Assembly (NCBI GenBank): GCA_045612715.1
Contig: JAZKZP010000011.1
Location: forward strand, 2,745-66,744
Length of the DNA stretch: 64,000 nucleotides
Direction of reading: 5' to 3'
Source: Eubacteriales bacterium
Lineage (GTDB): Bacteria > Bacillota > Clostridia > Oscillospirales > CAG-272
The translations under genes and the position numbers were made by a program. Below are positions 1 through 64,000 of this stretch, in pieces. The notes below the pieces were generated by a model. That model had not been told where the DNA came from. It did no database searches and saw only the letters and a list, made by a program, of their open reading frames with translations. How positions within the stretch are numbered: the first letter of the stretch is position 1; each line of letters opens with the position of its first letter.

Positions 1-1
1 G

Positions 2-265
2 ATAAAAATAGTTGTTCCTCAAGCTATAAAAAACATTCTTCCTACTCTTGGAAACGAATTTATTAGTCTTATAAAAGAAACATCAGTACTTAGTTTTATT
101 GCTGTTTATGATCTATACAAAGCACTTTTAGATGTTGGTATGGTTAAGTATGACAGCATGATACCATACATTATGATGGGATTGATTTATATAGTTCTTG
201 TTCTTATTATCAGTTTGGGAATTAAACTTATTGAAAGGAGATTTGCAAAAAGTGATAGAAATTAA
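2..265 (+). CDS. Polar amino-acid ABC transporter permease, C-terminal part (5'-truncated by window)
   Basis: Manual translation of frame 2: [28 protein letters not shown]...[10 protein letters not shown]. This is a HisM/GlnP-type motif, and the ORF overlaps the ATPase start. Confidence 0.9.
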
Positions 266-1007
266 AAATTTGCGTAAAACTTTTGACGGTAAAAATGTTC
301 TCAATGGTATAACAACGACTATCAATGAAGGAGAACAGGTTGCTATTATTGGTCCTTCGGGATCCGGCAAATCAACATTTATTCGTTGTATTAACTGTCT
401 TGAAGACCCCGATGATGGAATCATTATGTTTGAAGGAGAAAACATTGCCGATTTTAAGGTGGATATAAATGTTCATCGTCAAAATATGGGAATGGTATTT
501 CAAAACTTCAATCTCTTTAATAACAAAACAGTTCTTGAAAATATCACACTTGCTCCGATACACATTCACGGTAAGAGGATGAAAAAGGAAGGAATGAGCA
601 AAAAGGAAATAGTTGATCACTTTAATGCAAAGGCAATGAAACTTTTGAAGAGAATTGGTCTTGAAGATAAGGCAAATTCATATCCTTTAACTCTTTCCGG
701 TGGACAAAAGCAGAGAATAGCAATTGTTCGAGCCCTTGCTATGGAGCCAAAGATAATTCTTTTTGATGAGCCAACATCGGCTCTTGACCCGGAGATGGTA
801 GGAGAGGTTCTTGGGCTTATGCGTGATCTTGCAAATGAAAAGATGACAATGGTAATTGTTACTCACGAAATGGGATTCGCTCGTGAAGTTGCAAGTAGAG
901 TTATATTTATGAATGATGGTAATATCGCCGCGGACGGCACACCCGACGAAATTTTTGATAACCCAACCCATCCAAGACTTAAAGAATTTTTAAGCAAAAT
1001 CCTTTAA
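252..1007 (+). CDS. Polar amino-acid ABC transporter ATP-binding protein (GlnQ-like)
   Basis: Walker [17 protein letters not shown] signature, [11 protein letters not shown]. Likely GTG start at 252 after AAGGAG. Confidence 0.93.
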
Positions 1008-1034
1008 AATATTTTATAAATTGAATTAATGTTT

Positions 1035-1070
1035 AACAAAAAAGAGAGATTTTTCTCTCTTTTTGTTTTT
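1035..1070 (+). terminator. Intrinsic terminator
   Basis: AAAAAGAGAGA-tttt-TCTCTCTTTTT hairpin followed by a T tract. Confidence 0.75.
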
Positions 1071-1166
1071 TACATTCGAAAATTGCAAAAACCCCTTGAT
1101 TTTATTTGATTTTTATTTTATAATATACTATGTATAGATGTGTATATTTGAAATTGAGGTAAAATT

Positions 1167-1655
1167 ATGGATAGAATTTCAAAAGAGAATTATTATCTCG
1201 ATATAGCGCAAACAGTTGCTGAAAGAAGCACTTGTATGCGCAAAAAATATGGAGCGATTATTGTTAAAAACGATGTTATAATTTCTACTGGATACAACGG
1301 TTCTCCCCGTGGAAGAAAAAATTGCAATGAGCTTCAGTTCTGTATGAGAGAGAAGCTTCAAATTCCTCGTGGTGAAAGATATGAGCTTTGCCGTTCAGTT
1401 CATGCAGAAGCAAATGCTATAATTGCTGCGCCTCGTGACCAAATGCTGGGTGCGACATTGTATATGGCTTGTGTTGACCCTGAAAATGAGGATATTATTG
1501 CTCATACTACGTCTTGTATGATGTGCAAGAAACAGGTTATCAATGCAGGTATTGCTTATGTAGTTGTTCGTGATGATAAAGAAAATTTTCGCGTTATTGA
1601 TGTAAATGAATGGATTGAAAATGATGACTCTTTGTCTGGGGAGTTTGGTTATTAA
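1167..1655 (+). CDS. dCMP deaminase family (ComEB-like) zinc deaminase
   Basis: RSTC, TGYNG, HAEANA and CxxC motifs. Confidence 0.9.
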   Translation: MDRISKENYYLDIAQTVAERSTCMRKKYGAIIVKNDVIISTGYNGSPRGRKNCNELQFCMREKLQIPRGERYELCRSVHAEANAIIAAPRDQMLGATLYMACVDPENEDIIAHTTSCMMCKKQVINAGIAYVVVRDDKENFRVIDVNEWIENDDSLSGEFGY

Positions 1656-1657
1656 TA

Positions 1658-2095
1658 ATGAGAAAAATTATTCTTGCAAAAAAAGAGCATTTACCACTTA
1701 TAGCTGATATAGAACTAAAAGTTTTCGCAGAGCCTTGGAGCGAAAAATCTCTTGAGCTTTGCTTAACAGAAAACGCATTTTGCATTTGTTGTTTTGAAGA
1801 TAATGTACTTGTTTCATATTGTACAGTTATTACGGTGCTTAATGAAGCGCAGATAATAAACGTTGCAACTTCCCCCGAGTATAGAGGCAGGGGTTATGCA
1901 AAAGAGGTGCTCAAAACCCTTGTTTTGGAATGTCAAAATAGAAATATAAACATTATCTCTCTTGAAGTGAGGGAAAGTAATATAGCTGCTATATCACTTT
2001 ATAGTACACTTGATTTTAAAATTGAAGGTAAGCGCAAGGATTTTTACAAAAATCCAAGAGAAAATGCGCTGATTATGATTAAAAATTTAGATTAG
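1658..2095 (+). CDS. rimI: Ribosomal-protein-alanine N-acetyltransferase (GNAT)
   Basis: EPWS, YRGRGYA, LEVRESN, KRKDFY..PRENA motifs; adjacent to tsaD. Confidence 0.88.
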   Translation: MRKIILAKKEHLPLIADIELKVFAEPWSEKSLELCLTENAFCICCFEDNVLVSYCTVITVLNEAQIINVATSPEYRGRGYAKEVLKTLVLECQNRNINIISLEVRESNIAAISLYSTLDFKIEGKRKDFYKNPRENALIMIKNLD

Positions 2096-2105
2096 GAAGT
2101 TATTT

Positions 2106-3119
2106 ATGTACATTTTAGGAATGGAAAGCTCATGTGATGAAACATCGGCTTCCGTAGTTGAAATAATAGATGAAAAGCCATATATTCGTTCAAATATTGT
2201 GGCATCTCAAATAGATATTCACCGCCTTTATGGTGGTGTTGTACCCGAAATAGCGAGTAGAGCACACATTGAAGCTGTTTCGCGTATTACTCATGAAGCG
2301 CTTGACGAAGCGGGAATAACGCTTTCAGACCTCGGTGCTATTGCGGTAACGTCATCACCAGGACTTATAGGCGCACTTTTGGTAGGGGTTAATTTTGCTA
2401 AAAGCTTGGCTTTTGCTAATAATATTCCACTTGTTCCTGTTGACCATATTAAAGGTCACGTTGCGGCTGCATATTTTGCAGAACCCGATTTAAAGCCACC
2501 GTTTTTAGCTCTTGTTGTTTCAGGTGGACATACCTCTATTTATCACATTCGTGATTATGCTGATTTTGACGAGCTTGGCACAACGCGTGATGACGCGGCA
2601 GGTGAAGCCTTTGACAAAATTGCAAGAGTTATGGGAATGCCGTATCCGGGAGGAGCTGCTCTTGATAAGCTTGCTTACGAGGGTGATCCTAAGGCAATAA
2701 AATTTCCATCTCCCGCATTGCTTGGAGATAACCTTGATTTTTCTTTTAGCGGACTTAAAACCTCAGCCCTTAACTATATTAATAGTAACACGCAAAAAGG
2801 AATAGAAATAAGCTATGCCGATGTGGCAGCATCATATACCGATTGTGTTGTTAAGGGTATATGTTCTAAGGTTGAAAAAGCACTTGAAAAGAGTGGTGCA
2901 ACAACTTTTGCTATTTCAGGTGGAGTTGCAGCAAATTCACATCTTCGTTCAGCACTTGCTCGACTTTGTGAAAAGAAGGAAATTAAGTTTGCAATGCCCG
3001 ACCGTTCTCTTTGTGGAGATAACGGAGCTATGATAGCTTTGGCGGGATATTACGAATATAAAAAAGGCAATTTTGCAGATACTTATTTGAATGCAAGCGC
3101 CTATTCTCCCCTTGATTAA
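2106..3119 (+). CDS. tsaD: tRNA N6-adenosine threonylcarbamoyltransferase
   Basis: ESSCDET, GGVVPEIASRAH, HIKGH, SGGHT, DDAAGEAFDK, FSFSGLKT, DNGAMIA. Confidence 0.97.
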   Translation: MYILGMESSCDETSASVVEIIDEKPYIRSNIVASQIDIHRLYGGVVPEIASRAHIEAVSRITHEALDEAGITLSDLGAIAVTSSPGLIGALLVGVNFAKSLAFANNIPLVPVDHIKGHVAAAYFAEPDLKPPFLALVVSGGHTSIYHIRDYADFDELGTTRDDAAGEAFDKIARVMGMPYPGGAALDKLAYEGDPKAIKFPSPALLGDNLDFSFSGLKTSALNYINSNTQKGIEISYADVAASYTDCVVKGICSKVEKALEKSGATTFAISGGVAANSHLRSALARLCEKKEIKFAMPDRSLCGDNGAMIALAGYYEYKKGNFADTYLNASAYSPLD

Positions 3120-3141
3120 TTATTCGACATAATTAAACAAG

Positions 3142-3229
3142 TTTTCCACATTTGCCCTGTGGAAAACTCTGTGGAAACTGTGGAAAACTTGATTTATCAA
3201 GCTTTTATAAGGGGTGTGCCTGTGCAAAA
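3142..3229. promoter_or_regulatory. Cluster of DnaA-box-like 9-mers
   Basis: TTTTCCACA 3142-3150; TGTGGAAAA 3158-3166 and 3179-3187; TGTGGAAAC 3170-3178; TGTGCAAAA 3221-3229. The DnaA consensus is TTATCCACA. Confidence 0.65.
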
Positions 3230-3268
3230 CTCAGAAATTAATAATGATAATTGTTTAAAGGTGATTTT

Positions 3269-3946
3269 ATGAAAGAAAAAGAGATTTTGAATAATGAAGA
3301 ACATATAAACTTTTCTAAAGAAAATGTATCTGCTGCAGTAATCAAAAGACTTCCCAGATACTTTAGATATTTAAGAATTCTTATTAGAGAAGGGAAAACA
3401 AGAATTAGTTCAGCAGAACTTTCACGCAGAATGAATATAACTGCGTCACAAATAAGACAGGACCTTAACTGCTTTGGTGGATTTGGTCAACAGGGATATG
3501 GATATAACGTAAATTATCTCTATGCAAGAATTTGTGAGCTTTTAGGAGTTGGTGAAGGATTTCAGGCAGTTATCATTGGTGGTGGTAATATTGGTCGTGC
3601 GCTTGCAAACAATGATATGTTTGAAAAACGTGGTGTAGATATTGTTGCTATTTTCGATAACGATGAGAATCTTGTTGGAAAAAAGGTTAATGAAATACCG
3701 ATTCTTCATATTGATGAATTTGAAAGATATGCTGCTACACATACAGTTGATATAGCAGTTCTTACGCTCCCTAAAGAACATGCTTTGGCTATGGCTGAAA
3801 GAATAGCTGAAACTGATATTTCTGGTATTTGGAATTTCACCGGTCAAGAGCTTGATGCATTTGAGGATTCAATCGTCGTTGAGAACGTTCACCTCGGTGA
3901 TTCATTAATGACTCTCAACTATCGAATAGCAAATAAAGATAACTAA
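3269..3946 (+). CDS. rex: Redox-sensing transcriptional repressor Rex
   Basis: RLPRYFRYL, ISSAELS, SQIRQDL, GQQGYGY, GxGNIG Rossmann motif, GIWNF. ATG at 3269 after AAGGTG. Confidence 0.96.
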   Translation: MKEKEILNNEEHINFSKENVSAAVIKRLPRYFRYLRILIREGKTRISSAELSRRMNITASQIRQDLNCFGGFGQQGYGYNVNYLYARICELLGVGEGFQAVIIGGGNIGRALANNDMFEKRGVDIVAIFDNDENLVGKKVNEIPILHIDEFERYAATHTVDIAVLTLPKEHALAMAERIAETDISGIWNFTGQELDAFEDSIVVENVHLGDSLMTLNYRIANKDN

Positions 3947-3964
3947 AAAGAAATTAGGTTTATT

Positions 3965-4945
3965 ATGAAAAAGACCGATAAAGTATATATTAATTTAAAT
4001 TTTGAAAACGGTGTAACCGTTCTTCCCACAACCGTTATTGGATATGTGGATAAGGCAAAAAAATTCGATATTAAAGTATTAATGTTGATTGCTTCTTCAG
4101 ATAGATTCAGAATGGGTAAATATGATCAACTAATAGCAGAAGAGCTTAATTGTGAACCTTCTGATGTTCAAAATTCCATTGCATTTTGGAATGGAACAGG
4201 TGTAATTTCGCTTACTGAAGGAGTAGAAATAGTTAAAGTAGTTGATAAGAGCGAAAAGCAGGAAGCAAGCAATACTATCAAACGAGCCAAGGTAACTGAG
4301 CTTCCGCAGTATACAAGTGCAGAGCTCAACGCTCTTCTTAAAAAGCACAATAATATTGTTGGGCTTATTGATGAATGTCAAAATGTGCTTGGCAAAATCT
4401 TCACAGCTGCCGATATTAAGGTGCTTATGGGCTTTGTAGATTATCTGGGCTTGGATAACGATTACATTCTTGTTCTTATGCATTTTGCGGCAAGAAATGA
4501 TATGAAGTCGTTAAGATACATAGAAAAGATAGCTATTTCATGTATTGATGACGGTTTTACAGATGCCAAAGTATTGCAGGAAGCATTGTATGCAAGAGAA
4601 GAAAAGGCGCAAATCGAGACTAAAATCAAGAACATATTTGGACTTGGTTCTCGCAAGCTTACATCAAAAGAGCAAAAGCAGGTTAATGCTTGGGTTACAA
4701 CATACAATTACGATATTGCCGTTATTGAAAAGGCATATGAAATAACGGTTACAGCTACTAATAAGCCATCTATTCACTATGCTAATGCAATACTTGAAAA
4801 GTGGTTTGCAGAAGGAATTAAAAACATTGACGATGTAAATGCTTTGCTTGCCGCACGTGAACAAGAAAAAGCAACCGACGGCTCAAGCTTCGACGTTGAC
4901 GATTTCTTTGCCGCAGCACTTAAGCGTTCATATTCAGAGGAGTAA
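3965..4945 (+). CDS. DnaD/DnaB-like replication initiation protein (two DnaB_2-type domains)
   Basis: Two YIEKI / YANAILEKW-type motifs; immediately upstream of the helicase loader. Confidence 0.85.
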   Translation: MKKTDKVYINLNFENGVTVLPTTVIGYVDKAKKFDIKVLMLIASSDRFRMGKYDQLIAEELNCEPSDVQNSIAFWNGTGVISLTEGVEIVKVVDKSEKQEASNTIKRAKVTELPQYTSAELNALLKKHNNIVGLIDECQNVLGKIFTAADIKVLMGFVDYLGLDNDYILVLMHFAARNDMKSLRYIEKIAISCIDDGFTDAKVLQEALYAREEKAQIETKIKNIFGLGSRKLTSKEQKQVNAWVTTYNYDIAVIEKAYEITVTATNKPSIHYANAILEKWFAEGIKNIDDVNALLAAREQEKATDGSSFDVDDFFAAALKRSYSEE

Positions 4946-4947
4946 AT

Positions 4948-5922
4948 ATGGGATATAATACTTCAATTTACAAAAAAATATATGACGAATACTCGCAAAA
5001 ATATCTTATCGCCCGTGAGCGAGCAGATATTAAAGCGCAGGAAGTTCGTATAGTGATTCCCGAAATCGCATGGATTGATAGAGAATTATCTCTTACAGGA
5101 CTTGAGATTTTTTCAGCATCTTTATCAGGCGGTGATCATTCATCAAAAATTGCACAAATAAGAGCAAAAAATGAAGCCCTGCAGAAAAAACGTGCAGAGC
5201 TACTTATCGCAAATGGTTATCCTGCCGACTATTCCGATGTAAAGTATGATTGTGAAAAGTGCGGTGATACGGGATTTATTAATAATAAAATGTGCTCTTG
5301 TATGAAAGAGGCACTTATACTTGCAGGAATTGAAAGCAGTGGCTTTGCAAATCTTGTAAACGAGCAAGGGTTTGATAATTTTTCACTTGATTATTATAAG
5401 AAAAATATAACTCATTATGATTTGATGCGTAAAAACCTTGAATATCTTAAGGACTATGCAGAAAACTTTGATGTAAAATCATCTCAAAGTGTATTAATGA
5501 TGGGTGGTACAGGTCTTGGTAAAACTCATCTTTCAAGTGCAGTAGCTCGTGAGGTGATTGAAAAAGGGAATGATGTTTTCTATACAGGTGCTATTGACCT
5601 TTTCTCACAATTTGAAATTCAAAAATTCAAATCATATAATAACGAACCCAATGAGCTTATAGAGAGATATTTTGAATGTGATTTGCTTATTATTGATGAC
5701 CTTGGAACTGAAATGATAAATCAATTCTCGGTGTCAACACTTTATAATTTGCTTAACGACCGTTTGAGCAGAAAAAAGCCCACGATCGTTAGTACAAATC
5801 TCTCACAGGATGATATCAAGAAGAAATACACTGATAGAATAACAAGTAGATTGTTTGGTGAGTATAAGGTTCTTTTCTTTGCAGGAACTGATATCAGAGC
5901 GCAGAAGTTAATGAAAAGATAA
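4948..5922 (+). CDS. Helicase loader ATPase (DnaI/DnaC-like AAA+)
   Basis: CxxCxDTG..CxC Zn motif, Walker A GGTGLGKT, LLIIDDLG, STNL, DRITSRL. Confidence 0.9.
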   Translation: MGYNTSIYKKIYDEYSQKYLIARERADIKAQEVRIVIPEIAWIDRELSLTGLEIFSASLSGGDHSSKIAQIRAKNEALQKKRAELLIANGYPADYSDVKYDCEKCGDTGFINNKMCSCMKEALILAGIESSGFANLVNEQGFDNFSLDYYKKNITHYDLMRKNLEYLKDYAENFDVKSSQSVLMMGGTGLGKTHLSSAVAREVIEKGNDVFYTGAIDLFSQFEIQKFKSYNNEPNELIERYFECDLLIIDDLGTEMINQFSVSTLYNLLNDRLSRKKPTIVSTNLSQDDIKKKYTDRITSRLFGEYKVLFFAGTDIRAQKLMKR

Positions 5923-5932
5923 ATAAAAGAAA

Positions 5933-5959
5933 AAAGTGCCTTTTTTTAAAAGGCACTTT
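5933..5959. terminator. Bidirectional intrinsic terminator
   Basis: AAAGTGCCTTT...AAAGGCACTTT inverted repeat between convergent genes. Confidence 0.75.
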
Positions 5960-5972
5960 ATTTGGCGATTAA

Positions 5973-6188
5973 TTATTCAGCCTCTGTCAATGTATCGCAT
6001 TGAAGGCATTCGCATTCGCAAGAATCATCTTCTTCAAGGAAGAGATCATCACAATCATCTTCTGAATAGCATTTTTCAAGATTCTTTACAAACAATTTGT
6101 AAACAATGAAAGCAATTGCTGCAAAAGCGGCAATAACTGCAAGTGTGATAGCGATAATTTTACCATAGTTTGTTTTATTTTTTTCCAT
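5973..6188 (-). CDS. Small single-pass membrane protein with acidic, Cys-rich tail
   Basis: GGAGG RBS and own TTGCAT-16-TATAAT promoter (6250-6223). One TM helix, then a D/E/C-rich tail. Confidence 0.75.
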   Translation of the reverse strand: MEKNKTNYGKIIAITLAVIAAFAAIAFIVYKLFVKNLEKCYSEDDCDDLFLEEDDSCECECLQCDTLTEAE

Positions 6189-6297
6189 AGGATTGAACCT
6201 CCAATCAAATATTTCTATTTACATTATACCACAATTTTCGAAAAATGCAATAAAAATAAATAAAAAAATTAAAATTTTTATGTAGAAAAGGAATTTT

Positions 6298-7119
6298 ATG
6301 AAATATAGTGATATTATAAACCGATTAATGCTCATAACACCTGATGAATACGAAGTTGAAGCTAAAATTTTGATAGAGCATTTTACAAAAAAAAGAATAT
6401 CCTATTATCTCATTAATAAAGAAATAGAGATTGATTGTGAAGAAATAGAGCAAGCATTGCAAAAAAGAGAAAAGCATATTCCGTTGCAGTATATAATTGG
6501 TAAATGGGACTTTTATAGGCAAACTTATATGGTTGATGAAAATTGTCTTATACCTCGCTCAGATACAGAGATATTGGTTGAAAAGGCAATAGAACTATTG
6601 CCCACCAATGCTCATTTTATTGACCTTTGCACGGGTAGTGGATGTATAGCTATTTCTACTTTGGCAGAAAGAAAAGACACATCTGCTATAATGGTTGATA
6701 AATTTCCAGGGACGCTTGAAATTGCCTCTAAAAATGCAATTTTTAATAAGGTGGATAACAGAGCCACCCCAATGCTTTTTGACGTCCTAAATGATGAAAA
6801 TAGGCTCTGTGGCAGAGAATTTGATGCCATACTGTCCAATCCGCCATATATTCGCCCTGAAGTTATAGAAGAACTTTCAGAAGAAGTAAAGCACGAGCCA
6901 TATGCAGCTCTTAACGGTGGAGATGACGGCCTTATATTCTATAACAAGATAGTTAAAGATTATTCAATTTTCTTAAAAAAAGATGGATTCATGCTTTTTG
7001 AAATTGGATATGACCAAGCAGAAGATTTAAAGCACATAGCAGATAAAAATAACTTTACTTGTGAGATATTTAAAGATTATGGCAGAAATGATCGTCTGGC
7101 GCTGCTAAAAAGAAAATAG
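6298..7119 (+). CDS. prmC: Release factor glutamine methyltransferase
   Basis: PLQYIIG, LIPRSDTE, DLCTGSGCIA, SNPPYI, FEIGYDQ. Confidence 0.96.
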   Translation: MKYSDIINRLMLITPDEYEVEAKILIEHFTKKRISYYLINKEIEIDCEEIEQALQKREKHIPLQYIIGKWDFYRQTYMVDENCLIPRSDTEILVEKAIELLPTNAHFIDLCTGSGCIAISTLAERKDTSAIMVDKFPGTLEIASKNAIFNKVDNRATPMLFDVLNDENRLCGREFDAILSNPPYIRPEVIEELSEEVKHEPYAALNGGDDGLIFYNKIVKDYSIFLKKDGFMLFEIGYDQAEDLKHIADKNNFTCEIFKDYGRNDRLALLKRK

Positions 7120-7154
7120 AAAATGGACGGTTTTGCCGTCCATTTTCTATTTTT
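7113..7154. terminator. Bidirectional terminator containing both stop codons
   Basis: AAAATAGAAAATGGACGG-ttttg-CCGTCCATTTTCTATTTT. Confidence 0.8.
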
Positions 7155-7860
7155 TTAGTGATTTTATTTCTTCTTCAGTGAGATATCTCCACTTACCGCT
7201 TTGAAGATTACCAAGTGTTATGTTTCCAATAGCAACTCTATTAAGTTTTGCTACTTTTAATCCTACCTGTTCGCACATTTTTCTAATCTGACGATTTCTT
7301 CCCTCAAAAAGAGTCATTCTAAGAGTAGTAAATTTATCATTTTTAGTTACAAATTCAGTTTTAACAGGCAGCAAAACATAGCCATCAACGGTCATTGAGC
7401 TATTCAAAATAGTAAGCTGTTCCGTTGTCACCTTGCCGACAACATCAACCTCATAAATTTTGGGTATCTCGTGTCTTGGATGAGTTAGTTTATTTGTGAG
7501 TTCGCCGTCATTCGTCATAAGTATAAGTCCCTGTGAATTCAAATCAAGACGACCAACGGGATAAACTCTTGTTCCACATTTAACAAGGTCGGTAACGCAG
7601 ATTCTGCCTTTTTCATCCTTTGCGCTTGTAACAATACCAGCAGGCTTATTTAAGAGAATATATACTAATTTATCTTCCTTGCGAGGAAGAATACGTTTTC
7701 CCTTATATTCAACAATATCATTTTCTGGGTCAATTTTATCACCAAGCTCGGCGCGTATTCCGTTGACCTTAACCTTGCCCAATTTTATTTCTTCTTCAGC
7801 TGCACGGCGCGAAAGCACTCCGCAATCTGTGAAATATTTTTGAAGTCTTATTTTTTCCAT
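7147..7860 (-). CDS. rluB: 23S rRNA pseudouridine synthase (RluB/RsuA family)
   Basis: S4 domain RLQKY..SRR, NKP, VGRLD, LTHP, EGRNRQIRKM; located near scpAB. Confidence 0.9.
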   Translation of the reverse strand: MEKIRLQKYFTDCGVLSRRAAEEEIKLGKVKVNGIRAELGDKIDPENDIVEYKGKRILPRKEDKLVYILLNKPAGIVTSAKDEKGRICVTDLVKCGTRVYPVGRLDLNSQGLILMTNDGELTNKLTHPRHEIPKIYEVDVVGKVTTEQLTILNSSMTVDGYVLLPVKTEFVTKNDKFTTLRMTLFEGRNRQIRKMCEQVGLKVAKLNRVAIGNITLGNLQSGKWRYLTEEEIKSLKK

Positions 7861-7861
7861 T

Positions 7862-8998
7862 TTAATTAAAAAATCCTTTTAATATATCTTTTAACCAATC
7901 TAAAAGATTGAATTTATATTTTATTTTTGCAACATTCTCACAGGCGAGTAGTGGAGAAGTGGCAATAACTTTTCCATTGCGTAAATAAATAATCTCTCCT
8001 ACTTTTTCGCCCTTTTTTACTTGAGCAAATAAAAATCTTGGAGCATGTATTTTTACACTTATTTCACCGGTTTCTTTTGGTAAAACAAGCGAGAAACTTT
8101 CATTTGATATTAAGATTTCACTCTTTATTCCCGCAATTATAGGCGTTTTTATACTTTGACTATTAAAATAAACGCGCTCATAACTTGCAAATCCAAAATC
8201 GTATAATTTAGCATGATCATTCCAATCATCAGGGGCACTCAAAGTGACTGCTATTAATTTTAGTCCATCGCGTTCGGCACAAGTAACAAGACAACGCCCG
8301 CTTTTCTTTGTAAATCCTGTTTTACCACCGATAACACCGTCATAGGTTTTTAGAAGTCTATTGTGATTGCTCAACAAAAATGACGTTCCATCATCTCGTG
8401 CAAATGCTTTTTTTTGACACGAGGTTATCATAGCAAAATTATCATTTTTCATTGCATATGCCATGATTTTAGCAAGCTCATCTGCGGTTGTATAATGATT
8501 TTCATCAAAAAGTCCGTGGGGATTGGTAAAATTAGTGTTTGCAAGTCCCAATTCCCGTGCCTTTTTGTTCATCAGTTCAACAAAAGCATCGACTCCGCCA
8601 CTTACCAGATACGCAATCGCCACCGCCGCATCATTGGCAGAAGATAGCATAAGGGCATAAAGCAAAAATTCAAAGGTAACTTTTTCATCACACCTTAAAT
8701 AAACCGACGAGCCCTCTATTCCAACTGCTTGAATAGGAATGTTTATTATTCTATCAAGTGGAATTCCACTTTCAATAGCAACTATGGCTGTCATTACTTT
8801 AGTGGTTGATGCCATTGGCATTGGGGTAGTCGAATTTTTAGAATAAAGCACCTTGCCACTTTCTGCTTCAATAAGACAAGCTGATTTTGCAGAAATTGAA
8901 CTTATAGTTGATTCATTAGCAAAAACAAAAAGGGAAGAAAAAGAAAGTAATAGTGAATATATCAGTATAAAAGATAGTAATTTAATATAAATATTCAT
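7862..8998 (-). CDS. dacB: D-alanyl-D-alanine carboxypeptidase (S11, sporulation DacB-like)
   Basis: SxxK (ASTTK), SAND, NPHGL, KTG; signal peptide and amphipathic C-tail; synteny with ytfJ/scpB. Confidence 0.8.
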   Translation of the reverse strand: MNIYIKLLSFILIYSLLLSFSSLFVFANESTISSISAKSACLIEAESGKVLYSKNSTTPMPMASTTKVMTAIVAIESGIPLDRIINIPIQAVGIEGSSVYLRCDEKVTFEFLLYALMLSSANDAAVAIAYLVSGGVDAFVELMNKKARELGLANTNFTNPHGLFDENHYTTADELAKIMAYAMKNDNFAMITSCQKKAFARDDGTSFLLSNHNRLLKTYDGVIGGKTGFTKKSGRCLVTCAERDGLKLIAVTLSAPDDWNDHAKLYDFGFASYERVYFNSQSIKTPIIAGIKSEILISNESFSLVLPKETGEISVKIHAPRFLFAQVKKGEKVGEIIYLRNGKVIATSPLLACENVAKIKYKFNLLDWLKDILKGFFN

Positions 8999-9041
8999 AA
9001 AAACCCACCTCGGCACATTATATTGCCCGAGGCGGTTTTTT
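8999..9041 (-). terminator. Terminator-like hairpin overlapping the dacB RBS
   Basis: Minus strand reads AAAAACCGCCTCGG-loop-CCGAGGTGGG-TTTTT-ATG. Confidence 0.65.
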
Positions 9042-9047
9042 ATTCTT

Positions 9048-9479
9048 TTATTTAACTATTTCTTCAACCACAACATCTTGTGGTTTTTCGTATTTATTAT
9101 CAAAGATGTTCTTTATTTTTTGAATAATTTCAGGAGAACGATCAAGAAGGTCGCTGAATTGTTCAATAGGATCGGGAGCAGTTTTTCCTTCAACGCTTAT
9201 AAACTCAGTTTTTCCAAATTTATCAATAGAAAGGAATCCAACGGGAGTAACACTCATACCGCTTCCGCCACCGCCACCAAATTTGTTAGATTTCTGCGCT
9301 GTAGCACCGCTATCAAGTCCACCGGTTGCGAATCCAACGCTGAGCTTTGAAATGGGGATGATGGTTGAGCCGTTAGAAAGTTCAATAGGACTTCCAACAA
9401 CAGTATTAGAATCAAGCATACCCTTGATATTTTCAAAAGAAGTTTTAAACATTGAATCAAATTTGTTTTCGTTAGCCAT
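9048..9479 (-). CDS. ytfJ: Sporulation protein YtfJ/GerW
   Basis: NTVVGSPI, IIPISK.SVGFATGG, FGGGGGSGMSVTPVGFL. Confidence 0.9.
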   Translation of the reverse strand: MANENKFDSMFKTSFENIKGMLDSNTVVGSPIELSNGSTIIPISKLSVGFATGGLDSGATAQKSNKFGGGGGSGMSVTPVGFLSIDKFGKTEFISVEGKTAPDPIEQFSDLLDRSPEIIQKIKNIFDNKYEKPQDVVVEEIVK

Positions 9480-9480
9480 T

Positions 9481-10101
9481 TTAGTTATCCTTTCGGTTAT
9501 ATATTTGAGTTTTGTCTTTCATTGAATAGTAATTAATAAACGATTTAATAAGAACCTTAATTGTGTTGAACACCGATACATATAGTAGAATATTAAGCTT
9601 TATATCCGTTTTTTCAGAGAGAAAATCGGGTTCAACCAATGTGGATGATTCTTTTAAGGGTTTAAGCTTTGTTATGTCATCAATCAAATCGAGAATACAA
9701 GCTACTACAGTTGAAACTGCACCATATAGAATTGCAGTTTGCGCTGCATCGGGGGTAGCAACCTTGATGTGTATTTTTGTGACTTTAACAGTGATGTTTC
9801 TGTGAAAAGATTTAAAAATTATCGATAAAATGTCGCGCACTGAATTCAATTTATCAAGTGTAGAGGGGGAAGTAGGCGCTGCTTTTTTTATATCAGAAAT
9901 CACAGCTGTTGAAGAAGTTTTTTTTCTGTGTGTAAGTTTTCCAATATCAAATTTTTTATTTGTATCGGGAATAAGTTTAATCTTAATAAATAAGATTTTT
10001 AGATACACTAAAAGCTCGTCCTCATAAATTATGTGAAGTTTGATTTTTAAAGAGAGAACAAGGCAAATAAGCAGAACTATTCCAAGTATAATGTATAGCA
10101 C
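9481..10101 (-). CDS. DUF2953-type (YtfI-like) protein
   Basis: N-terminal TM, DAAQTAILYG motif, directly upstream of ytfJ. Confidence 0.8.
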   Translation of the reverse strand: MLYIILGIVLLICLVLSLKIKLHIIYEDELLVYLKILFIKIKLIPDTNKKFDIGKLTHRKKTSSTAVISDIKKAAPTSPSTLDKLNSVRDILSIIFKSFHRNITVKVTKIHIKVATPDAAQTAILYGAVSTVVACILDLIDDITKLKPLKESSTLVEPDFLSEKTDIKLNILLYVSVFNTIKVLIKSFINYYSMKDKTQIYNRKDN

Positions 10102-10141
10102 AATTATAAGTCCTCACTCCCTTCAAAAATATAAACCAATA

Positions 10142-10741
10142 TTATTCTTCTTCAATCAATTCTTCACCGGGAGCCATAATTTCCATTTGCTCCTCGCTTG
10201 CGCGTAAAATTTCTATTTCGGGCAACTCATTTATTGATGAAATACCGAATACACGAAGGAACTTGTCCGTTGTTCCATAGAGCATAGGTCTGCCTGGAGC
10301 GTCAAGACGTCCGCAAGCTTCGATAAGTCCCTTGTCAATCAAACTGTTCATAGCATAGTTGGAATCTACTCCACGCACAAGATCAACAAAGCTTCTTGTA
10401 ACGGGTTGATTATAAGCAACGATAGCCAAAACCTCCATTGAGGAGTTTGAAAGATTTCCGCCGCGTTTGATACCAAGTGCCTCTTTGATAAGTGGCAAAT
10501 GAGCTTCTTTAGTGCAGAATTGACAAGTTTCAGGGAACATCAAAATCATTATTCCGTGGTCGTCATTATTGTATTTTTCAGATAGCTCGCTAACATATCT
10601 TTTTACTTCGCTTGGAGTTAATCCAAGAACTTCAGCAAGCTTATCGTATTTCATAGGATAACCTGCAGCAAACATTATTGCTTCAATAACGGCTGCGGGA
10701 TTTTTTATTTCTTTAGTTTCAATATCCTTGATTTCTTCCAT
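10142..10741 (-). CDS. scpB: SMC-Scp complex subunit ScpB
   Basis: IEAIMF, EVLAIVAYNQPVTR, RGVDS, PGRPMLYGTT..FL..FG. Confidence 0.96.
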   Translation of the reverse strand: MEEIKDIETKEIKNPAAVIEAIMFAAGYPMKYDKLAEVLGLTPSEVKRYVSELSEKYNNDDHGIMILMFPETCQFCTKEAHLPLIKEALGIKRGGNLSNSSMEVLAIVAYNQPVTRSFVDLVRGVDSNYAMNSLIDKGLIEACGRLDAPGRPMLYGTTDKFLRVFGISSINELPEIEILRASEEQMEIMAPGEELIEEE

Positions 10742-11520
10742 TATGTATTTTCCTCGCTCTCTGTGTTTTCTTCTTCGGGAACGTAGTTTTCATTCAATGT
10801 AAATACAGTTGTAAGACCGTAGTTATCATTAGTTATATCCTCGTCATCTTCAACGAGCAATATTCTCTTTGTCTTAACCAATTCAAGAACACCGATAAAT
10901 ATTGCTATCATATCAGGAAGAGAAACGCTGTCGCTGACAAAATCCTCAAGCGTTTGATAACGATTTGAGGTAAGACGAGTCATAATCTGCAATATCTTAT
11001 GTTCAACAGGAACAATTGGTTTTGCAATCATAGGAGTAAAAGCAGTTTTCTGCGCTTTGTCCATAGCATCGTTAAAGTCAGCAATTTTACGCATAGCAAG
11101 ATATAGTTTCTCAACATCCTGATCTGCAACGAAGGTACGGTCAACGCTTATTTCATCCGTATCCTTAATTTGACGGCCTGAGAAAAGAGCATAAAGCGGA
11201 TGCATTTTAGATGCCGCTTCCTTTGCTTGTTGGTAACGCAAAAGTGCATCGGTAAGAGTTTTACGTGGATCTTCCTCGTCTTCTTTTTCACGAGGAAGAA
11301 GGAGTTTACTCTTAATAAGCATAAGATCACTCGCCATAACGATAAACTCTGAAGCAATTTCCATATCCATCTCTTGTGCCTCGGTAATATATTGCATATA
11401 TTGGTCACAGATAAGCGCAATCGGAATATCCTCAATATTAACTTTATTTTTGTGAATTAGAGTCAACAGTAGGTCAAGAGGACCTTCAAATTGATCAAGA
11501 CGGTAAGTAATGCTTTCCAT
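10741..11520 (-). CDS. scpA: Segregation and condensation protein ScpA (kleisin)
   Basis: FEGPLDLLL, SEFIVMA..LMLIKSKLLLP, FIGVLEL. ATG at 11520 after AGGAG. Confidence 0.96.
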   Translation of the reverse strand: MESITYRLDQFEGPLDLLLTLIHKNKVNIEDIPIALICDQYMQYITEAQEMDMEIASEFIVMASDLMLIKSKLLLPREKEDEEDPRKTLTDALLRYQQAKEAASKMHPLYALFSGRQIKDTDEISVDRTFVADQDVEKLYLAMRKIADFNDAMDKAQKTAFTPMIAKPIVPVEHKILQIMTRLTSNRYQTLEDFVSDSVSLPDMIAIFIGVLELVKTKRILLVEDDEDITNDNYGLTTVFTLNENYVPEEENTESEENT

Positions 11521-11541
11521 TTGCAAAGCTCCTGATTAAAA

Positions 11542-12309
11542 TTATAAACTAAATGTGGGCAATCTGTTTAAAATATCACTTAAAACAACGGTTAAAAGAT
11601 CTTCGGGCATCCCCGTGATACTATAAAAGATATCGGTTAGTCCACCTGTCAAAAAGCCAAGGGGAAGGCTTACTATTCCTGTTGCCAAAAGCACTATGAA
11701 TCCGATCATAATATACTGTTCATACTGCATTATCTTGAAATAAAGATTTGTCGGCAAAAAGATATATGCAATTCTTGAGCCATCGAGAGGGGGCAGGGGA
11801 ATAAGGTTAAAGAACATAAGGTTAAGATTGAGCGATATGCCAAGATAAAGCATCACCGCAAGTAATGAGAGTATTAGAAACGCGGTATTACTGTGAAGTG
11901 ATTCATCAATCCAATATCTATTTCCGTATGTCAAATAAAGACCTTCTGAAATTGAACCTATTGGTATAAGCACAAGACGTAAAAGGATTGTAAATATAAT
12001 AGCAAGGCAGAGGTTTGAAAGAGGACCAGCTGCTGCACTTATAGCCATACCTTTACGAGGATTTTTGAAGTTTCTTGTGTTAATAGGCACGGGATTAGCC
12101 CAACCAACACGGAAAAACAGCATCGCAATAAATCCAAATGGATTTATGTGCTTAAGAGGATTGAGAGTTAATCTTCCCATATTTCGCGCTGTTGGATCTC
12201 CGAGTTTATAAGCCGCATATCCATGAGATGCCTCATGTACTGAAAGTGAGAGCAAAATAGCGGGTAATCCAAGTATCATTATTGGAAGATCATTAAAAAA
12301 ATCGAACAT
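11542..12309 (-). CDS. Site-2 protease (peptidase M50)
   Basis: HEASH, GDPT..GRLTLNP, AGP.SN, FNLIPLPPLDG. Confidence 0.93.
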   Translation of the reverse strand: MFDFFNDLPIMILGLPAILLSLSVHEASHGYAAYKLGDPTARNMGRLTLNPLKHINPFGFIAMLFFRVGWANPVPINTRNFKNPRKGMAISAAAGPLSNLCLAIIFTILLRLVLIPIGSISEGLYLTYGNRYWIDESLHSNTAFLILSLLAVMLYLGISLNLNLMFFNLIPLPPLDGSRIAYIFLPTNLYFKIMQYEQYIMIGFIVLLATGIVSLPLGFLTGGLTDIFYSITGMPEDLLTVVLSDILNRLPTFSL

Positions 12310-12322
12310 AACAAACTCCTAA

Positions 12323-12925
12323 TTAAAGATTTGTGTACTTAAAAATTTCTTTTAAAAGCTCCATTTTACCTTCGCCAGTATGAGAAGAGAAAGGAATTAT
12401 TGTTGTACCTTCTGCAAGGACTTCATCATTAGCAATTATTTCAAGTTGCTTGTTTCTGTCGGTTTTGTTGAGCTTATCAACTTTGGTTGCAACGATAATA
12501 TAGGGAATTTCCATTTGATTAAGGAAATCAATCATCATTGCATCATCGTTGGTAATACCAACCTTACAGTCAACGAGCTGGACAACGAGTGAAAGAAGGT
12601 CAATGTTTTTGTTTTGTGTAAAGTAACCGTCAGTTAATGATGACCAAACCTGCTTATTTTCAAACTGACGTTTAGCATAACCGTAACCTGGAAGGTCAAC
12701 TAAGAACAATTTTTTATCAACGTCATAAAAGTTGATAGTGATTGTTTTACCTGGCATTGAAGACACTCTTGCGAGAGATTTTCTGCCAAGAATTGTATTT
12801 ATAAGTGAGCTTTTTCCAACGTTTGAACGTCCCGAAAAAGCAACTTGCTTCATAGGATCGGTAGGAAATTGCTTTGCAAATCCCGCACTAATGCGAAGTG
12901 AAGTGTTTTGAATATTAATAGCCAT
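12323..12925 (-). CDS. engB: Ribosome biogenesis GTPase YihA/YsxC
   Basis: GRSNVGKSS, PGKT, DLPGYGYA, TKVDK; follows lon. Confidence 0.96.
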   Translation of the reverse strand: MAINIQNTSLRISAGFAKQFPTDPMKQVAFSGRSNVGKSSLINTILGRKSLARVSSMPGKTITINFYDVDKKLFLVDLPGYGYAKRQFENKQVWSSLTDGYFTQNKNIDLLSLVVQLVDCKVGITNDDAMMIDFLNQMEIPYIIVATKVDKLNKTDRNKQLEIIANDEVLAEGTTIIPFSSHTGEGKMELLKEIFKYTNL

Positions 12926-12940
12926 AAAAATTCTACTTTC

Positions 12941-15346
12941 TTACTTTCTATAAATGGTTGCACTTGAAATAGCTGCATCATTTGAAATGTGTGGCAATGT
13001 TTCTTCCAAAACAGAAGAAATATCGCTTATAACAAGAGCATTTTTGAGCACATCGTCAAGTGTTTTGCAGGGAACAAACTGCAAGTTTTCTCTTGCGAGA
13101 GGATCAATATCATTAAGATCCTTTAAGTTGTCGTGAGGAATAAGAACTGTCTTAACTCCTGCATTATAAGCCGCCATTGTCTTTTCTTTAAGACCGCCAA
13201 TAGCAAGAACTTTGCCGCGCAAAGTTATTTCGCCCGTCATAGCAACGTCACGTCTTACAGGAATTCCTGTAAGTTCACTCACAAGTGCTGTTACCATTGT
13301 AACGCCTGCACTTGGACCATCCTTGGGAACTGCACCCTCGGGAGCGTGGATATGTATATCCTTTGTTTTGTAAAAATCACTTGCTATATCATATTTTTTG
13401 GCAATGGAACGAACATAACTAATAGCAATCTGCGCACTTTCTTTCATAACCTCGCCAAGTGAGCCTGTGAGCTCAATTTTGCCTGTGCCTTCAAGCGCAG
13501 AAACCTCAATTTTAAGCATATCGCCACCAAGCTCGGTATAAGCAAGACCATTTACTGTACCAATTTCGTTTGTTTCATCTATTTTTTCGGGGAGATATTT
13601 TCTCTCGCCAAGATATTTTGAAACATTAGAAGCATTGATTGTAACTGACTTAACACCGTCCGAAACTATTTCGTGTGCAGCCTTTCTGCAAAGGGAGGCG
13701 ATAGTTCTTTCAAGATTTCTTACACCTGCCTCACGAGTATAGAAATCAATAATTTCTTCAAGAGCTGTGTCAGTAATCTTAAGCATTCTCTTATTTAATC
13801 CGTGACGCTTCAGCTGTTTTGTGATAAGATGATTTTTTGCAATACTCATCTTTTCACGCTTGGTATAAATCTTTATTTCAATGATTTCCATTCTGTCTAT
13901 AAGAGGACGGGGAATGGTGTCAAGCGTGTTAGCAGTTGCAATAAAGAAGCAATTTGAAAGGTCAAAGGGAAGCTCAACAAAGTGATCTCTGAATGACTTG
14001 TTCTGCTCTCCGTCAAGTACCTCTAAAAGCGCACTTGTTGGGTCACCGTGAGCATCTCTTGTCAACTTGTCTATTTCATCAAGCAAAACAAGAGGATTGT
14101 TAACCTTTGCTTGAATAAGTGCATTTATGACACGACCGGGCATAGCTCCTACGTATGTTTTTCTGTGACCACGAATGTCTGCTTCATCTCTGACACCGCC
14201 AAGTGAAACGCGAACGTATTTGCGTTTCATGGCATTGGCAATAGATGATGCAATAGATGTCTTACCAACACCTGGAGGGCCAACAAGACAGATAATCTGA
14301 TTTTTAAGATCGGGATTAAGTTCCTTAACTGCAAGGAATTCAAGAATTCTTTTCTTAACATCTTCAAGACCATCGTGATCGCGTTCAAGAATTTTAGAAG
14401 CTGCAACTATATCTGTTCTATCCTTGGTTGAATTGTTCCACGGAATATCAAGTATAGTTTCAAAATAAGTTCTCATAACTGAAAGTTCAGCAGAGCCAAA
14501 GGGAAGACGAGCCATTCTTTCAGCATCCTTTAATAGCTTAGCTTCAATATCCTCGGGGAAATGCATTTCGGCAATTCGGTCGAAATATTCATCAACCTCA
14601 CCTGTTTCTCCAAGCTCGTCTTTAATAACACGGAGCTGTTCGCGAAGATAATATTCTTTTTGGTTTTTATTAAGACGTGCTCTAACTTCCTTGTGTATAG
14701 CGCTCTCGCATTCAAGAAGTGTTGTTTCTTCTTCAAGAATAACAATAAGTTTTTCAAGACGCTTGATAGGTTCAAAACAAGAGAGAATTTCTTGTTTGTC
14801 GGTGTGTCTCACAAGAATGTTTGAAGCAATAAAGTCGGCAAGCGCACCAGGATTTTTGATTGTTTTAATAGTTGAGATAACTTCTTTTGAAGAAGCAGGT
14901 AAAAACCCGGACATTTTTTCAACGGCTGTGAGAGCTTCTCTTGTGAGTGCTTCAACCTGGATTTGATCGGGATCTTCAAGTGTAAGTGTTTTGCAAATGA
15001 CTTCAGCAACTCTATAATTTGCAAAATTTCTGTATTCTTCAACTACACCTCTTGAAAAGCCTTCAGCAATAACGCGGAGCTTGCCTTCGGGAGTTTTTAT
15101 TGATTGCTTAATTTTTGCAACAGTTCCGATATTAAAAATCTTATCAAACTCAATTGGATCGTTAGAAATATGTTTCTTAGAAACTAAAAATATAAAAGAA
15201 TTAACACTATTCGCCGCCTCGATTGCTGCAATATTAGCTTTGTCAGAAAGCTCGAAATTGACGGTGATAGCAGGGAATGCCACAGTTCCATTTAGCACAA
15301 CGAGTGGCAAAGTTAGTTTTTCAAGTTTTTCTATATAATGAGCCAT
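12941..15346 (-). CDS. lon: ATP-dependent protease La
   Basis: GPPGVGKTS, GHRKTYVGAMPG, PKDGPSAG catalytic Ser. ATG at 15346 after GGAGG. Confidence 0.97.
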   Translation of the reverse strand: MAHYIEKLEKLTLPLVVLNGTVAFPAITVNFELSDKANIAAIEAANSVNSFIFLVSKKHISNDPIEFDKIFNIGTVAKIKQSIKTPEGKLRVIAEGFSRGVVEEYRNFANYRVAEVICKTLTLEDPDQIQVEALTREALTAVEKMSGFLPASSKEVISTIKTIKNPGALADFIASNILVRHTDKQEILSCFEPIKRLEKLIVILEEETTLLECESAIHKEVRARLNKNQKEYYLREQLRVIKDELGETGEVDEYFDRIAEMHFPEDIEAKLLKDAERMARLPFGSAELSVMRTYFETILDIPWNNSTKDRTDIVAASKILERDHDGLEDVKKRILEFLAVKELNPDLKNQIICLVGPPGVGKTSIASSIANAMKRKYVRVSLGGVRDEADIRGHRKTYVGAMPGRVINALIQAKVNNPLVLLDEIDKLTRDAHGDPTSALLEVLDGEQNKSFRDHFVELPFDLSNCFFIATANTLDTIPRPLIDRMEIIEIKIYTKREKMSIAKNHLITKQLKRHGLNKRMLKITDTALEEIIDFYTREAGVRNLERTIASLCRKAAHEIVSDGVKSVTINASNVSKYLGERKYLPEKIDETNEIGTVNGLAYTELGGDMLKIEVSALEGTGKIELTGSLGEVMKESAQIAISYVRSIAKKYDIASDFYKTKDIHIHAPEGAVPKDGPSAGVTMVTALVSELTGIPVRRDVAMTGEITLRGKVLAIGGLKEKTMAAYNAGVKTVLIPHDNLKDLNDIDPLARENLQFVPCKTLDDVLKNALVISDISSVLEETLPHISNDAAISSATIYRK

Positions 15347-15594
15347 AAAGCCCTCCTGTATTAATAGCATATATATAAAAAGGGTATAATTAACCTAATT
15401 ATAGTCATTATATCATAAAATCAAGAAAATTTCCACCCTTTTTTAAAAAATATTCCATCAAATTTAATTGATAATATATATTTGTATAATATATACAAAA
15501 TAATATTAAATTTACAAAAATACTTGATTTATCTAATAAAATGTGGTATCTTTATTATGAAGAAATTTTTGTTTTAATAAAAGGAGATTTTATT

Positions 15595-16425
15595 ATGGAA
15601 GTTAGAGACGCTGCTAATGCTAAGGACGTCAAGTATTATACAACTGATCGACTTAGAGAAGAATTTCACATTTCAGGCCTTTTTACAAAAGACAACGTAA
15701 AAATGGTTTATAGCCATATCGATAGAATTATTGTTCTTGGTATCTATCCTGTTGATAATGAGCTTTCACTTGAAGCTGGCAAAGAGCTCGCCGCTGATTA
15801 TTTCCTTCAGCGCAGAGAGCTTGGTTGTATCAATATCGGTGGTAAGGGTGAAATTGTTATTGACGGTGAAGTTTATGAAATGAATCCCCGTGATGGTATT
15901 TATGTTGGACGTGGTCATAAGGACATCGTTTTCCGTTCAGTTGACCCTGCTTGTCCAGCAAAATTCTATGCAACAAGCTGCCCTGCACATACAGAATATC
16001 CTATTAGAAAGATTGATATTACAAAGGCAAGAAAAGTGCCCTGTGGTTCACTTGAAGATTGCAATAAGCGTGTTATCAACCAGTATATTCACCCCGAGGT
16101 AATGCAGTCTTGTCAGCTTTCAATGGGACTTACACAGCTTGAAGTTGGTTCTAACTGGAACACAATGCCCTCACATACACACGCAAGAAGAATGGAAGTT
16201 TATTTCTATCTCGATATGGAAGAAAACGATGCAGTATTCCATATGATGGGCGAGCCTAATGAAACACGTCATATTATTATGCACAATGAGGAAGCGGTTA
16301 TTTCTCCCTCTTGGTCAATACATAGTGGTGTTGGAACAAAGAACTATTCTTTTATTTGGGCAATGTGTGGCGAAAATCAGGAATTTACTGATATGGACCA
16401 TATTCTTACAAAGGATCTTAGATAA
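15595..16425 (+). CDS. kduI: 5-dehydro-4-deoxy-D-glucuronate isomerase
   Basis: YSHIDR, RRELG..NIGG, WNTMP.HTH.RRMEVY, SPSWSIHSG. Confidence 0.96.
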   Translation: MEVRDAANAKDVKYYTTDRLREEFHISGLFTKDNVKMVYSHIDRIIVLGIYPVDNELSLEAGKELAADYFLQRRELGCINIGGKGEIVIDGEVYEMNPRDGIYVGRGHKDIVFRSVDPACPAKFYATSCPAHTEYPIRKIDITKARKVPCGSLEDCNKRVINQYIHPEVMQSCQLSMGLTQLEVGSNWNTMPSHTHARRMEVYFYLDMEENDAVFHMMGEPNETRHIIMHNEEAVISPSWSIHSGVGTKNYSFIWAMCGENQEFTDMDHILTKDLR

Positions 16426-16440
16426 AAAGGAGAAGAGAAG

Positions 16441-17244
16441 ATGAGTATTCAGAATTTTTCACTCGAGGGAAAGGTTGCCCTTATTACAGGTGCTTCTTAT
16501 GGTATTGGTTATGCAATAGCTAAAGGACTCCACGCTGCTGGTGCAAAAATCGTTTTCAATGATATCAAACAAGAATTCGTTGATCGCGGACTTGCTGCAT
16601 ACGCAGCTGACGGCATTGATGCAAAAGGTTACGTTTGTGACGTTACCGATGAAGATGCAGTTAATGCAATGGTAGCGAAGATCGAAAATGAAGTTGGTGT
16701 TATTGATATCCTCGTAAATAACGCAGGAATTATTAAGAGAATTCCTATGATTGAGATGAAGGCAAGTGAGTTCCGTCAGGTAATCGACGTTGACCTTAAC
16801 GCGCCATTCATCGTTTCAAAGGCAGTTCTTCCTTCAATGATTAAGCAGAGAAGTGGTAAGATTATTAATATCTGTTCTATGATGAGTGAATTTGGTCGTG
16901 AAACAGTTTCTGCTTACGCATCTGCTAAGGGTGGTCTTAAGATGCTTACAAGAAATATCGCATCCGAATACGGTCAGTATAATATTCAGTGTAATGGTAT
17001 TGGTCCTGGATATATTGCAACTCCCCAGACAGCTCCTCTTCGCGAGCCACAGGCGGATGGAAGCAAGCATCCTTTTGATAGCTTTATCACAGATACAAAG
17101 ACACCAGCAGGACGCTGGGGAGATCCCGAGGATCTTGCAGGACCTGCTGTATTCCTCGCTTCTAGCGCATCCGATTTCGTAAATGGACAGATCCTTTATG
17201 TTGACGGTGGTATTCAAGCTTACTTTGGCAAACAGCCATCTTGA
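16441..17244 (+). CDS. kduD: 2-dehydro-3-deoxy-D-gluconate 5-dehydrogenase / gluconate 5-dehydrogenase (SDR)
   Basis: TGASYGIG, NNAG, YASAK; adjacent to kduI. Confidence 0.85.
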   Translation: MSIQNFSLEGKVALITGASYGIGYAIAKGLHAAGAKIVFNDIKQEFVDRGLAAYAADGIDAKGYVCDVTDEDAVNAMVAKIENEVGVIDILVNNAGIIKRIPMIEMKASEFRQVIDVDLNAPFIVSKAVLPSMIKQRSGKIINICSMMSEFGRETVSAYASAKGGLKMLTRNIASEYGQYNIQCNGIGPGYIATPQTAPLREPQADGSKHPFDSFITDTKTPAGRWGDPEDLAGPAVFLASSASDFVNGQILYVDGGIQAYFGKQPS

Positions 17245-17255
17245 TTATTAAATTT

Positions 17256-17323
17256 AAGGACACTTCAAATGAAGTGTCCTTTTTAATATAAAACATCCCC
17301 CGAATATTCGGGGGATGAAGTTT
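17256..17323. terminator. Two back-to-back terminator hairpins for convergent kduD and PL9
   Basis: AAGGACACTTC-aaat-GAAGTGTCCTT(T5) and CATCCCCCGAA-ta-TTCGGGGGATG. Confidence 0.75.
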
Positions 17324-17330
17324 TAATAAA

Positions 17331-20300
17331 TTATAAACCGAAAAGCATCTTAAAGAAGCTAATGATTGCATTCCAAATCATTTGGAAGAATCCAAGAATA
17401 CCACTTGGAGTTTCAACAGGTTGATTATCTCTAAGAGCGGGAATTTCGATTGTAGGTTCTTTAAATCCACAAACCTTACATTCATTGTGTTTATATCCAG
17501 GTTTAGTTTCTGTGGGTTCAAGATCAGTAACATATTCAAAATCGTGGAATTCGATGTCGCTCTTGTTTCCGCATTCACATTCGTGCCAGTGTACAAACAT
17601 ATCGGTAACCGTCCATGATTCTGCAAATGTACATGTTTCATCAGAATCAAGCTCTATTCTATTAGAGGGAGTAGAGTCACCTGTTGTACCCATTCCTGCA
17701 GGCGCCTTGCTATTGAGTTCAAGGAAACCATTCATATTAATTGAACCGTCTTCATTTCTTGTGATTTCTGTAAATTCAGTGCTTACAAAAATATCGGTAG
17801 TCAAAGTGTCACCATTCTTGTTTGCGCAAGATGTTCCATTCCAATAGTAGTTATTAGGATTATCGTATTTATCAGTATCTTGGTTTCCAAGAGGCTTAAA
17901 CTGCTCTTTAACAAGTGCATCACCTGATAACTTATTATCTTTAATAGAAATGATACCTGTAGCTGAGAAGTCTGTGTTGTTAGCACTATTTGTATAGAAT
18001 GCTATGTTATGAGAACCATTGTTATAGCTAATGCAGTTAGTAACTGTGATATCGGGACAAGAGTTAGAATCAATACCTTTTGCTCTGTTGTTGAATGCGA
18101 TAGAGTTAATAATCTTGTGCTGACCGGGAAGGGAGTCACCGCCCATTTTAAATCCGTTACCATTGCCGGCAACTGTTCCATCTTCAAGGAAACCGTTTTC
18201 GTATGCCACACAGTTTTTGATAGTTACAGCACCGATTTCACCAGTTGCAATCTTAGCGAAAAGGTCCCAACCGTCATCGGCATTGTGGTGCGCTACACAA
18301 CCGTCGAATACGTTACCCTCACCGATTGTGAGCTTAGCTGCAAATCCGTCTGCATCTTCATAACCGGAGTCTGCGTTGCCGTAGGATGTACAGTTAAGAA
18401 TGAGGTTATTAGCAGGCCATTGATCGATTGTAAGGTCAACAACGTGATAACGGCTGATCTGAATACCTGTATTACCATTGTAGTATGCATTGATCTGATC
18501 AAGAACGTTATTGTTACCGGATACTTGGAAGCCCTTGCTTCCGTCAATTGTATTAGTAACGTCAAAACCATGGAAATACCACCAGTTACCACCGTGGGTG
18601 ATACCTGTTCCAAGGTGAACAAAGTCAAGAACGGGTCTTGTTTTTGCATCTGGATCGGCAATCATTCTAATTGGATTGTCTTCTGTACCATTAATACCTC
18701 TTTCAATTCTAAGGCCTGTTTCAAGCTTATATGTACCTTCCATAAGAATAATAGTTTGACCGGGTACTACAAGCTTAATAGCAGTATAGATATCATAAGG
18801 ATGCTCGGGAGTACCGTTACCATAGTACATACCTGTGGGGTATGGAGCTACATATATAGTTTTTCTATGATAATTGCCCTTGTAAAGAGTTATATCTACA
18901 TTGTGCCATACTGGAGTTGTTTTAGAAAGAGCAGTGTATGGGGGCAATTCTTGATCTGGATCGGGAGTAAATACTATTCTAAGCAAATTAGGCTCATTGT
19001 ATTTAGCGATACCGTTGAGATCTAAAATTGTGTTAAGTCGTTCATACGCAGCTACTTCAACACCTGAAAGAAGCTTTTTGTTGTTTACAAATACGTCAAC
19101 AGTACCTGCAACGTTAAAGTCAGCAACGAGATTATAGTCAGTTGTTGTTATTGAAGTTGATGATGTAACTGTTACTGTTGGTTCAATTTTTTCGATAGGT
19201 CTGGGTTCTGCAGGCTTATCGTCAGCTTCATTAATAGTTGTAAGTGAAATATCACTGAATGTAACACTTGCGTTACGAGAAGCGAACATACCAACGTAAA
19301 CATAATCCTTGTCAAATTGTTCAAGCGCATCGGGCTCATAGTTTTTGATAGTTCTTACAACGTTGCCGTTCTTGTCATAATATGTGATAAAATAACCGGT
19401 ATTATTTTTTTGAATTTCAAGAGTCATTTCAGTGATGAGATATTCATCAGCCAATGTTCCTTCAGGTGCTATTTCGTTCTGATATCCACCAATAATATTA
19501 TAAGTTCCGGCTTTTTTACCAAGCAAGCCTGCTTGGCATTCAAGAGTCTGTACTAAAGACTGAAGATAACCTGTTTGACCAACAATAAGGCCTTGTTCAC
19601 CTAAAGTTGTGCGATCAATGATAGATTGATTGATACCAATCTTAGAGATTGAACCAATACCAAGCTTCATGCTATATTTATCACCATTTACAGAATCAGT
19701 TGTATAAAGTCTATATTCGCCATCTTCAAGGTCTTCATAGCGGTATTCAATCTTTGTAGAAGTAGCCATATAAAGATTAGACCAGAAGTTTGCTGTAGTG
19801 TAGTCAGTGGATGGAACATGGTCCATAACCATAAGACCAAAGCCGTCCTGACCATTTGAGTACTTCCAATAGTTAACAGTAACTTTTGCTCGGAATGTAA
19901 AGTTTTGATCGGAGGGAATAGCGGTATAATAATATGCAAGACCGTCAGCACCCGTGGGCTGAAGTTTACCCTTACCATTGATTGATTTAACTGTTACAGA
20001 ACCATCTTTGTTTTCAGTAAATACATTATCACTTCTGTTGGTAGAGGGACCGTAAACAGTAAAATCCCAATCGCGTTTTTCTGCTCCAACTGTAACATTT
20101 ACAGAAGCACGTTCAGAAACCTCCTTACCACGAACAGCTTCAACCGCAATTTGTGCAAGCTTTCCAACCGAGAGACCTGAGATTACTATGTCACGGTTTT
20201 CAGTTGTTTCGTACAAATTACCACCAACATAAACGTTGTATTTTTCGGCTTCTCTTGTTGGGTTCCAAATAACCTTTACTTCACCGTTTCCAAGATTAGA

Positions 20301-21197
20301 AGCGATTGTTATAAAAGGAACTGCAAGGGGAAGAACATATTCAAATGTTGCTTTTTCAGTTGCTTTATCTACTTCTCCTTCTCGAGAAATAATGGCTTCA
20401 AATTCATATGTACCTGATTCAACAGGAGTGAGCATAAGCGCATGCTGAGATTTGAACGATGTTGATTTAGCAGTCGAAATAACCTTGCCATCTTGATACA
20501 TATTTACTGTGAGATAGTCAGCACCGTGATGGTCAACCAAAGCATTTACTGTTATGCCAATTGAACCGTCATCGTTTTTTGTGATATTGGCAAATGTAGG
20601 AGCTTTGACATTTTCCCAATTATCTCTAGGACCTTTATCAATAGTTTTAGTAGTTACTTCAATCTTATAAAGATAGAAGCCTGCGGTCATACCACCAACG
20701 TAGTATTTACCTTCGGAATTGATTGTAAGTTCTGAAACAAAAAGACCATTTGAAACAACCTCTTCATTTGTTTGAGTAACCACTTCGCCATTAGCATCAT
20801 AAACACCAACTTGTGAAAGGTTGCTTGTACATCCCCAGAACAATTTGATAGTTGCCGAATCCTGAGTTGTGAAGGAAATAGCACCAGAGGGGATTGAAGT
20901 ATTGATTGCGCCTTGGAAGTCAATTCTTTTTGTTGAAGTAAAACCAAGGAAATCTTTAGAATTTGATTCGATTTTTGTGCCTGATTTGTAGTGAACGGTG
21001 AAAAAGTTGTCAGTTCCACCTGTGTCAGTATCGCCCTCAGCCTTCTTGCCGCTAGAAACATCAGCAAGTGTGCCGGGATCAAGCACATAAGTTGTTATGT
21101 CAGCTGCGAAAACAGCCATAAAAGGCATCATCATCGGAAGCACCATAAGAGCTATGAGCAACAATGAGATAAACCTTGTGTTAAGAGATTTTTTCAT
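17331..21197 (-). CDS. Secreted multidomain PL9 pectate lyase (PelX/exopolygalacturonate-lyase-like)
   Basis: Signal peptide, FN3-like segments, DGLAYYYT..NFTF..QDGFGLM. PL9 beta-helix motifs ADGFAAKL, NADDGWDLF, GNGNGFKMGG. Cys/His tail and amphipathic end. ATG at 21197 after GGAGG. Confidence 0.9.
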   Translation of the reverse strand: MKKSLNTRFISLLLIALMVLPMMMPFMAVFAADITTYVLDPGTLADVSSGKKAEGDTDTGGTDNFFTVHYKSGTKIESNSKDFLGFTSTKRIDFQGAINTSIPSGAISFTTQDSATIKLFWGCTSNLSQVGVYDANGEVVTQTNEEVVSNGLFVSELTINSEGKYYVGGMTAGFYLYKIEVTTKTIDKGPRDNWENVKAPTFANITKNDDGSIGITVNALVDHHGADYLTVNMYQDGKVISTAKSTSFKSQHALMLTPVESGTYEFEAIISREGEVDKATEKATFEYVLPLAVPFITIASNLGNGEVKVIWNPTREAEKYNVYVGGNLYETTENRDIVISGLSVGKLAQIAVEAVRGKEVSERASVNVTVGAEKRDWDFTVYGPSTNRSDNVFTENKDGSVTVKSINGKGKLQPTGADGLAYYYTAIPSDQNFTFRAKVTVNYWKYSNGQDGFGLMVMDHVPSTDYTTANFWSNLYMATSTKIEYRYEDLEDGEYRLYTTDSVNGDKYSMKLGIGSISKIGINQSIIDRTTLGEQGLIVGQTGYLQSLVQTLECQAGLLGKKAGTYNIIGGYQNEIAPEGTLADEYLITEMTLEIQKNNTGYFITYYDKNGNVVRTIKNYEPDALEQFDKDYVYVGMFASRNASVTFSDISLTTINEADDKPAEPRPIEKIEPTVTVTSSTSITTTDYNLVADFNVAGTVDVFVNNKKLLSGVEVAAYERLNTILDLNGIAKYNEPNLLRIVFTPDPDQELPPYTALSKTTPVWHNVDITLYKGNYHRKTIYVAPYPTGMYYGNGTPEHPYDIYTAIKLVVPGQTIILMEGTYKLETGLRIERGINGTEDNPIRMIADPDAKTRPVLDFVHLGTGITHGGNWWYFHGFDVTNTIDGSKGFQVSGNNNVLDQINAYYNGNTGIQISRYHVVDLTIDQWPANNLILNCTSYGNADSGYEDADGFAAKLTIGEGNVFDGCVAHHNADDGWDLFAKIATGEIGAVTIKNCVAYENGFLEDGTVAGNGNGFKMGGDSLPGQHKIINSIAFNNRAKGIDSNSCPDITVTNCISYNNGSHNIAFYTNSANNTDFSATGIISIKDNKLSGDALVKEQFKPLGNQDTDKYDNPNNYYWNGTSCANKNGDTLTTDIFVSTEFTEITRNEDGSINMNGFLELNSKAPAGMGTTGDSTPSNRIELDSDETCTFAESWTVTDMFVHWHECECGNKSDIEFHDFEYVTDLEPTETKPGYKHNECKVCGFKEPTIEIPALRDNQPVETPSGILGFFQMIWNAIISFFKMLFGL

Positions 21198-21357
21198 AAA
21201 ATTCCTCCATTCTTTAGCACAATTATTGTGAATTTTTGAAATATTATGCCATTGTGTATATTTTACCATATTATATTAAAAAAATCAATAAATTTAGTGT
21301 TAATTATACAGTAAAAACCTCTAAAAATGAATTTTCTCATATTCTCACAAAAACACA

Positions 21358-21375
21358 CTTGATTTTTTTGATATA
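21358..21375 (+). promoter_or_regulatory. Candidate operator CTTGATTTTTTTGATATA
   Basis: Identical 18-mer on the minus strand at 23306-23323; near-identical copies at 40511 and 40542. Confidence 0.55.
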
Positions 21376-21410
21376 TTGCACAAGGGTTGTTCATAAAAAG
21401 TTCAAATAAA

Positions 21411-21434
21411 AAAGGTTTTCTCACGAAAACCTTT
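21411..21434 (-). terminator. Intrinsic terminator after AEC transporter
   Basis: AAAGGTTTTC-N4-GAAAACCTTT with a T tract on the minus strand. Confidence 0.7.
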
Positions 21435-21449
21435 AATTTATTGACATTA

Positions 21450-22430
21450 TTAGAAAATGCCTAATACTCTTAAAATGTAAGAAGCAATGAAAATACTGAA
21501 AGTGGAGAAAATTGTGGTCCAAATTACGAGCTGGCCCATAAGATCAGCGTCAGCACCCATTTCTTGTGACATAGGAACACTTGAAACGGCAACCGGAGTA
21601 CAAAAACAAGCAACCAAACTTGCAAACTGCGCGCCTGTAAATTTATTCAATAGCCATGCAATCGAAATTCCTATTACTGGTACTAATACAACACGATTGA
21701 TTATACCAATAATAATATGTTTTTTTAGATGCGGAATGGCAGAAAGCTCAAATCTTGCTCCAAGCACTAAAAGAGAAAGTGGTGTTGCTATATTTGAAAG
21801 ATTTTGTAATGTTTTGTAGACAGGTTGAATATAGGTAAGTCTGAAATCTATATTTAATTCTTGAAAAATAGCACGAACTCCAAGAGCTATGAAACCACAC
21901 AAAATTCCCTGTATCAATGGATTTTTTGCTATACCTTTTAGAACATTTGTTAAGCTTGGCTTTTTATCACCTGCTGAGAATAAGGTAAGTGTAACTACAG
22001 CAAGAATATTAAAAACAGGAACAATAAAAGCTGATAATAGAGAAGCCATTATGCTTCCTTCAACACCAAATAGAGATTCAGCAAGAGGAATACCCACTAA
22101 AGCATAATTAGCTCTAAAAATGCCTTGAAGCATAACACTTCTTTGACGATTTTCTCTAAATAGTAAACTCATTACTGGTATACCTATAAGGAAGAGAAGA
22201 ACTGTAATTATAATAGCATACCAAACAAATGAAAAATCCAGATTTGAAAAATCTTGAATTTTATATACGTTTAAAAACAACATAACAGGCAAAAAGATGC
22301 GAAAGACTAATGTATTTAAATCTTTAGAAACTACATCCTTTATTAAACCTATCTTTTTTAAAAAGTAACCAACAACTATCATAAAAACTATTGGTAGTGT
22401 GGCATTTATAACAAATAGTAAATCTTCCAT
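21450..22430 (-). CDS. AEC (auxin efflux carrier/malate permease) family transporter
   Basis: About 10 TM; LVFRIFLPVMLF, RANYALVGIPL, KNPLI, TPLSLLVLG, PVAVSS. Confidence 0.88.
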   Translation of the reverse strand: MEDLLFVINATLPIVFMIVVGYFLKKIGLIKDVVSKDLNTLVFRIFLPVMLFLNVYKIQDFSNLDFSFVWYAIIITVLLFLIGIPVMSLLFRENRQRSVMLQGIFRANYALVGIPLAESLFGVEGSIMASLLSAFIVPVFNILAVVTLTLFSAGDKKPSLTNVLKGIAKNPLIQGILCGFIALGVRAIFQELNIDFRLTYIQPVYKTLQNLSNIATPLSLLVLGARFELSAIPHLKKHIIIGIINRVVLVPVIGISIAWLLNKFTGAQFASLVACFCTPVAVSSVPMSQEMGADADLMGQLVIWTTIFSTFSIFIASYILRVLGIF

Positions 22431-22444
22431 AATTTATCCTTTTC

Positions 22445-23263
22445 TTATGTAATTGGAGGGCTTGGAATTTCATTTTCTTGACCATCACGAACTTCAGATG
22501 GAGTTAAACCATAAGCCTTCTTAAACTTATACGAGAAATAGTTGCTGTCATTAAATCCGCAAGCATAAGCAACCTCAGTAACCGAACGGCTAGGTTCATT
22601 TTTTAACATATGCTCAGCTTTTTGCAGTCTTATCAAAGTTATATATTCACTAAATCCAAATGTAATTTCTTTCTTAAAGGTTCTTGAAAGATGCTCTTCA
22701 CTGACAGATAACATTTTAGCTACGTCAGCAAGTCTGATTGTTGAAGCATAATTCTCTTGGATATACTTAACCGCTGCTTTTATAATCGAGTTTCTTTCAG
22801 GTTCTACATTTTTACTATTTCTTATCATAATCATAAGAATCCCTTCAGTATAAGACCTTAATGCTGAACGAGATAGAGTATCATTTTTAATGTATTCGTG
22901 TTCAATCAAATAGAACAATTCATTAATTGTGGGAATTGTTTCGTTGTTTCTATAAATATTTCCAAGTCCTTTGATAGCATCTAAAATATCTGGAGAAATA
23001 AAATTGTTAGCGAAATTTATCAATAAACGCGTGCAAGGCTTTGAACCGTAGTTAGTTCCGTGGGGAACACCAGCAGGAATCAAGACAATATCACCTGCAA
23101 TTATATCAAAAGAACGGTCATTGATGAAATAATGACATTTTCCTTCTTTCATATAGTAAATTTCAAAACCAGAATGAAAGTGTTGCGTTGAATTAGAACA
23201 AGTCTTGTTTTCGGTTCGATGATAATAAAAATTATTTTGTTTGTTTATCATATTAGAATTCAT
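22445..23263 (-). CDS. AraC family transcriptional regulator (cupin sensor domain)
   Basis: HFHSGFEI cupin and VAYACGFNDSNYFS..FKK..G.TP HTH; divergent from uxaBAC. Confidence 0.93.
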   Translation of the reverse strand: MNSNMINKQNNFYYHRTENKTCSNSTQHFHSGFEIYYMKEGKCHYFINDRSFDIIAGDIVLIPAGVPHGTNYGSKPCTRLLINFANNFISPDILDAIKGLGNIYRNNETIPTINELFYLIEHEYIKNDTLSRSALRSYTEGILMIMIRNSKNVEPERNSIIKAAVKYIQENYASTIRLADVAKMLSVSEEHLSRTFKKEITFGFSEYITLIRLQKAEHMLKNEPSRSVTEVAYACGFNDSNYFSYKFKKAYGLTPSEVRDGQENEIPSPPIT

Positions 23264-23305
23264 AAATACACACTCCATCATAATTATAAAGATATTATAG
23301 CACTC

Positions 23306-23323
23306 TATATCAAAAAAATCAAG
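23306..23323 (-). promoter_or_regulatory. Candidate operator overlapping the -35 of the araC promoter
   Basis: Minus strand reads CTTGATTTTTTTGATATAGAGTGCTATAAT, i.e. TTGATT-17-TATAAT. Confidence 0.6.
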
Positions 23324-23466
23324 ACTCTTTAGCAAATTATGCAAATTTTTTAAGGCGTAGTCATATAAATAAGTATAAAATATATATGGGTATTTATATC
23401 TATGTATAAATTGGTAATATTTTTTTGATATTAAATCAAATTCTTATAGAAAACGGAGGAAACTTT

Positions 23467-24747
23467 ATGAATTTCGAAAAGACTATAAGACCTGAAAGAG
23501 TCATTCAATTTGGCGAGGGTGGATTTCTTCGCGGATTTGTGGATTGGATGCTTCAAAAGGTTAATGAAACTTCAAACTTTAATGGTAATGTTGTAGTGGT
23601 ACAGCCTATTGAGCAGGGAATGTGCGACCTTCTTTCTGCACAGAATTGTGTATATACTCACGTTATTCGTGGTGTTGAAGGTGTTGATACAACTGTTGTT
23701 GACGTAATTTCTCGTTGCGTTAAACCTTATGAAGATTTTAATGCGTATCTTGAACTTGCAGAAAATCCTGACTTCCGTTTTGTAGTTTCTAATACTACTG
23801 AATCAGGTATCGTTTTCTCGAATGAAGACAATATTACGGATGCTCCTCCTAAAACTTTCCCTGCCAAGGTAACACTCCTTCTTAAGAGAAGATTTGAACT
23901 TGGACTTGGTGGTTTTATCTTCCTTCCTTGCGAACTTATTGATAGAAATGGCGACAATCTTAAAAAATGTATTCTTAAATATGCTGAACTTTGGAATCTC
24001 GGCGCTGATTTTTGTGCGTGGGTAGAAAAAGAAAATGTATTTACTAACACATTGGTAGATAGAATTAATACAGGTTTCCCAAGAGGTGAAGATCTCGGTC
24101 TTGGTTATGAAGATAATATGCTTAATACATCAGAATTCTTCCATCTTTGGGTAATTGAAACCGAGCACGATCTTGAAGCCGAGCTTCCTTTTGCTTCTGC
24201 AGGACTTAACGTTATAGTTACAAAGGACAAGCTTGAAATGTATAGAACAAGAAAGGTACGTATTCTTAACGGTGCGCATACATCACTTGTTCCTTATGCT
24301 ATGCTTGAGGGATTTGATACAGTAAAGAGCTGCATCGATGACGAAAGAATGTGTGCTCATCTTCGCAAGTGTGTTTTTGAGGAGATTTGCCCAACACTTG
24401 ACCTTCCACAAGACGAGCTTCTTGCTTATGCAAATAGCGTAGTTGAAAGATTTGGTAATCCCTATATCAAGCACTATCTTTCTGCTATCTCTCTTAACTC
24501 CGTAAGTAAATTTAAAGTAAGAGTTCTTCCTTCAATTCTTGAATACATTAAGAGATATAATAAGATGCCAGAAACTCTTATCTTCGCTTTTGCAAAGCTT
24601 ATCGAATTTTATAAGACGGATATGCCTCAGGATGCACCCGAGGTAGTGGCATTTATGAGAGATCATTCAGTAGCTGAAATTCTTGCTAATGAAGAACTTT
24701 GGGGACAGGATCTTTCCTTCTTGAAAGAGGAGATTGAAAAATGTTAA
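23467..24747 (+). CDS. uxaB: Tagaturonate reductase (altronate oxidoreductase)
   Basis: QFGEGGFLRGFVDW, SNTTESGI, PCELI..NG, TLVDRI, KVRILNGAHT. Confidence 0.95.
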   Translation: MNFEKTIRPERVIQFGEGGFLRGFVDWMLQKVNETSNFNGNVVVVQPIEQGMCDLLSAQNCVYTHVIRGVEGVDTTVVDVISRCVKPYEDFNAYLELAENPDFRFVVSNTTESGIVFSNEDNITDAPPKTFPAKVTLLLKRRFELGLGGFIFLPCELIDRNGDNLKKCILKYAELWNLGADFCAWVEKENVFTNTLVDRINTGFPRGEDLGLGYEDNMLNTSEFFHLWVIETEHDLEAELPFASAGLNVIVTKDKLEMYRTRKVRILNGAHTSLVPYAMLEGFDTVKSCIDDERMCAHLRKCVFEEICPTLDLPQDELLAYANSVVERFGNPYIKHYLSAISLNSVSKFKVRVLPSILEYIKRYNKMPETLIFAFAKLIEFYKTDMPQDAPEVVAFMRDHSVAEILANEELWGQDLSFLKEEIEKC

Positions 24748-26111
24748 TTAATAAACTTGACAATGTTGATATCAACCTTGATGACGGGCATAAATATGCA
24801 CTTCGTGATATCAAGGCGGGTGAAAACATCATAAAATACGGCAACCCTATAGGACATGCAATAGTTGATATTGCAAAGGGAGAGCATGTACATAACCACA
24901 ACATAAAAACAAATCTTTCAGGCAATCTTGAATACACCTATGAACCTACTTTCTACGATATTGATGAAGAAGATAAAAGTCGTACTTTTATGGGATACGT
25001 CAGAGAAGATGGCAATGTGGGTATCAGAAACGATGTTTGGATTGTGGTAACTGTTGGCTGTGTAAATAAGGTAGCAGAGCAGATTGCTAAAGAAACGGGT
25101 GCGCTTCATTTCCCACACCCATTCGGTTGCTCTCAGCTTGGTGATGACCAAACTACGACTCAGCTTATTTTGCGAGGACTTGTAAATCATCCCAACGCAG
25201 GTGGTGTGCTTGTTCTTGGACTCGGTTGCGAAAACAACAATATCGATGTTTTCAAAAAGGTTCTCGGTGAAACAAACGAAAAACGAGTAAAATTCCTTAA
25301 TGCACAGGATTTTGATGACGATGTTGCAGAGGGAATTAGACTTGTAAAAGAGCTTCAGGAATATGCAAATACATTTAAACGTCAGCCCGTGCCCGTAAGT
25401 AAACTCAAAATCGGTCTTAAATGTGGCGGAAGTGATGGCTATAGTGGAATTACTGCCAATCCTCTTGTTGGACGACTTTCAGATAAGGTTATTGCAAGTG
25501 GTGGTAGCTGTGTACTTACTGAGGTTCCCGAAATGTTTGGTGCAGAGCATCTTTTGATGGCTAGAGCAGAGAACGAAGAGATATTTAATAAGTGCGTTAA
25601 GCTTATTAACGATTTCAAGGATTATTATACAAGACATAATCAAGTTATCTATGAAAATCCATCCCCCGGAAATAAAAAGGGCGGAATTAGTACACTTGAA
25701 GAAAAATCGCTTGGTTGCATTCAAAAGGGTGGTCTTTCAAAGGTTGTTGACGTACTTGATTATGGTGATGTTATTAGTAAAAACGGACTTTCGCTTCTCA
25801 ATGGTCCGGGTAATGATATCGTCGCAATTACGAATCTTACCGCAGCCGGCGTTCATATTATTCTTTTCACAACAGGACGTGGAACTCCCGTTGGTGGTCC
25901 AGTTCCCACAGTTAAGATAGCAACAAATCATTCACTTGCAGAAAGAAAATCTAATTGGATTGACTTTGATGCTTCTCCCACACTCCAGGGCAATCCCTTG
26001 ACAAACGAATTGTTTGAATATATAATTAGAGTCGCAGAAGGAGAGGAAACTAAGAATGAACAGCACTCCTATCGCGAAATTTCAATATTTAAGGACGGTG
26101 TAACACTATGA
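24741..26111 (+). CDS. uxaA: Altronate dehydratase
   Basis: SAF domain GHKYAL..IIKYG, GCSQLGDD, HPNAGGVLVLGLGCE, KCGGSDG, FTTGRGTP. Confidence 0.95.
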   Translation: MLINKLDNVDINLDDGHKYALRDIKAGENIIKYGNPIGHAIVDIAKGEHVHNHNIKTNLSGNLEYTYEPTFYDIDEEDKSRTFMGYVREDGNVGIRNDVWIVVTVGCVNKVAEQIAKETGALHFPHPFGCSQLGDDQTTTQLILRGLVNHPNAGGVLVLGLGCENNNIDVFKKVLGETNEKRVKFLNAQDFDDDVAEGIRLVKELQEYANTFKRQPVPVSKLKIGLKCGGSDGYSGITANPLVGRLSDKVIASGGSCVLTEVPEMFGAEHLLMARAENEEIFNKCVKLINDFKDYYTRHNQVIYENPSPGNKKGGISTLEEKSLGCIQKGGLSKVVDVLDYGDVISKNGLSLLNGPGNDIVAITNLTAAGVHIILFTTGRGTPVGGPVPTVKIATNHSLAERKSNWIDFDASPTLQGNPLTNELFEYIIRVAEGEETKNEQHSYREISIFKDGVTL

Positions 26112-27466
26112 GTTTTATTAACGATAACTTTATGCTTAAGACCGAAACTGCAAGAAAGCTTTATGCTGCAGTTAAAGATCTTCCCATTATTGACTACCAC
26201 TGCCATCTTTCACCTAAGATGATTGCAGAGGACTATAAATTCAGAAATGCCTTTGACCTCTTCCTTGGTGGTGACCATTATAAGTGGCGTCAGATGAGAA
26301 CAAACGGTGTTGATGAGGAATATATCACAGGCGGCGCTGATGAATATGAAAAATTCAAAGCATTTGCAAGAACAGTTCCTTATCTTATCGGCAATCCACT
26401 CTATCATTGGACACACCTCGAGCTTAAGAGATATTTCGATATCGACGAAACTCTTAACGAAGAGAGCTGTGAAAGAATTTGGAATAGAGTAAACGAATGT
26501 CTTGCAAAGGACGAATACAGTGCACAGAATCTTATTAAGCGCTCCAATGTCGCTATTATTTGTACAACTGACGATCCTCTTGATACACTTGAATATCACG
26601 AGCAGCTTGTAAACTTTGAAACAAAGATTTTGCCCACATTCCGTCCTGATAAAGCAGTTGAAATCGGCAAAGAAACCTTTGTTCCTTATATCGAGCAGAC
26701 AGGTGTAAAGTCTTACTCCGAGCTCGTTGCTTGGATGAGAGCAAGAATTCAGTTCTTCCATGACCACGGCTGCCGTCTTTCCGACCACGCACTTGAATAC
26801 GTTCCTTACGGTGAGGGCGATGCAGAAGCGGCATTCAATAAGAGAATGGCAGGAGGAACTCTTACAAACGAAGAAATTGATGCATTCAAGACAGCAATGC
26901 TTACAGTTTGTGCTGAAGAATACACAAGACTTGGTTGGGCAATGCAGCTTCATATTGGCGCACTTCGTAATAACAATAGAAGAATGTACGAAAAGCTCGG
27001 CGCAGACGTTGGTTTTGACTCCATCAATGACCTCTGCATAGCTGAAAATCTTTCTAAGTTTATGGATTCACTTGAATATAGAGATTGCCTTCCCAAGACA
27101 ATTCTTTATACACTTAATCCCAAGGATAACTACGTTTTAGGCACTATGCTCGGTAACTTCCAGAAAGCACCCGTAGCAGGAAAGATTCAGTTTGGTTCCG
27201 GCTGGTGGTTTAACGATCAAAGAGATGGTATGGAAGCACAGATGCAGGCACTTGCAAACCTCGGTATGCTCGCTCGCTTTGTAGGTATGCTTACTGATAG
27301 CCGTTCATTTGTTTCCTATCCTCGCCACGAGTATTTCAGAAGAATACTTTGTAACCTCATCGGCAAATGGGTAGAAGACGGAGAATATCCTATGGATATG
27401 GATATACTTACCGAAATCGTTTCAGGTATTTGTTATCACAACGCATTGAGATACTTCAATTTTTAA
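26108..27466 (+). CDS. uxaC: Uronate isomerase
   Basis: IIDYHCHL, DHYKWR.MR, GNPLYHWTHLEL, WWFND, GMLTDSRSF. Confidence 0.97.
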   Translation: MSFINDNFMLKTETARKLYAAVKDLPIIDYHCHLSPKMIAEDYKFRNAFDLFLGGDHYKWRQMRTNGVDEEYITGGADEYEKFKAFARTVPYLIGNPLYHWTHLELKRYFDIDETLNEESCERIWNRVNECLAKDEYSAQNLIKRSNVAIICTTDDPLDTLEYHEQLVNFETKILPTFRPDKAVEIGKETFVPYIEQTGVKSYSELVAWMRARIQFFHDHGCRLSDHALEYVPYGEGDAEAAFNKRMAGGTLTNEEIDAFKTAMLTVCAEEYTRLGWAMQLHIGALRNNNRRMYEKLGADVGFDSINDLCIAENLSKFMDSLEYRDCLPKTILYTLNPKDNYVLGTMLGNFQKAPVAGKIQFGSGWWFNDQRDGMEAQMQALANLGMLARFVGMLTDSRSFVSYPRHEYFRRILCNLIGKWVEDGEYPMDMDILTEIVSGICYHNALRYFNF

Positions 27467-27475
27467 TAAACAAAT

Positions 27476-27508
27476 AAAAAACAGGTGGTTTCAAACCACC
27501 TGTTTTTT
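27476..27508. terminator. Bidirectional intrinsic terminator
   Basis: AAAAAACAGGTGGTT..AACCACCTGTTTTTT. Confidence 0.85.
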
Positions 27509-27516
27509 ATTTGCCA

Positions 27517-28602
27517 TTAATATTTGTTAATAACTTCCTCAGTTACCGCATCAAAGAGATAAACACTCTTGTGGGGAACATAATAAGAAATTGTAGCATC
27601 CATTTTAGGAGTATCGTGTGGATCAACCTTAAGGATTACTTTTTCACCAAGCATATCAACATAAACATTAGTGTTATCACCAAGAAGCTCTGTGAGTTCA
27701 ACTTCGGCAGAAAACTTAAAGGCATTATCAACATCAGCAAGTGAAATTGCTTCAGGACGGAATCCTAGTATAATATCTTTACCTTCATAAGCATCGATAT
27801 CATTTCCAATAACCAAAGAAAGATCGTGTTTAGCACCTGCAATTTCAACGCAACGGTTGTGAACAGTAGCACGAACAAAGTTCATAGGAGGTTCACCAAT
27901 GAATCCTGCAACGAAGAGGTTAACGGGTTTGAAATAAAGCTCAAATGGAGAACCAACCTGCTGAATATAACCATCCTTCATAACAACGATTCTGTCAGCC
28001 ATAGTCATAGCTTCAGTCTGGTCGTGAGTAACGTAAATAGTGGTTGAGCCAACTTTTCTATGAATATCGGTAATTTCGGAACGCATTGTAACACGCTGTT
28101 TTGCATCAAGGTTTGAGAGTGGCTCGTCCATAAGGAATATACCAACCTTACGAATAATAGCACGTCCTACGGCAACTCTTTGACGCTGACCACCTGAAAG
28201 AGCTCTCGGTTTTCTGTCAAGATAATCTGTAAGACCGAGAATCTTAGCAGTAGCAAGAACTTTTTCTTCAATAACGTCTTCGTCTATACCTTGAAGGGAA
28301 AGACCGAACGCAAGGTTATCGTAAACAGAAAGATGAGGATAAAGAGCATAGCTCTGGAAAACCATTGCTACACCTCTTTCACGAGGACGCATTTCATTTG
28401 CGTATTTGCCGTCTATGTAAAATTCACCCTTGCTTATATCTTCAAGACCAGCAATCATACGAAGAGTAGTTGATTTTCCACACCCTGAAGGTCCAACGAA
28501 AATAATAAACTCACCTTGTTCGATTTCGAGATTGAAGTTGTGAACGGCATGAAAGCCGTTGGGATAAATTTTGTTAATGTCTTTAAGAGATAAGTATGCC
28601 AT
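27517..28602 (-). CDS. Carbohydrate ABC transporter ATP-binding protein (MalK/MsmK type), copy 2
   Basis: GPSGCGKS, LSGGQRQR, DEPLSNLD, YVTHDQ, C-terminal TOBE-like region. Confidence 0.95.
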   Translation of the reverse strand: MAYLSLKDINKIYPNGFHAVHNFNLEIEQGEFIIFVGPSGCGKSTTLRMIAGLEDISKGEFYIDGKYANEMRPRERGVAMVFQSYALYPHLSVYDNLAFGLSLQGIDEDVIEEKVLATAKILGLTDYLDRKPRALSGGQRQRVAVGRAIIRKVGIFLMDEPLSNLDAKQRVTMRSEITDIHRKVGSTTIYVTHDQTEAMTMADRIVVMKDGYIQQVGSPFELYFKPVNLFVAGFIGEPPMNFVRATVHNRCVEIAGAKHDLSLVIGNDIDAYEGKDIILGFRPEAISLADVDNAFKFSAEVELTELLGDNTNVYVDMLGEKVILKVDPHDTPKMDATISYYVPHKSVYLFDAVTEEVINKY

Positions 28603-28611
28603 AAGACTCCT

Positions 28612-29475
28612 TTACTGAATATCGCTTTGAGCTAATTCAATTTTGTTGATTTTATCTGATAAAAGGGAAACTGCATAGGGGAGATCATCTCCAACCGTAC
28701 CCTCCAAAACCAAAATTGCATTTTGATTGTGGTTGTATATTGTTTTAAGTATTCTGTCAAAATCAAGAATACCCTTGCCAACTCCACACTGTTTTAATTT
28801 ATTATCTTCGACAATAAAATCTTTGATATGGAAAAGAAGAATTTTATCACCGAAAAGTGAAATACCGCGTTCTAAAATATTATAAGCAGTATCAATGTTT
28901 GAAATATCGAGATAATTATACAAGTCAAAAATATACTTGATGTTACTCTTTCCAATTCTATCCACAGCTTCTTTAAGTCGTTCAGGGGTGTGACAAACGT
29001 GACCGAATGCGCCTTCCATAGCTATATTTACATTGTGCAACTCTGCATATTCAGCAAGGTAAGAGAATGTATCAATAACTCTGTCCAGTGCTTCATCAGA
29101 ATGATTCATTGGATGATAAATCCACGGGTCACCATTGTAAGAGCCGGTTTCACTACCAACGTAATCACATCCAATTGATTTAGCCAATGAGATGTAATCC
29201 TTAAAAACGGAAATACCATTATCAATTTTAGCAGTATTTGGATGAACGGGATTAAAATAAGCACCTATAAGAGCAATATCTTTGCCGTTTTGTTTTATTA
29301 TCTGAGAGATTTTGTTCGCTTGTTCTTGAGTAAGCTGATTAGGGGAGCAAGCAACTCCCTCAATAGACTTGTACGCAACGAATTGAACGCCATCAAGTCC
29401 CAATTCACACAAGCGATTATTTATATTTTCTGCACCCTTAACACCAAGGTCGTGTGCTCGAATCATTAGTTTCAT
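28612..29475 (-). CDS. Sugar phosphate isomerase/epimerase (xylose isomerase-like TIM barrel)
   Basis: RAHD, GAYFNP, SETG, AMEG, FD.YN, HIKD, G.G.LDF, LEG. Confidence 0.8.
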   Translation of the reverse strand: MKLMIRAHDLGVKGAENINNRLCELGLDGVQFVAYKSIEGVACSPNQLTQEQANKISQIIKQNGKDIALIGAYFNPVHPNTAKIDNGISVFKDYISLAKSIGCDYVGSETGSYNGDPWIYHPMNHSDEALDRVIDTFSYLAEYAELHNVNIAMEGAFGHVCHTPERLKEAVDRIGKSNIKYIFDLYNYLDISNIDTAYNILERGISLFGDKILLFHIKDFIVEDNKLKQCGVGKGILDFDRILKTIYNHNQNAILVLEGTVGDDLPYAVSLLSDKINKIELAQSDIQ

Positions 29476-29483
29476 ATTTTTAC

Positions 29484-30608
29484 CTAAATTCTTAAAATTT
29501 CAGTATAGCAGAGAATGAATGGGGCAACACCTTTAGCATCATTTTCGACTATAGGTTCAGAAATATAATATTCAAAGCTACCGTCACGGCGAAGATTATT
29601 TTCAGGACCAAGTCCTGCTACCAAGCAAATACCGGAAAGATTTAAATCTCCATCTTCCTTGATTTGAAGATATTTTGAGCAAATACCATCAAAGGTTTCT
29701 TTGCCGAATGTGGCAAATTCGCAGGGAAGAACACCTAAACGTGCACCCTTGAGCATAGCATAAGCAAGCATAGAAGAACCGCTAGTTTCAAGGTAATTTC
29801 CTTCGCAGTCACTCATATTGACAACTTGATAGTACATTTTGCTTTCATTATCTCGATAACGGATAATTGAGTGCATAAGCTCGGCAAAAATCTTGGAAAT
29901 TTCAGCTTTAACGTTATCATCATCACATATTTCGATAATGTCAATCATCGCAACTGTGTACCAACCAATAGCTCGTAGCCAGAAATTCTTTGAAAGACCG
30001 GTTTCTTTGTCTGCCCAGAAAATTGATTTGGAACAATCAAGGCCATGATAATAAAGACCTGTTTTTTCGTCAAACATATATTTTCTGACATTTTTAATTT
30101 GCATTAGAATATCGGTATAATCTTTATTACCCTTGTATTTTTGATATTTAGTGCTGAATACCTGTGCCATATAAAGACCGTCAAGCCATATCTGATTGGG
30201 ATAAATGAACTTGTGCCAAAAGTTATTTGTACAGGTTCTTGGTTGACTCTTGAGTTGAAGTGCTTGATGCTCAATTGCAAGACGATATTTTTCTTTTCCC
30301 GTCTTTTCATAAAGTTCAAATAACACTCTGCCTTCGTTCAAGTCATCAAGATTATATTTTTGAATATCATAACCACGAATAGTGCCATCATCAAAAACGT
30401 AATAATCTATGAATTTTTCAGCAAAATCAAAATATTTAGGATTTTCAGTAATCTTTCCAATCTCAAGAAGGGAAGTAATCATACATCCGTCAATATAATT
30501 CCAATGCGGTTTTTTGCCTTGTCGAATGCTTTCAATATTCCAAATCGGTGCATCAGAAGTTGAGCAATTAAGCAATTTGTCGATATAGGCATCAATTTTT
30601 GCGTACAT
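29484..30608 (-). CDS. GH105 unsaturated (rhamno)galacturonyl hydrolase
   Basis: WNYIDGCM, YNLD, FWHK.IYPNQIWLDGLYM, WLRAIGW, YLETSGS. Confidence 0.93.
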   Translation of the reverse strand: MYAKIDAYIDKLLNCSTSDAPIWNIESIRQGKKPHWNYIDGCMITSLLEIGKITENPKYFDFAEKFIDYYVFDDGTIRGYDIQKYNLDDLNEGRVLFELYEKTGKEKYRLAIEHQALQLKSQPRTCTNNFWHKFIYPNQIWLDGLYMAQVFSTKYQKYKGNKDYTDILMQIKNVRKYMFDEKTGLYYHGLDCSKSIFWADKETGLSKNFWLRAIGWYTVAMIDIIEICDDDNVKAEISKIFAELMHSIIRYRDNESKMYYQVVNMSDCEGNYLETSGSSMLAYAMLKGARLGVLPCEFATFGKETFDGICSKYLQIKEDGDLNLSGICLVAGLGPENNLRRDGSFEYYISEPIVENDAKGVAPFILCYTEILRI

Positions 30609-30626
30609 AAAAGCATCCTTTCAAAG

Positions 30627-32165
30627 TTATTTTACAATGTTTTTAACATTTTTGGTAATGATTTTTTCGCCTTCATTACCTTCTATAGTAATATCTTTTA
30701 CAGTTATAGTTTCAACATTATCAAGATACATACCCATTTTGCAAACCTTCTCAGCAAAATTTTTCATAATCGGAACGAAAGGTTTGGCATTATCTGAAAA
30801 TGTAAATCGAATGTTTTCAAATGTTATGGATTTTATAGGTTGTTCAGGCAAGCCGTCGCAATAACAAGCAGCTGCTTCACAATCGGTGCATTCCATATTT
30901 CTAAATGTGAAATCACCAAGATATGGGGTGCGATTATCCACAGGAAGAGCATCGCGACACCAAACATATTGAGAATATCTGTCAGGATCACAGCAATTAT
31001 ACCACATATTGATTGCAATGGGAGTAATAACGCCCTCCATTTTGATATTTTCAAAAAGCACACCATCAATTATTGCATATTTTCCACGTCCACGACGAGT
31101 TTTAATTCTCAAACCTCTATCAGTTTTGCGGAAAATACAACGATTAACAGTAAGATTAGTAACACCACCACTCATCTCACTACCAAGAGTAACCGCACCG
31201 TGTCCAAATTGCATAATACAGTTGCGAATAGTGTGACGATTAGCGGGTGTCTTATATTTTTTAGCCATATCAATCTTTGAAGATTTTATGGCAATGCAGT
31301 CATCGCCAACACTGAATTTACATCCAATGATATTAACTACATCACACGCCTCAGGGTCGATGGCATCCGTATTTGGACTATCTTTGGGGGCAAATATAGA
31401 CATATCAAGCAAATCAATGTTTTGAGAATAATAAGGATGAATTTGCCATGAAGCAGAATTTTGCGCAATAATTCCGTGAACTCTTATATCTTTACAGCGA
31501 TTAAAGAAGAGAAGACGTGGACGTCCAATAGGTGCTTTAGGATTTTGCCACCAAATAGAATTTTGTGCATTTCCATCAACCGTGCCTGGACCAATAATTG
31601 TGATATCTTCTGCATATTCAGCAAAGATGAGTGCTTGGTGCATAGTTACAGAATTACCTTCCCAAGTACCAAACTCTAATTCTTCACCATTTAACATATC
31701 AATAGTATGTCCCGGAATCACGGGGTACTTGCTTGTATCAATATGACCAAGTAAAGTAGCACCTTCTGAAAATTCAAGAACAATATGACTCTTAAGGCAA
31801 AGTGGAGCAGAAAGATAAGTTCCTTTTGGAAAATACAATTTAGCACCGAGGGGAAGACAGTTGATTGCTGTTTGTATTGCCATAGTATCTTCAGTAATAC
31901 CATCACCAACTGCACCAAAATCTTTAACATTTACAACACAAGTATCTTTTTTTGTTTTAAAAGTAATTTCAAAATTCGAAATAGAACTTGTAAGTTTGTA
32001 TTCTTTATTTGAATCAAGTCCAAATAAAGAAAATACGTTTGTATTGGAGGTCAAAACCTCATTTCCATCAAGATAGATGGTATATTCTTTTTCAGTATTA
32101 TAGGGAAGATCATTCTTCCATTCAAAACACACTGAACTAGATGAAATAAATAAAGTATTAAGCAT
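30627..32165 (-). CDS. GH28 (exo-)polygalacturonase, no obvious signal peptide
   Basis: SPNTD, GDDCIAIKS, GHG, GSEMSGG, GLRIK. Confidence 0.94.
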   Translation of the reverse strand: MLNTLFISSSSVCFEWKNDLPYNTEKEYTIYLDGNEVLTSNTNVFSLFGLDSNKEYKLTSSISNFEITFKTKKDTCVVNVKDFGAVGDGITEDTMAIQTAINCLPLGAKLYFPKGTYLSAPLCLKSHIVLEFSEGATLLGHIDTSKYPVIPGHTIDMLNGEELEFGTWEGNSVTMHQALIFAEYAEDITIIGPGTVDGNAQNSIWWQNPKAPIGRPRLLFFNRCKDIRVHGIIAQNSASWQIHPYYSQNIDLLDMSIFAPKDSPNTDAIDPEACDVVNIIGCKFSVGDDCIAIKSSKIDMAKKYKTPANRHTIRNCIMQFGHGAVTLGSEMSGGVTNLTVNRCIFRKTDRGLRIKTRRGRGKYAIIDGVLFENIKMEGVITPIAINMWYNCCDPDRYSQYVWCRDALPVDNRTPYLGDFTFRNMECTDCEAAACYCDGLPEQPIKSITFENIRFTFSDNAKPFVPIMKNFAEKVCKMGMYLDNVETITVKDITIEGNEGEKIITKNVKNIVK

Positions 32166-32166
32166 A

Positions 32167-32766
32167 TTATTGTTTATTTACCTTGTTTTTTGCATCATTA
32201 ATGATTGTTTTCATTAGATTTTTCATACTGATGAACAATATATCAATTAACATATAGAAAATACCAAAAAGAATAGGTTCAACACCAATTTTGATAACTT
32301 CATATACCCAAATAACACAGTAGAGAACAATGAATGAATAAAAGATATTAGCAATAAAAGTCCAATATTTTTTCTTCGAAAACATCATCCACTTATCGTT
32401 TTCACCCGGTAGGGTTTCTACAAAGCGAAGTGCATTATTGGTCAGCAAATCAGTTACCATACCAAGAACAACTGATAGAACTACAATCATATCAAGATAA
32501 CTCGGAATATATAAACCAAGTCCCCAAAAGATGAAATAACAAACAGCACCATTAAACCAAAATTTGATAAATAATGCCTTAACAGGTGCAGGAATTCTAT
32601 CTAAAAATCCACTTCGATATTGTTTGGCGGGGTCTTTTAATTGAGTGACTTTTGAAGTATCAATCTTATCTGCGTTGACAAGTCTGTCAACTGCTTTAGT
32701 ATTTAATTTATAGTAATCTTTTTCTTTGTTAATATTACGGGGGGAATTATGTTTGTCTTTAGCCAT
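32167..32766 (-). CDS. Uncharacterised membrane protein (~4 TM) in ABC operon
   Basis: 1-bp and 9-bp gaps to neighbours; hydrophobic segments; no recognised motif. Confidence 0.8.
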   Translation of the reverse strand: MAKDKHNSPRNINKEKDYYKLNTKAVDRLVNADKIDTSKVTQLKDPAKQYRSGFLDRIPAPVKALFIKFWFNGAVCYFIFWGLGLYIPSYLDMIVVLSVVLGMVTDLLTNNALRFVETLPGENDKWMMFSKKKYWTFIANIFYSFIVLYCVIWVYEVIKIGVEPILFGIFYMLIDILFISMKNLMKTIINDAKNKVNKQ

Positions 32767-32775
32767 TGTTGAAAT

Positions 32776-33315
32776 TTACTCCTCGTCAACAAGTTCAATG
32801 TCAGCAACAGTGGTTTCTTCAAGTTCAACACTTGTGTTAATTTTCTTAAGAAGTTTTGCAAACAAGGGTTCGAGAAGAACTGTAACTGCAGTAATTGCTA
32901 CAAGAACAATATGAATGGTTAAAACATTTTGGGCAGAATAAATGAACAATGTACTACTTGTAACTTTAACTGCGCTATTGATTATACGATTAATATAAAT
33001 AATATCTGATACGATGATTATTACAAAGAAAACCAAAATAATTGCAATCATAGAATAATTTGGCTTTTGTCTTTTTGGGAAAGCGTTCAAAAGGCAAATC
33101 ATACACAAGAGTGAAAGTAGCATTGATACGAATTCACAAAGACCCATTCCAATACCCTGAATTCTTGCAGTTGTGTTAGAAATGTCTGTGAGATTTAAAG
33201 AGAATACCAAGAAAGATACAATTAACATAGCAAAGGGAATCATACTAGGATTCTTTTTTAAGGTTACTAAGAATTTACGAACGAATTCCTTGAAAAAATT
33301 ATTTTTTTGTTTCAT
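32776..33315 (-). CDS. Uncharacterised 4-TM membrane protein in ABC operon
   Basis: AAGGAG RBS, four hydrophobic helices, acidic tail. Confidence 0.82.
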   Translation of the reverse strand: MKQKNNFFKEFVRKFLVTLKKNPSMIPFAMLIVSFLVFSLNLTDISNTTARIQGIGMGLCEFVSMLLSLLCMICLLNAFPKRQKPNYSMIAIILVFFVIIIVSDIIYINRIINSAVKVTSSTLFIYSAQNVLTIHIVLVAITAVTVLLEPLFAKLLKKINTSVELEETTVADIELVDEE

Positions 33316-33326
33316 GTTTTCGCTCC

Positions 33327-34391
33327 TTATCTTATAGCATTGGTAGTTTCTTTATCAAAAAAGTGCATATTGGTAATCGATGCAGAAACTAAATCGCCTT
33401 TTTTGAATTCACACCATTCACGGAATTTTGCAGTGATCTTGTGTCCTTTTACATTACCGTGAATAAGTGTTGTTTGACCGAGATTTTCATTAAGAGTAAC
33501 ATCAATATTTATGTAACCATTATTATCTTGAATAATATTTTCCGGACGTACCCCTAAAATTACTTCCTTGCCTACATATGAAGAAAGAGTTTTCTTTTGG
33601 TTTTCATTTAGCGGTGCAGAGAAATACTCGCTCACAAAATAACCATTATCAATCTTACCATTAAAGAAATTCATTGGTGGAAGACCAATAAAGCTTGCAA
33701 CGAAAGTATTAGCAGGATTGTCGTAAAGTTCAAGAGGAGTACCTACTTGCTGAATGTAACCCATTGACATACATACAATTCTGTCTGCAAGAGTAAGTGC
33801 TTCAGTCTGGTCATGAGTAACGTAGAGCATCGTCGTTCCAAGTCGCTTATGGAGAAGAAGAATCTCACGTCTTGTTGCACCCCTAAGCTTTGCATCAAGA
33901 TTGGAAAGTGGTTCGTCAAAAAGGAACACTTTGGGTGTACGAACAATAGCACGTCCCATAGCAACACGCTGGCGCTGACCACCGGAAAGTTGTTTTGGCT
34001 TTTTATTAAGTTGGTCGGTGAGTCCAAGAATTTCAGCAGCAGCGAGAACCTTTTCATGAATAATATTGGGATTTTCCTTACGCAAGGTAAGTGAAAATGC
34101 CATATTTTCATAAACCGTCATATGACCGTAAAGCGCATAGTTTTGGAATACCATCGCAATATCTCTATCCTTAGCAGGCAACTGGGTAACATCCTTGCCG
34201 TCAATAATAAGCGCACCCGAAGTAATATCTTCAAGCCCAGCGATCATACGAAGGGTAGTAGATTTACCACAACCCGAAGGGCCAACGAGAACTATAAATT
34301 CTCCGTCTTTAACGTCAAGATTAAAATCAAAAACTGCTTGAACGTTATTATCATATATTTTGTTAATATTCTTTAAGCTTAATGAAGCCAT
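33327..34391 (-). CDS. Carbohydrate ABC transporter ATP-binding protein (MalK/MsmK type), copy 1
   Basis: GPSGCGKS, LSGGQRQR, DEPLSNLDAKLR, YVTHDQ. ATG at 34391 after AAAGGTG. Confidence 0.95.
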   Translation of the reverse strand: MASLSLKNINKIYDNNVQAVFDFNLDVKDGEFIVLVGPSGCGKSTTLRMIAGLEDITSGALIIDGKDVTQLPAKDRDIAMVFQNYALYGHMTVYENMAFSLTLRKENPNIIHEKVLAAAEILGLTDQLNKKPKQLSGGQRQRVAMGRAIVRTPKVFLFDEPLSNLDAKLRGATRREILLLHKRLGTTMLYVTHDQTEALTLADRIVCMSMGYIQQVGTPLELYDNPANTFVASFIGLPPMNFFNGKIDNGYFVSEYFSAPLNENQKKTLSSYVGKEVILGVRPENIIQDNNGYINIDVTLNENLGQTTLIHGNVKGHKITAKFREWCEFKKGDLVSASITNMHFFDKETTNAIR

Positions 34392-34430
34392 AAAATGCAC
34401 ACCTTTCTTTTTTGGAGTGTTTGGAGATAA

Positions 34431-34910
34431 TTAATTAGAAAGAGTTTTTTCGTAATCTCTAAGAGTTTTCGTTCTATATATTCCAATAAGACCTGTTGCA
34501 AAGCAAGCAAGAGCTGAACAAAGAAGGCAAACACACACCCAAATAAACTGCTTATCATCCATAACCATAGTGGATAAGCCATCAACTGAAATCATTTGAC
34601 TGTGAGCTTTTAACGGAATATAGAATATTCTCAAAATTTGAAATGCACCCAAAGGAATAAAAGCAATGCAATAACCCATTTTATAGTTTTTTACACCTTC
34701 AGAGCAGAGAAAAGCACCAAGAAGGAAAAGAAGATTACAAACAACCGAAAATCCCATGGTGTTATTGTAGTAGTAGTTTCCTACATTTTTATGATATATA
34801 CTGACGAAATAGAGAACATTAAATATAATTGCAACGTAAGCTTGTGAAGCGGTTGAGGAATTCTTTGTATAACGTAAACGGTCTTTTTGAACATCTATAA
34901 TTTTAGCCAT
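34431..34910 (-). CDS. Uncharacterised 4-TM membrane protein in ABC operon
   Basis: GGAGG RBS lies within the end of the upstream gene; four hydrophobic segments. Confidence 0.82.
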   Translation of the reverse strand: MAKIIDVQKDRLRYTKNSSTASQAYVAIIFNVLYFVSIYHKNVGNYYYNNTMGFSVVCNLLFLLGAFLCSEGVKNYKMGYCIAFIPLGAFQILRIFYIPLKAHSQMISVDGLSTMVMDDKQFIWVCVCLLCSALACFATGLIGIYRTKTLRDYEKTLSN

Positions 34911-34914
34911 ACAT

Positions 34915-35520
34915 TTATTCCTCCAATCCTTCTTTAATAAGCTGTTCTTCTTGTTTCATCAATTTTATTTTCCAAATTAAGTTTAAAATGTTTATAGCTG
35001 CAACAATAATAAGAATAGCAGAAATAACAAAACCAAAATCAAACCAAAATGTAGAATTTTGGTCGATATAAAGAGTTTTCCATTCTTCTGCATATGCTTT
35101 AAGGGCTTCAAAGTCAACTGTGGTTAAATATTGGGTTTTAAACTTTGAAACATTAATTGCAGACCAAATAGCAACACCCACATATGCCAAAGAAGAAATA
35201 GCTATTGTAACATAATTTGCCACATAGTATTTTCTGCGTGAATGGGTATTGGATAAAAATAAAGCTAAACTGCAAATAATAAGAATTATTGATACAGTGG
35301 TAAGATTTTTATTAAATGGCTGAATATGACAAAAGATTTCAGCACCCTTTACGGAAGTAATATATTTATCATCATAAAGGTTTGGGTCGGATTTCATTGG
35401 TGGATACAAAGCATCATAAAGATCAGTAGCAAATCCGAGCGAATATATAAATAAAATAGCTGATGCTGCGAGAACTAAAAGGCAAACCAGCTTTTGAAAT
35501 TTCATTTGTTTCTTATACAT
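34915..35520 (-). CDS. Uncharacterised 4-TM membrane protein in ABC operon
   Basis: Four hydrophobic helices with two long polar loops; start uncertain (35520, 35532 or 35565). Confidence 0.8.
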   Translation of the reverse strand: MYKKQMKFQKLVCLLVLAASAILFIYSLGFATDLYDALYPPMKSDPNLYDDKYITSVKGAEIFCHIQPFNKNLTTVSIILIICSLALFLSNTHSRRKYYVANYVTIAISSLAYVGVAIWSAINVSKFKTQYLTTVDFEALKAYAEEWKTLYIDQNSTFWFDFGFVISAILIIVAAINILNLIWKIKLMKQEEQLIKEGLEE

Positions 35521-35596
35521 AATTTCATCCATTCTGTCGCGTAACGTCGCGTGACGCGACTTCACGAAATTTTAAAGTGTTAAAAAATAGTTTTGT

Positions 35597-35623
35597 GAGA
35601 GGGGGAGCGAGGCTCCCCCCCTC
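35597..35623 (-). other. GC-rich stem-loop 3' of the binding-protein gene, no U tract on the sense strand
   Basis: Minus strand reads GAGGGGGGGAGC-ctc-GCTCCCCCTCTC followed by ACAAAAC. Confidence 0.65.
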
Positions 35624-35658
35624 TTATGATTGGCAATTAAAAATTAGTGATAATTGAA

Positions 35659-37737
35659 TTATTTGTTAAGATCTGCATAGAAAGCCTGAAGTCTTACCCA
35701 AGCGTCATTTTTGATCTTAAGATACTGTTCGCCACTCCATGTTGCAGATACTGCTTCGAGCATTTCGGCACGAGAAGAAGGAACATCGCCTGTGTAACCA
35801 TTCTGAATAATGCTTACAAGGAAGTTGATACCACCCTTAGAAGAAGAGAAGTTACCATTTGAACCAAGCTTATCATATCCACCGATAATTGTATTTTCAC
35901 CTGCAGTTGTGGGAAGAACTGTGGGAACTGATGTGTACCAAGGATTTTCTGTGATAGCAAGTTCGGGATGCTTGATTGTTCCAAGTGCAATAGCATTAGA
36001 AATCTTAGCAGCGCCTTCCTTACCAACAACGTGTGTGCACTGATATTCAAAGGACTGGCTCTTTACGAAAGAAAGTGTAGAACCAAGATAGAAACGTGCA
36101 TAGTTTGTATAGTTACCAGATGCAAGAGTCCAAAGTTCTTTAGATGTAGCATCTGCGATAACGGGCCACTGCTGACCATTGAAGTTGAACATTACCATGT
36201 TGCCGTTTTCATCATGCTTGATGAATTCCTTAGGACCATAGGACATAAGGATCTGACCTTCTCTACTGTAAGCATAGTCGATAAGTGCAAGTGCCTTTTC
36301 AAGCTTCTTAGCATCATCAGCGATACCTGCCTTAGAAAGAGCCCAACCGTCTGTCTTAACAGATCTCCAAGATTCTGTAAATCTCATATATTTTTCGCCA
36401 GTTCCGTCATTCCAACAAGCAACGGGAACCATAACTGCCATATACTTTTCACCATCCTGAAGGTCGGTTTCATTATAAGCAGTCTGTGTCTGGTTGTAGT
36501 CGTAGTGCATAAAGCCAGCATCTGTCTTAAGCATTGTAGAAGTATTGTTCTTCTGTTCTGCTATGAATGAGGAAGAAATAAGACCTTCCTGAGCCATTGC
36601 GTTCATTCTTTCAAGTGCTACGTAAGTAGCTTCTTCCTGACGAGCGTCATGGAGCATACCGTCATTACCTACATAGAGATAATCCTGACGGGATTCAAGA
36701 CCACGAACTCCGAAGAGTGTTCCTGCGAAACGGAACATATCAACACGTCTTTGGTTGTTGTCATCTTCACGAGAGAAAAGACCTTCGATTGAATCGCCAC
36801 CGTTAAGTGTCTGAGGGTTAGCAACTACGCAACGGAGAAGAGCAACAAGCTCGTCTGCGTCCCAAGCAGCATCCTGACCGATGAAGAGGTCAGCTCTGTT
36901 TGTGCCGTAGTAACCGTTGTAAGCTTCGTCAATGTATTTACGAAGCATATTAACTGCTGCAACACCGTCAAGTGTGCCTGCAGCGTTCATATTAGCAATA
37001 ATATTACCAGCCTTGTCATAATCCTTTGTAAGTGTGATTACAGCATTGCCATCTTTGTTAACAGCATCAACTTCAACCTTGCCACTTGTAGGCATATAAG
37101 GAGTATAAACTGCTGCTTTAAGCTGATTAGAAGCTTCAGCTGTGAATTCGCCTTCACCGTTAAGGAGTTTTTCTACCCAGTCTGTTCTCATAAGGGGCAT
37201 ACGTTCGATATCGTTTACACCGTCGAAATAGGGTGAGAAGTAGATTGCGCCGTTTGTTGTGTCACCTGTAATAGAGAGACGAACAATGGGGTTAGATTCT
37301 AGATAAGCCTTGAAGTTAGGCATCTGATCAAGATAATCAGCGAGGTTGATGAGCTTACCAGCAACGCCGTTTTCGTTAAGAATAGCAGCGGAACCAGAAA
37401 CCATATCTACTTCGTTAAGCTTTTCTTGCCATACCTTAAATTCCTTTTCTGCGGAACCTGCACCTGTGAACTTATCTTCGAATGTTACACCGAGAATTTC
37501 TTGAAGTGCTGCCCAAGTGGGTTTAAGGTCGCCTGTAAAGTAGGTCTTGCCATCTGCAAGTGTAAGACCTTCTTCTTTAATACCGGAGTCTGCGGTAAAT
37601 GTAATTCCGGTCTTTGTGTTGTTGTATCCGGTTGCCATTCTAAGAACAACTTCGTCTTCAACAACAGGTTGGTCAGGACATGCTACAAGAGAGAGCATCA
37701 TCACAAGCACCAATGCGAATGCTAAGAGTTTTTTCAT
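35659..37737 (-). CDS. Large ABC substrate-binding lipoprotein (probable oligogalacturonide binding), 692 aa
   Basis: MKK start and lipobox SLVAC; NLADYLDQMPNF, MRTDW..KLL, ALALIDYAYSREGQILMSYGP. ATG at 37737 after GGAGG. Confidence 0.9.
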   Translation of the reverse strand: MKKLLAFALVLVMMLSLVACPDQPVVEDEVVLRMATGYNNTKTGITFTADSGIKEEGLTLADGKTYFTGDLKPTWAALQEILGVTFEDKFTGAGSAEKEFKVWQEKLNEVDMVSGSAAILNENGVAGKLINLADYLDQMPNFKAYLESNPIVRLSITGDTTNGAIYFSPYFDGVNDIERMPLMRTDWVEKLLNGEGEFTAEASNQLKAAVYTPYMPTSGKVEVDAVNKDGNAVITLTKDYDKAGNIIANMNAAGTLDGVAAVNMLRKYIDEAYNGYYGTNRADLFIGQDAAWDADELVALLRCVVANPQTLNGGDSIEGLFSREDDNNQRRVDMFRFAGTLFGVRGLESRQDYLYVGNDGMLHDARQEEATYVALERMNAMAQEGLISSSFIAEQKNNTSTMLKTDAGFMHYDYNQTQTAYNETDLQDGEKYMAVMVPVACWNDGTGEKYMRFTESWRSVKTDGWALSKAGIADDAKKLEKALALIDYAYSREGQILMSYGPKEFIKHDENGNMVMFNFNGQQWPVIADATSKELWTLASGNYTNYARFYLGSTLSFVKSQSFEYQCTHVVGKEGAAKISNAIALGTIKHPELAITENPWYTSVPTVLPTTAGENTIIGGYDKLGSNGNFSSSKGGINFLVSIIQNGYTGDVPSSRAEMLEAVSATWSGEQYLKIKNDAWVRLQAFYADLNK

Positions 37738-37814
37738 GGTTTTTTCCTCCATAATATAAATATTTATTATCACGAGCATTCTTGCTCAATAATAACCTAA
37801 AAATTGAAAAAGAA

Positions 37815-38705
37815 TTATTCTTTAACGCCACCCATATTTACGCCTTTTGCAAAGTATTTTTGAATAAAGGGGTAAATAACAAGAATCGGAATAACAGAGC
37901 AAACTATAAGAGCAAATATTACAGAGTCAGAAGCATAACTTTCATTCCAAAGTGACATAATTTCAGGGTCTTGATAATCCTCAAGATATTTTCTGATAAA
38001 TACCTGAAGGGGTTGTTCGTTAGTGTTGGTAATCATCTGACGCGCCCAGAAGTAACCATTCCAACGAGATATACCAAACAGAAGAGCAACAGTTGCTATT
38101 GTAGATTTACTCATTGGAATATATACATTAGTAAGTACTTGGAATTCAGTAGCGCCGTCAACTATCGCAGCCTCTTCAATTTCAGCAGGCACACCCTCAA
38201 AAGCATTTCTTAAAAGGATAATGTTCATAGCTGCCATACCCATCGCAATAACTACAAGCCATTTATCATCTACAATTCCGATTGAAACAAAAACGTCTTT
38301 AGTATTAAGGTAGTTGATATACTGAGGAACGATACCGGCAGAGAACCACATAGTGAATACAAGGAAGAAGTTGATACCTTTTCTGAAAAGTAATCTCTTC
38401 TTTGAAAGGGCATAACCACCTAAAATAGCAACGCCCATTGCCCAAAGTGTACCGTAAAAGGTGATGAAAAGGGTATTGGTGTATGCATTCCAGAAGTTGT
38501 TATCATTAAACATTTTAGCAAATGCTTCAAACTGTATATCTTTTGGAAAAAGAACAATGTGACCATATTCTACAGCTTCACGACCACTAATTGAAGCGGA
38601 TATAGCATATACGAAAGGATATAAGCAACAAAGAGCAAATACTGTTAGAAATGAATAACTCAATATTTTAAATAAAAGTTCAGTAAATTCAAGTTTTCTT
38701 TTCAT
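37815..38705 (-). CDS. Carbohydrate ABC permease (MalG/YtcP-like)
   Basis: EAA loop IEEAAIVDGA, FSAGIVP.Y, YPFIQKYFAKGV..GGVKE. Confidence 0.94.
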   Translation of the reverse strand: MKRKLEFTELLFKILSYSFLTVFALCCLYPFVYAISASISGREAVEYGHIVLFPKDIQFEAFAKMFNDNNFWNAYTNTLFITFYGTLWAMGVAILGGYALSKKRLLFRKGINFFLVFTMWFSAGIVPQYINYLNTKDVFVSIGIVDDKWLVVIAMGMAAMNIILLRNAFEGVPAEIEEAAIVDGATEFQVLTNVYIPMSKSTIATVALLFGISRWNGYFWARQMITNTNEQPLQVFIRKYLEDYQDPEIMSLWNESYASDSVIFALIVCSVIPILVIYPFIQKYFAKGVNMGGVKE

Positions 38706-38719
38706 TTTTAGCTACCTCC

Positions 38720-39769
38720 TTAATAAAGTGATACGTCGGATGCCTTGCGGGCAATGGAGTTAGCTCCGATAACGAGAAGCATGCCAACCACGTTGTTAAT
38801 CATTTCAGCTGCAGAAGCAAGTCCAATCTGACCCGAAGAGCCAAGACCTAATTCTTTTGCAAATGTTGAAACAACGTCCGCTGTTACATAAGTATTCTTA
38901 TTATAAAGAAGAAGCACCTTTTCATAACCAACGTTAAGAAGAGAACCAATTCTTGTTATAAGCATAATTACAACTGTTGAAAGAATACTAGGAAGAACTA
39001 CGTAACGCATTTGCGCCCATTTGTTAGCTCCGTCGATTTGCGCAGCCTCATAGCTTGTTGGAGAAATTGCAATAATTGCAGCAAAGAACACTATGCTATC
39101 ATAACCTGCAGTTTCCCAAATTCCACTTATCTGATAAATAGCACGGAAATATTCCGGTCTATTTAAAAGACCTAAATCACCGATTTCAGGAGTAATTGCT
39201 CCAACTGAAACAAGGAATCTTGAAATTACACCCATTTCGATACCTGCAATGGGAGATGCTGCTCTAACAAGCATTGTTATAAGAGAAGTCATAACAACAG
39301 TTGACATAAACTTAGGCAAATATGTAAGCACCTGATATATGCTACGTGCAAGATTAGATTTGATTTCATTGAAGAAGAGTGCAATTATGATGGGCATTGG
39401 AAAACCGAAGCATAATCCGTAAAAGCTTAACAAAAATGTATTTCTAAAAGCTCTCCAGAAATCAGGATAATCTACAAAAAGCTTTCTAAAGTAAGAAAAG
39501 CCGGAGTAGAACTGATCTGCCACTTCTCTAACAGCATCATAAATCTTGAATGAGCCTAAAAGCTCATACATTGGCATATATCTCCAAAAGAAGAAGACAA
39601 GTATCATAGGAAGAAGCATAAGATAGAGACGCCAATCTTTGAGAATTGTTAAGCCGACGTGCTTCCAATGATGCTTTTCTACATCATCGCGAACAATCTG
39701 TTCGGGATCCTCTCTGTACTTTTTAGTTTTTTCATCATAAATAAGATAATCAGCAGCTTTTGATTTCAT
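38720..39769 (-). CDS. Carbohydrate ABC permease (LplB/YteP-like)
   Basis: RNTFLLS, ALFFNEI, YLPKFMS, YEAAQIDGANKW. Confidence 0.94.
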   Translation of the reverse strand: MKSKAADYLIYDEKTKKYREDPEQIVRDDVEKHHWKHVGLTILKDWRLYLMLLPMILVFFFWRYMPMYELLGSFKIYDAVREVADQFYSGFSYFRKLFVDYPDFWRAFRNTFLLSFYGLCFGFPMPIIIALFFNEIKSNLARSIYQVLTYLPKFMSTVVMTSLITMLVRAASPIAGIEMGVISRFLVSVGAITPEIGDLGLLNRPEYFRAIYQISGIWETAGYDSIVFFAAIIAISPTSYEAAQIDGANKWAQMRYVVLPSILSTVVIMLITRIGSLLNVGYEKVLLLYNKNTYVTADVVSTFAKELGLGSSGQIGLASAAEMINNVVGMLLVIGANSIARKASDVSLY

Positions 39770-39836
39770 AAGAATCTCCATTCAGTTAATTATAATAATG
39801 TGGGATGCTATAAAAAGGATAATTCAAATTAGCATT

Positions 39837-40406
39837 TTACTCTTCTAATCTTTCTTTTTCTAAACGCATAAGATAAGATTTTTGGTCTTCGATTAGTCCG
39901 TCAATGTTTTTTGCAATAACCATTACGAGAATTGCAAATAAAAGTGAAAGAACATCGGTACCTAAAAAAGCAAGGAGCGTGTTGAATTTAAATTCAAAAA
40001 TAAGTGAAAAACACCATCTTCCTAATACAATTGATAAGTAGGCAGAAGAAACGAAAATTAATTTAATAACGAAATCATTTCGTATTTTATCTTTGGTAAA
40101 TTTTTTCACAAGTGGCAAAATCAAGACTACAAATAAGCTTCCGCCACAATAAATCATATATTGAGCTAAAGAACCTCGAATTACAGTGCAGTAAACGAAA
40201 GCACCTATAAAAGAGGGAAGTATTGCAAATAGATTCCATCTCATAAATGTAATGCAGACAATCGCTAAAGTTATAGAAACCGTCATAGCTTGAAGACTGA
40301 ACCATGTGCTGGATGCCATTGTGGCAACAGCTTCAAAGACGGCAGTTAGAACACATAAAATTGCAAGATCTATTTGACGATATTGTTTGAATGTAATTTG
40401 TTTCAT
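39837..40406 (-). CDS. Uncharacterised ~6-TM membrane protein heading the ABC operon
   Basis: 189 aa, mostly hydrophobic, charged C-tail; no clear RBS. Confidence 0.75.
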   Translation of the reverse strand: MKQITFKQYRQIDLAILCVLTAVFEAVATMASSTWFSLQAMTVSITLAIVCITFMRWNLFAILPSFIGAFVYCTVIRGSLAQYMIYCGGSLFVVLILPLVKKFTKDKIRNDFVIKLIFVSSAYLSIVLGRWCFSLIFEFKFNTLLAFLGTDVLSLLFAILVMVIAKNIDGLIEDQKSYLMRLEKERLEE

Positions 40407-40510
40407 TTAAAAGATACCATTGGCAGTGAATTAAATAGCAAGAAATAAGAATTTTTATGAACAATAACCCACTATTCAAAGTAATTTTATTACAAACAAC
40501 TATAACTGTC

Positions 40511-40558
40511 CTTGATTTTTTTGATAGGAAATTCAACTTGCCTTGATTTTTTTGACAT
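40511..40558 (+). promoter_or_regulatory. Tandem candidate operators CTTGATTTTTTTGATA / CTTGATTTTTTTGACA, 31 bp apart
   Basis: Direct repeats starting at 40511 and 40542, upstream of the ABC operon. Confidence 0.6.
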
Positions 40559-40820
40559 CTAATAAAAAAAGTGCTTATTGATATAAAAAATGTCATTGCA
40601 AATTTGTGCATAATGACGAAATTGTTCTAAAAAAACAATCAAATTAATTCAAAGAATCTTAAAAAATATGCAATCATAAATTCAATTTTGTTTTATTGAA
40701 GACAAATATTTTGTCAAATCACTTAAACAAACATCAAAAAAGTTAAGAATAAAAGACTTATTTATATAAAATAGCCAATTTAGATGTGTGATATTTGTAG
40801 GAAATGAACGCGGTTAGTAA

Positions 40821-40849
40821 TTGACATATCTTGTTCCAGATGTTATAAT
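40821..40849 (+). promoter_or_regulatory. Consensus sigma-A promoter of the GH5-GH3 operon
   Basis: TTGACA-17-TATAAT with extended -10 TG. Confidence 0.85.
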
Positions 40850-40887
40850 TATAAGTAAGAACTAATTTATGGATTTAGGAGGTTAAT

Positions 40888-42378
40888 ATGAAAAGTATTT
40901 TAATTGGAGTTGCTATATTTTTAGCTGTCGTTTTATTGTTAGCAGGAGGCTTCCTTATTTGGGGACATATTTATGGTCAAAATTACACATTTGATGCACC
41001 TGAGCACATTGAACTTAGATCTAATAGTCACTCAACCATTACTGCAGTAGGCAAAGGACTTTATGATGAAAACGGTGACCGCTTTGATATCAAGGGTATC
41101 AATTTTGGTAACTTATTTATTGCAGAAGGATGGATGACTGTAAACTCTGTAGGGGCACTTAAAAACGATGACGGAAGCTATGTTAAAGTTAGCACCGATG
41201 GAAATGATATTGTCGAAGAGTATGAGGAAATCTACCAAGAAGAAATGGACAAGATACTTTCTCGTTTTACCGATGAAGAGCTCACTACACTTAATGACGC
41301 ATATTTTGAATCATATTGTACCGAGGCCGATTTTGCCTTAATTAAAGAAATGGGACTTAATACAATTCGACTTCCAATGTATTATCGTAACTTCCTCACA
41401 ATTCACGATAGATATAGAGTCAGTGATGAAGAGCTTTGTGCAAGAGAATTTAATACTATCGAACTCAATTTTGAAAAGCTTGATAAATTCCTTTCCTATG
41501 CTAAGCAATATGACCTTAAGATAATTATTGATATGCACGGTGTAATGGGTGGTCAAAGTGGGTATGAACATTGTGGTACACGTGATATAGATTTTTGGGA
41601 TAATGAAGATTATATCACATTTATGTGCAATCTTTGGAAAGCAATAGCTGAGCATTATCTCGATAGTGAATATTCATCAACAATTCTTGCTTATGACCTT
41701 GTAAATGAACCTACAAATAGAAATGAAGCAGGCACTGGTAAAAAGCAGTGGGATGTAATGGATAGACTTTACGATGCAATAAGAGAAGTTGACACAGAAC
41801 ATGTTATCTCTATTGAAGGTGTTTGGTTCCCAATTTCGCTTCCAAATCCCGACAAATACGGATGGGAAAACGTTCTTTATCAGTACCATTGCTATAACTG
41901 GCCTTGGCAGGGTACTTCAAATGAATTATATTATGCATTCGTATTTGGACTTGCATCACTTGCAGATTATGATGTTCCAAAATTTGTTGGAGAATTTACA
42001 TTCTTTGATGATACAAGTGCATGGGTAAAATATCTAAACGCTTACGATCAACACGGATGGGGTTGGACTATCTGGAGCTACAAGATGATATCTGTTGGAT
42101 ATTGGGATAACTCTTGGGGACTCGTAGTTCAAAAGCTTCATCTCTATAACCAAAACGGTGAACTTAATGATAACGATCCATCCAATGACAATCTTAAACT
42201 TGATTTAAGAGATGCAACCTTTGAAGAAATTTTAGCAGCTTGGTCAAACCAAAAGACTTCATATGGCGAACAAGAGGGTGTTTATACTTTTGTTGACAAT
42301 GTTGATAAAGACGGAAATATTAAATACGCAACAACATATAGAGCACTCACTGAATATTTTGCTCAATTTAAGAAATAA
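40888..42378 (+). CDS. GH5 glycoside hydrolase (beta-glucanase-like) with N-terminal membrane anchor/signal
   Basis: GINFGN..EGWM, NTIRLP, IIDMHG, VNEP acid/base, HCY, VGEF nucleophile, WTIWSYK. Confidence 0.9.
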   Translation: MKSILIGVAIFLAVVLLLAGGFLIWGHIYGQNYTFDAPEHIELRSNSHSTITAVGKGLYDENGDRFDIKGINFGNLFIAEGWMTVNSVGALKNDDGSYVKVSTDGNDIVEEYEEIYQEEMDKILSRFTDEELTTLNDAYFESYCTEADFALIKEMGLNTIRLPMYYRNFLTIHDRYRVSDEELCAREFNTIELNFEKLDKFLSYAKQYDLKIIIDMHGVMGGQSGYEHCGTRDIDFWDNEDYITFMCNLWKAIAEHYLDSEYSSTILAYDLVNEPTNRNEAGTGKKQWDVMDRLYDAIREVDTEHVISIEGVWFPISLPNPDKYGWENVLYQYHCYNWPWQGTSNELYYAFVFGLASLADYDVPKFVGEFTFFDDTSAWVKYLNAYDQHGWGWTIWSYKMISVGYWDNSWGLVVQKLHLYNQNGELNDNDPSNDNLKLDLRDATFEEILAAWSNQKTSYGEQEGVYTFVDNVDKDGNIKYATTYRALTEYFAQFKK

Positions 42379-42389
42379 GGAAGTAAATT

Positions 42390-44819
42390 ATGTTTAATGT
42401 TAATGAAATTATGAAAAGATTGACACTGGAAGAAAAGGCTTGTCTTCTTTCAGGACATAAATCTTGGCACACAAATAAAGTAACTCGAGTTGGATTACCC
42501 TCTATCTTTTTAACTGATGGTCCTCACGGACTTAGAAAGAAAAAAGAGGGAGATAAGGTTGCAGGCCTTGGACAAACCGAGCTTTCCACTTGTTTTCCGG
42601 CTGCTTGTACCACAGGTAGCTCTTGGAACAAAGAATTGCTTTATAAAATGGGTACCGCAATGGGAGAAGAGTGCCGTTATTATAACGTAAATCTCATACT
42701 TGGTCCTGCTGTTAACATAAAAAGAAATCCCCTTTGTGGAAGAAACTTTGAATATTTCAGCGAAGATCCCCTCATCGCAGGTAAACTTGGCGCCCGTCTT
42801 ACACGTGGTATTGAAGATATGGGTGTTGGAACAAGTGTAAAGCACTATGCTTGCAACAATAACGAAAAAAATCGTTATTTTGGTGACTCAATTGTTGATG
42901 ATAGAGCATATCGTGAAATTTATCTTAAAGCATTTGAACCAATTATTAAAGAGGGAAAACCTCAGACAGTGATGTGCGCTTACAATAAAGTAAATGGCGT
43001 ATATGCAAGTGAAAATCCTCAACTTCTTAATGGAGTGCTCCGCGATGATTGGGGATTTGAAGGGCTTGTTATGTCCGACTGGGGCGCAGTAAATGATAGA
43101 GTTAATGGCTTAAAAGCAGGACTTGATCTTGAAATGCCCGGTGATATTGGACATAACCGTCAAGTTATTATTGATGCGGTTAATGATGGAAGCTTACCCA
43201 TAGAAGTTGTAAATAAATCTGTAAGACGAGTATTAAATATGATTTATAATACTTCACTTGCTACCGAAAAGATTCCTGCAAAATTTGATGAACACGCAAG
43301 CCTTGCTAAGGAGCTTGCCATTGATAGTGCAGTTCTTTTGAAGAATAACAATAACATTTTGCCTCTTTCTGAAGATAAAAAATATCTTATTATTGGTGAA
43401 ATGTTTGAGAAAATGCGCTATCAAGGAGCTGGCTCATCACTCCTTCGCCCATATAAACTCACCACACCAAAAGATGCATTCGATGAGCATAATATAATCT
43501 TTGATTATGAAAAAGGATATAAGATCAATTCCTTTGACGATGATTATTCACTTATAGAAAGTGCAATGTTGAAAGCAGAAAAATGCGATACGATTATTTT
43601 CTTTGGCGGATTATCAGAGTATGCCGAAAGTGAAGGATTTGATAGAGAATCTCTCTTACTTCCACAAAATCAGTTAAATCTTATTAATAAATTATCCAAA
43701 TTTAATAAGAAAATTGTTTTTGTTATGTACGGTGGTAGCCCAATAGAAATGTCATTTGATGCTTCAGTTGATGCAATACTAAATATGTATCTTCCAGGTG
43801 AAGAGGGTGGAGAAGCAACATACGAACTTCTTTTTGGCAAATCCAATCCATCCGGTCGTCTTTGCGAAACTTGGCCATTGAGATACGAGGATGTACCTTT
43901 CTATAATGAATTTACCGCTACAACTAATGATCGATATAAAGAAAGTATTTTTGTTGGTTATAGATATTATTCTACCTTTGGTGTACCTGTGAAATATCCA
44001 TTTGGATACGGTCTTTCATATACAGATTTCTCATACAGCAATATGAGAGTTGATAAGGGAGATAAAATCTATAAGGTGTATGTTGACGTTAAAAATATAG
44101 GTTCTAGAGCTGGTTCTACTGTTCTTGAACTTTTCGTTGAAGCTCCAAAGACAAATGTTGTCAAGCCATTGCGTGAACTTCGTGGATTTGAAAAGATTCA
44201 TCTTGAAGCTGGAGAAACTAAAACAGCCTGTATAGAAATCCCTGTTGAAAGTTTGAAATACTATATTAACGGCAAGTGGTCACTTGAAAATGGTACATAC
44301 ATCTTCCACCTTTGTTCTGATGTAAATACGGTTCTTTTATCTTCAAGAATAGCAGTAGAAGACGGTGAAGCAATTCAAGAAAATAATATTTATTCAAGAC
44401 TTTATAATGTTACAAAAGAAAAATTCTTGAGTATGACTGATCTTCATTTTGATAAACTTATTGGCAGAAGAATTGAAGCGCCCGTTGTAAAGAGACCATA
44501 TGACCTCAATACACCCATAAGAGAATACAAAACCTTCGGTGGCAAGTTTATATATGGAGCAATAATGTTTGCTTTCAAGTGTATTTATAACCTTGAATTA
44601 AAATCTAAGGATTCTCCTGATAAAGAAACAAAGGTTAAAAATGCTTACTTTGGTTGGCAGATAATGAAGACAATGAGCTTGCGTTCAATGTCCTATGCAA
44701 GTGAGGGAATGCTTTCTCACACTATGGCGTGGGCACTTGTAGATATTGCAAACAATAGACCTATCAAAGCTATTGTTAGATTGATCAAGGGCGAAAAATG
44801 TGTTAAACTTCCCGAATAA
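42390..44819 (+). CDS. GH3 beta-glucosidase
   Basis: DGPHGLR, RNFEYFSEDP, KHYACNN, MSDWG, FVGYRYY, PFGYGLSYT, Fn3-like domain. Confidence 0.95.
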   Translation: MFNVNEIMKRLTLEEKACLLSGHKSWHTNKVTRVGLPSIFLTDGPHGLRKKKEGDKVAGLGQTELSTCFPAACTTGSSWNKELLYKMGTAMGEECRYYNVNLILGPAVNIKRNPLCGRNFEYFSEDPLIAGKLGARLTRGIEDMGVGTSVKHYACNNNEKNRYFGDSIVDDRAYREIYLKAFEPIIKEGKPQTVMCAYNKVNGVYASENPQLLNGVLRDDWGFEGLVMSDWGAVNDRVNGLKAGLDLEMPGDIGHNRQVIIDAVNDGSLPIEVVNKSVRRVLNMIYNTSLATEKIPAKFDEHASLAKELAIDSAVLLKNNNNILPLSEDKKYLIIGEMFEKMRYQGAGSSLLRPYKLTTPKDAFDEHNIIFDYEKGYKINSFDDDYSLIESAMLKAEKCDTIIFFGGLSEYAESEGFDRESLLLPQNQLNLINKLSKFNKKIVFVMYGGSPIEMSFDASVDAILNMYLPGEEGGEATYELLFGKSNPSGRLCETWPLRYEDVPFYNEFTATTNDRYKESIFVGYRYYSTFGVPVKYPFGYGLSYTDFSYSNMRVDKGDKIYKVYVDVKNIGSRAGSTVLELFVEAPKTNVVKPLRELRGFEKIHLEAGETKTACIEIPVESLKYYINGKWSLENGTYIFHLCSDVNTVLLSSRIAVEDGEAIQENNIYSRLYNVTKEKFLSMTDLHFDKLIGRRIEAPVVKRPYDLNTPIREYKTFGGKFIYGAIMFAFKCIYNLELKSKDSPDKETKVKNAYFGWQIMKTMSLRSMSYASEGMLSHTMAWALVDIANNRPIKAIVRLIKGEKCVKLPE

Positions 44820-44822
44820 TTT

Positions 44823-44855
44823 AAAAATCCCTGCAATTTTTGCAGGGATTTTTTT
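44823..44855 (+). terminator. Intrinsic terminator
   Basis: AAAAATCCCTGCAA-ttt-TTGCAGGGATTTTTTT. Confidence 0.88.
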
Positions 44856-44865
44856 CATTTTACTA

Positions 44866-44894
44866 TTGCAAAAATGCTCATAATGTGCTATTAT
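44866..44894 (+). promoter_or_regulatory. Sigma-A promoter upstream of riboswitch
   Basis: TTGCAA-17-TATTAT with TG extension. Confidence 0.65.
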
Positions 44895-44914
44895 GTATTA
44901 ACAAAAGAATAAAC

Positions 44915-45095
44915 ACAGTTCATTTAGTCGGGTGTGCTGCATGACGGCAACATTCGGGGATAAGGAAATTGCGGTGAGAATCCGCAGCAACAGCCATTAC
45001 CGTATCTTATCATTTGATAACAAGTCGGAATGCTTATCGTTCTGTGACACGTAAAAGGACTTTCGGGCAAATAGGAAAGACGGTGTAAATGAAGC
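44915..45095 (+). ncRNA. Cobalamin (B12) riboswitch
   Basis: Core AAGGAAA-TTGCGGTGAGAATCCGCAG-CAACAGCCATTACCGTA...AAGTCGGAA; GATAAG/CTTATC and TTCATTTA/TAAATGAA closing stems; followed by a terminator and B12-uptake-type genes. Confidence 0.8.
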
Positions 45096-45118
45096 ACAGA
45101 GCAGGGTGCTTCTGTTTC

Positions 45119-45152
45119 GCGCGCTTTTCTATGGAGAGGGCGCTTTTATTTT
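45119..45152 (+). terminator. Riboswitch expression-platform terminator
   Basis: GCGCTTTTCT-atg-GAGAGGGCGC then TTTTATTTT, upstream of the RBS. Confidence 0.7.
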
Positions 45153-45184
45153 ATCCTTTTGAAAAAGAAAGGAAAAACAAAAAA

Positions 45185-45649
45185 ATGAAAAACAAAATCA
45201 TTACAAAATTATCACTAGTTCTCATCATCATTATGATGATATCACTCTGTTCTTGCAATATGTTTAATCAAACAACTACAACAACATTTGTACCTGAAGA
45301 AGAAGGTCAAGTTCCTGATTTTTGGAAGAATGCTACTTATACCAAAGACACCGAGATAGGCGAAGGCTCTAAAACATTTATGTTTAAAGTGGATGCCGAA
45401 GGATATTCCATCACCTTTACAGTTCATACCGATGCAGAAACTGTAGGAGATGCACTTCTTGCTCTCAACCTTATTACAGGTGAGGATAGCCAATATGGAC
45501 TTTACGTTAAGACTGTAAACGGAATGCTTGCGGACTGGGACGTTGACCAGACATATTGGGCATTCTATGAGAACGGTGGATATGCAAACGGTGTTGACGC
45601 AACCAACGTAACAAATGGCTATACATATTCATTTGTACGCACTAAATAA
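45185..45649 (+). CDS. DUF4430-like (transcobalamin C-terminal-like) lipoprotein, probable cobalamin-binding protein
   Basis: Lipobox LCSC; YGLYVKTVNG, YWAFYENG..A.GVD; downstream of the B12 riboswitch. Confidence 0.8.
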   Translation: MKNKIITKLSLVLIIIMMISLCSCNMFNQTTTTTFVPEEEGQVPDFWKNATYTKDTEIGEGSKTFMFKVDAEGYSITFTVHTDAETVGDALLALNLITGEDSQYGLYVKTVNGMLADWDVDQTYWAFYENGGYANGVDATNVTNGYTYSFVRTK

Positions 45650-45651
45650 TT

Positions 45652-46179
45652 ATGATTAAGCAAAATAAAAAGCACTTGTCGATTCAGGAAATATGTCTTT
45701 TTGCAATACTCAGCGCTTTAATGTTTGTTTCGAAAATAGTAATGGAAGCTCTCCCAAACATTCACCTGCTCGGAATGCTGACTATGACCTATACCATTGT
45801 ATTTCGCAAAAAGGCGCTGATACCAATATACGTTTACGTGCTTTTGAACGGACTTTATGCAGGTTTTAATGCGTGGTGGATACCATACCTCTATATTTGG
45901 ACAATATTGTGGGGAGTAACGATGCTTCTGCCAAAGAATATGCCAAAGGCGATTGCAGTGGTGGCTTATCCAATCCTTTGTGCTTTACACGGACTTTTCT
46001 TCGGAGTATTGTACGCGCCTGTGCAAGCGCTGATGTTTAATTTCACATTTGAACAAACAATGGCTTGGATTGTGGCAGGATTTACCTTTGATATAATTCA
46101 CACAATAGGCAATTTTGCTGTTGGACTCTTGATTTTTCCCGTAAGCGAAGTGTTAAAAAGACTTGTAAAAAATATATAA
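45652..46179 (+). CDS. ECF transporter S component, probable cobalamin (CbrT-like)
   Basis: 175 aa, about 6 TM, LPNIH motif, FDIIH..GNF; riboswitch context. Confidence 0.75.
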   Translation: MIKQNKKHLSIQEICLFAILSALMFVSKIVMEALPNIHLLGMLTMTYTIVFRKKALIPIYVYVLLNGLYAGFNAWWIPYLYIWTILWGVTMLLPKNMPKAIAVVAYPILCALHGLFFGVLYAPVQALMFNFTFEQTMAWIVAGFTFDIIHTIGNFAVGLLIFPVSEVLKRLVKNI

Positions 46180-46188
46180 GGAGAGGTT

Positions 46189-46866
46189 ATGGATATTACT
46201 CAAAAGCTTTTTGATATGCAGGATATAAAATATCGTGATTTTTCATCAAAGTTGATACCAAACATTTCTCCCGACAGTATGATTGGCGTAAGATTGCCCA
46301 ATGTCAAAAACCTTGCCAAAGAGCTTATCAAAAGTGGAAAATATGTTAATTTTATTAATGTGCTTCCGCACACATATTTTGAGGAATATCATCTGCACTC
46401 CTACATTATCTCGGAAATCAAGGATTTTTACGTTTTTATAGAAGAAGTTGAAAAGCTTTTACCATATATTGATAACTGGTCGGTGTGTGATTCTCTCCGT
46501 CCCAAATGCTTTGCTAAAAACAAAGAAAATGCACTTGTATTTATCAAAAAATGGCTAAAAAGTCAAGAAATTTATACACAACGTTTTGCAATAGAAATGC
46601 TAATGGTGCATTTTCTTGATAAGGATTTTTCTACGGAATATCTCGACCTTGTTGCAAATATTGAGGGTGAAGATTATTATCTTAAAATGATGGTCGCATG
46701 GTATTTTGCCACAGCCCTTGCAAAGCAGTACGATGCCACACTACCATATATCGAAAATCGAATTATAAAAGATAAATGGACACATAATAAAGCAATTCAA
46801 AAAGCGTGTGAAAGTTATCGTGTGGGATATGACAAAAAAGTATATCTCAAATGCTTAAAATACTAA
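46189..46866 (+). CDS. DNA alkylation repair protein (AlkD-like)
   Basis: GVRLP, IDNWSVCD, YYLKMMVAWYFATAL, HNKAIQKACES.R. Confidence 0.88.
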   Translation: MDITQKLFDMQDIKYRDFSSKLIPNISPDSMIGVRLPNVKNLAKELIKSGKYVNFINVLPHTYFEEYHLHSYIISEIKDFYVFIEEVEKLLPYIDNWSVCDSLRPKCFAKNKENALVFIKKWLKSQEIYTQRFAIEMLMVHFLDKDFSTEYLDLVANIEGEDYYLKMMVAWYFATALAKQYDATLPYIENRIIKDKWTHNKAIQKACESYRVGYDKKVYLKCLKY

Positions 46867-46870
46867 AAAT

Positions 46871-46900
46871 AAACGGTCTGCGAAAAATCGCAGACCGTTT
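46871..46900. terminator. Bidirectional terminator
   Basis: AAACGGTCTGCGA-aaaa-TCGCAGACCGTTT. Confidence 0.85.
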
Positions 46901-46903
46901 TAG

Positions 46904-49483
46904 TTATTCTTGTTTTTCCACCAATTTCTTAACAAAATCAGTAATTTCATTACCAATTGTAATAAGCTCATCAACAAACTCTTTAATTGTCATTCGTGAA
47001 ATGCCCGAATGAACAGCTGCAAACTGAACTAGTCTGTCACCTGTGACAACTCTGATTTTGTAGTTAGGACCAAGCTCGTGCATCATTCTTTCAATATATG
47101 CGTCGGCAGTTTGATTTTCCTTCGTGAATACTACCTTATATCCATCACGTTCAAATTCAGAGCCAACACCTTCTTTTACAAGATAAGCATCAAAAACGAG
47201 TACCAAATTTTCCTTGGTAAATGCAACATAGTTGCTTAGAATATCCATAAGTGTTTCTCGAGCCTTTTCAAGTGAATAATCGGATATTTCTTTTAATGAA
47301 TCCCAAGCGTAGATAAGATTGTATCCGTCAATGATTATCATGCTTTCTTGCTTGATTTGTAGCTTTTTATTCGGCTTTGATTTGCCTGCGGAAATGACCT
47401 TCGGCTCACTATATTTTTTACGTCTTATAGGACCGAATGTACGCATCATAATTGCCTCAACCTCTTCGTCAGAAAGAGAGTAATTTTTGGCAAGTGAAGC
47501 CACTCTCGGAATAACTGTAACCGTATTTTGAGAAAGGGAAATACCCGCATCAAGATGCTTGTATTGTTCGACTTCGCGCCAATTTACCACAAATCCAGCG
47601 CCGTGAGCACAGAAAACAGAGTGAGGTGAATTGTCCATATCACTTTCGGGGTCATAACCTTTTTGCGCCACTATCTCGTCTTTATTGTGACACTCATCAT
47701 ATCCGTCGCTAACACAAGTAAGTCGCCCAATGCCTCGTGTATAAGAGATTACTTCACTAATGTAATCGTGAAGAGTAGCAACAGGGGCGCGTCCTACAAT
47801 ATTTGTAAAATCCTCGCTCGTGCTTTCAATTTCAAATTCAGCAGATCGCATCTGCAAATCGTTCATAGCACGACCAACCAAAGGGGAGGGAATTTCAAGT
47901 CTAAATTTGTAATACGGCTCAAGTAATGTGCAACCACCAACCATAAGTCCGTGACGAACAGCACGCAAGGTAGCCTCACGAAAATCTCCACCCTCGGTGT
48001 GTTTAAGATGTGACTTGCCTGCCACCAAAGTAAGCTTTGTGTCGGTTAAGAGCGCACCTGTAAGCACACCACGGTGATTTTTCTCATATAAATGTGATAA
48101 AATAAGGCGTTGCCAATTAGTTGCAAGCATATTTTCGGGAATTTTTGTGTCAAATATAAGTCCCGTCCCTTTGGGTTGCGGTTCAAGTAAGAGTTGTACC
48201 TCTGCATAATGTCTTAACGGTTCAAAATGCCCAATACCAATAGCTTTATTAGTGATTCTTTCTTTATAAAGAATATTTCCCGCACCGAATTGACATTCAA
48301 TATTAAACCTATCAAAAATCAATCTTTTTAAAAGATCAATTTGTATCTCACCCATAAGACGCGCTTCGATTTGCGATAGCTCATCATTCCAAAATAGGTG
48401 TAGTGATGGTTCTTCCTCCTCAAGCTCTTTAAGTTTTGGAAAATAAAGATTTTGGTCGCATCCGTCGGGGAGTATTATTCTATACGATAACACCGGTTCA
48501 AGCAAGGGCTTGCAGGTGTCACTTTCAATTCCAAGTCCTTGACCTGCATAGGTGGACGAAAGCCCAATTACAGCACAAATTTCACCTGCGTTTGCAGATT
48601 CAATCTGCTCAAATTTATCTCCCGAATAAAGACGAAGCTGGCTGACTTTTTCAATAATATGCTTACCATCTGCTGATAAATAAGAAATTTCATCCCTTGC
48701 CGAAAGACTTCCGCTTGTTATCTTCATATAAGAGAGTCGAGTATTTCCTGCACGTGAAATTTTATAAACCTTTGCTCCAAATTTATCTTGTTCATAGAGT
48801 GGCGAAAGGGAATATTTATCTATAGTTTCAAGTAAGAAATCAATCCCCGACATTCTGAGAGCTGAGCCAAAAATAATGGGGAATAAAGCTCTATCCGAAA
48901 TAAGAGTTGCAATATCGCCGTCATCTATGGGTTCTTCAGCAAGATAATTCTCTAAAAAAGCTTCATTTACCAGAGCCAATTTTTCATCAAGATCGTGCTT
49001 TGATTGTGTATCGTAAAAAGCAACGCATTTTGAAGAAAGAACGGAAAGAATTTCATCCTCTTGCTCATCCTTAGTTTTTATTGCTATATCACTTTTATTA
49101 ACAAAAATAAAGGTCGGCACATTATAAAATTCAAGCAAATTCCAAAGCGTGCGTGTGTGATTTTGCACTCCATCTGAAGCACTTATAACGAGAATAGCAT
49201 AATCCAAAAGGGAAAGCACTCTTTCGGTTTCTGCGGAGAAATCGACGTGACCGGGTGTGTCAAGGAGAATAAAATCGCAGTTTTCACTCGAAAAACGAGC
49301 CTGCTTTGAAAAAATAGTTATACCGCGCTCGCGCTCAACTGCATTGGTGTCAAGAAAAGTATTTTTATGGTCCACTCTACCGAGCGTACGAATCTTGCCC
49401 GAAATATAGAGTAACGCCTCAGAAAGAGTAGTTTTTCCTGCATCAACGTGAGCTAAAATACCGATAGTTAACTTCTTTTTCAT
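46904..49483 (-). CDS. TetM/EF-G-like translational GTPase fused to C-terminal NYN (YacP/Rae1-like) RNase domain
   Basis: AHVDAGKTT, RGITI, DTPGH, NKSD, LLEPY; C-terminal IIDGYN, VFDAY, TADAYIE, VVTGD. Confidence 0.88.
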   Translation of the reverse strand: MKKKLTIGILAHVDAGKTTLSEALLYISGKIRTLGRVDHKNTFLDTNAVERERGITIFSKQARFSSENCDFILLDTPGHVDFSAETERVLSLLDYAILVISASDGVQNHTRTLWNLLEFYNVPTFIFVNKSDIAIKTKDEQEDEILSVLSSKCVAFYDTQSKHDLDEKLALVNEAFLENYLAEEPIDDGDIATLISDRALFPIIFGSALRMSGIDFLLETIDKYSLSPLYEQDKFGAKVYKISRAGNTRLSYMKITSGSLSARDEISYLSADGKHIIEKVSQLRLYSGDKFEQIESANAGEICAVIGLSSTYAGQGLGIESDTCKPLLEPVLSYRIILPDGCDQNLYFPKLKELEEEEPSLHLFWNDELSQIEARLMGEIQIDLLKRLIFDRFNIECQFGAGNILYKERITNKAIGIGHFEPLRHYAEVQLLLEPQPKGTGLIFDTKIPENMLATNWQRLILSHLYEKNHRGVLTGALLTDTKLTLVAGKSHLKHTEGGDFREATLRAVRHGLMVGGCTLLEPYYKFRLEIPSPLVGRAMNDLQMRSAEFEIESTSEDFTNIVGRAPVATLHDYISEVISYTRGIGRLTCVSDGYDECHNKDEIVAQKGYDPESDMDNSPHSVFCAHGAGFVVNWREVEQYKHLDAGISLSQNTVTVIPRVASLAKNYSLSDEEVEAIMMRTFGPIRRKKYSEPKVISAGKSKPNKKLQIKQESMIIIDGYNLIYAWDSLKEISDYSLEKARETLMDILSNYVAFTKENLVLVFDAYLVKEGVGSEFERDGYKVVFTKENQTADAYIERMMHELGPNYKIRVVTGDRLVQFAAVHSGISRMTIKEFVDELITIGNEITDFVKKLVEKQE

Positions 49484-49651
49484 TTTTCTTCTCCTTTCGT
49501 TTGAATTTTCTCCATTATAACATAAAAACAGTGCTTTTTCAAGCAGATAAATACAAAATGCAACCTAAAGTAGCAAAAAAGCAACGAAAATATATTGCAA
49601 AAAGGCAAATTGTTTGATATAATTATCACACAAACCGAAAGGAGCATACTT

Positions 49652-50329
49652 ATGAAAAATTTAAAAAGAACATTATGGGGATTAATCCTCATTGCAGCTG
49701 CGGTCATTATCGCACTCAACTCATTTAATATTATTGATTTTGACCTTTTCTTTGATGGATGGTGGACGCTTTTCATCATTATTCCATCTTTTGTCGGAAT
49801 TATTGAAAAAAGAGATAAAATTGGAAGCATATTTGGTTTGTGCCTTGGCATTTTTCTGCTTCTTTGCGCTCAAGATATCTTGAGTTTTGATATTTTCTGG
49901 AAGCTTTTGATTCCTGCGATTATTGCATATATCGGACTTAAAATGGTTTTTTCTTCGTTTCGAAAAAATAAAATAGATAGAATAAAGGAAAAGATAAATA
50001 TTGAAGGAAAGGACCTTCAGCGAGGTACAGCTGCGTTTTGCGGAACTGAAATGAATTTTGACGGCACTGTTTTTGATGGTGCAGACCTTACTGCTAGCTT
50101 CGGTGGAATCGATTGTGACCTTCGTGGTGCAATAATAGATAAGGATTGCGTAATAAAAGTTTGCTGCGCGTTCGGTGGAATTGATATTTTGATTCCTGAC
50201 AACGTGAAGGTGGTAACAAATGTAGCTTGCTTGTTTGGTGGAATAGACGTTTTAAAAACTGATAATAAGGCCGAGCATACTATCTATATTGAGGGAACTT
50301 GTATGTTCGGAGGCATTGATATTAAATGA
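49652..50329 (+). CDS. LiaF/DUF2154-like cell-envelope stress membrane protein
   Basis: 4 N-terminal TM (WGLILI, WWTLFII) plus repeated FGGID beta motifs; TTGCAA-17-TATAAT promoter at 49595-49623. Confidence 0.8.
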   Translation: MKNLKRTLWGLILIAAAVIIALNSFNIIDFDLFFDGWWTLFIIIPSFVGIIEKRDKIGSIFGLCLGIFLLLCAQDILSFDIFWKLLIPAIIAYIGLKMVFSSFRKNKIDRIKEKINIEGKDLQRGTAAFCGTEMNFDGTVFDGADLTASFGGIDCDLRGAIIDKDCVIKVCCAFGGIDILIPDNVKVVTNVACLFGGIDVLKTDNKAEHTIYIEGTCMFGGIDIK

Positions 50330-51075
50330 CAAGATTTCAGCAAATAATAAAATACTTAAGTATAGCTTTGGCAATATTTCTTGCCGTATCAATAATTATT
50401 GGAGGTATAAGTATTTTGGGCGCAATTTTTGATTTTGGACACAATGGGGTTTTAGATGAGCCTTATGAAATAGAGTTGTCGCAGGATATAGATAAAATTG
50501 AAATTGATATATCTGCCGCAAGCCTTAAAATAGTGCTTGGAGATAGATTTTCTCTAACAACCAATATCGAGAAATTAGAGGTAAGCAATAATAATTCACT
50601 TCTTTATATCAAACAAAATCAAAAATACATTTCAGTTAATTCAAGTGACTCGGGCAAAATAATTATTACAATTCCCGCAAATGTAAATCTTAAATCCTTT
50701 GATCTTGATGCAGGTGCAGGAGCTGTGGATGTTGAATGCCTTAATGCTCAAAGTGTTGATATTGATATGGGTGCAGGAGCACTTACCGTAAGGGGCGGTG
50801 AAATTTATAACTTGGAACTTGATCTTGGTGTTGGTGAAACCAATCTTATTTCTGAGCTTAAGGGTTATTCAAGCATAAATTGCGGAGTTGGTGAAACAAA
50901 TATCAATATTATAGGTCGAAAAAGCGATTATACTATCGATGTAGATACTGGCATTGGTTCTATAAGCGTTGAAAATATGAATATAAAAAATGATACAGTT
51001 GTCGGCGATGGTAAGTATAAGATTGATATCGACGGTGGTGTTGGAAGCATAAATATTAATTTTATCAATGAATAG
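50326..51075 (+). CDS. DUF4097-like beta-strand repeat membrane-anchored protein
   Basis: N-terminal TM; repeated DxGxG motifs (DAGAG, DMGAG, DLGVG, DTGIG, DGGVG). Confidence 0.8.
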   Translation: MTRFQQIIKYLSIALAIFLAVSIIIGGISILGAIFDFGHNGVLDEPYEIELSQDIDKIEIDISAASLKIVLGDRFSLTTNIEKLEVSNNNSLLYIKQNQKYISVNSSDSGKIIITIPANVNLKSFDLDAGAGAVDVECLNAQSVDIDMGAGALTVRGGEIYNLELDLGVGETNLISELKGYSSINCGVGETNINIIGRKSDYTIDVDTGIGSISVENMNIKNDTVVGDGKYKIDIDGGVGSININFINE

Positions 51076-51619
51076 TTACGAATACAACCTAAAAAGAAGT
51101 AATCGCAAAACTATATCTGTTGAAATAAGCAGAGAAGCGGAAATAATTGTTCGCGCTCCACTTAAAATGAAAAAAACTGATATAGAAGCATTTTTACAAT
51201 CCAAAAGCGAGTGGATAGATAAGCATCTTGCTTCAATGAAAGAAAAGCTCGCATCAGTTCCTCGAAAGCTTACCGAGGAAGAGAAAAACGAGCTTAAGAA
51301 AAATGCGAAAATTGTCATAGCTCCACGCGTGGAAAAATTTGCACTTCGTATGGGCATTAGCTATGAAAAAATAACCATAAAGCTTCAGAAAACACGCTTT
51401 GGTAGTTGTTCAACACATCATAATTTAAATTTTAATGCATTAGTTGCGCTTATGCCGTCCGATATTTTAGATTACGTGATAGTTCACGAGCTTGCGCATT
51501 TAAAGCAAATGAATCATTCTGTAGCCTTTTGGAAAGAGGTAGAAAAAATAATTCCAGACTATAAAAACAAACGCAAATGGCTTAAAGAAAACGGAACTAA
51601 CTATATACAATTAATATAA
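51068..51619 (+). CDS. YgjP/DUF45-type metal-dependent hydrolase
   Basis: RSNRKT, VRAP, RFGSCS, DYVIVHELAH, NHS..FW. Confidence 0.9.
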   Translation: MNSYEYNLKRSNRKTISVEISREAEIIVRAPLKMKKTDIEAFLQSKSEWIDKHLASMKEKLASVPRKLTEEEKNELKKNAKIVIAPRVEKFALRMGISYEKITIKLQKTRFGSCSTHHNLNFNALVALMPSDILDYVIVHELAHLKQMNHSVAFWKEVEKIIPDYKNKRKWLKENGTNYIQLI

Positions 51620-51650
51620 AAAATCAGGAGCATTTCACTCCTGATTTTTT
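51618..51650. terminator. Bidirectional terminator
   Basis: AAAAATCAGGAG-N7-CTCCTGATTTTT. Confidence 0.82.
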
Positions 51651-51656
51651 GTTTAT

Positions 51657-52244
51657 TCAGTTAAATGTGTATGTAATAACTACAGTATTTCCAGTCGCGG
51701 TAACGTAAATAATTTCAACTGAATTTACATGATTTCCCGAATAAGAAACCGTGAAATTTGCGTTATCTGCATAACCCTCATCCAAACCTCTGTCCAATCC
51801 CATAAAACTACTAAGGGAAGTGATTTGGCCTGTAAACAAATCAGACGTTACATTATAAGAACCAATGTTGTTGTTTGAAAAAGCGAAGCAAGGATTATAG
51901 TAGAAACCAAGTCCGGGAATCTGTTGAGCATTATCACAAACACCCTCGGTAACTGTTTTGTATCCGTTTGAAACAATATTGTTTCCGTCAATTGAAAAAT
52001 CGTTAAAAGTTTCAATTCGGTACTCTATTTTGGATACACCGTCAATGGTACTAATAGAATACTGATTGTTGAGTATATGCCCGCTGGCTGAAGTGGTTGA
52101 TACCGTTATCTGATAATTATCAGGGATATTTCCAAGCATGTCATTAAATTTAACAAAATCAGCATTTTCTTTTGTTTCGTCACAAGATGGGAGGCAAATA
52201 ACTAAAGATAATACTAAAAATAAAGCTATAAAAATTCTTTTCAT
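51657..52244 (-). CDS. Uncharacterised lipoprotein
   Basis: Lipobox LPSC, AGGAGG RBS, beta-rich composition. Confidence 0.78.
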   Translation of the reverse strand: MKRIFIALFLVLSLVICLPSCDETKENADFVKFNDMLGNIPDNYQITVSTTSASGHILNNQYSISTIDGVSKIEYRIETFNDFSIDGNNIVSNGYKTVTEGVCDNAQQIPGLGFYYNPCFAFSNNNIGSYNVTSDLFTGQITSLSSFMGLDRGLDEGYADNANFTVSYSGNHVNSVEIIYVTATGNTVVITYTFN

Positions 52245-52257
52245 ATTGACCTCCTAA

Positions 52258-53913
52258 TTAAAAATATTTTTTGTTGAGGATAGTGTATGCAGCCCAAATA
52301 ACAGATACATCTACTGTGACTACGGGTAACGCTCCAAAAACATTCGAGTCTGCATTTATGTTTTCAACTTCATCGTTGTACTGAGTAACGATAGTTATCA
52401 AAATATCGTATTTAGAGCTGAGCGATTTCTTGTCATCTGCAGAAAGGCTGTTGTAAATGTTGATTGCTTCGCAAATCTTATTGTATTTATTCTGACCTAT
52501 ATAACGTCCTGAAGCAAGGGAAGTGATGATGTTAGAAAAATCTTCCTTTGTGTATGTGGGGGCGTTGGGATCTTTCGCACCGCAATTTGAACATGTGCTG
52601 CCAACGTATGTGTGAGCTACAATGTTTGTATAAGAATCAATGTAGTATTCACCGCAATCGCACGTGTGAGTGGTATAACCCTTTTCCGTACAAGTGGGTG
52701 CAGTTACTGTCGAAGTATAGGTGTGATTATGTCCAACAAGAGGAATGGTCACAGTTTCAGTATAGTCGCATCTTGAGCAATCTCTATGTTTGGAACCTTT
52801 TGTTGTTTCAGTAGCTTCAACATCAATAACCCAATTTCCTAAGGAGTGACCAAGCTTATCAACTGTTTCGGTTTTAGTATGTTTACAGTTTGAGCATGTA
52901 TATGTTGTAGAACCACCACTTGTGCAAGTGGCCTGTGTACTTGAAGTAACACTAAAGTTATGGTCACAAGCGCCCTCGCTCGCTTCACCGGAGGGAGTTA
53001 CCATATCAGAAGGAACTTCCTTGCCAAAAATGAGCCAAGCGTATTCGGGATAGTCAATAAATACGTTTCTATTGCCCTGAATATCTTGAATTACTTCGTT
53101 TCTGCCAAGCTCCCATGTATCAACAGGGTCAAGCTCCATCCAAGCAAGAAGAACATCAACGCTTTGGAATACTTCAGTAATAGAGTCAGCACCCCATGCG
53201 GAACCCCATCTTATCCAAACATAAAGACAGATTCTTGCAACGTCACCTTTAACATTGTCAAGGGGCTCGAAATATGAACCACCTGAATATCCACCAAGAC
53301 AACCTGATGCAGGAGTTCTTCCGTAAACTGCCTTGCCTCCGGAAACATTGCCGTATTTATCGTTGCTGCGAGTACTGTTAACAACAGCATCAGAAGGACG
53401 GATGTGATGCATATCAGCACCGCCCCCGCTTGTGTTATTTCCGCCAAGAGATTTAGGCCAAACGTGTTCACGGTTCCAACCGTTCCATTGGCTCTGAGTT
53501 GCAGTATAGCTTGTGTAAATCAAAGAGAGCTTGTTGCTTGAACCTGTTTCATTTTCACAGTCAGTACGATGAGCTTTATAATGGCAATCGTCATATGAGG
53601 AAATGTAGGTATGTGTGCTCTTCATAAGAGTAGCGAGTGCGTTTTTAATTTCATTAGCACTCTTTTCTGAAAGCACATCATATTCATTGTTTCCATTATA
53701 ATATGCATCTGCACTTGTTCCGTTAAGAGTTGTTGCTACAACATCACGTTGTCCTGAGTTGTATTGAGACGAGTACTTTGACGGTTGTCCCGCAGCCTGA
53801 TGTATATCAACGGAAACATCAATAGGTGTAATTGCAAAAGCGGTAACAGCCGTTGACTGAAGCACCATAAGAAGCATCAGAAACAATGCTAGTAATTTAA
53901 ATTGTGTTTTCAT
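52258..53913 (-). CDS. Secreted endonuclease I/Bsn-family (His-Me) nuclease with Cys/His repeats and C-terminal hydrophobic tail
   Basis: Signal peptide; WNREHVWPKS, DMHHIRP, VNSTRSN, KGDVAR, QGNRN.FID.P. Confidence 0.9.
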   Translation of the reverse strand: MKTQFKLLALFLMLLMVLQSTAVTAFAITPIDVSVDIHQAAGQPSKYSSQYNSGQRDVVATTLNGTSADAYYNGNNEYDVLSEKSANEIKNALATLMKSTHTYISSYDDCHYKAHRTDCENETGSSNKLSLIYTSYTATQSQWNGWNREHVWPKSLGGNNTSGGGADMHHIRPSDAVVNSTRSNDKYGNVSGGKAVYGRTPASGCLGGYSGGSYFEPLDNVKGDVARICLYVWIRWGSAWGADSITEVFQSVDVLLAWMELDPVDTWELGRNEVIQDIQGNRNVFIDYPEYAWLIFGKEVPSDMVTPSGEASEGACDHNFSVTSSTQATCTSGGSTTYTCSNCKHTKTETVDKLGHSLGNWVIDVEATETTKGSKHRDCSRCDYTETVTIPLVGHNHTYTSTVTAPTCTEKGYTTHTCDCGEYYIDSYTNIVAHTYVGSTCSNCGAKDPNAPTYTKEDFSNIITSLASGRYIGQNKYNKICEAINIYNSLSADDKKSLSSKYDILITIVTQYNDEVENINADSNVFGALPVVTVDVSVIWAAYTILNKKYF

Positions 53914-54152
53914 AGTAAACCTCCGTTTACACAAATTTTGTCATTTTAATTATAACATAAAAAATTGCTAAAGAAAAGACCTTTTTCGAAATTTGTTAAA
54001 TTTTGTTTATATTACATAGTAAATAGCCTATAATATCCTTAAATTGTTCTTTTTTAAATGATTTTATTACATATTTTTTGAATATATATTGAATAAAAAA
54101 TTGGCTTGTGATATAATTAATTAAAATATACCTTAAGTTTGGAGGTAATCAA

Positions 54153-55118
54153 ATGATTTTTGAAAAACAGATTATAAACATTTACAAAGGAATGGCATAT
54201 ACCCGTTGTGATGATAATGGAACGGCATTCTATTTTACCGCAAAAGATTTTAAAGGCCTTAATTGCGAACCCTATCCATTTAAATCATCAAAAGGATATA
54301 ATCTCTCGGGATATTTATATTCTTATGACAATCCCATAGAGAAGAGGATAGTAGTGTTTGACCACGGTTTTGGCGGTGGACATACTGCCTACATGAAAGA
54401 AATTGAAATGCTATGCCGTCATGGATATCTTGTTTTTGCATATGACCATACTGGTTGTATGGAATCAGAAGGGGAAACTCCAAACGGTATGGCGCAATCA
54501 CTTTGTGACCTTAATGACTGTATCAATACACTCAAAGCAGATAATCGTTTTTCCGGATATGATTATTCAGCTATGGGACATAGCTGGGGCGGTTTTTCAA
54601 CATTGAACATATCTGCGCTTCACCCCGATATTTCTCACGTTGTTGTATTTTCGGGCTTTGTTTCCGTTCATATGCTTGTAAATGCCTTTTTTGGTGGATT
54701 ATTAAAACCCTATCGCAAAGCTATAATGAAACTTGAAGAATCAAGCAATCCCGAATTTGTAAAATTCAATGCTGTTGAAACACTTTCAAATACAAAAGCT
54801 AAAGTGTTGCTTATATATTCCGATAATGATATGCTTTGCAGTAAAAAGGTTCATTATGACACTTTGAAAAATGCACTTGAGGGCAAGAATAATATTGAAT
54901 TTTTGCTTGAAAATCAAAAAGGACACAATCCCAATTACAGTGCGGACGCAGTTGTGCATCTTAATGAATATATAAACGCCAAAAACAAACTCGCCAAACA
55001 AAAAAAGCTAGTAACCGATAAGCAGAAAAAAGAATTTATTAGCTCTTTTGATTGGGATAGAATGACCCAACAAGACAAGAGAGTATGGAACAAAATTTTT
55101 GATTGTCTTGATAATTGA
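54153..55118 (+). CDS. Alpha/beta hydrolase
   Basis: HGFGGG, YDHTG, GHSWGG nucleophile elbow; TTGAAT-17-TATAAT promoter at 54089-54117. Confidence 0.88.
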   Translation: MIFEKQIINIYKGMAYTRCDDNGTAFYFTAKDFKGLNCEPYPFKSSKGYNLSGYLYSYDNPIEKRIVVFDHGFGGGHTAYMKEIEMLCRHGYLVFAYDHTGCMESEGETPNGMAQSLCDLNDCINTLKADNRFSGYDYSAMGHSWGGFSTLNISALHPDISHVVVFSGFVSVHMLVNAFFGGLLKPYRKAIMKLEESSNPEFVKFNAVETLSNTKAKVLLIYSDNDMLCSKKVHYDTLKNALEGKNNIEFLLENQKGHNPNYSADAVVHLNEYINAKNKLAKQKKLVTDKQKKEFISSFDWDRMTQQDKRVWNKIFDCLDN

Positions 55119-55129
55119 AAGGATGAAAT

Positions 55130-55522
55130 ATGAAAAAAATAATTGCATTAATTCTTTCAATCATAACTGTTTTTTCAATTGTATCTTGTCATAAAAAAAC
55201 TAATAGTAACAACACCTACGAACAAATAACAGGCGAACAAGCAAAAGCACTTATGGATAGCGAAACAAACTATATCATTATTGATGCTCGCACACAAAGC
55301 GAATATGATGCAGGGCATATAGAAGGTGCAATTTTAATGCCAGAAACAGAGGTAGCTAAACGAGCAGAAAAGGAATTACTCGATAAAGATCAACTTATTC
55401 TCGTTTATTGCCGAAGTGGAAGAAGAAGTAAGATTGCAGCTCAAGCACTTGTTGATCTTGGATATACTAATGTTAAAGAGTTTGGTGGAATAATTTATTG
55501 GAAATATGAAATTGTGAAATAA
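55130..55522 (+). CDS. Rhodanese-like lipoprotein
   Basis: Lipobox IVSC, DART..EY..GHIEGA, YCRSGRRS. Confidence 0.9.
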   Translation: MKKIIALILSIITVFSIVSCHKKTNSNNTYEQITGEQAKALMDSETNYIIIDARTQSEYDAGHIEGAILMPETEVAKRAEKELLDKDQLILVYCRSGRRSKIAAQALVDLGYTNVKEFGGIIYWKYEIVK

Positions 55523-55532
55523 GGAGAAAAAT

Positions 55533-56084
55533 ATGTCAGCATTTTTAGATACTTTACGCGATATAAGTCCTATTTTAGTTTGTCTTATGGTATGTGCTGC
55601 CAAAATTGTTGAAATAAGCATACAATCGCTTAAAACTTGCATGATGGTTAAAGGACAAAGAATGAAGGCGGCAATGCTCGGCTTTGTTGAATGTATGATA
55701 TGGGGACTTGTAATATCCACTCTTGTTACAACTCTTGGTGACGATTATTTGTTGCTCATATTTTATTGCTTTGGCTATGCCGTTGGACTTTTCTTGGGTT
55801 CAACTATTGAGAGCAAATTAGCGATTGGGACAAGCAACCTTGAGCTTTTCGCAAATAACGAAAATACCGAAAAAATAACCACCTATTTGAAAGAACGCAA
55901 TATGGGATATACCGTACTTGATGGTTATGGCTCAAAGGACAAAATGAATATGATTTTCATCGTTCTTGCCCGTAAAGAAGCGCAAAAAACGTTAAAAGAT
56001 ATAAGAAAAATCTGCGATAATAAAGTTTTCGTCGTTGCAAGTGAAGTCAGCAAATACGCAGGTGGCTATGGAATGCTTAAATAA
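55533..56084 (+). CDS. DUF2179/DUF5698 (UPF0316-like) membrane protein
   Basis: 3-4 TM (GFVE..IW, GYAVG..LG..IE.KLA.G) plus a soluble C-domain (GYT..GYG). Confidence 0.8.
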   Translation: MSAFLDTLRDISPILVCLMVCAAKIVEISIQSLKTCMMVKGQRMKAAMLGFVECMIWGLVISTLVTTLGDDYLLLIFYCFGYAVGLFLGSTIESKLAIGTSNLELFANNENTEKITTYLKERNMGYTVLDGYGSKDKMNMIFIVLARKEAQKTLKDIRKICDNKVFVVASEVSKYAGGYGMLK

Positions 56085-56100
56085 AAAGGAGAAAACTATT

Positions 56101-56964
56101 ATGAAATCAAAGGTTTATTTTTCACGTGTGATAACACCAGAAAAGGTGCTTGAGCTTTACAAAATGCTTGACAAAACACTTGAAGGCAGAGTTGCAATCA
56201 AGGTACATTCTGGTGAAAAGGGAAATCAAAACTTTTTAAAACCTGAATTTTGGGAAGAAATCATTACTTATGTTGCGGGTACTGTTGTTGAATGTAATAC
56301 CGCATATAAGGGTGAGCGCAACACTACCGAAAAACATAAAAAACTCATTGAATATCACGGATGGAGCAAAAAATTCCCTGTTGAAATTCTTGATGCCGAG
56401 GGAGAAGATATCGTGCTTGATATTCCCGAAGGTAAGGTAATAAAGAAGAATTATATTGGTAAGGGAACTGCAAATTATGATTCTATGCTCGTTCTCTCAC
56501 ATTTTAAAGGACATCCAATGGGCGGTTACGGTGGCGCGCTAAAACAGTTGTCAATTGGAGTTGCGTCTTCATTTGGCAAAGCATATATCCACGGTGCAGG
56601 TGAGCCTAAAAAGATTTGGACAGCTGACCACGATTTATTCCTTGAATCAATGGCAGATGCTGCAAAGAGTGTTGTTGATTACTTTAACGGCAATATTCTT
56701 TATATCAATGTTATGAAAAATATGAGCGTTGACTGTGACTGCTGCGCAGTTGCCGAAGATCCCTGCATTGCAGATATTGGAATTTTGGCTTCAACCGACC
56801 CGATTGCAATCGACCAAGCATGTATTGACCTGGTTTATGCCTGCTCTGATATGGGCAAACCTCATCTTATCGAGAGAATTGAGAGCAGAAACGGTATTCA
56901 TACCATTGAAGCAGCGGCAGAACTTGGATTTGGTTCAAGAGAATACGAGCTTGTTGAAATATAA
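56101..56964 (+). CDS. DUF362 family Fe-S protein
   Basis: AIKVHSGE.GN, ECNTAY.G.R, SHFKGH, GGALKQ, DCDC, DPIAIDQAC. Confidence 0.88.
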   Translation: MKSKVYFSRVITPEKVLELYKMLDKTLEGRVAIKVHSGEKGNQNFLKPEFWEEIITYVAGTVVECNTAYKGERNTTEKHKKLIEYHGWSKKFPVEILDAEGEDIVLDIPEGKVIKKNYIGKGTANYDSMLVLSHFKGHPMGGYGGALKQLSIGVASSFGKAYIHGAGEPKKIWTADHDLFLESMADAAKSVVDYFNGNILYINVMKNMSVDCDCCAVAEDPCIADIGILASTDPIAIDQACIDLVYACSDMGKPHLIERIESRNGIHTIEAAAELGFGSREYELVEI

Positions 56965-56978
56965 TTAAGAGGAAGATT

Positions 56979-57899
56979 ATGAAATATCCAATAAATAAAG
57001 AGTTTTTTCCACAGTCTTATTTTTACAATCCCATAAGAAGTGCACGCCTTGCAGGTTGGGTCGGCTCACTTTTCAAAGCTCCAAACAAGCTTTTTAAGGA
57101 TAAAAAAATTCGTGTTACCCGTGAAATAGTAACTGGATATGATGGCGGCAGTTTCGAAATACTTGTTTTCGAGCCTTATGGACTTTGCGAGCCTGCGCCA
57201 TGTTTGGTTTATTTTCACGGTGGTGGCTTTATATTCGGAGCTGGTGACTATAACTATAATATTGCGAAAGAATATTGCTTGCGACTGAAATCAAAGTTGA
57301 TTTTTGTGAACTATCGTTTAGCACCAAAGCATCCTCATCCTACGCCTGTTGAAGATTGCTATTCAGGTCTTCGTTTTGCTTTTGAGAATGCAAAAAAATA
57401 TGGTATCGATAATAAAAGAATCGGTGTTGCAGGCGAAAGTGCAGGTGGTGCACTTTCGGCAGCTGTATGCCTTATGTCGCGTGATAGAGGTACAGAAGCT
57501 CCTGCTTTTCAGCTTCTTATTTATCCTGTTACTGATATTACCATGAATACCGAATCCAATAGACGATTCACTGATACACCTGTTTGGAATAGTAATCTTT
57601 CAAAAATGATGTGGCCAGCATATGTTCCTGACAGAGAGAGGGAGGATATTTGCTATGCTTCACCTATGCAAGCAAAGTATTTTGGTGATTTGCCACCTGC
57701 GTATGTCGAAACTGCAGAGTTTGATTGCCTTCATGATGAGGCAATCAATTATGCAAATGCAATGCGTAAGGCAGGTGTATTGGTTGAGATCAACGAAACA
57801 AAGGGAACTATGCACGGTTTCGATAATGTGCTAAAAGCTGCTACTACTCGCCAAGTGATGGAAACGCGCGTGTCTTTTATGAAAAAGTATTTTGAGTAA
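56979..57899 (+). CDS. HSL-family esterase/lipase
   Basis: HGGGF, NYRLAP, GESAGG, D.LHDE, HGF. Confidence 0.92.
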   Translation: MKYPINKEFFPQSYFYNPIRSARLAGWVGSLFKAPNKLFKDKKIRVTREIVTGYDGGSFEILVFEPYGLCEPAPCLVYFHGGGFIFGAGDYNYNIAKEYCLRLKSKLIFVNYRLAPKHPHPTPVEDCYSGLRFAFENAKKYGIDNKRIGVAGESAGGALSAAVCLMSRDRGTEAPAFQLLIYPVTDITMNTESNRRFTDTPVWNSNLSKMMWPAYVPDREREDICYASPMQAKYFGDLPPAYVETAEFDCLHDEAINYANAMRKAGVLVEINETKGTMHGFDNVLKAATTRQVMETRVSFMKKYFE

Positions 57900-57906
57900 A
57901 TAATAA

Positions 57907-57935
57907 AAAAGTCTTTGGCATCGCCAAAGACTTTT
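57907..57935. terminator. Bidirectional terminator
   Basis: AAAAGTCTTTGGC-atc-GCCAAAGACTTTT. Confidence 0.85.
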
Positions 57936-58308
57936 ATTTTTTCTTTTTGATTTTCTTTCTTGTTAAATCATAGCTAATTTTCGTTACCCACTTAATAGTA
58001 TCTTCGTCACACGAGCCGTCAAGGGCGAGCGTCAGCCAATGCTTTTTACTCATATGATAGGCAGGAAAAACCCCGTTTTCTCGCCAAAGGTCGTCCATAA
58101 TTTCGGGCGCGCATTTGAGATTGACAACGTCAATCAATTCATCGCTATCAATTCCCAACTTTCGCTTTTGGATTCTCATAACAAGTGCAAACCACTTTTT
58201 GTTGTCAGGATGACGGAAAACCCAAGTATAAAGATCGTCTTCAAATGGGCAATCATATTTAATGTTGTATAATTTTTCAATATGTGCTATGAATTTTTGT
58301 CTATTCAT
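57934..58308 (-). CDS. MmcQ/YjbR family DNA-binding protein
   Basis: VFRH..NKKWFAL, NLKC.P, PAYHMSKKHW, SYDLT. Confidence 0.9.
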   Translation of the reverse strand: MNRQKFIAHIEKLYNIKYDCPFEDDLYTWVFRHPDNKKWFALVMRIQKRKLGIDSDELIDVVNLKCAPEIMDDLWRENGVFPAYHMSKKHWLTLALDGSCDEDTIKWVTKISYDLTRKKIKKKK

Positions 58309-58425
58309 AAAATTCACCTTCTTTTAACAAATTATAACACAATTTTTATAAATTTTCAATAATTATTGCAATTTCATAATAAAAGTGCTAAAATAAAACT
58401 ATATTACATAATTAAGGAGTTTTTT

Positions 58426-59598
58426 ATGAAAGAAATCATTCAAGGTAAACTCAATAGGGTATTAATCACATTTATCATACTGGTTGGTGCATTTTTGGGC
58501 ATAACGTCTATAGGGTATATAATTGAAGTAGAATTACTTAACGAGCTTAGCTATTCCTATCTAGACTATCTTTTGTATCTTCTTGGTTACGGTAGTATAG
58601 ATGATTCAAACATTTGGTTTAAGGTTGTATTCTCAATAAGCAGTTTATTTGTGCTGACGCTTTTTTCCTCTGCATGTACTGTAACTTGGTTGGAGTCAAG
58701 AAGAACACTGAAAATTGATGATAGTATATCAATAGAAAAGGACGCAAACGGAGATTATATAGCCAATGTTTGCTTAAGAAGTAAAGCGCAATCTATTTAT
58801 GGTGCTAAGGTTGCCGTGATAATAAATGTTGAGAGCGAGTCCTTTTCTGAAGAAGCGAAAATTGCGTATATTCCCCGAAAAAGCTATAGATATGCCAAGT
58901 TCAAGATTGGCTTAAATTCGGTTTTCTATAAGCATTTTAAAGAAATACTTGAAAATAGACAAGAGGGAACTGAACTCGTTGTGGCAATTACATATTCTGA
59001 CGTTCTTTCTGGCGAAGAATATACCGTTTTCAAAAAGTACACGTACGCAAATTTAAAGAAAAAGCACCCGGATTTCGTGTTTGGCACAAAAGATAAAACT
59101 GATACCTTGTTGAAATCTGAATTTGAAAAATATATTACCGCAAATCATATTGATATAAATTTGAGCAATGCAAAGATTATTGATAGTAAAAGTCCCGAAA
59201 GATATTCTCCCGAGCCACAGAACGCATTCAGCGTCTGCTTTGAAGCCGAAAAAGAATATAATGGCGGAGATTTTCAGATGTTTTGCATTCCAATTGACAT
59301 AAATGACGATTGGGGAGTTTATTACGATATGGGTGCGCATCTTTATATCGAACTAGATACGATTAATGATATAAATGTTTTTGTTGAGATAAAAAATGAT
59401 GACGGAAGAACGGTAAATATTCTTGAAAATACCAAACTTAACTCGGATAATAGAATACTTGAAATTGATATGACGAGATACAGACGTCACACTTGGGAAA
59501 ATATGAAAGAGGTCTGCTTTACAGTATTCTTCTCTCACGTTAGAGATGAGAATAAAAAAGCAGAGTTTACAATAAAGGAATGTGCATTCCACATATAA
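58426..59598 (+). CDS. Divergent inward-rectifier (Kir/KirBac-like) 2-TM channel with extra C-terminal beta-sandwich domain
   Basis: TM1-short helix-GYG-TM2, then Kir-like cytoplasmic motifs (KIGLNSVFY, ELVVAITYSDVLSGEEYTVFKKY). AAGGAG RBS; TTGCAA-17-TAAAAT promoter at 58366-58394. Confidence 0.6.
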   Translation: MKEIIQGKLNRVLITFIILVGAFLGITSIGYIIEVELLNELSYSYLDYLLYLLGYGSIDDSNIWFKVVFSISSLFVLTLFSSACTVTWLESRRTLKIDDSISIEKDANGDYIANVCLRSKAQSIYGAKVAVIINVESESFSEEAKIAYIPRKSYRYAKFKIGLNSVFYKHFKEILENRQEGTELVVAITYSDVLSGEEYTVFKKYTYANLKKKHPDFVFGTKDKTDTLLKSEFEKYITANHIDINLSNAKIIDSKSPERYSPEPQNAFSVCFEAEKEYNGGDFQMFCIPIDINDDWGVYYDMGAHLYIELDTINDINVFVEIKNDDGRTVNILENTKLNSDNRILEIDMTRYRRHTWENMKEVCFTVFFSHVRDENKKAEFTIKECAFHI

Positions 59599-59611
59599 AG
59601 GAGAGATAATT

Positions 59612-60169
59612 ATGAGAAAGAATTTTGGACCAAAATCTTGGCTTTATCCTATGCCCGTGCTTATCGTGGGAACATATGACGAAAACGGAAATCCCAATGC
59701 AATGAATGCCGCTTGGGGTGGGATATATGATACAAATCAAGTTATGGTATGCCTTGCGCACGAACATAAAACTGCTGAAAATATTAAAAAAACAGGTGCT
59801 TTTACATTGAGCTTTGCAACTGCAAAAATGGTTGCCGAATGTGACTACGTTGGCATAGTTTCTGCTAATGACGTACCCGATAAATTTGCCCGTGCGGGTT
59901 TCCACGCAACAAAGAGTAATTTTGTCAATGCTCCCATTATCGCAGAGCTTCCAATGACCGTTGAATGTAATCTTCTTAAATTTAATGAAGACGGAATTTG
60001 TATCGGTGAGATAGTAAATGTTTGCGCTAAAGAAGAAATCCTCAATGAAAAAGGTCAGATAGACGCAAAGAAACTCGACCCCATAACCTATGATAGTTCA
60101 ACTCATACCTATTGGCGCTTAGGTGACGCCGCAGGCAAGGCATTTTCAGATGGGAAGAAGATTAAATGA
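59612..60169 (+). CDS. Flavin reductase / flavoredoxin-like protein
   Basis: YPMPV.IVGTYD..G.PNAM.AAWGG, CDYVGIVS, APII.ELP..VEC. Confidence 0.9.
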   Translation: MRKNFGPKSWLYPMPVLIVGTYDENGNPNAMNAAWGGIYDTNQVMVCLAHEHKTAENIKKTGAFTLSFATAKMVAECDYVGIVSANDVPDKFARAGFHATKSNFVNAPIIAELPMTVECNLLKFNEDGICIGEIVNVCAKEEILNEKGQIDAKKLDPITYDSSTHTYWRLGDAAGKAFSDGKKIK

Positions 60170-60816
60170 GTAAAAAAATAAAAATCCTCATCGGCACAAC
60201 AAATCCATCCAAAATACCTCGTTTTGAGGGCTTTTTAACAGGTTGCGACGTTGAATTTTATACCTTGCGTGATCTCGGTATTGAAAGTGAGCCTGAAGAA
60301 GCAGGGAAAAACCCAAAAGAAAATGCCGAAATAAAGGCACGCTATTATGGTCAGTTCTTTGATCGCGTTATCTGTAACGATTCAGGACTTTATTTTGATT
60401 GTTTACCACTTGACGATCCTCGCCAACCGGGACTTAATATAAGAACTCCGCAGGGAAGAGAGAGAATGAACGACGAAGAAAGCATCGAATACTATTCCTC
60501 ACTTGTTCACGAACTTGGTGGAAAGGTGCTTGCTTACTATATTGACGGAATTGCAGTTTATAATCAAGGTAAGGTGCATACATTTATGGAAACGGGCGAA
60601 ACAAACCGTGCAAGTGCATTTTATATGGTCGATATGCCATCACCCAAAAGACAAGCAGGCTGGCCACTAAACTCTCTCTCGATTAATCGAAATACTAACG
60701 ATTACTTCGTTGACGGCGGAAACAATAAATATGACCCCGTTAGAGAAGATATTATGATAGGTCAATATCGTGCACGAGTTATCGAATTTCTTAAAAAATC
60801 ACTTGAATTAGATTAA
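60166..60816 (+). CDS. Ham1/RdgB-like non-canonical purine NTP pyrophosphatase, divergent
   Basis: GTTNPSK, EE.G...ENA.IKA, DSGL, PG motifs; canonical SHR absent. Confidence 0.78.
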   Translation: MSKKIKILIGTTNPSKIPRFEGFLTGCDVEFYTLRDLGIESEPEEAGKNPKENAEIKARYYGQFFDRVICNDSGLYFDCLPLDDPRQPGLNIRTPQGRERMNDEESIEYYSSLVHELGGKVLAYYIDGIAVYNQGKVHTFMETGETNRASAFYMVDMPSPKRQAGWPLNSLSINRNTNDYFVDGGNNKYDPVREDIMIGQYRARVIEFLKKSLELD

Positions 60817-60844
60817 AAAATGCTCCCTCTCGGGAGCATTTTTT
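60815..60844. terminator. Bidirectional terminator
   Basis: AAAAAATGCTCCC-tctc-GGGAGCATTTTTT. Confidence 0.85.
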
Positions 60845-60847
60845 ATA

Positions 60848-63226
60848 TTAAACTACTTCAAATTCAACAACTTGATCTTCAAGTCTTGAACAAGAAAGTG
60901 TAACCTTTGCTTTGCCTTTTTCTCCGGTAGTTTTAACGTAGAATGCACTCATTCCACCTCTCAAGGAAATCATATCAGGTCCAATTATTTCAAGCGGTCC
61001 GTCAACTGTCAGCTTGATTGCCTCGTTACAATAGGGAAGAAGATTTCCGTTTTCATCAAGTGCGCGAATTCTGACAACAGATACGTCATAGGAGGTGCGC
61101 TCATGAAGATATTTGTGGTTTGACTCAATTTCAAGGTGCATCTTGTTCATTGGGGTTTTTGTAACTGTTCTAACAACCCTTCTATCTCTTATCGCATCAA
61201 AACGATAAACTGTGCTCTTGCCACCCCAATCGCCAACATATTTCGTGTATAAATCCACAATTTGATTAATACTCATTCTATAAACCACCATACATTTAAG
61301 CGCCATTTTAGCAAGTGTAGGTGTAATTTGAGTATAACCGTTAAGTCCAATATAATTGAGCGCCTTAGCAACGTATAGCGCCTTTTTATGTGGCATTTTT
61401 TCTTCGGTTTCTAGAAGGTCACCAACGTAATCGTCAATCAAAATAGGTGATTTCACCATGGACGCAAAATACTCGTTATGAGGGAAGTATTCCTTGATAA
61501 ACTTATCGTTTTTATACATTTTAACGCTATCTGCATTGGTAAATATCCAAACGTTGCCTTTAATTGATGCAGGATTCTCACCTATATCCATCGATGAAGA
61601 AACTTCAAGTACATCACCTAACAATTTGCCGTGCGATTTATATACCGCCGCCGCAAGCTTTGGATTACGGAACATATCCGTAACACCGTGATAGCAAATT
61701 CGGTCCCCGCTTCCAAAATCCTTGTGAGTGTTGTAATCGGCCATACACCATGAGAAGCTTCCGCAAATATCGGGATGTGATGCTACATCATTCAGCACCC
61801 TCGCGTGTCTTAAAGCGTGCTCAAGACGATGTTCCTCATTATCAAAGCTCTTGGTAGGGAACATATGCCCATTGTTTTCGGTAATCAAATAGGGCTTGTT
61901 TACATTAGAAGTTATATTTTTCTTTGGCGAACAACCTGCCTTTTTGCCATCGTGCAAAAAGTCGTTATAAGTGTAAACATCCTCTAAAAGCTCGCTCTTT
62001 GCAAAGTTTCTAACGCCACCCGTTTGTCTTGTCGGGTCAAGCTGATGCGCTACTTCATTCGTGCGAACATAAAAATCATGGTCATCACGCGACTCGTTGA
62101 TGCGAACACCCCAAATCACGATTGAAGGATGATTTCTATATTGAATAATCATCTCTCTAACGTTTTGAACAGCTTGATTTTTCCATTCTTCGTTACCGAT
62201 GTGTTGCCAACCTGGAATTTCCGTAAAAACAAGCAAACCCAAGGTATCACACTCGTCAATGAAATATTGAGATTGTGGATAATGTGAGGTTCTCACCGCA
62301 TTCACACCAAGGTCCTTTAAAACGTAGGCATCATCTCTCTGCATCGATTCAGGCATAGCATATCCAACGTATGGATAGCTTTGATGTCTATTTAATCCCC
62401 TTATCTGGACGCGTCTTCCATTGAGAAAAAATCCTTCGCTTGTAAATTCTGCTTTTCTAAAGCCAACTGCTACCTCGTGTATATCAATAACTTTTCCGTC
62501 AGCTATCAATTCGGTACGAACAAGATAACGGTAAGGATGTTCAATATCCCATAGCTTAACATGTTTAATAAAGCCACAAAGATGAAAGTAATGATCCTCA
62601 ATTATTTCTTCTTTAATGAATATTTCATCATTTGATCCACTTAAAAAAGTTGCAGTTTGTCTAATCTTTGCTCCAGCAGGATATTCTCCGCGAAGTGATA
62701 TCCAGCTTGTGATTTTTCCGGTATATTCAGGAATAACAAAAATATCATCAATATAGCATTGTTCCTTAATATCAAGATAAACATCACGATAAATTCCACC
62801 ATAGGTCATATAGTCGATTACGTTTCCAAATGGTGGAATATTCAAATTTTCTCTTGAATCTAGCTTTACAACAAGAATATTTTCTTCGCCAAGCTTTAAT
62901 TTGCCTGTCAATTCAAGTGTAAAAGCGGTATATCCCGAATAATGCTCTCCAATCTTTTCTCCGTTAAGAAAAACTTCAGCATAATGAGCAGCACCCTCAA
63001 ATGTAAGAAGCACACGCTTGTTTTCCCAATCTGTTGGCGCAGAAATTACTTTGCGATAAGCACAAAGCATTTGATATTCTTCCTCGGAAAAATAGTTGAA
63101 CGGTAGCTCTCGTGTTGTGTGGGGAATTCTTACTTCTTGAAATCCTTCATCAATACTTCCATAAATATATTCTTCTTTAAATTCTTCTGCAAATTGCCAA
63201 GTGTTGTTGATATAAATTCTGTTCAT
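60848..63226 (-). CDS. GH2 beta-galactosidase-like glycosidase
   Basis: GLNRHQSYPYVGYAM, NAVRTSHYPQ, WGVRINES, ITE.NGHMFP. Confidence 0.93.
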   Translation of the reverse strand: MNRIYINNTWQFAEEFKEEYIYGSIDEGFQEVRIPHTTRELPFNYFSEEEYQMLCAYRKVISAPTDWENKRVLLTFEGAAHYAEVFLNGEKIGEHYSGYTAFTLELTGKLKLGEENILVVKLDSRENLNIPPFGNVIDYMTYGGIYRDVYLDIKEQCYIDDIFVIPEYTGKITSWISLRGEYPAGAKIRQTATFLSGSNDEIFIKEEIIEDHYFHLCGFIKHVKLWDIEHPYRYLVRTELIADGKVIDIHEVAVGFRKAEFTSEGFFLNGRRVQIRGLNRHQSYPYVGYAMPESMQRDDAYVLKDLGVNAVRTSHYPQSQYFIDECDTLGLLVFTEIPGWQHIGNEEWKNQAVQNVREMIIQYRNHPSIVIWGVRINESRDDHDFYVRTNEVAHQLDPTRQTGGVRNFAKSELLEDVYTYNDFLHDGKKAGCSPKKNITSNVNKPYLITENNGHMFPTKSFDNEEHRLEHALRHARVLNDVASHPDICGSFSWCMADYNTHKDFGSGDRICYHGVTDMFRNPKLAAAVYKSHGKLLGDVLEVSSSMDIGENPASIKGNVWIFTNADSVKMYKNDKFIKEYFPHNEYFASMVKSPILIDDYVGDLLETEEKMPHKKALYVAKALNYIGLNGYTQITPTLAKMALKCMVVYRMSINQIVDLYTKYVGDWGGKSTVYRFDAIRDRRVVRTVTKTPMNKMHLEIESNHKYLHERTSYDVSVVRIRALDENGNLLPYCNEAIKLTVDGPLEIIGPDMISLRGGMSAFYVKTTGEKGKAKVTLSCSRLEDQVVEFEVV

Positions 63227-63362
63227 AATATGCCTCCTTTACAGGAATACATAAATTATACCATCTAATATTGATAAAATCAATAGATATTTGTCAAAAT
63301 TCCTTGACTTGCTGTATTGATAAGTGGTATAATAAATTATTAACATTATGGAGGATTAATTT

Positions 63363-64000
63363 ATGATTATCTTTCAAGAAAACGAGCTTAGAATATCCTT
63401 GCTTACACCAAGAGTGTTAAGAACTGAAAAAGGCGCGTTTTGCGACTTGCCCACGCAGACCGTTATCAATAGGGATTTCGGTGAAGTGAAGTATACTTTA
63501 GAAGATGAAGGAAAGTATATTTTTGTGCAAACCGAAGAAGCAGGATATAGAGTTAGAAAATTAGACGGCAAGGTCCTTTATGCTACAATGCCGCCGTATT
63601 GCTATACAAAGAATTTTACTAAACATCTTCTTCCCGGTACAGCAAGAACGCTTGATACTGTAAATGGCTCAACAAAGCTTGAAAAGGGCATAATTTCTCG
63701 CTGCGGTACCTCTCTTATGGATGATAGCAAATCACTTGTTATCAATCCCGACGGTACTGTTTCACCACGTGAAAAGTGTAAGGATAGATATTGGTTTGTT
63801 CATTCGGGTGATAATCACTATCTTGAACAATTGCGAGATTTCTTTGCTATAACGGGTGAAGTGCCCCTTATTCCCAAATATGCACTCGGCAACTGGTGGA
63901 GCAGATATAAGGCATATACGCAAGAAGAATATCGATCTCTGATGAAGGAATTTATAAATCGAGAAATTCCGATAACCGTTGCTACCATTGACATGGATTG
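63363..64000 (+). CDS. GH31 alpha-glycosidase, N-terminal part (3'-truncated; absent from ORF track)
   Basis: Manual translation MIIFQENELRISLLTPRVLRTE...PGTARTLD...ITGEVPLIPKYALGNWWSRY...TIDMD; GGAGG RBS; TTGACT-18-TATAAT promoter at 63304-63333. Confidence 0.9.
   Translation, partial: MIIFQENELRISLLTPRVLRTEKGAFCDLPTQTVINRDFGEVKYTLEDEGKYIFVQTEEAGYRVRKLDGKVLYATMPPYCYTKNFTKHLLPGTARTLDTVNGSTKLEKGIISRCGTSLMDDSKSLVINPDGTVSPREKCKDRYWFVHSGDNHYLEQLRDFFAITGEVPLIPKYALGNWWSRYKAYTQEEYRSLMKEFINREIPITVATIDMD

Follow-up and report, generated by a model that had tools for sequence, protein, structure and literature searches.

The window, a stretch of 64,000 nucleotides, carries 13 co-oriented open reading frames (ORFs) on the minus strand between positions 27517 and 40406 (Table 1). 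The ORF listing and translations bear out the gene order and sizes given in a preliminary description of this DNA, as well as its statement that the genes lie mostly 1-39 bp apart, 10 of the 12 gaps being 39 nt or shorter. One strong terminator was found, located 3′ of the last gene (second ATPase, a). The 13 genes likely form a single operon within a pectin/galacturonate locus. The UxaCBA and KduID pathways are encoded adjacent to this unit, and an AraC-type regulator is also encoded in the locus, within the window.

Table 1. Genes and signals of the cluster, listed from the first gene to the last.
Feature	Coordinates	Strand	Length (aa)	Gap to next gene (nt)	Basis
Promoter-like site upstream of g1	40484..40512	-			Weak, 9/12 consensus matches; consensus match only
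g1, polytopic membrane protein, first gene of module	39837..40406	-	189	55	No family; model and topology
P, permease, EAA loop, ~45-aa cytoplasmic N-terminal extension (highly conserved, clade-specific)	38720..39781	-	353	14	BPD_transp_1
p, permease (MalG/UgpE-like), EAA loop	37815..38705	-	296	35	BPD_transp_1, 46.9 bits
S, lipoprotein, putative divergent solute-binding protein (SBP)	35659..37779	-	706	93	Lipobox and weak matches to solved SBPs
g5, ~201-aa 4-TM protein	34915..35565	-	216 (GTG start)	4	No family; conserved in all loci
g6, 4-TM protein	34431..34910	-	159	30	No family; ortholog alignment
A (g7), MalK/UgpC-type ATPase between g6 and g8	33327..34400	-	357	11	ABC_tran and OB_MalK
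g8, 4-TM protein	32776..33315	-	179	9	No family; alignment and topology
g9, 4-TM protein, ~60-aa basic cytoplasmic N-terminal region	32167..32766	-	199	1	No family; AF2 and homologues
GH28, probable exo-polygalacturonase, no signal peptide	30627..32165	-	512	18	Glyco_hydro_28, E 2e-34
GH105/GH88-type unsaturated uronyl hydrolase, no signal peptide	29484..30608	-	374	8	PF07470, E 1.6e-85
Xylose-isomerase-like TIM-barrel protein (sugar isomerase/epimerase)	28612..29475	-	287	9	PF01261, E 4.6e-30
a, second MalK-type ATPase	27517..28602	-	361		ABC_tran, OB_MalK and TOBE_2
Intrinsic-terminator-like hairpin, 20-bp stem and T run, ends the 13-gene unit	27471..27513	-			Strong

Pfam and NCBIfam searches identified two BPD_transp_1 permeases and two ABC_tran+OB_MalK ATPases in the cluster. 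Permease P matches PF00528 at 36.1 bits and p at 46.9 bits (cut-off 26.4); p also has MalG/UgpE-like NCBIfam matches below cut-off, and an EAA..DGA...LP-type loop is visible in both translations. Mean column identity over 54 loci is 79% for P and 86% for p, and P keeps 72-90% identity even among loci whose G+C content differs greatly. The N-terminal extension of P contains eight residues that are invariant in the 54 loci (E27, V30, R31, D32, V34, E35, K36 and W39); alignment with the nearest paralogue in the same genome (26% identity) begins only at residue ~42-57. The ATPase A, which by ortholog alignments probably starts at Met4, matches the UgpC subfamily at 459.9 bits (NCBIfam cut-off 432) and has canonical Walker A/B, signature and H-loop motifs with a Q-loop region that is ordinary relative to paralogues. 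Its identity to a is about 51-54% in two alignments. As both ATPases combine canonical motifs with an ordinary Q-loop region, both should dock on EAA loops. Gene a lies near the module in 61 of the 67 loci with at least 5 kb of sequence beyond g9.

Ortholog alignments suggest that the lipoprotein S probably starts at Met15, ahead of an LVAC lipobox. A Pfam search gave no SBP match, and the identity of S as an SBP is taken solely from weak matches to solved SBPs. These comprise an N-lobe match to the SBP family 1 structures 5gx8/5gub/5xs8 (phmmer, E 3e-6) and, with a profile of 37 S orthologues, matches to AlgQ1/AlgQ2 (1y3n, 1j1n; E 9e-9) and to the 5gx8 group (E 1e-4) restricted to profile positions 85-202. 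The nearest solved relatives of S appear to be the 5gx8/5gub/5xs8 chains and AlgQ1/AlgQ2 of the Sphingomonas sp. A1 alginate importer (1y3n, 3vlu, 1j1n); the likeness spans only ~100-120 residues of the N-terminal lobe, and S is ~200 residues longer and a lipoprotein. The substrate of AlgQ is a polyuronate, which fits an acidic oligosaccharide as substrate of the module. We know of no accessory membrane proteins in alginate or SBP family 1 systems. As part of the explanation that we favour as a whole, and with the evenly balanced chances of that explanation, P, p, the ATPases and S would constitute a complete ABC importer of type I (CUT1-like), strongly diverged, that takes up acidic oligosaccharides containing uronates.

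The remaining membrane proteins of the module (g1, g5, g6, g8 and g9) are orphans. None has a Pfam or NCBIfam match at E≤0.1 beyond noise, nor does Pfam match any of 44 diverse g1 homologues; in these collections the five do not fall into known unrelated families, which supports the original proposal. The same searches detected no DNA-binding or kinase domain in the window's five. A further suggestion, that the orphans may be distant paralogues, fared poorly: hhalign gave probabilities of at most 3% with genus profiles (14-17 sequences) and at most 5.4% with profiles of 61-80 sequences, and BLASTP among the orphans returned nothing significant. The translations contain the motifs THSRRKYY, GVKNYK and FPKRQKPNY, each lying between hydrophobic segments two and three; g5, g6 and g8 have in common only a 4-TM arrangement whose TM2-TM3 loop is short and basic, as had been described. 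Ortholog alignments favour Met16 (position 35520) as the start of g5, probably giving the ~201-aa product previously proposed; its positive-inside topology predicts two extracellular loops of ~35-40 aa, with SRRKYY in a loop on the cytoplasmic side. The cytoplasmic N-terminus of g6 is conserved (DR.RYTKN), the protein also has an SEGVK.Y loop, and one homologue, P0273, has an insert of ~150 aa in the TM3-TM4 loop. Protein g8 has a conserved extracellular loop with S.NLT.IS.TT, a loop in the cytoplasm with FPKR.KPN, and a C-terminal tail that is acidic. The AF2 model of g9 (pLDDT 80.4; helices 60-85, 90-116, 122-126, 134-158 and 164-198) places a short helix between TM2 and TM3, in a cytoplasmic loop of 25 aa that is conserved, and a structural search with it found no match. 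Invariant polar residues and the positive-inside topology are kept in every orphan.

The positive-inside pattern of g1 fits six TM helices with both termini in the cytoplasm, and its AF2 model (pLDDT 90.2) contains a short helix within a cytoplasmic loop. Nine residues are invariant in 54 sequences (Y9, E25, R56, W57, G89, G170, E173, Q175 and R181), and the conserved cytoplasmic C-terminal helix carries the motif DG.IEDQK.YL.R. The best Foldseek match was ThiT (4tkr_B, TM 0.61, E 0.056), with E-values of only 0.06-1 overall. The first nine PDB chains were listed as six of ThiT together with the 5edl S component and chain S of the pantothenate transporter 4rfs; rank 7 was 4m5b, a truncated transition-metal transporter, and rank 9 was given as 3p5n (RibU). 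Sequence and profile comparisons with S-component families, PF12822 and PF09515 among them, revealed no similarity: a PF12822 search of the genome matched two other genes and not g1, and hhalign against 20 PF12822 proteins gave a probability below 1%. By its model, g1 appears to resemble ECF S components in fold only. The likeness to ThiT (4tkr/3rlb/4muu), 5edl, 4rfs chain S and RibU (3p5n/5kc4) lies in the ~190-aa polytopic build, the predicted fold and the 6-TM N-in/C-in pattern. Unlike these proteins, g1 has its gene alongside those of a type I importer rather than with EcfT/EcfAA′, the partners of S components in known systems, and it has a conserved charged C-terminal helix that is not known from solved S components.

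Each of the 16 same-genus loci has unbroken frames for all five orphans, with identities of 41-81%. Their dN/dS values (0.14-0.23, against 0.04-0.08 for the core) are rough, dS being saturated; evolution of the orphans outpaces that of the core 2-4-fold. Judged from their sequences, the five are real genes under purifying selection. We examined two further sets of 80 loci each, one from genomes with g9 as the anchor and one from metagenomes with the permease as the anchor. The order g1-P-p-SBP-g5-g6-ATPase-g8-g9 is kept in every locus as far as the contigs reach. Among the genome loci, 64-81 cases could be scored for each canonical adjacency and 63-80 of them showed it, while all nine genes stand in one run in 63 loci; the metagenome loci gave 28-74 of 28-74 for each adjacency, except A to g8 (31 of 34), and 29 full runs. 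Submitters labelled these loci Lachnospiraceae, Oscillospiraceae, Ruminococcus, Acutalibacteraceae and Christensenellaceae, and their G+C content ranges from 37 to 61%. Among 300 genomes sampled from the order, five carry g9; four of these five gave strong g1 matches, and no other genome did. Co-occurrence and synteny with this ABC clade, on which the preliminary description had staked its model, were strongly borne out in the same-genus set and in both sets of 80. Conservation of the orphans is far more than chance. Their fixed order and joint encoding with the importer indicate that they probably work with the transporter; conserved gene order amounts to functional linkage, which by itself does not establish a complex.

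Gene overlaps and fusions provided additional links. The median g5-g6 gap is -1, with overlap in 38 of 73 loci, and the two are fused as one protein in P0272 and P0274, from two lineages. The fusion is not a sequencing slip, since P0272 and P0274 are only 39% identical across their full fused length. In P0271, a single cluster from one contig, full permease P is followed by g9 in one protein. This arrangement is topologically feasible because both joined ends are cytoplasmic; it was seen in none of the 80 loci retrieved with P0271. The fusions appear to tie g5 to g6 and, possibly, g9 to the permease.

The pectin enzymes behave differently from the orphans. Of the 67 loci whose sequence continues for at least 5 kb beyond g9, 53 contain GH28, 54 GH105 and 38 the isomerase, and in 12 of the 67 the second ATPase directly follows g9, so that the orphans are kept where the enzymes are not adjacent. 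The three enzymes are variable accessories, whereas the orphans are invariant parts of the module. This dispensability weakens the earlier idea that the orphans form a scaffold for GH28 and GH105, which fits poorly with these counts.

The explanation we favour, at about even chances, is that an enlarged uronate-oligosaccharide importer includes the five orphans as accessory membrane subunits. The 13 genes would constitute one pectin-oligosaccharide uptake and cleavage operon with a ten-gene heart (g1, P, p, the lipoprotein SBP, g5, g6, A, g8 and g9, with a nearby). The orphans would be partners dedicated to this importer clade and, most likely, integral accessory subunits of a larger membrane complex. 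Within it, g5 and g6 might act as a single 8-TM unit; the conserved extracellular loops of g5, g6 and g8 may lie beside the docking face of the unusually large SBP, and conserved cytoplasmic elements, namely the C-terminal helix of g1 together with the N-terminal region and TM2-TM3 loop of g9, may sit near the N-terminal extension of P and the ATPases. Imported oligomers would be cut by cytoplasmic GH28 and GH105, and the products would enter the adjacent UxaCBA and KduID pathways. Against the need for orphan partners stands the fact that both permeases have EAA loops of their own, and no requirement for lateral membrane partners is known among type I importers. The faster evolution of the orphans also counts against a subunit role, as do the S-component likeness of g1, given an EcfT encoded elsewhere in the genome, and the HTH domain in one g9 homologue, P0107.

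The orphans might instead make up a second, separate membrane device co-inherited with the importer, for example an ECF-like or new route for a monomeric pectin product, in which g1 would bind the substrate, g5-g6, g8 and g9 would serve as scaffold and A as motor, leaving a to P, p and the SBP. The presence of two distinct ATPases, with A sitting among the orphans (order 5-6-A-8-9), would suit this arrangement, as would the 57% identity of A to two other ATPases of the genome against 54% to a, showing that A and a are not closest paralogues. The S-component-like fold of g1 is in line with it too, and the short helices modelled in cytoplasmic loops of g9 and g1 could be coupling elements. However, the Q-loop and helical subdomain of A are of the ordinary MalK/MsmX type, as in paralogues serving EAA-loop permeases; an EAA-like loop is absent from all orphan translations and alignments, and the cytoplasmic loops of three of the four 4-TM proteins measure only 6-9 residues. 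Considering also that g9 is tied to the permease by the P-g9 fusion, provided this is real, we regard a separate device as unlikely. A more restricted proposal makes g1 an ordinary group II ECF S component that serves some micronutrient or pectin product through the housekeeping EcfAA′T module and is simply carried along in the operon, with no relation to the 4-TM proteins. The Foldseek ranking agrees with this, the nearest protein-atlas clusters include one auto-named as an ECF S component (0.98) and a Thia_YuaJ cluster (0.87), and the genome encodes one EcfT (PF02361) on another contig and two canonical S components, also elsewhere. The lack of sequence or profile similarity to S-component families, the charged C-terminal helix and the confinement of g1 to the module in the genomes sampled, always as first gene, make it very unlikely.

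Regulatory or sensory partners that read transporter state or substrate and control the ATPase or transcription would be another role for the orphans. The best 120 of 2626 g9 homologue clusters contain no Pfam domain other than the HTH region of P0107, where an N-terminal XRE-type HTH domain replaces the usual N-terminal region; this hints at a regulatory role for g9. Conserved cytoplasmic tails in g1, g8 and g9 and the MalK-type regulatory C-terminal domains of both ATPases point the same way. On the other hand, P0107 is represented by one sequence only, on a contig of 1146 nt, the window's orphans have no recognised DNA-binding or kinase domain, five different membrane proteins are many for a regulator, and the locus already has its AraC-type protein; regulation thus seems distinctly unlikely as their function. 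Spurious ORFs or decaying remnants, which the missing family matches and faster evolution might suggest, have virtually no chance: well over 100 loci keep unbroken frames and invariant polar residues despite the spread in G+C, dN/dS is well below 1, homologues fill 2626 (g9) and 525 (g1) clusters, and the AF2 models are confident. Conservation refutes this reading.

The accessory-subunit explanation can be set against known systems. CUT1-type type I importers include MalEFGK2, the Bacillus subtilis LplABC and YtcQ/YtcP/YteP systems, and Dickeya TogMNAB, which handles oligogalacturonides. The module shares with them two 6-TM EAA-loop permeases, MalK/UgpC-type ATPases with C-terminal OB/TOBE domains, a probable extracytoplasmic lipoprotein receptor and a pectin-enzyme setting. 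It differs in having two distinct dedicated ATPases, a 706-aa putative receptor matched by no Pfam SBP model, and a permease P only 26% identical to its nearest paralogue and bearing a conserved N-terminal extension; moreover, its composition is not limited to SBP, two permeases and ATPase(s), as five conserved membrane-protein genes are interleaved at fixed positions with the core genes. DUF624 proteins (YesL/YesV-type), found in Bacillus sugar-ABC and rhamnogalacturonan clusters, are likewise small polytopic proteins of carbohydrate ABC operons whose role is not established; here, in contrast, five different proteins occur in fixed order, and PF04854 matched neither them nor the rest of the genome (74% complete). 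Precedents for small membrane subunits that aid a binding-protein-dependent or ECF transporter are TRAP DctQ, TTT TctB (small, 4-TM) and the small extra subunits of CbiMNQO/NikMNQO, which support the transporter without forming the main pathway. Pfam disclosed no sequence relation to any of these subunits; a DctM/TctA-like partner is missing, and the engine here is an ATP-driven type I one.

More tentatively, and with considerable doubt, one can picture the type I core permanently joined with the S-component-like g1 and the 16 TM helices of g5-g6, g8 and g9 in a ~34-TM holo-complex for long polyanionic pectic oligosaccharides. If true, this would be a new architectural class of ABC importer, uniting features of two importer classes so far held separate. 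A weak hint that the module is expressed comes from four RNA libraries of one bovine-gut study, whose contigs, 90-95% identical and hence derived from relatives, bridge g9-g8-A, g6-g5-SBP and SBP-p-P.

An ORF listing bore out the 13 co-oriented minus-strand genes that the preliminary description had claimed at 27517-40406, and the loop motifs quoted there were found in the translations. The intergenic gaps are 55, 14, 35, 93, 4, 30, 11, 9, 1, 18, 8 and 9 nt. A terminator with a 20-bp stem directly follows the last gene; the promoter-like site upstream of the first gene is weak. Pfam and NCBIfam searches assigned two BPD_transp_1 permeases (P and p; 353 and 296 aa), two MalK/UgpC-type ATPases (A and a; 357 and 361 aa, 51% identical to each other and both with the canonical motifs), a GH28 protein, a GH88/GH105 hydrolase and a xylose-isomerase-like TIM-barrel protein, the last three all devoid of signal peptides. 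Five hydrophobic ORFs, here termed orphans (g1, g5, g6, g8 and g9; 189, 216/201, 159, 179 and 199 aa, respectively), match no family in either database. The unit is part of a complete pectin/galacturonate locus, with the full regulon at 15541-27466 and GH5 and GH3 genes on the flank opposite the Kdu/Uxa genes. Downstream of the GH3 gene lie two adjoining plus-strand ORFs (186 and 175 aa; 45089-46179) without Pfam match.

Genes of the pectin/galacturonate regulon adjoining the 13-gene unit
Feature	Coordinates	Strand
KduI	15541-16425	
KduD-like SDR	16441-17244	
PL9-like beta-helix protein, 1312 aa	17331-21269	minus
AEC-family membrane transporter	21450-22430	minus
AraC regulator	22445-23344	minus
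UxaB-like	23425-24747	
UxaA	24741-26111	
UxaC	26108-27466	

The remaining gene of the unit encodes a 706-aa protein (S) that carries a lipoprotein signal and matches none of the Pfam models for solute-binding proteins (SBPs). It gave a weak phmmer match to the solved SBPs 5gx8/5gub/5xs8 (E 3e-6), and a 37-sequence profile of its family reached E 9e-9 with the alginate-binding AlgQ1/AlgQ2; these matches span no more than about 100-120 residues, all in the N-terminal lobe. Permease P shares 26% identity with the closest paralogue encoded in this genome, and 72-90% with P of other loci, despite very different base composition. The N-terminal 45 or so residues of P, eight of them invariant, are missing from the paralogues. 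Mean column identity for p is 86%. Both ATPases have a Q-loop and a helical subdomain like those of ordinary MsmX/MalK-type proteins. A is 54% identical to a, hence no closer to it than to two further ATPases that the genome encodes (57%). By its sequences, the unit appears to contain a complete type I importer, with a predicted receptor nearest to polyuronate-binding SBPs.

Of 22 other genomes of the genus, 17 were positive in a search with g9, against none of 18 from outside the genus. In 16 same-genus regions, tblastn with the 13 proteins identified the same genes in the same order as far as contigs extend, with 41-81% identity for the orphans and 67-93% for the core proteins. Rough dN/dS values (Nei-Gojobori, dS being saturated) lie at 0.14-0.23 among the orphans, compared with 0.04-0.08 in permeases, ATPases and enzymes. 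In the rest of the order, the g9 profile matched 5 of 300 other genomes, belonging to three other families; where contigs suffice, these loci have all five orphans in unchanged positions. The g1 profile, run on the same kind of 300-genome sample, gave strong matches solely in four of the five g9-positive genomes. One genome of the order carries a more divergent version on two short contigs (g9 33% and GH28 47% identical), with an SBP-like gene (39% identity) after GH28 and g1 on a separate contig.

Scanning one genome per species yielded 139 g9 relatives. The best 80 of these 139 loci are all from metagenome-assembled genomes (MAGs), mostly of ruminant, rabbit or mouse gut, with G+C contents from 37 to 61% and submitter labels that include Lachnospiraceae, Oscillospiraceae, Ruminococcus, Acutalibacteraceae, Christensenellaceae, Faecalibacterium, Agathobacter and Acetatifactor. 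Within this set, the run g1-P-p-S-g5-g6-A-g8-g9 is complete in 63 loci, and each adjacency is kept in 63-80 of 64-81 testable cases, the few misses being split or duplicate tblastn hits. When a permease-containing protein served as an independent second anchor, 418 relatives were retrieved from metagenome contigs. The arrangement is unchanged in the best 80 of them: 29 are full runs and adjacencies are kept in 28-74 of 28-74 cases, A to g8 being the exception (31 of 34). Gene-neighbourhood conservation, proposed beforehand as a check, thus holds under both anchors, which means that the permease clade and the orphans were not encountered apart from each other. No tblastn match to g9 was found in plasmids. 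Two module-bearing contigs are labelled by their submitters Corallococcus sp. and Flexilinea sp.; the G+C of the former, 46%, lies far below the Corallococcus value, and mis-binning is likely.

The catabolic genes behave differently. Where sequence extends 5 kb or more downstream of g9 (67 loci), GH28 is present in 53, GH105 in 54 and the isomerase in 38. The second ATPase gene is found in 61 of the 67, directly after g9 in 12. Unlike the orphans, GH28, GH105 and the isomerase are dispensable to the module. Since the enzymes come and go while the orphans are kept, the conserved unit is a ten-gene module rather than a 13-gene operon. This module is dedicated and co-inherited, widespread and sharply defined.

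The orphans had been suspected of being distant paralogues. This was not borne out: pairwise BLASTP and profile-profile comparisons revealed no relationship among the five, with probabilities of at most 3% for genus profiles and at most 5.4% for profiles of 61-80 sequences. None matches DUF624, a family that also has no match elsewhere in this 74%-complete genome. Hydropathy and charge averaged over each family nonetheless predict a common layout for g5, g6 and g8, with the N-terminus inside, four transmembrane (TM) helices, a short basic cytoplasmic loop between TM2 and TM3, and the C-terminus inside. On this basis g5 would have two extracellular loops of about 35-40 residues each, and g8 a conserved extracellular loop (S.NLT.IS.TT) and an acidic tail. 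For g9, the prediction is a cytoplasmic N-terminal region, basic and about 60 residues long, plus a conserved cytoplasmic loop of 25. The protein is modelled as a simple bundle of four helices, the cytoplasmic loop holding a further short one, and Foldseek found no structural match in the PDB (best E 1.2). Homologues of g9 form 2626 clusters; the best 120 contain no Pfam domain save the helix-turn-helix (HTH) region of one protein discussed below, and the protein atlas returned unnamed clusters only.

The pattern of g1 fits six TM helices with both termini inside and a conserved, charged C-terminal helix. At E<=0.001 its family comprises 525 representative clusters; Pfam matched none of the 44 diverse members searched, and the g1 profile picked up only noise among PDB sequences (EMC4 at E 0.02). 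Longer homologues differ by acidic low-complexity tails or are chimeric. The confident AF2 model (pLDDT 90.2, pTM 0.86) placed S components of ECF transporters at the top of the Foldseek list, with ThiT, the 5edl S component and 4rfs chain S occupying eight of the top nine positions and RibU (3p5n) ranking ninth; TM scores reach 0.61 with a probability of 1.0, yet E values are 0.056 or worse. Protein atlas neighbours likewise point to S components. At the sequence level, PF12822 matches two other S components of this genome and not g1, and hhalign of g1 against 20 PF12822 proteins was negative. Judged from the model, the likeness of g1 to S components is one of fold only; as membership tested by sequence was negative, g1 is not classed among them.

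Searching for longer relatives of g6 identified two proteins, of 353 aa (P0274, 13 member sequences) and 342 aa (P0272), that contain g5 followed by g6 in a single chain. They are 39% identical over the full fused length, which places the fusion in two distant lineages and discounts a sequencing error. In agreement with this, the g5 and g6 genes overlap in 38 of 73 loci (median gap -1). Fusion and overlap together suggest that g5 and g6 work as one eight-helix unit. A further protein (P0271; 583 aa, one cluster of 36 member sequences, one contig) joins full-length P to g9 in a topologically sensible manner. The P-g9 fusion occurs in none of the 80 metagenome loci retrieved with this protein and may be regarded as a lead. 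Apparent extensions beyond the permease end in four tblastn loci (L125-L127 and L182) were discarded, as they read through stop codons; so were a "g9-GH28" fusion interrupted by a stop codon (L110) and an "A-g8" fusion that Ns and a change of frame had produced in the contig (L165). Among retrieved loci examined at the DNA level, no g5-g6, g8-g9, g1-P or g9-GH28 fusion was found. One g6 homologue (303 aa, NCBI MAG "Clostridia bacterium") has a soluble insert of about 150 residues in the extracellular TM3-TM4 loop.

Two approaches were used to look for association among the proteins. Two complex-prediction runs on P, p and g1, with 54-row alignments and g1 set as the partner, both scored 0.00, a "no answer" that is uninformative. 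Rate covariation, analyzed through distance-matrix correlations and fixed-tree branch-length correlations (52 loci, 101 branches for the latter), separated one block of proteins, {A, a, g1, g9}, from another, {P, p, SBP, g5, g6, g8}. When the cytoplasmic GH28 and GH105 were added as a control (37 loci, 71 branches), they joined the ATPase block equally strongly (0.35-0.52). What the blocks reflect is thus compartment or composition; as a sign of contact they were rejected.

A receptor, two permeases and ATPases suffice for binding-protein-dependent ABC importers. The module, with S as its putative receptor, has the core features of a CUT1-type importer and would work alike, but it departs from the four-part composition of that type. 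In our estimate there is an even chance that the orphans are accessory membrane subunits of the importer. They would sit in the membrane beside P and p, with g5-g6 and g8 on the outer face close to the large receptor, and with g1 and g9 bringing conserved cytoplasmic elements close to the ATPases and to the N-terminal extension of P. A separate device that uses ATPase A, whose gene lies between g6 and g8, is an unlikely alternative. Slightly less probable is a regulatory or sensory role. Here one g9 homologue deserves mention (P0107; 273 aa, from a single 1146-nt contig), in which an N-terminal XRE-type HTH replaces the usual N-terminal region; it hints that the g9 scaffold could be coupled to DNA binding. 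We consider it improbable that g1 is an ordinary ECF S component, the model speaking for this and the PF12822 comparisons against. The likelihood that the orphans are spurious ORFs is negligible.

The clade thus retains five family-less membrane proteins, in fixed order, beyond the textbook importer set, and it is widespread among pectin-fermenting Clostridia from ruminant, rabbit, mouse and human gut samples. Were the orphans subunits, they would define a new importer architecture, one that may explain uptake of large acidic oligosaccharides by Gram-positive gut bacteria. Were they regulators or a second transporter, they would still be five new, clearly defined families with a definite genetic context. 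The module is directly testable, oligogalacturonide uptake being the obvious assay. The listings and opening parts of abstracts searched contain no description of the orphans or the module, and the ABC-transporter passages of a 2026 review on pectin use present the canonical architecture of two TMDs and two NBDs only.

Related sequence is present in four RNA-library runs from one bovine-gut study. The contigs are 90-95% identical and thus derive from relatives. They bridge g9-g8-A (32433-34154), g6-g5-SBP (34600-36829), SBP-p-P (37289-39484) and p-P toward g1. Such bridging hints weakly at expression of the orphans together with the core; it does not imply a single transcript, and DNA carry-over is possible. 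Uncovered parts and the high depth over both ATPase genes are uninformative. Some contigs jump forward or back by about 5.7-6.0 kb from one ATPase gene to the other, at 27900-28450 / 33900-34260; the assembler has probably joined conserved paralogous ATPase sequence of many organisms there.

Follow-up and report, generated by a model that had tools for sequence, protein, structure and literature searches.

Channels of the Kir and KirBac type carry an N-terminal cytoplasmic segment with a slide helix before their first transmembrane helix (TM1). The in vivo role of prokaryotic Kir channels is described as unclear in a study on NirBacs, which also reports that these proteins, built like Kir channels but with changed P-loops, assemble into oligomers that conduct without selectivity (PMC4607889). 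With regards to selectivity, a review states that mutation of the S4 threonine to alanine abolishes selectivity in NaK2K and MthK, and that K+ selectivity arises only with four ion sites (PMC12658365). A channel can also act as an effector in phage defence, as stated for HalA of the Hailong system (PMC13434031). What is new here is a Kir-fold family having a family-wide rebuilt filter together with a candidate sensor common to TIR proteins, as encountered in a stretch of 64,000 nucleotides from an Eubacteriales bacterium (the window).

The gene (58426..59598, plus strand) encodes a protein of 390 amino acids that, as judged from its open reading frame, its homologues and analyses with AlphaFold, Foldseek and VIA, would be a Kir-fold channel with a C-terminal jelly roll. 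It is preceded by a ribosome-binding site, AAGGAG (58414..58419, plus strand), seven bases before the ATG, and by a sigma70-like promoter, TTGCAA-17-TG-n-TAAAAT (58366..58394, plus strand), which was found by a consensus scan and is conserved at the empty sites of congeners. A possible upstream TTG start would add 20 residues, but overlaps this promoter. The gene is single-copy in the source assembly (1.76 Mb, 74% complete) and is followed by a flavin reductase-like gene (59612..60169, plus strand; Pfam PF01613, E 7e-17), given here as context only, which synteny identifies as the resident first gene of the recipient operon. Elsewhere in the window, as read by eye, an 859-residue protein (46904-49483, minus strand) resembles a GTPase of TetM/EF-G type that carries an NYN-like domain at its C-terminus, while a second protein, which is secreted (52258-53934, minus strand), resembles endonuclease I with Cys/His repeats.

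The 390-residue protein gave no matches in Pfam, NCBIfam, PADLOC or PHROGs, and a sequence search of the PDB, with the protein either alone or with its close alignment, likewise returned none. No paper describing its architecture was found in a literature search that excluded most subscription journals. A word-index search gave 26 rows, including 24 near-full-length homologues at 41–71% identity, and with an exhaustive search the family came to 54 clusters (at 50% identity) with E<=1e-3, 34 of which have lengths of 370–443 residues; the two named records carrying the family are uncultured ‘Eubacteriales’ and ‘Acutalibacteraceae’ genomes. The order samples drawn for the source assembly and for the Acutalibacteraceae record have a genome in common, which places the source in the same order, Oscillospirales. 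An artefactual reading frame could be rejected on the basis of this conservation, and a frameshift fusion on the basis of the 34 full-length clusters. The alignment used for column counts has 39 rows (these 34 clusters and five others), most of them at 19–32% identity; 20 of the 54 representatives, being shorter than 340 residues, were excluded from it. One protein (P0026) was kept out of the alignments since it matches over the first 97 residues only and then continues into unrelated sequence. Six homologues of 207–232 residues (P0040, P0042, P0044, P0047, P0050 and P0051) end near the end of the Kir domain, and are either real Kir-only forms or broken gene ends. Three profile matches (L013, L050 and L051) were not counted as members because they are Kv-type channels of the ordinary sort, or fragments of one; a weak, off-frame match (L014) was likewise left out. 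The first of these Kv-type genes (L013, 1111-1851) lies between two genes whose products, judged by eye, resemble the beta and alpha subunits of a decarboxylase that pumps Na+.

The AlphaFold model of the 390-residue protein (pLDDT 82.5, pTM 0.66) has helices at residues 2–37, 45–52 and 63–91, followed by beta-domains at approximately 95–205 and 241–389, a three-part fold that is predicted throughout. An earlier note, made from the sequence alone, had proposed TM1 and TM2 on either side of a filter, and all peptides that it quoted were indeed found in the translation, with two hydrophobic peaks at residues 13–31 (2.15) and 67–85 (1.88) where these helices would be. TM1 (approximately residues 13–33; 58462..58524, plus strand) follows a short K/R-rich, predicted cytoplasmic start, as indicated by hydropathy, the modelled helix 2–37/38 and charge bias. 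The putative pore helix, at residues 45–52 (58558..58581, plus strand), comprises eight residues in both models, and TM2 spans residues 63–91 (58612..58698, plus strand) according to model, column counts and charge bias. Within TM2, Gly/Ser73, aligned with a glycine of the control channels, is kept in 38/39 sequences, Ser81 and Ser82 are kept as well, and Thr85 is invariant. Charged residues (K+R versus D+E) average 2.7 versus 0.3 ahead of TM1, 0.9 versus 4.6 within the loop and 2.6 versus 1.5 beyond TM2, a bias that places both termini inside, so the jelly roll is predicted to be cytoplasmic.

When only the pore (residues 1–98) was modelled, the same arrangement was obtained (pLDDT 76.5; helices at 2–38, 45–52 and 63–95). 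All of the top 24 VIA rows for this model were P-loop channels, with Z 7.8–9.2, which is below the mark of about 13 that the tool gives for helical bundles, and so were all 41 Foldseek rows shown, none of which had E<=1e-3. Searched against the PDB, the 39-sequence profile gave 11 matches, ten of them K+ channel pores and all weak (best KvLm, E 0.012), and profile–profile comparison with hhalign gave 95.8% against seven natural K+ pores. Model and profiles agree in this manner on the P-loop module of a helix, a re-entrant pore helix, a filter and a second helix. A tetramer prediction of residues 1–236 reached a median score of 0.39 against the mark of 0.42, with controls at 0.00, and was counted neither for nor against a four-fold assembly.

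The filter reads L-L-G-Y-G-S (58579..58596, plus strand) and, by column counts and comparison with control pores, has Leu52 at the position of the S4 threonine. Its GYG, located by the earlier note at 58585-58593, was confirmed as GGTTACGGT, encoding Gly54-Tyr55-Gly56. LLGYG is unchanged in 25/25 close homologues, and in the wider alignment G54 is found in 39/39, Y55 in 37/39, G56 in 31/39 and D/E57 in 32/39 sequences. The third filter residue varies in eight of the 39 (E, S, A, N or T), and in one protein (P0073) the filter tyrosine is absent altogether. At the S4 column there is Leu in 21 rows, Ile in 10, Val, Met and Thr in two each, and Trp and Phe in one each. Nine Ion_trans_2 pores of related genomes served as controls and had Thr at this position in 9/9 cases, but were picked with a Pfam model that has its own preference for Thr; all nine also had an S/T/N cap at -16 from the filter glycine, the counterpart of which sits at -10 in the present family. 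A gap of six residues just before the filter was placed by HMMER (against KCNQ1), by hhalign and by one of three MAFFT modes, but not by the other two. The pore helix is accordingly predicted to be short, with about six residues probably lost, although at which end depends on the aligner.

The filter had been called degenerate in the earlier note, which holds for the residues before GYG and for the length of the pore helix but not for GYG itself. Compared with a K+ channel, G-Y/F-G is present, whereas the S4 threonine is replaced by Leu52 here and is retained in 2/39 members, and the full-length pore helix, with its N-cap about 16 residues before the filter glycine, appears to be missing, with the caveat that the placement of the gap is aligner-dependent. 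Given the loss of the S4 threonine and the four-site rule as stated in that review (PMC12658365), poor selectivity would therefore be expected, and the suggestion of a non-selective pore gains support from a threonine loss that, on comparison of the sequences, extends to the whole family.

The next segment, residues 94–237 (58705..59136, plus strand), had been read as the beta-domain of Kir channels, and the structural comparisons bore this out. The cytoplasmic domain of Kir2.1 (1u4f) was the best VIA match to residues 94–240 of the model (Z 10.7, rmsd 2.8, 127 residues aligned), with 3auw at Z 9.1 and the next unrelated fold, of Ig type, at Z 7.5; Kir7.1, GIRK2 and KirBac3.1 could be aligned over the pore plus the cytoplasmic domain. 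In the Foldseek comparison with KirBac that the note had proposed, KirBac3.1 filled the top ranks (best E 8.9e-8) and Kir chains made up most rows. Whole-chain rmsd was 8–16 Å, which means either that the domains are oriented differently or that their orientation in the model is uncertain. In the model the Kir domain directly follows TM2, as it would in a Kir channel. The slide-helix segment before TM1 is, by contrast, lacking in the window protein, the homologues of which begin at the same place as its short N-terminus. At E<=0.1 none of the 39 members matched IRK, IRK_C or Ion_trans_2 of Pfam, and IRK and IRK_C had no match in the source assembly, nor in the control genomes by the same search. 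An ordinary KirBac was rejected as an identification, with both filter and N-terminus differing.

For the C-terminal part, residues 238–390 (59137..59595, plus strand), a jelly roll of CBM11/CIA30 type had been suggested, and VIA gave CBM86 (Z 10.0), CBM11 (9.7), CBM30 (9.5) and 7zkq (9.0), the last being a chain from complex I assembly that we take to be NDUFAF1/CIA30. An Atlas feature search of the same residues returned clusters of ExoP_C, CBM30 and CIA30 at 0.92–0.94. No solved CBM reached E 10 when the 39-sequence profile was searched against the PDB. The likeness to carbohydrate binders is one of predicted fold only, and a corresponding function may or may not follow from it. The residues conserved in 36–39 of the 39 sequences are F283, M285, W296, E321, K323, E362, C364, F365 and T366, with K323 in 39/39, E362 and M285 in 38/39, C364 and T366 in 37/39 and E321 in 36/39; among the aromatic residues W296 is found in 38/39, Y/F299 in 37/39 and F283 in 37/39, and these may or may not make up an aromatic platform in a binding cleft, as in CBMs. 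Going by the alternation of residues along the strands, F283/M285, E321/K323 and E362/C364/T366 probably point outwards, with the core behind them, and would make up a candidate pocket.

When the profile of the alignment was run against 401 genomes, two proteins other than channels were found to carry this domain, and both are TIR fusions: one of 329 residues (L011, E 8e-10, 1486-2475, minus strand) and one of 304 residues (L012, E 2.5e-5, 859-1773, plus strand). A domain profile made from channels only scored them at 39.8 and 24.8 bits, respectively, with 9.4 as the best of 900 shuffles, and hhalign gave 96.2% over 74 columns for the channel domain against the TIR-fused domain. Only the second half of the domain is matched (profile positions 70–155 of 160), with E321, K323 and E362 kept in the TIR-fused domains but M285 and T366 not. 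A third fusion (TIR-TIR; P0077) came from a profile into which the first two had already been built, so it does not count as independent of them, nor was it reported by the channel-only profile. All three are TIR or TIR-TIR proteins ending in a jelly roll that has no Pfam match. The first of them (L011) lies in a run of four genes, with an adjoining FRG gene (PADLOC candidate PDC-S15) and two unannotated genes, which is a candidate defence operon. The channel locus of one genome (G841) and the TIR locus of another (G608) are both situated on islands, in each case downstream of an integrase and upstream of a secreted SH3/Flg_new protein; the two integrases share 61% identity, and the two secreted proteins are homologous. 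As TIR enzymes are capped by a related domain, we regard the jelly roll of the channel as a putative exchangeable sensor.

The spread of the channel gene is patchy. It was found in 0/100 relatives of the source, including 0/22 congeners, in 1/400 genomes of a sample of the order and in 0/398 other scored genomes of a class-wide sample, two genomes of which were unscored; among the relatives of two carriers it occurs in 1/80 and 0/80. Viral contigs, plasmids and the first metagenome scan held no relatives, and all that a fold search among viral proteins returned were beta-sandwiches of a generic kind (rmsd 12–53). In eight congeners the flavin reductase gene, or the ribosome-binding site of that gene, comes within 14–31 unaligned bases after the promoter; the other congeners comprise six more empty sites as determined by coordinates, two sites where a different insert of about 400 bp is present and six that were uninformative. 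Since the promoter directly precedes the flavin reductase gene in congeners, these sequence comparisons show that the channel gene was inserted alone behind a resident promoter. A transposon-borne insert was rejected, with no transposase gene at the site. The two inserts of about 400 bp lie between the YjbR and flavin reductase genes (G002:C48, ~42424-42955; G004:C4, 100443-100951, L033), an interval that may be an insertion hot spot.

The earlier note had also proposed that the neighbourhoods of homologues be surveyed for a metabolic versus a defence context, and the seven channel loci were as follows: one is on a mobile signalling island, two have a metallophosphoesterase gene next to the channel gene and four, including the window, are housekeeping or short. 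None of the seven, several of which are short, lies beside a known defence system or has an adjoining TIR or nucleotidyltransferase gene, three members had no PADLOC match, and no partner gene is common to more than two of the seven loci, with none in the window. On the integrative island a kinase-NB-ARC-TPR gene is directly upstream of the channel homologue; this island (L002, 3512-17239, and L053, 3656-11255; G841:C64) holds resolvase, integrase and DUF5685 genes besides these two, and also encodes an LRR protein of BspA type, a protein with WG repeats and a large SH3/CHAP/Flg_new protein. The metallophosphoesterase genes, of calcineurin-like type, begin 14–19 bases after the channel homologue on two metagenome contigs (L006, 2804-3505; L007, 3606-4313).

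Taken together, we consider that there is about an even chance that the protein is a stand-alone, ligand-gated and poorly selective monovalent-cation channel, in which a Kir-type pore, shut at rest, would be opened through the jelly roll and depolarise the cell. The architecture is well supported as a prediction. Four subunits would form the pore, as in all P-loop channels, and a filter without S4 hydroxyls behind a short pore helix would have fewer than four ion sites, such that Na+ could pass as well as K+. Both soluble domains would lie on the cytoplasmic side, where an intracellular ligand may bind the surface made up of E321, K323, E362, C364, T366, F283 and M285; such binding would move the Kir domain and TM2, open the gate and depolarise the cell. 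The channel would most likely be a stand-alone sensor-effector of stress or infection rather than a route of K+ uptake. The swap with TIR, the patchy spread and the mobility as a lone gene point to such sensing, whereas mostly housekeeping neighbourhoods and the lack of matches to defence models weigh against a defence role, which nonetheless is plausible. A bolder version, which we put forward tentatively and hold to be somewhat doubtful, is that gut Clostridia exchange the jelly roll, as an undescribed intracellular immune sensor, between two lethal outputs, namely a TIR enzyme and a non-selective pore derived from Kir. In that case the gene would amount to a whole abortive-infection system in a single protein, and to the first case of a Kir-fold channel in bacterial defence.

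Most members keep GYG-D/E, the nearest structures of the jelly roll are CBM folds and most loci are housekeeping, as might be expected if the protein were instead a metabolite- or sugar-gated, K+-preferring channel that serves the homeostasis of ions or pH and whose jelly roll binds a sugar or sugar phosphate inside the cell; an Ion_trans_2 K+ channel was, moreover, found neither in the source assembly nor in 54 genomes of its family, as compared with 8/36 other genomes of the order. We nevertheless find this unlikely, with the S4 threonine absent in 37/39 members, a TrkH/KtrB transporter encoded in the source assembly, a very patchy distribution (0/100 relatives; 1/400 in the order) and nearest domain relatives that were found to be TIR fusions and not glycoside hydrolases. 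A short pore helix and the bulky Tyr/Leu before GYG could also be features of a relic pore, which as a non-conducting, channel-derived receptor or scaffold would anchor and oligomerise cytoplasmic domains that bind a protein partner, for example a kinase or phosphatase. The CIA30/NDUFAF1 fold is a protein-binding module, and both the kinase-NB-ARC-TPR gene directly upstream (L002) and the metallophosphoesterase genes directly downstream (L006 and L007) would suit this explanation. It appears rather improbable to us, considering that G54 and T85 are invariant and Y55 near-invariant among sequences only some 20% identical, which is what a functional pore would lead one to expect, and that partner genes are common to at most two of the seven loci, with none in the window.

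The domain common to TIR proteins could alternatively mean that the channel is a second-messenger-gated immune effector whose signal would have to be made by another enzyme, a TIR, cyclase or nucleotidyltransferase with its gene at a different site. Hailong HalA would be the model for this, as a precedent of a tetrameric channel effector (PMC13434031), and its pore was matched at Z 7.6. With no TIR or nucleotidyltransferase gene adjoining the channel at any of the seven loci, several of them short, no TIR_2 gene found in the 74%-complete source assembly and a gene that evidently arrived alone, we give this only a slim chance. The link of the domain to TIR enzymes would indicate an unknown intracellular signal in uncultured gut bacteria. 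Natural Kir-fold pores that have GYG but neither the S4 threonine nor the whole of the pore helix would also make the four-site rule of K+ selectivity testable in evolved rather than engineered proteins, and a candidate ligand-binding domain is now seen on a prokaryotic Kir.

With regards to known systems, the jelly roll shares the galactose-binding-like fold of CBM86, CBM11, CBM30, CBM15, ExoP_C and CIA30-NDUFAF1 (Z 8.6–10.0, rmsd 3.0–3.8, 119–136 residues aligned), but has 6–10% identity to these and a conserved set, E/K/E/C/T/M, unlike theirs, and is predicted to be cytoplasmic, on a pore (on TIR in its relatives) and not on a glycoside hydrolase. HalA of the Hailong system is summarised as a ligand-controlled tetrameric bacterial channel that depolarises the cell (PMC13434031), with a weak pore match here (Z 7.6, rank 31). 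According to the same source, HalA requires the HalB nucleotidyltransferase and is kept shut by oligo-dA (PMC13434031), whereas no such partner was seen at the channel loci, and the window protein's domains in the cytoplasm are Kir- and CBM-like. As in KirBac3.1, Kir2.1, GIRK2 and Kir7.1, a predicted two-helix pore with a retained GYG precedes a cytoplasmic beta-domain, but the identity to KirBac3.1 and Kir is 8–15%, the window family is without the S4 threonine and has a short pore helix and an extra jelly roll of 150 residues, and only about ten residues precede TM1 where residue 10 of the model aligns to residue 44 of KirBac3.1. NirBac1.1, 1.2 and 2.1 share the Kir architecture and a non-canonical P-loop, and NirBac1.1 and 1.2 were measured as non-selective (PMC4607889). 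These proteins, from Anaeromyxobacter and Gemmatimonas, are there described as about 35% identical to a KirBac, with unrelated P-loops or TTGTD (PMC4607889), as compared with 10–15% identity to KirBac chains in structural alignments for the window protein. No added domain is described for them in the accessible part of the report (PMC4607889), whereas in the window family GYG is retained, the threonine is gone and a further domain is present. Because the S4 threonine is missing and the identity falls short of the NirBac level, we place the window protein in neither the K+ channels nor the NirBacs; in its working it is nonetheless likely to be akin to NirBac, by analogy, as a channel of Kir architecture with an altered P-loop.
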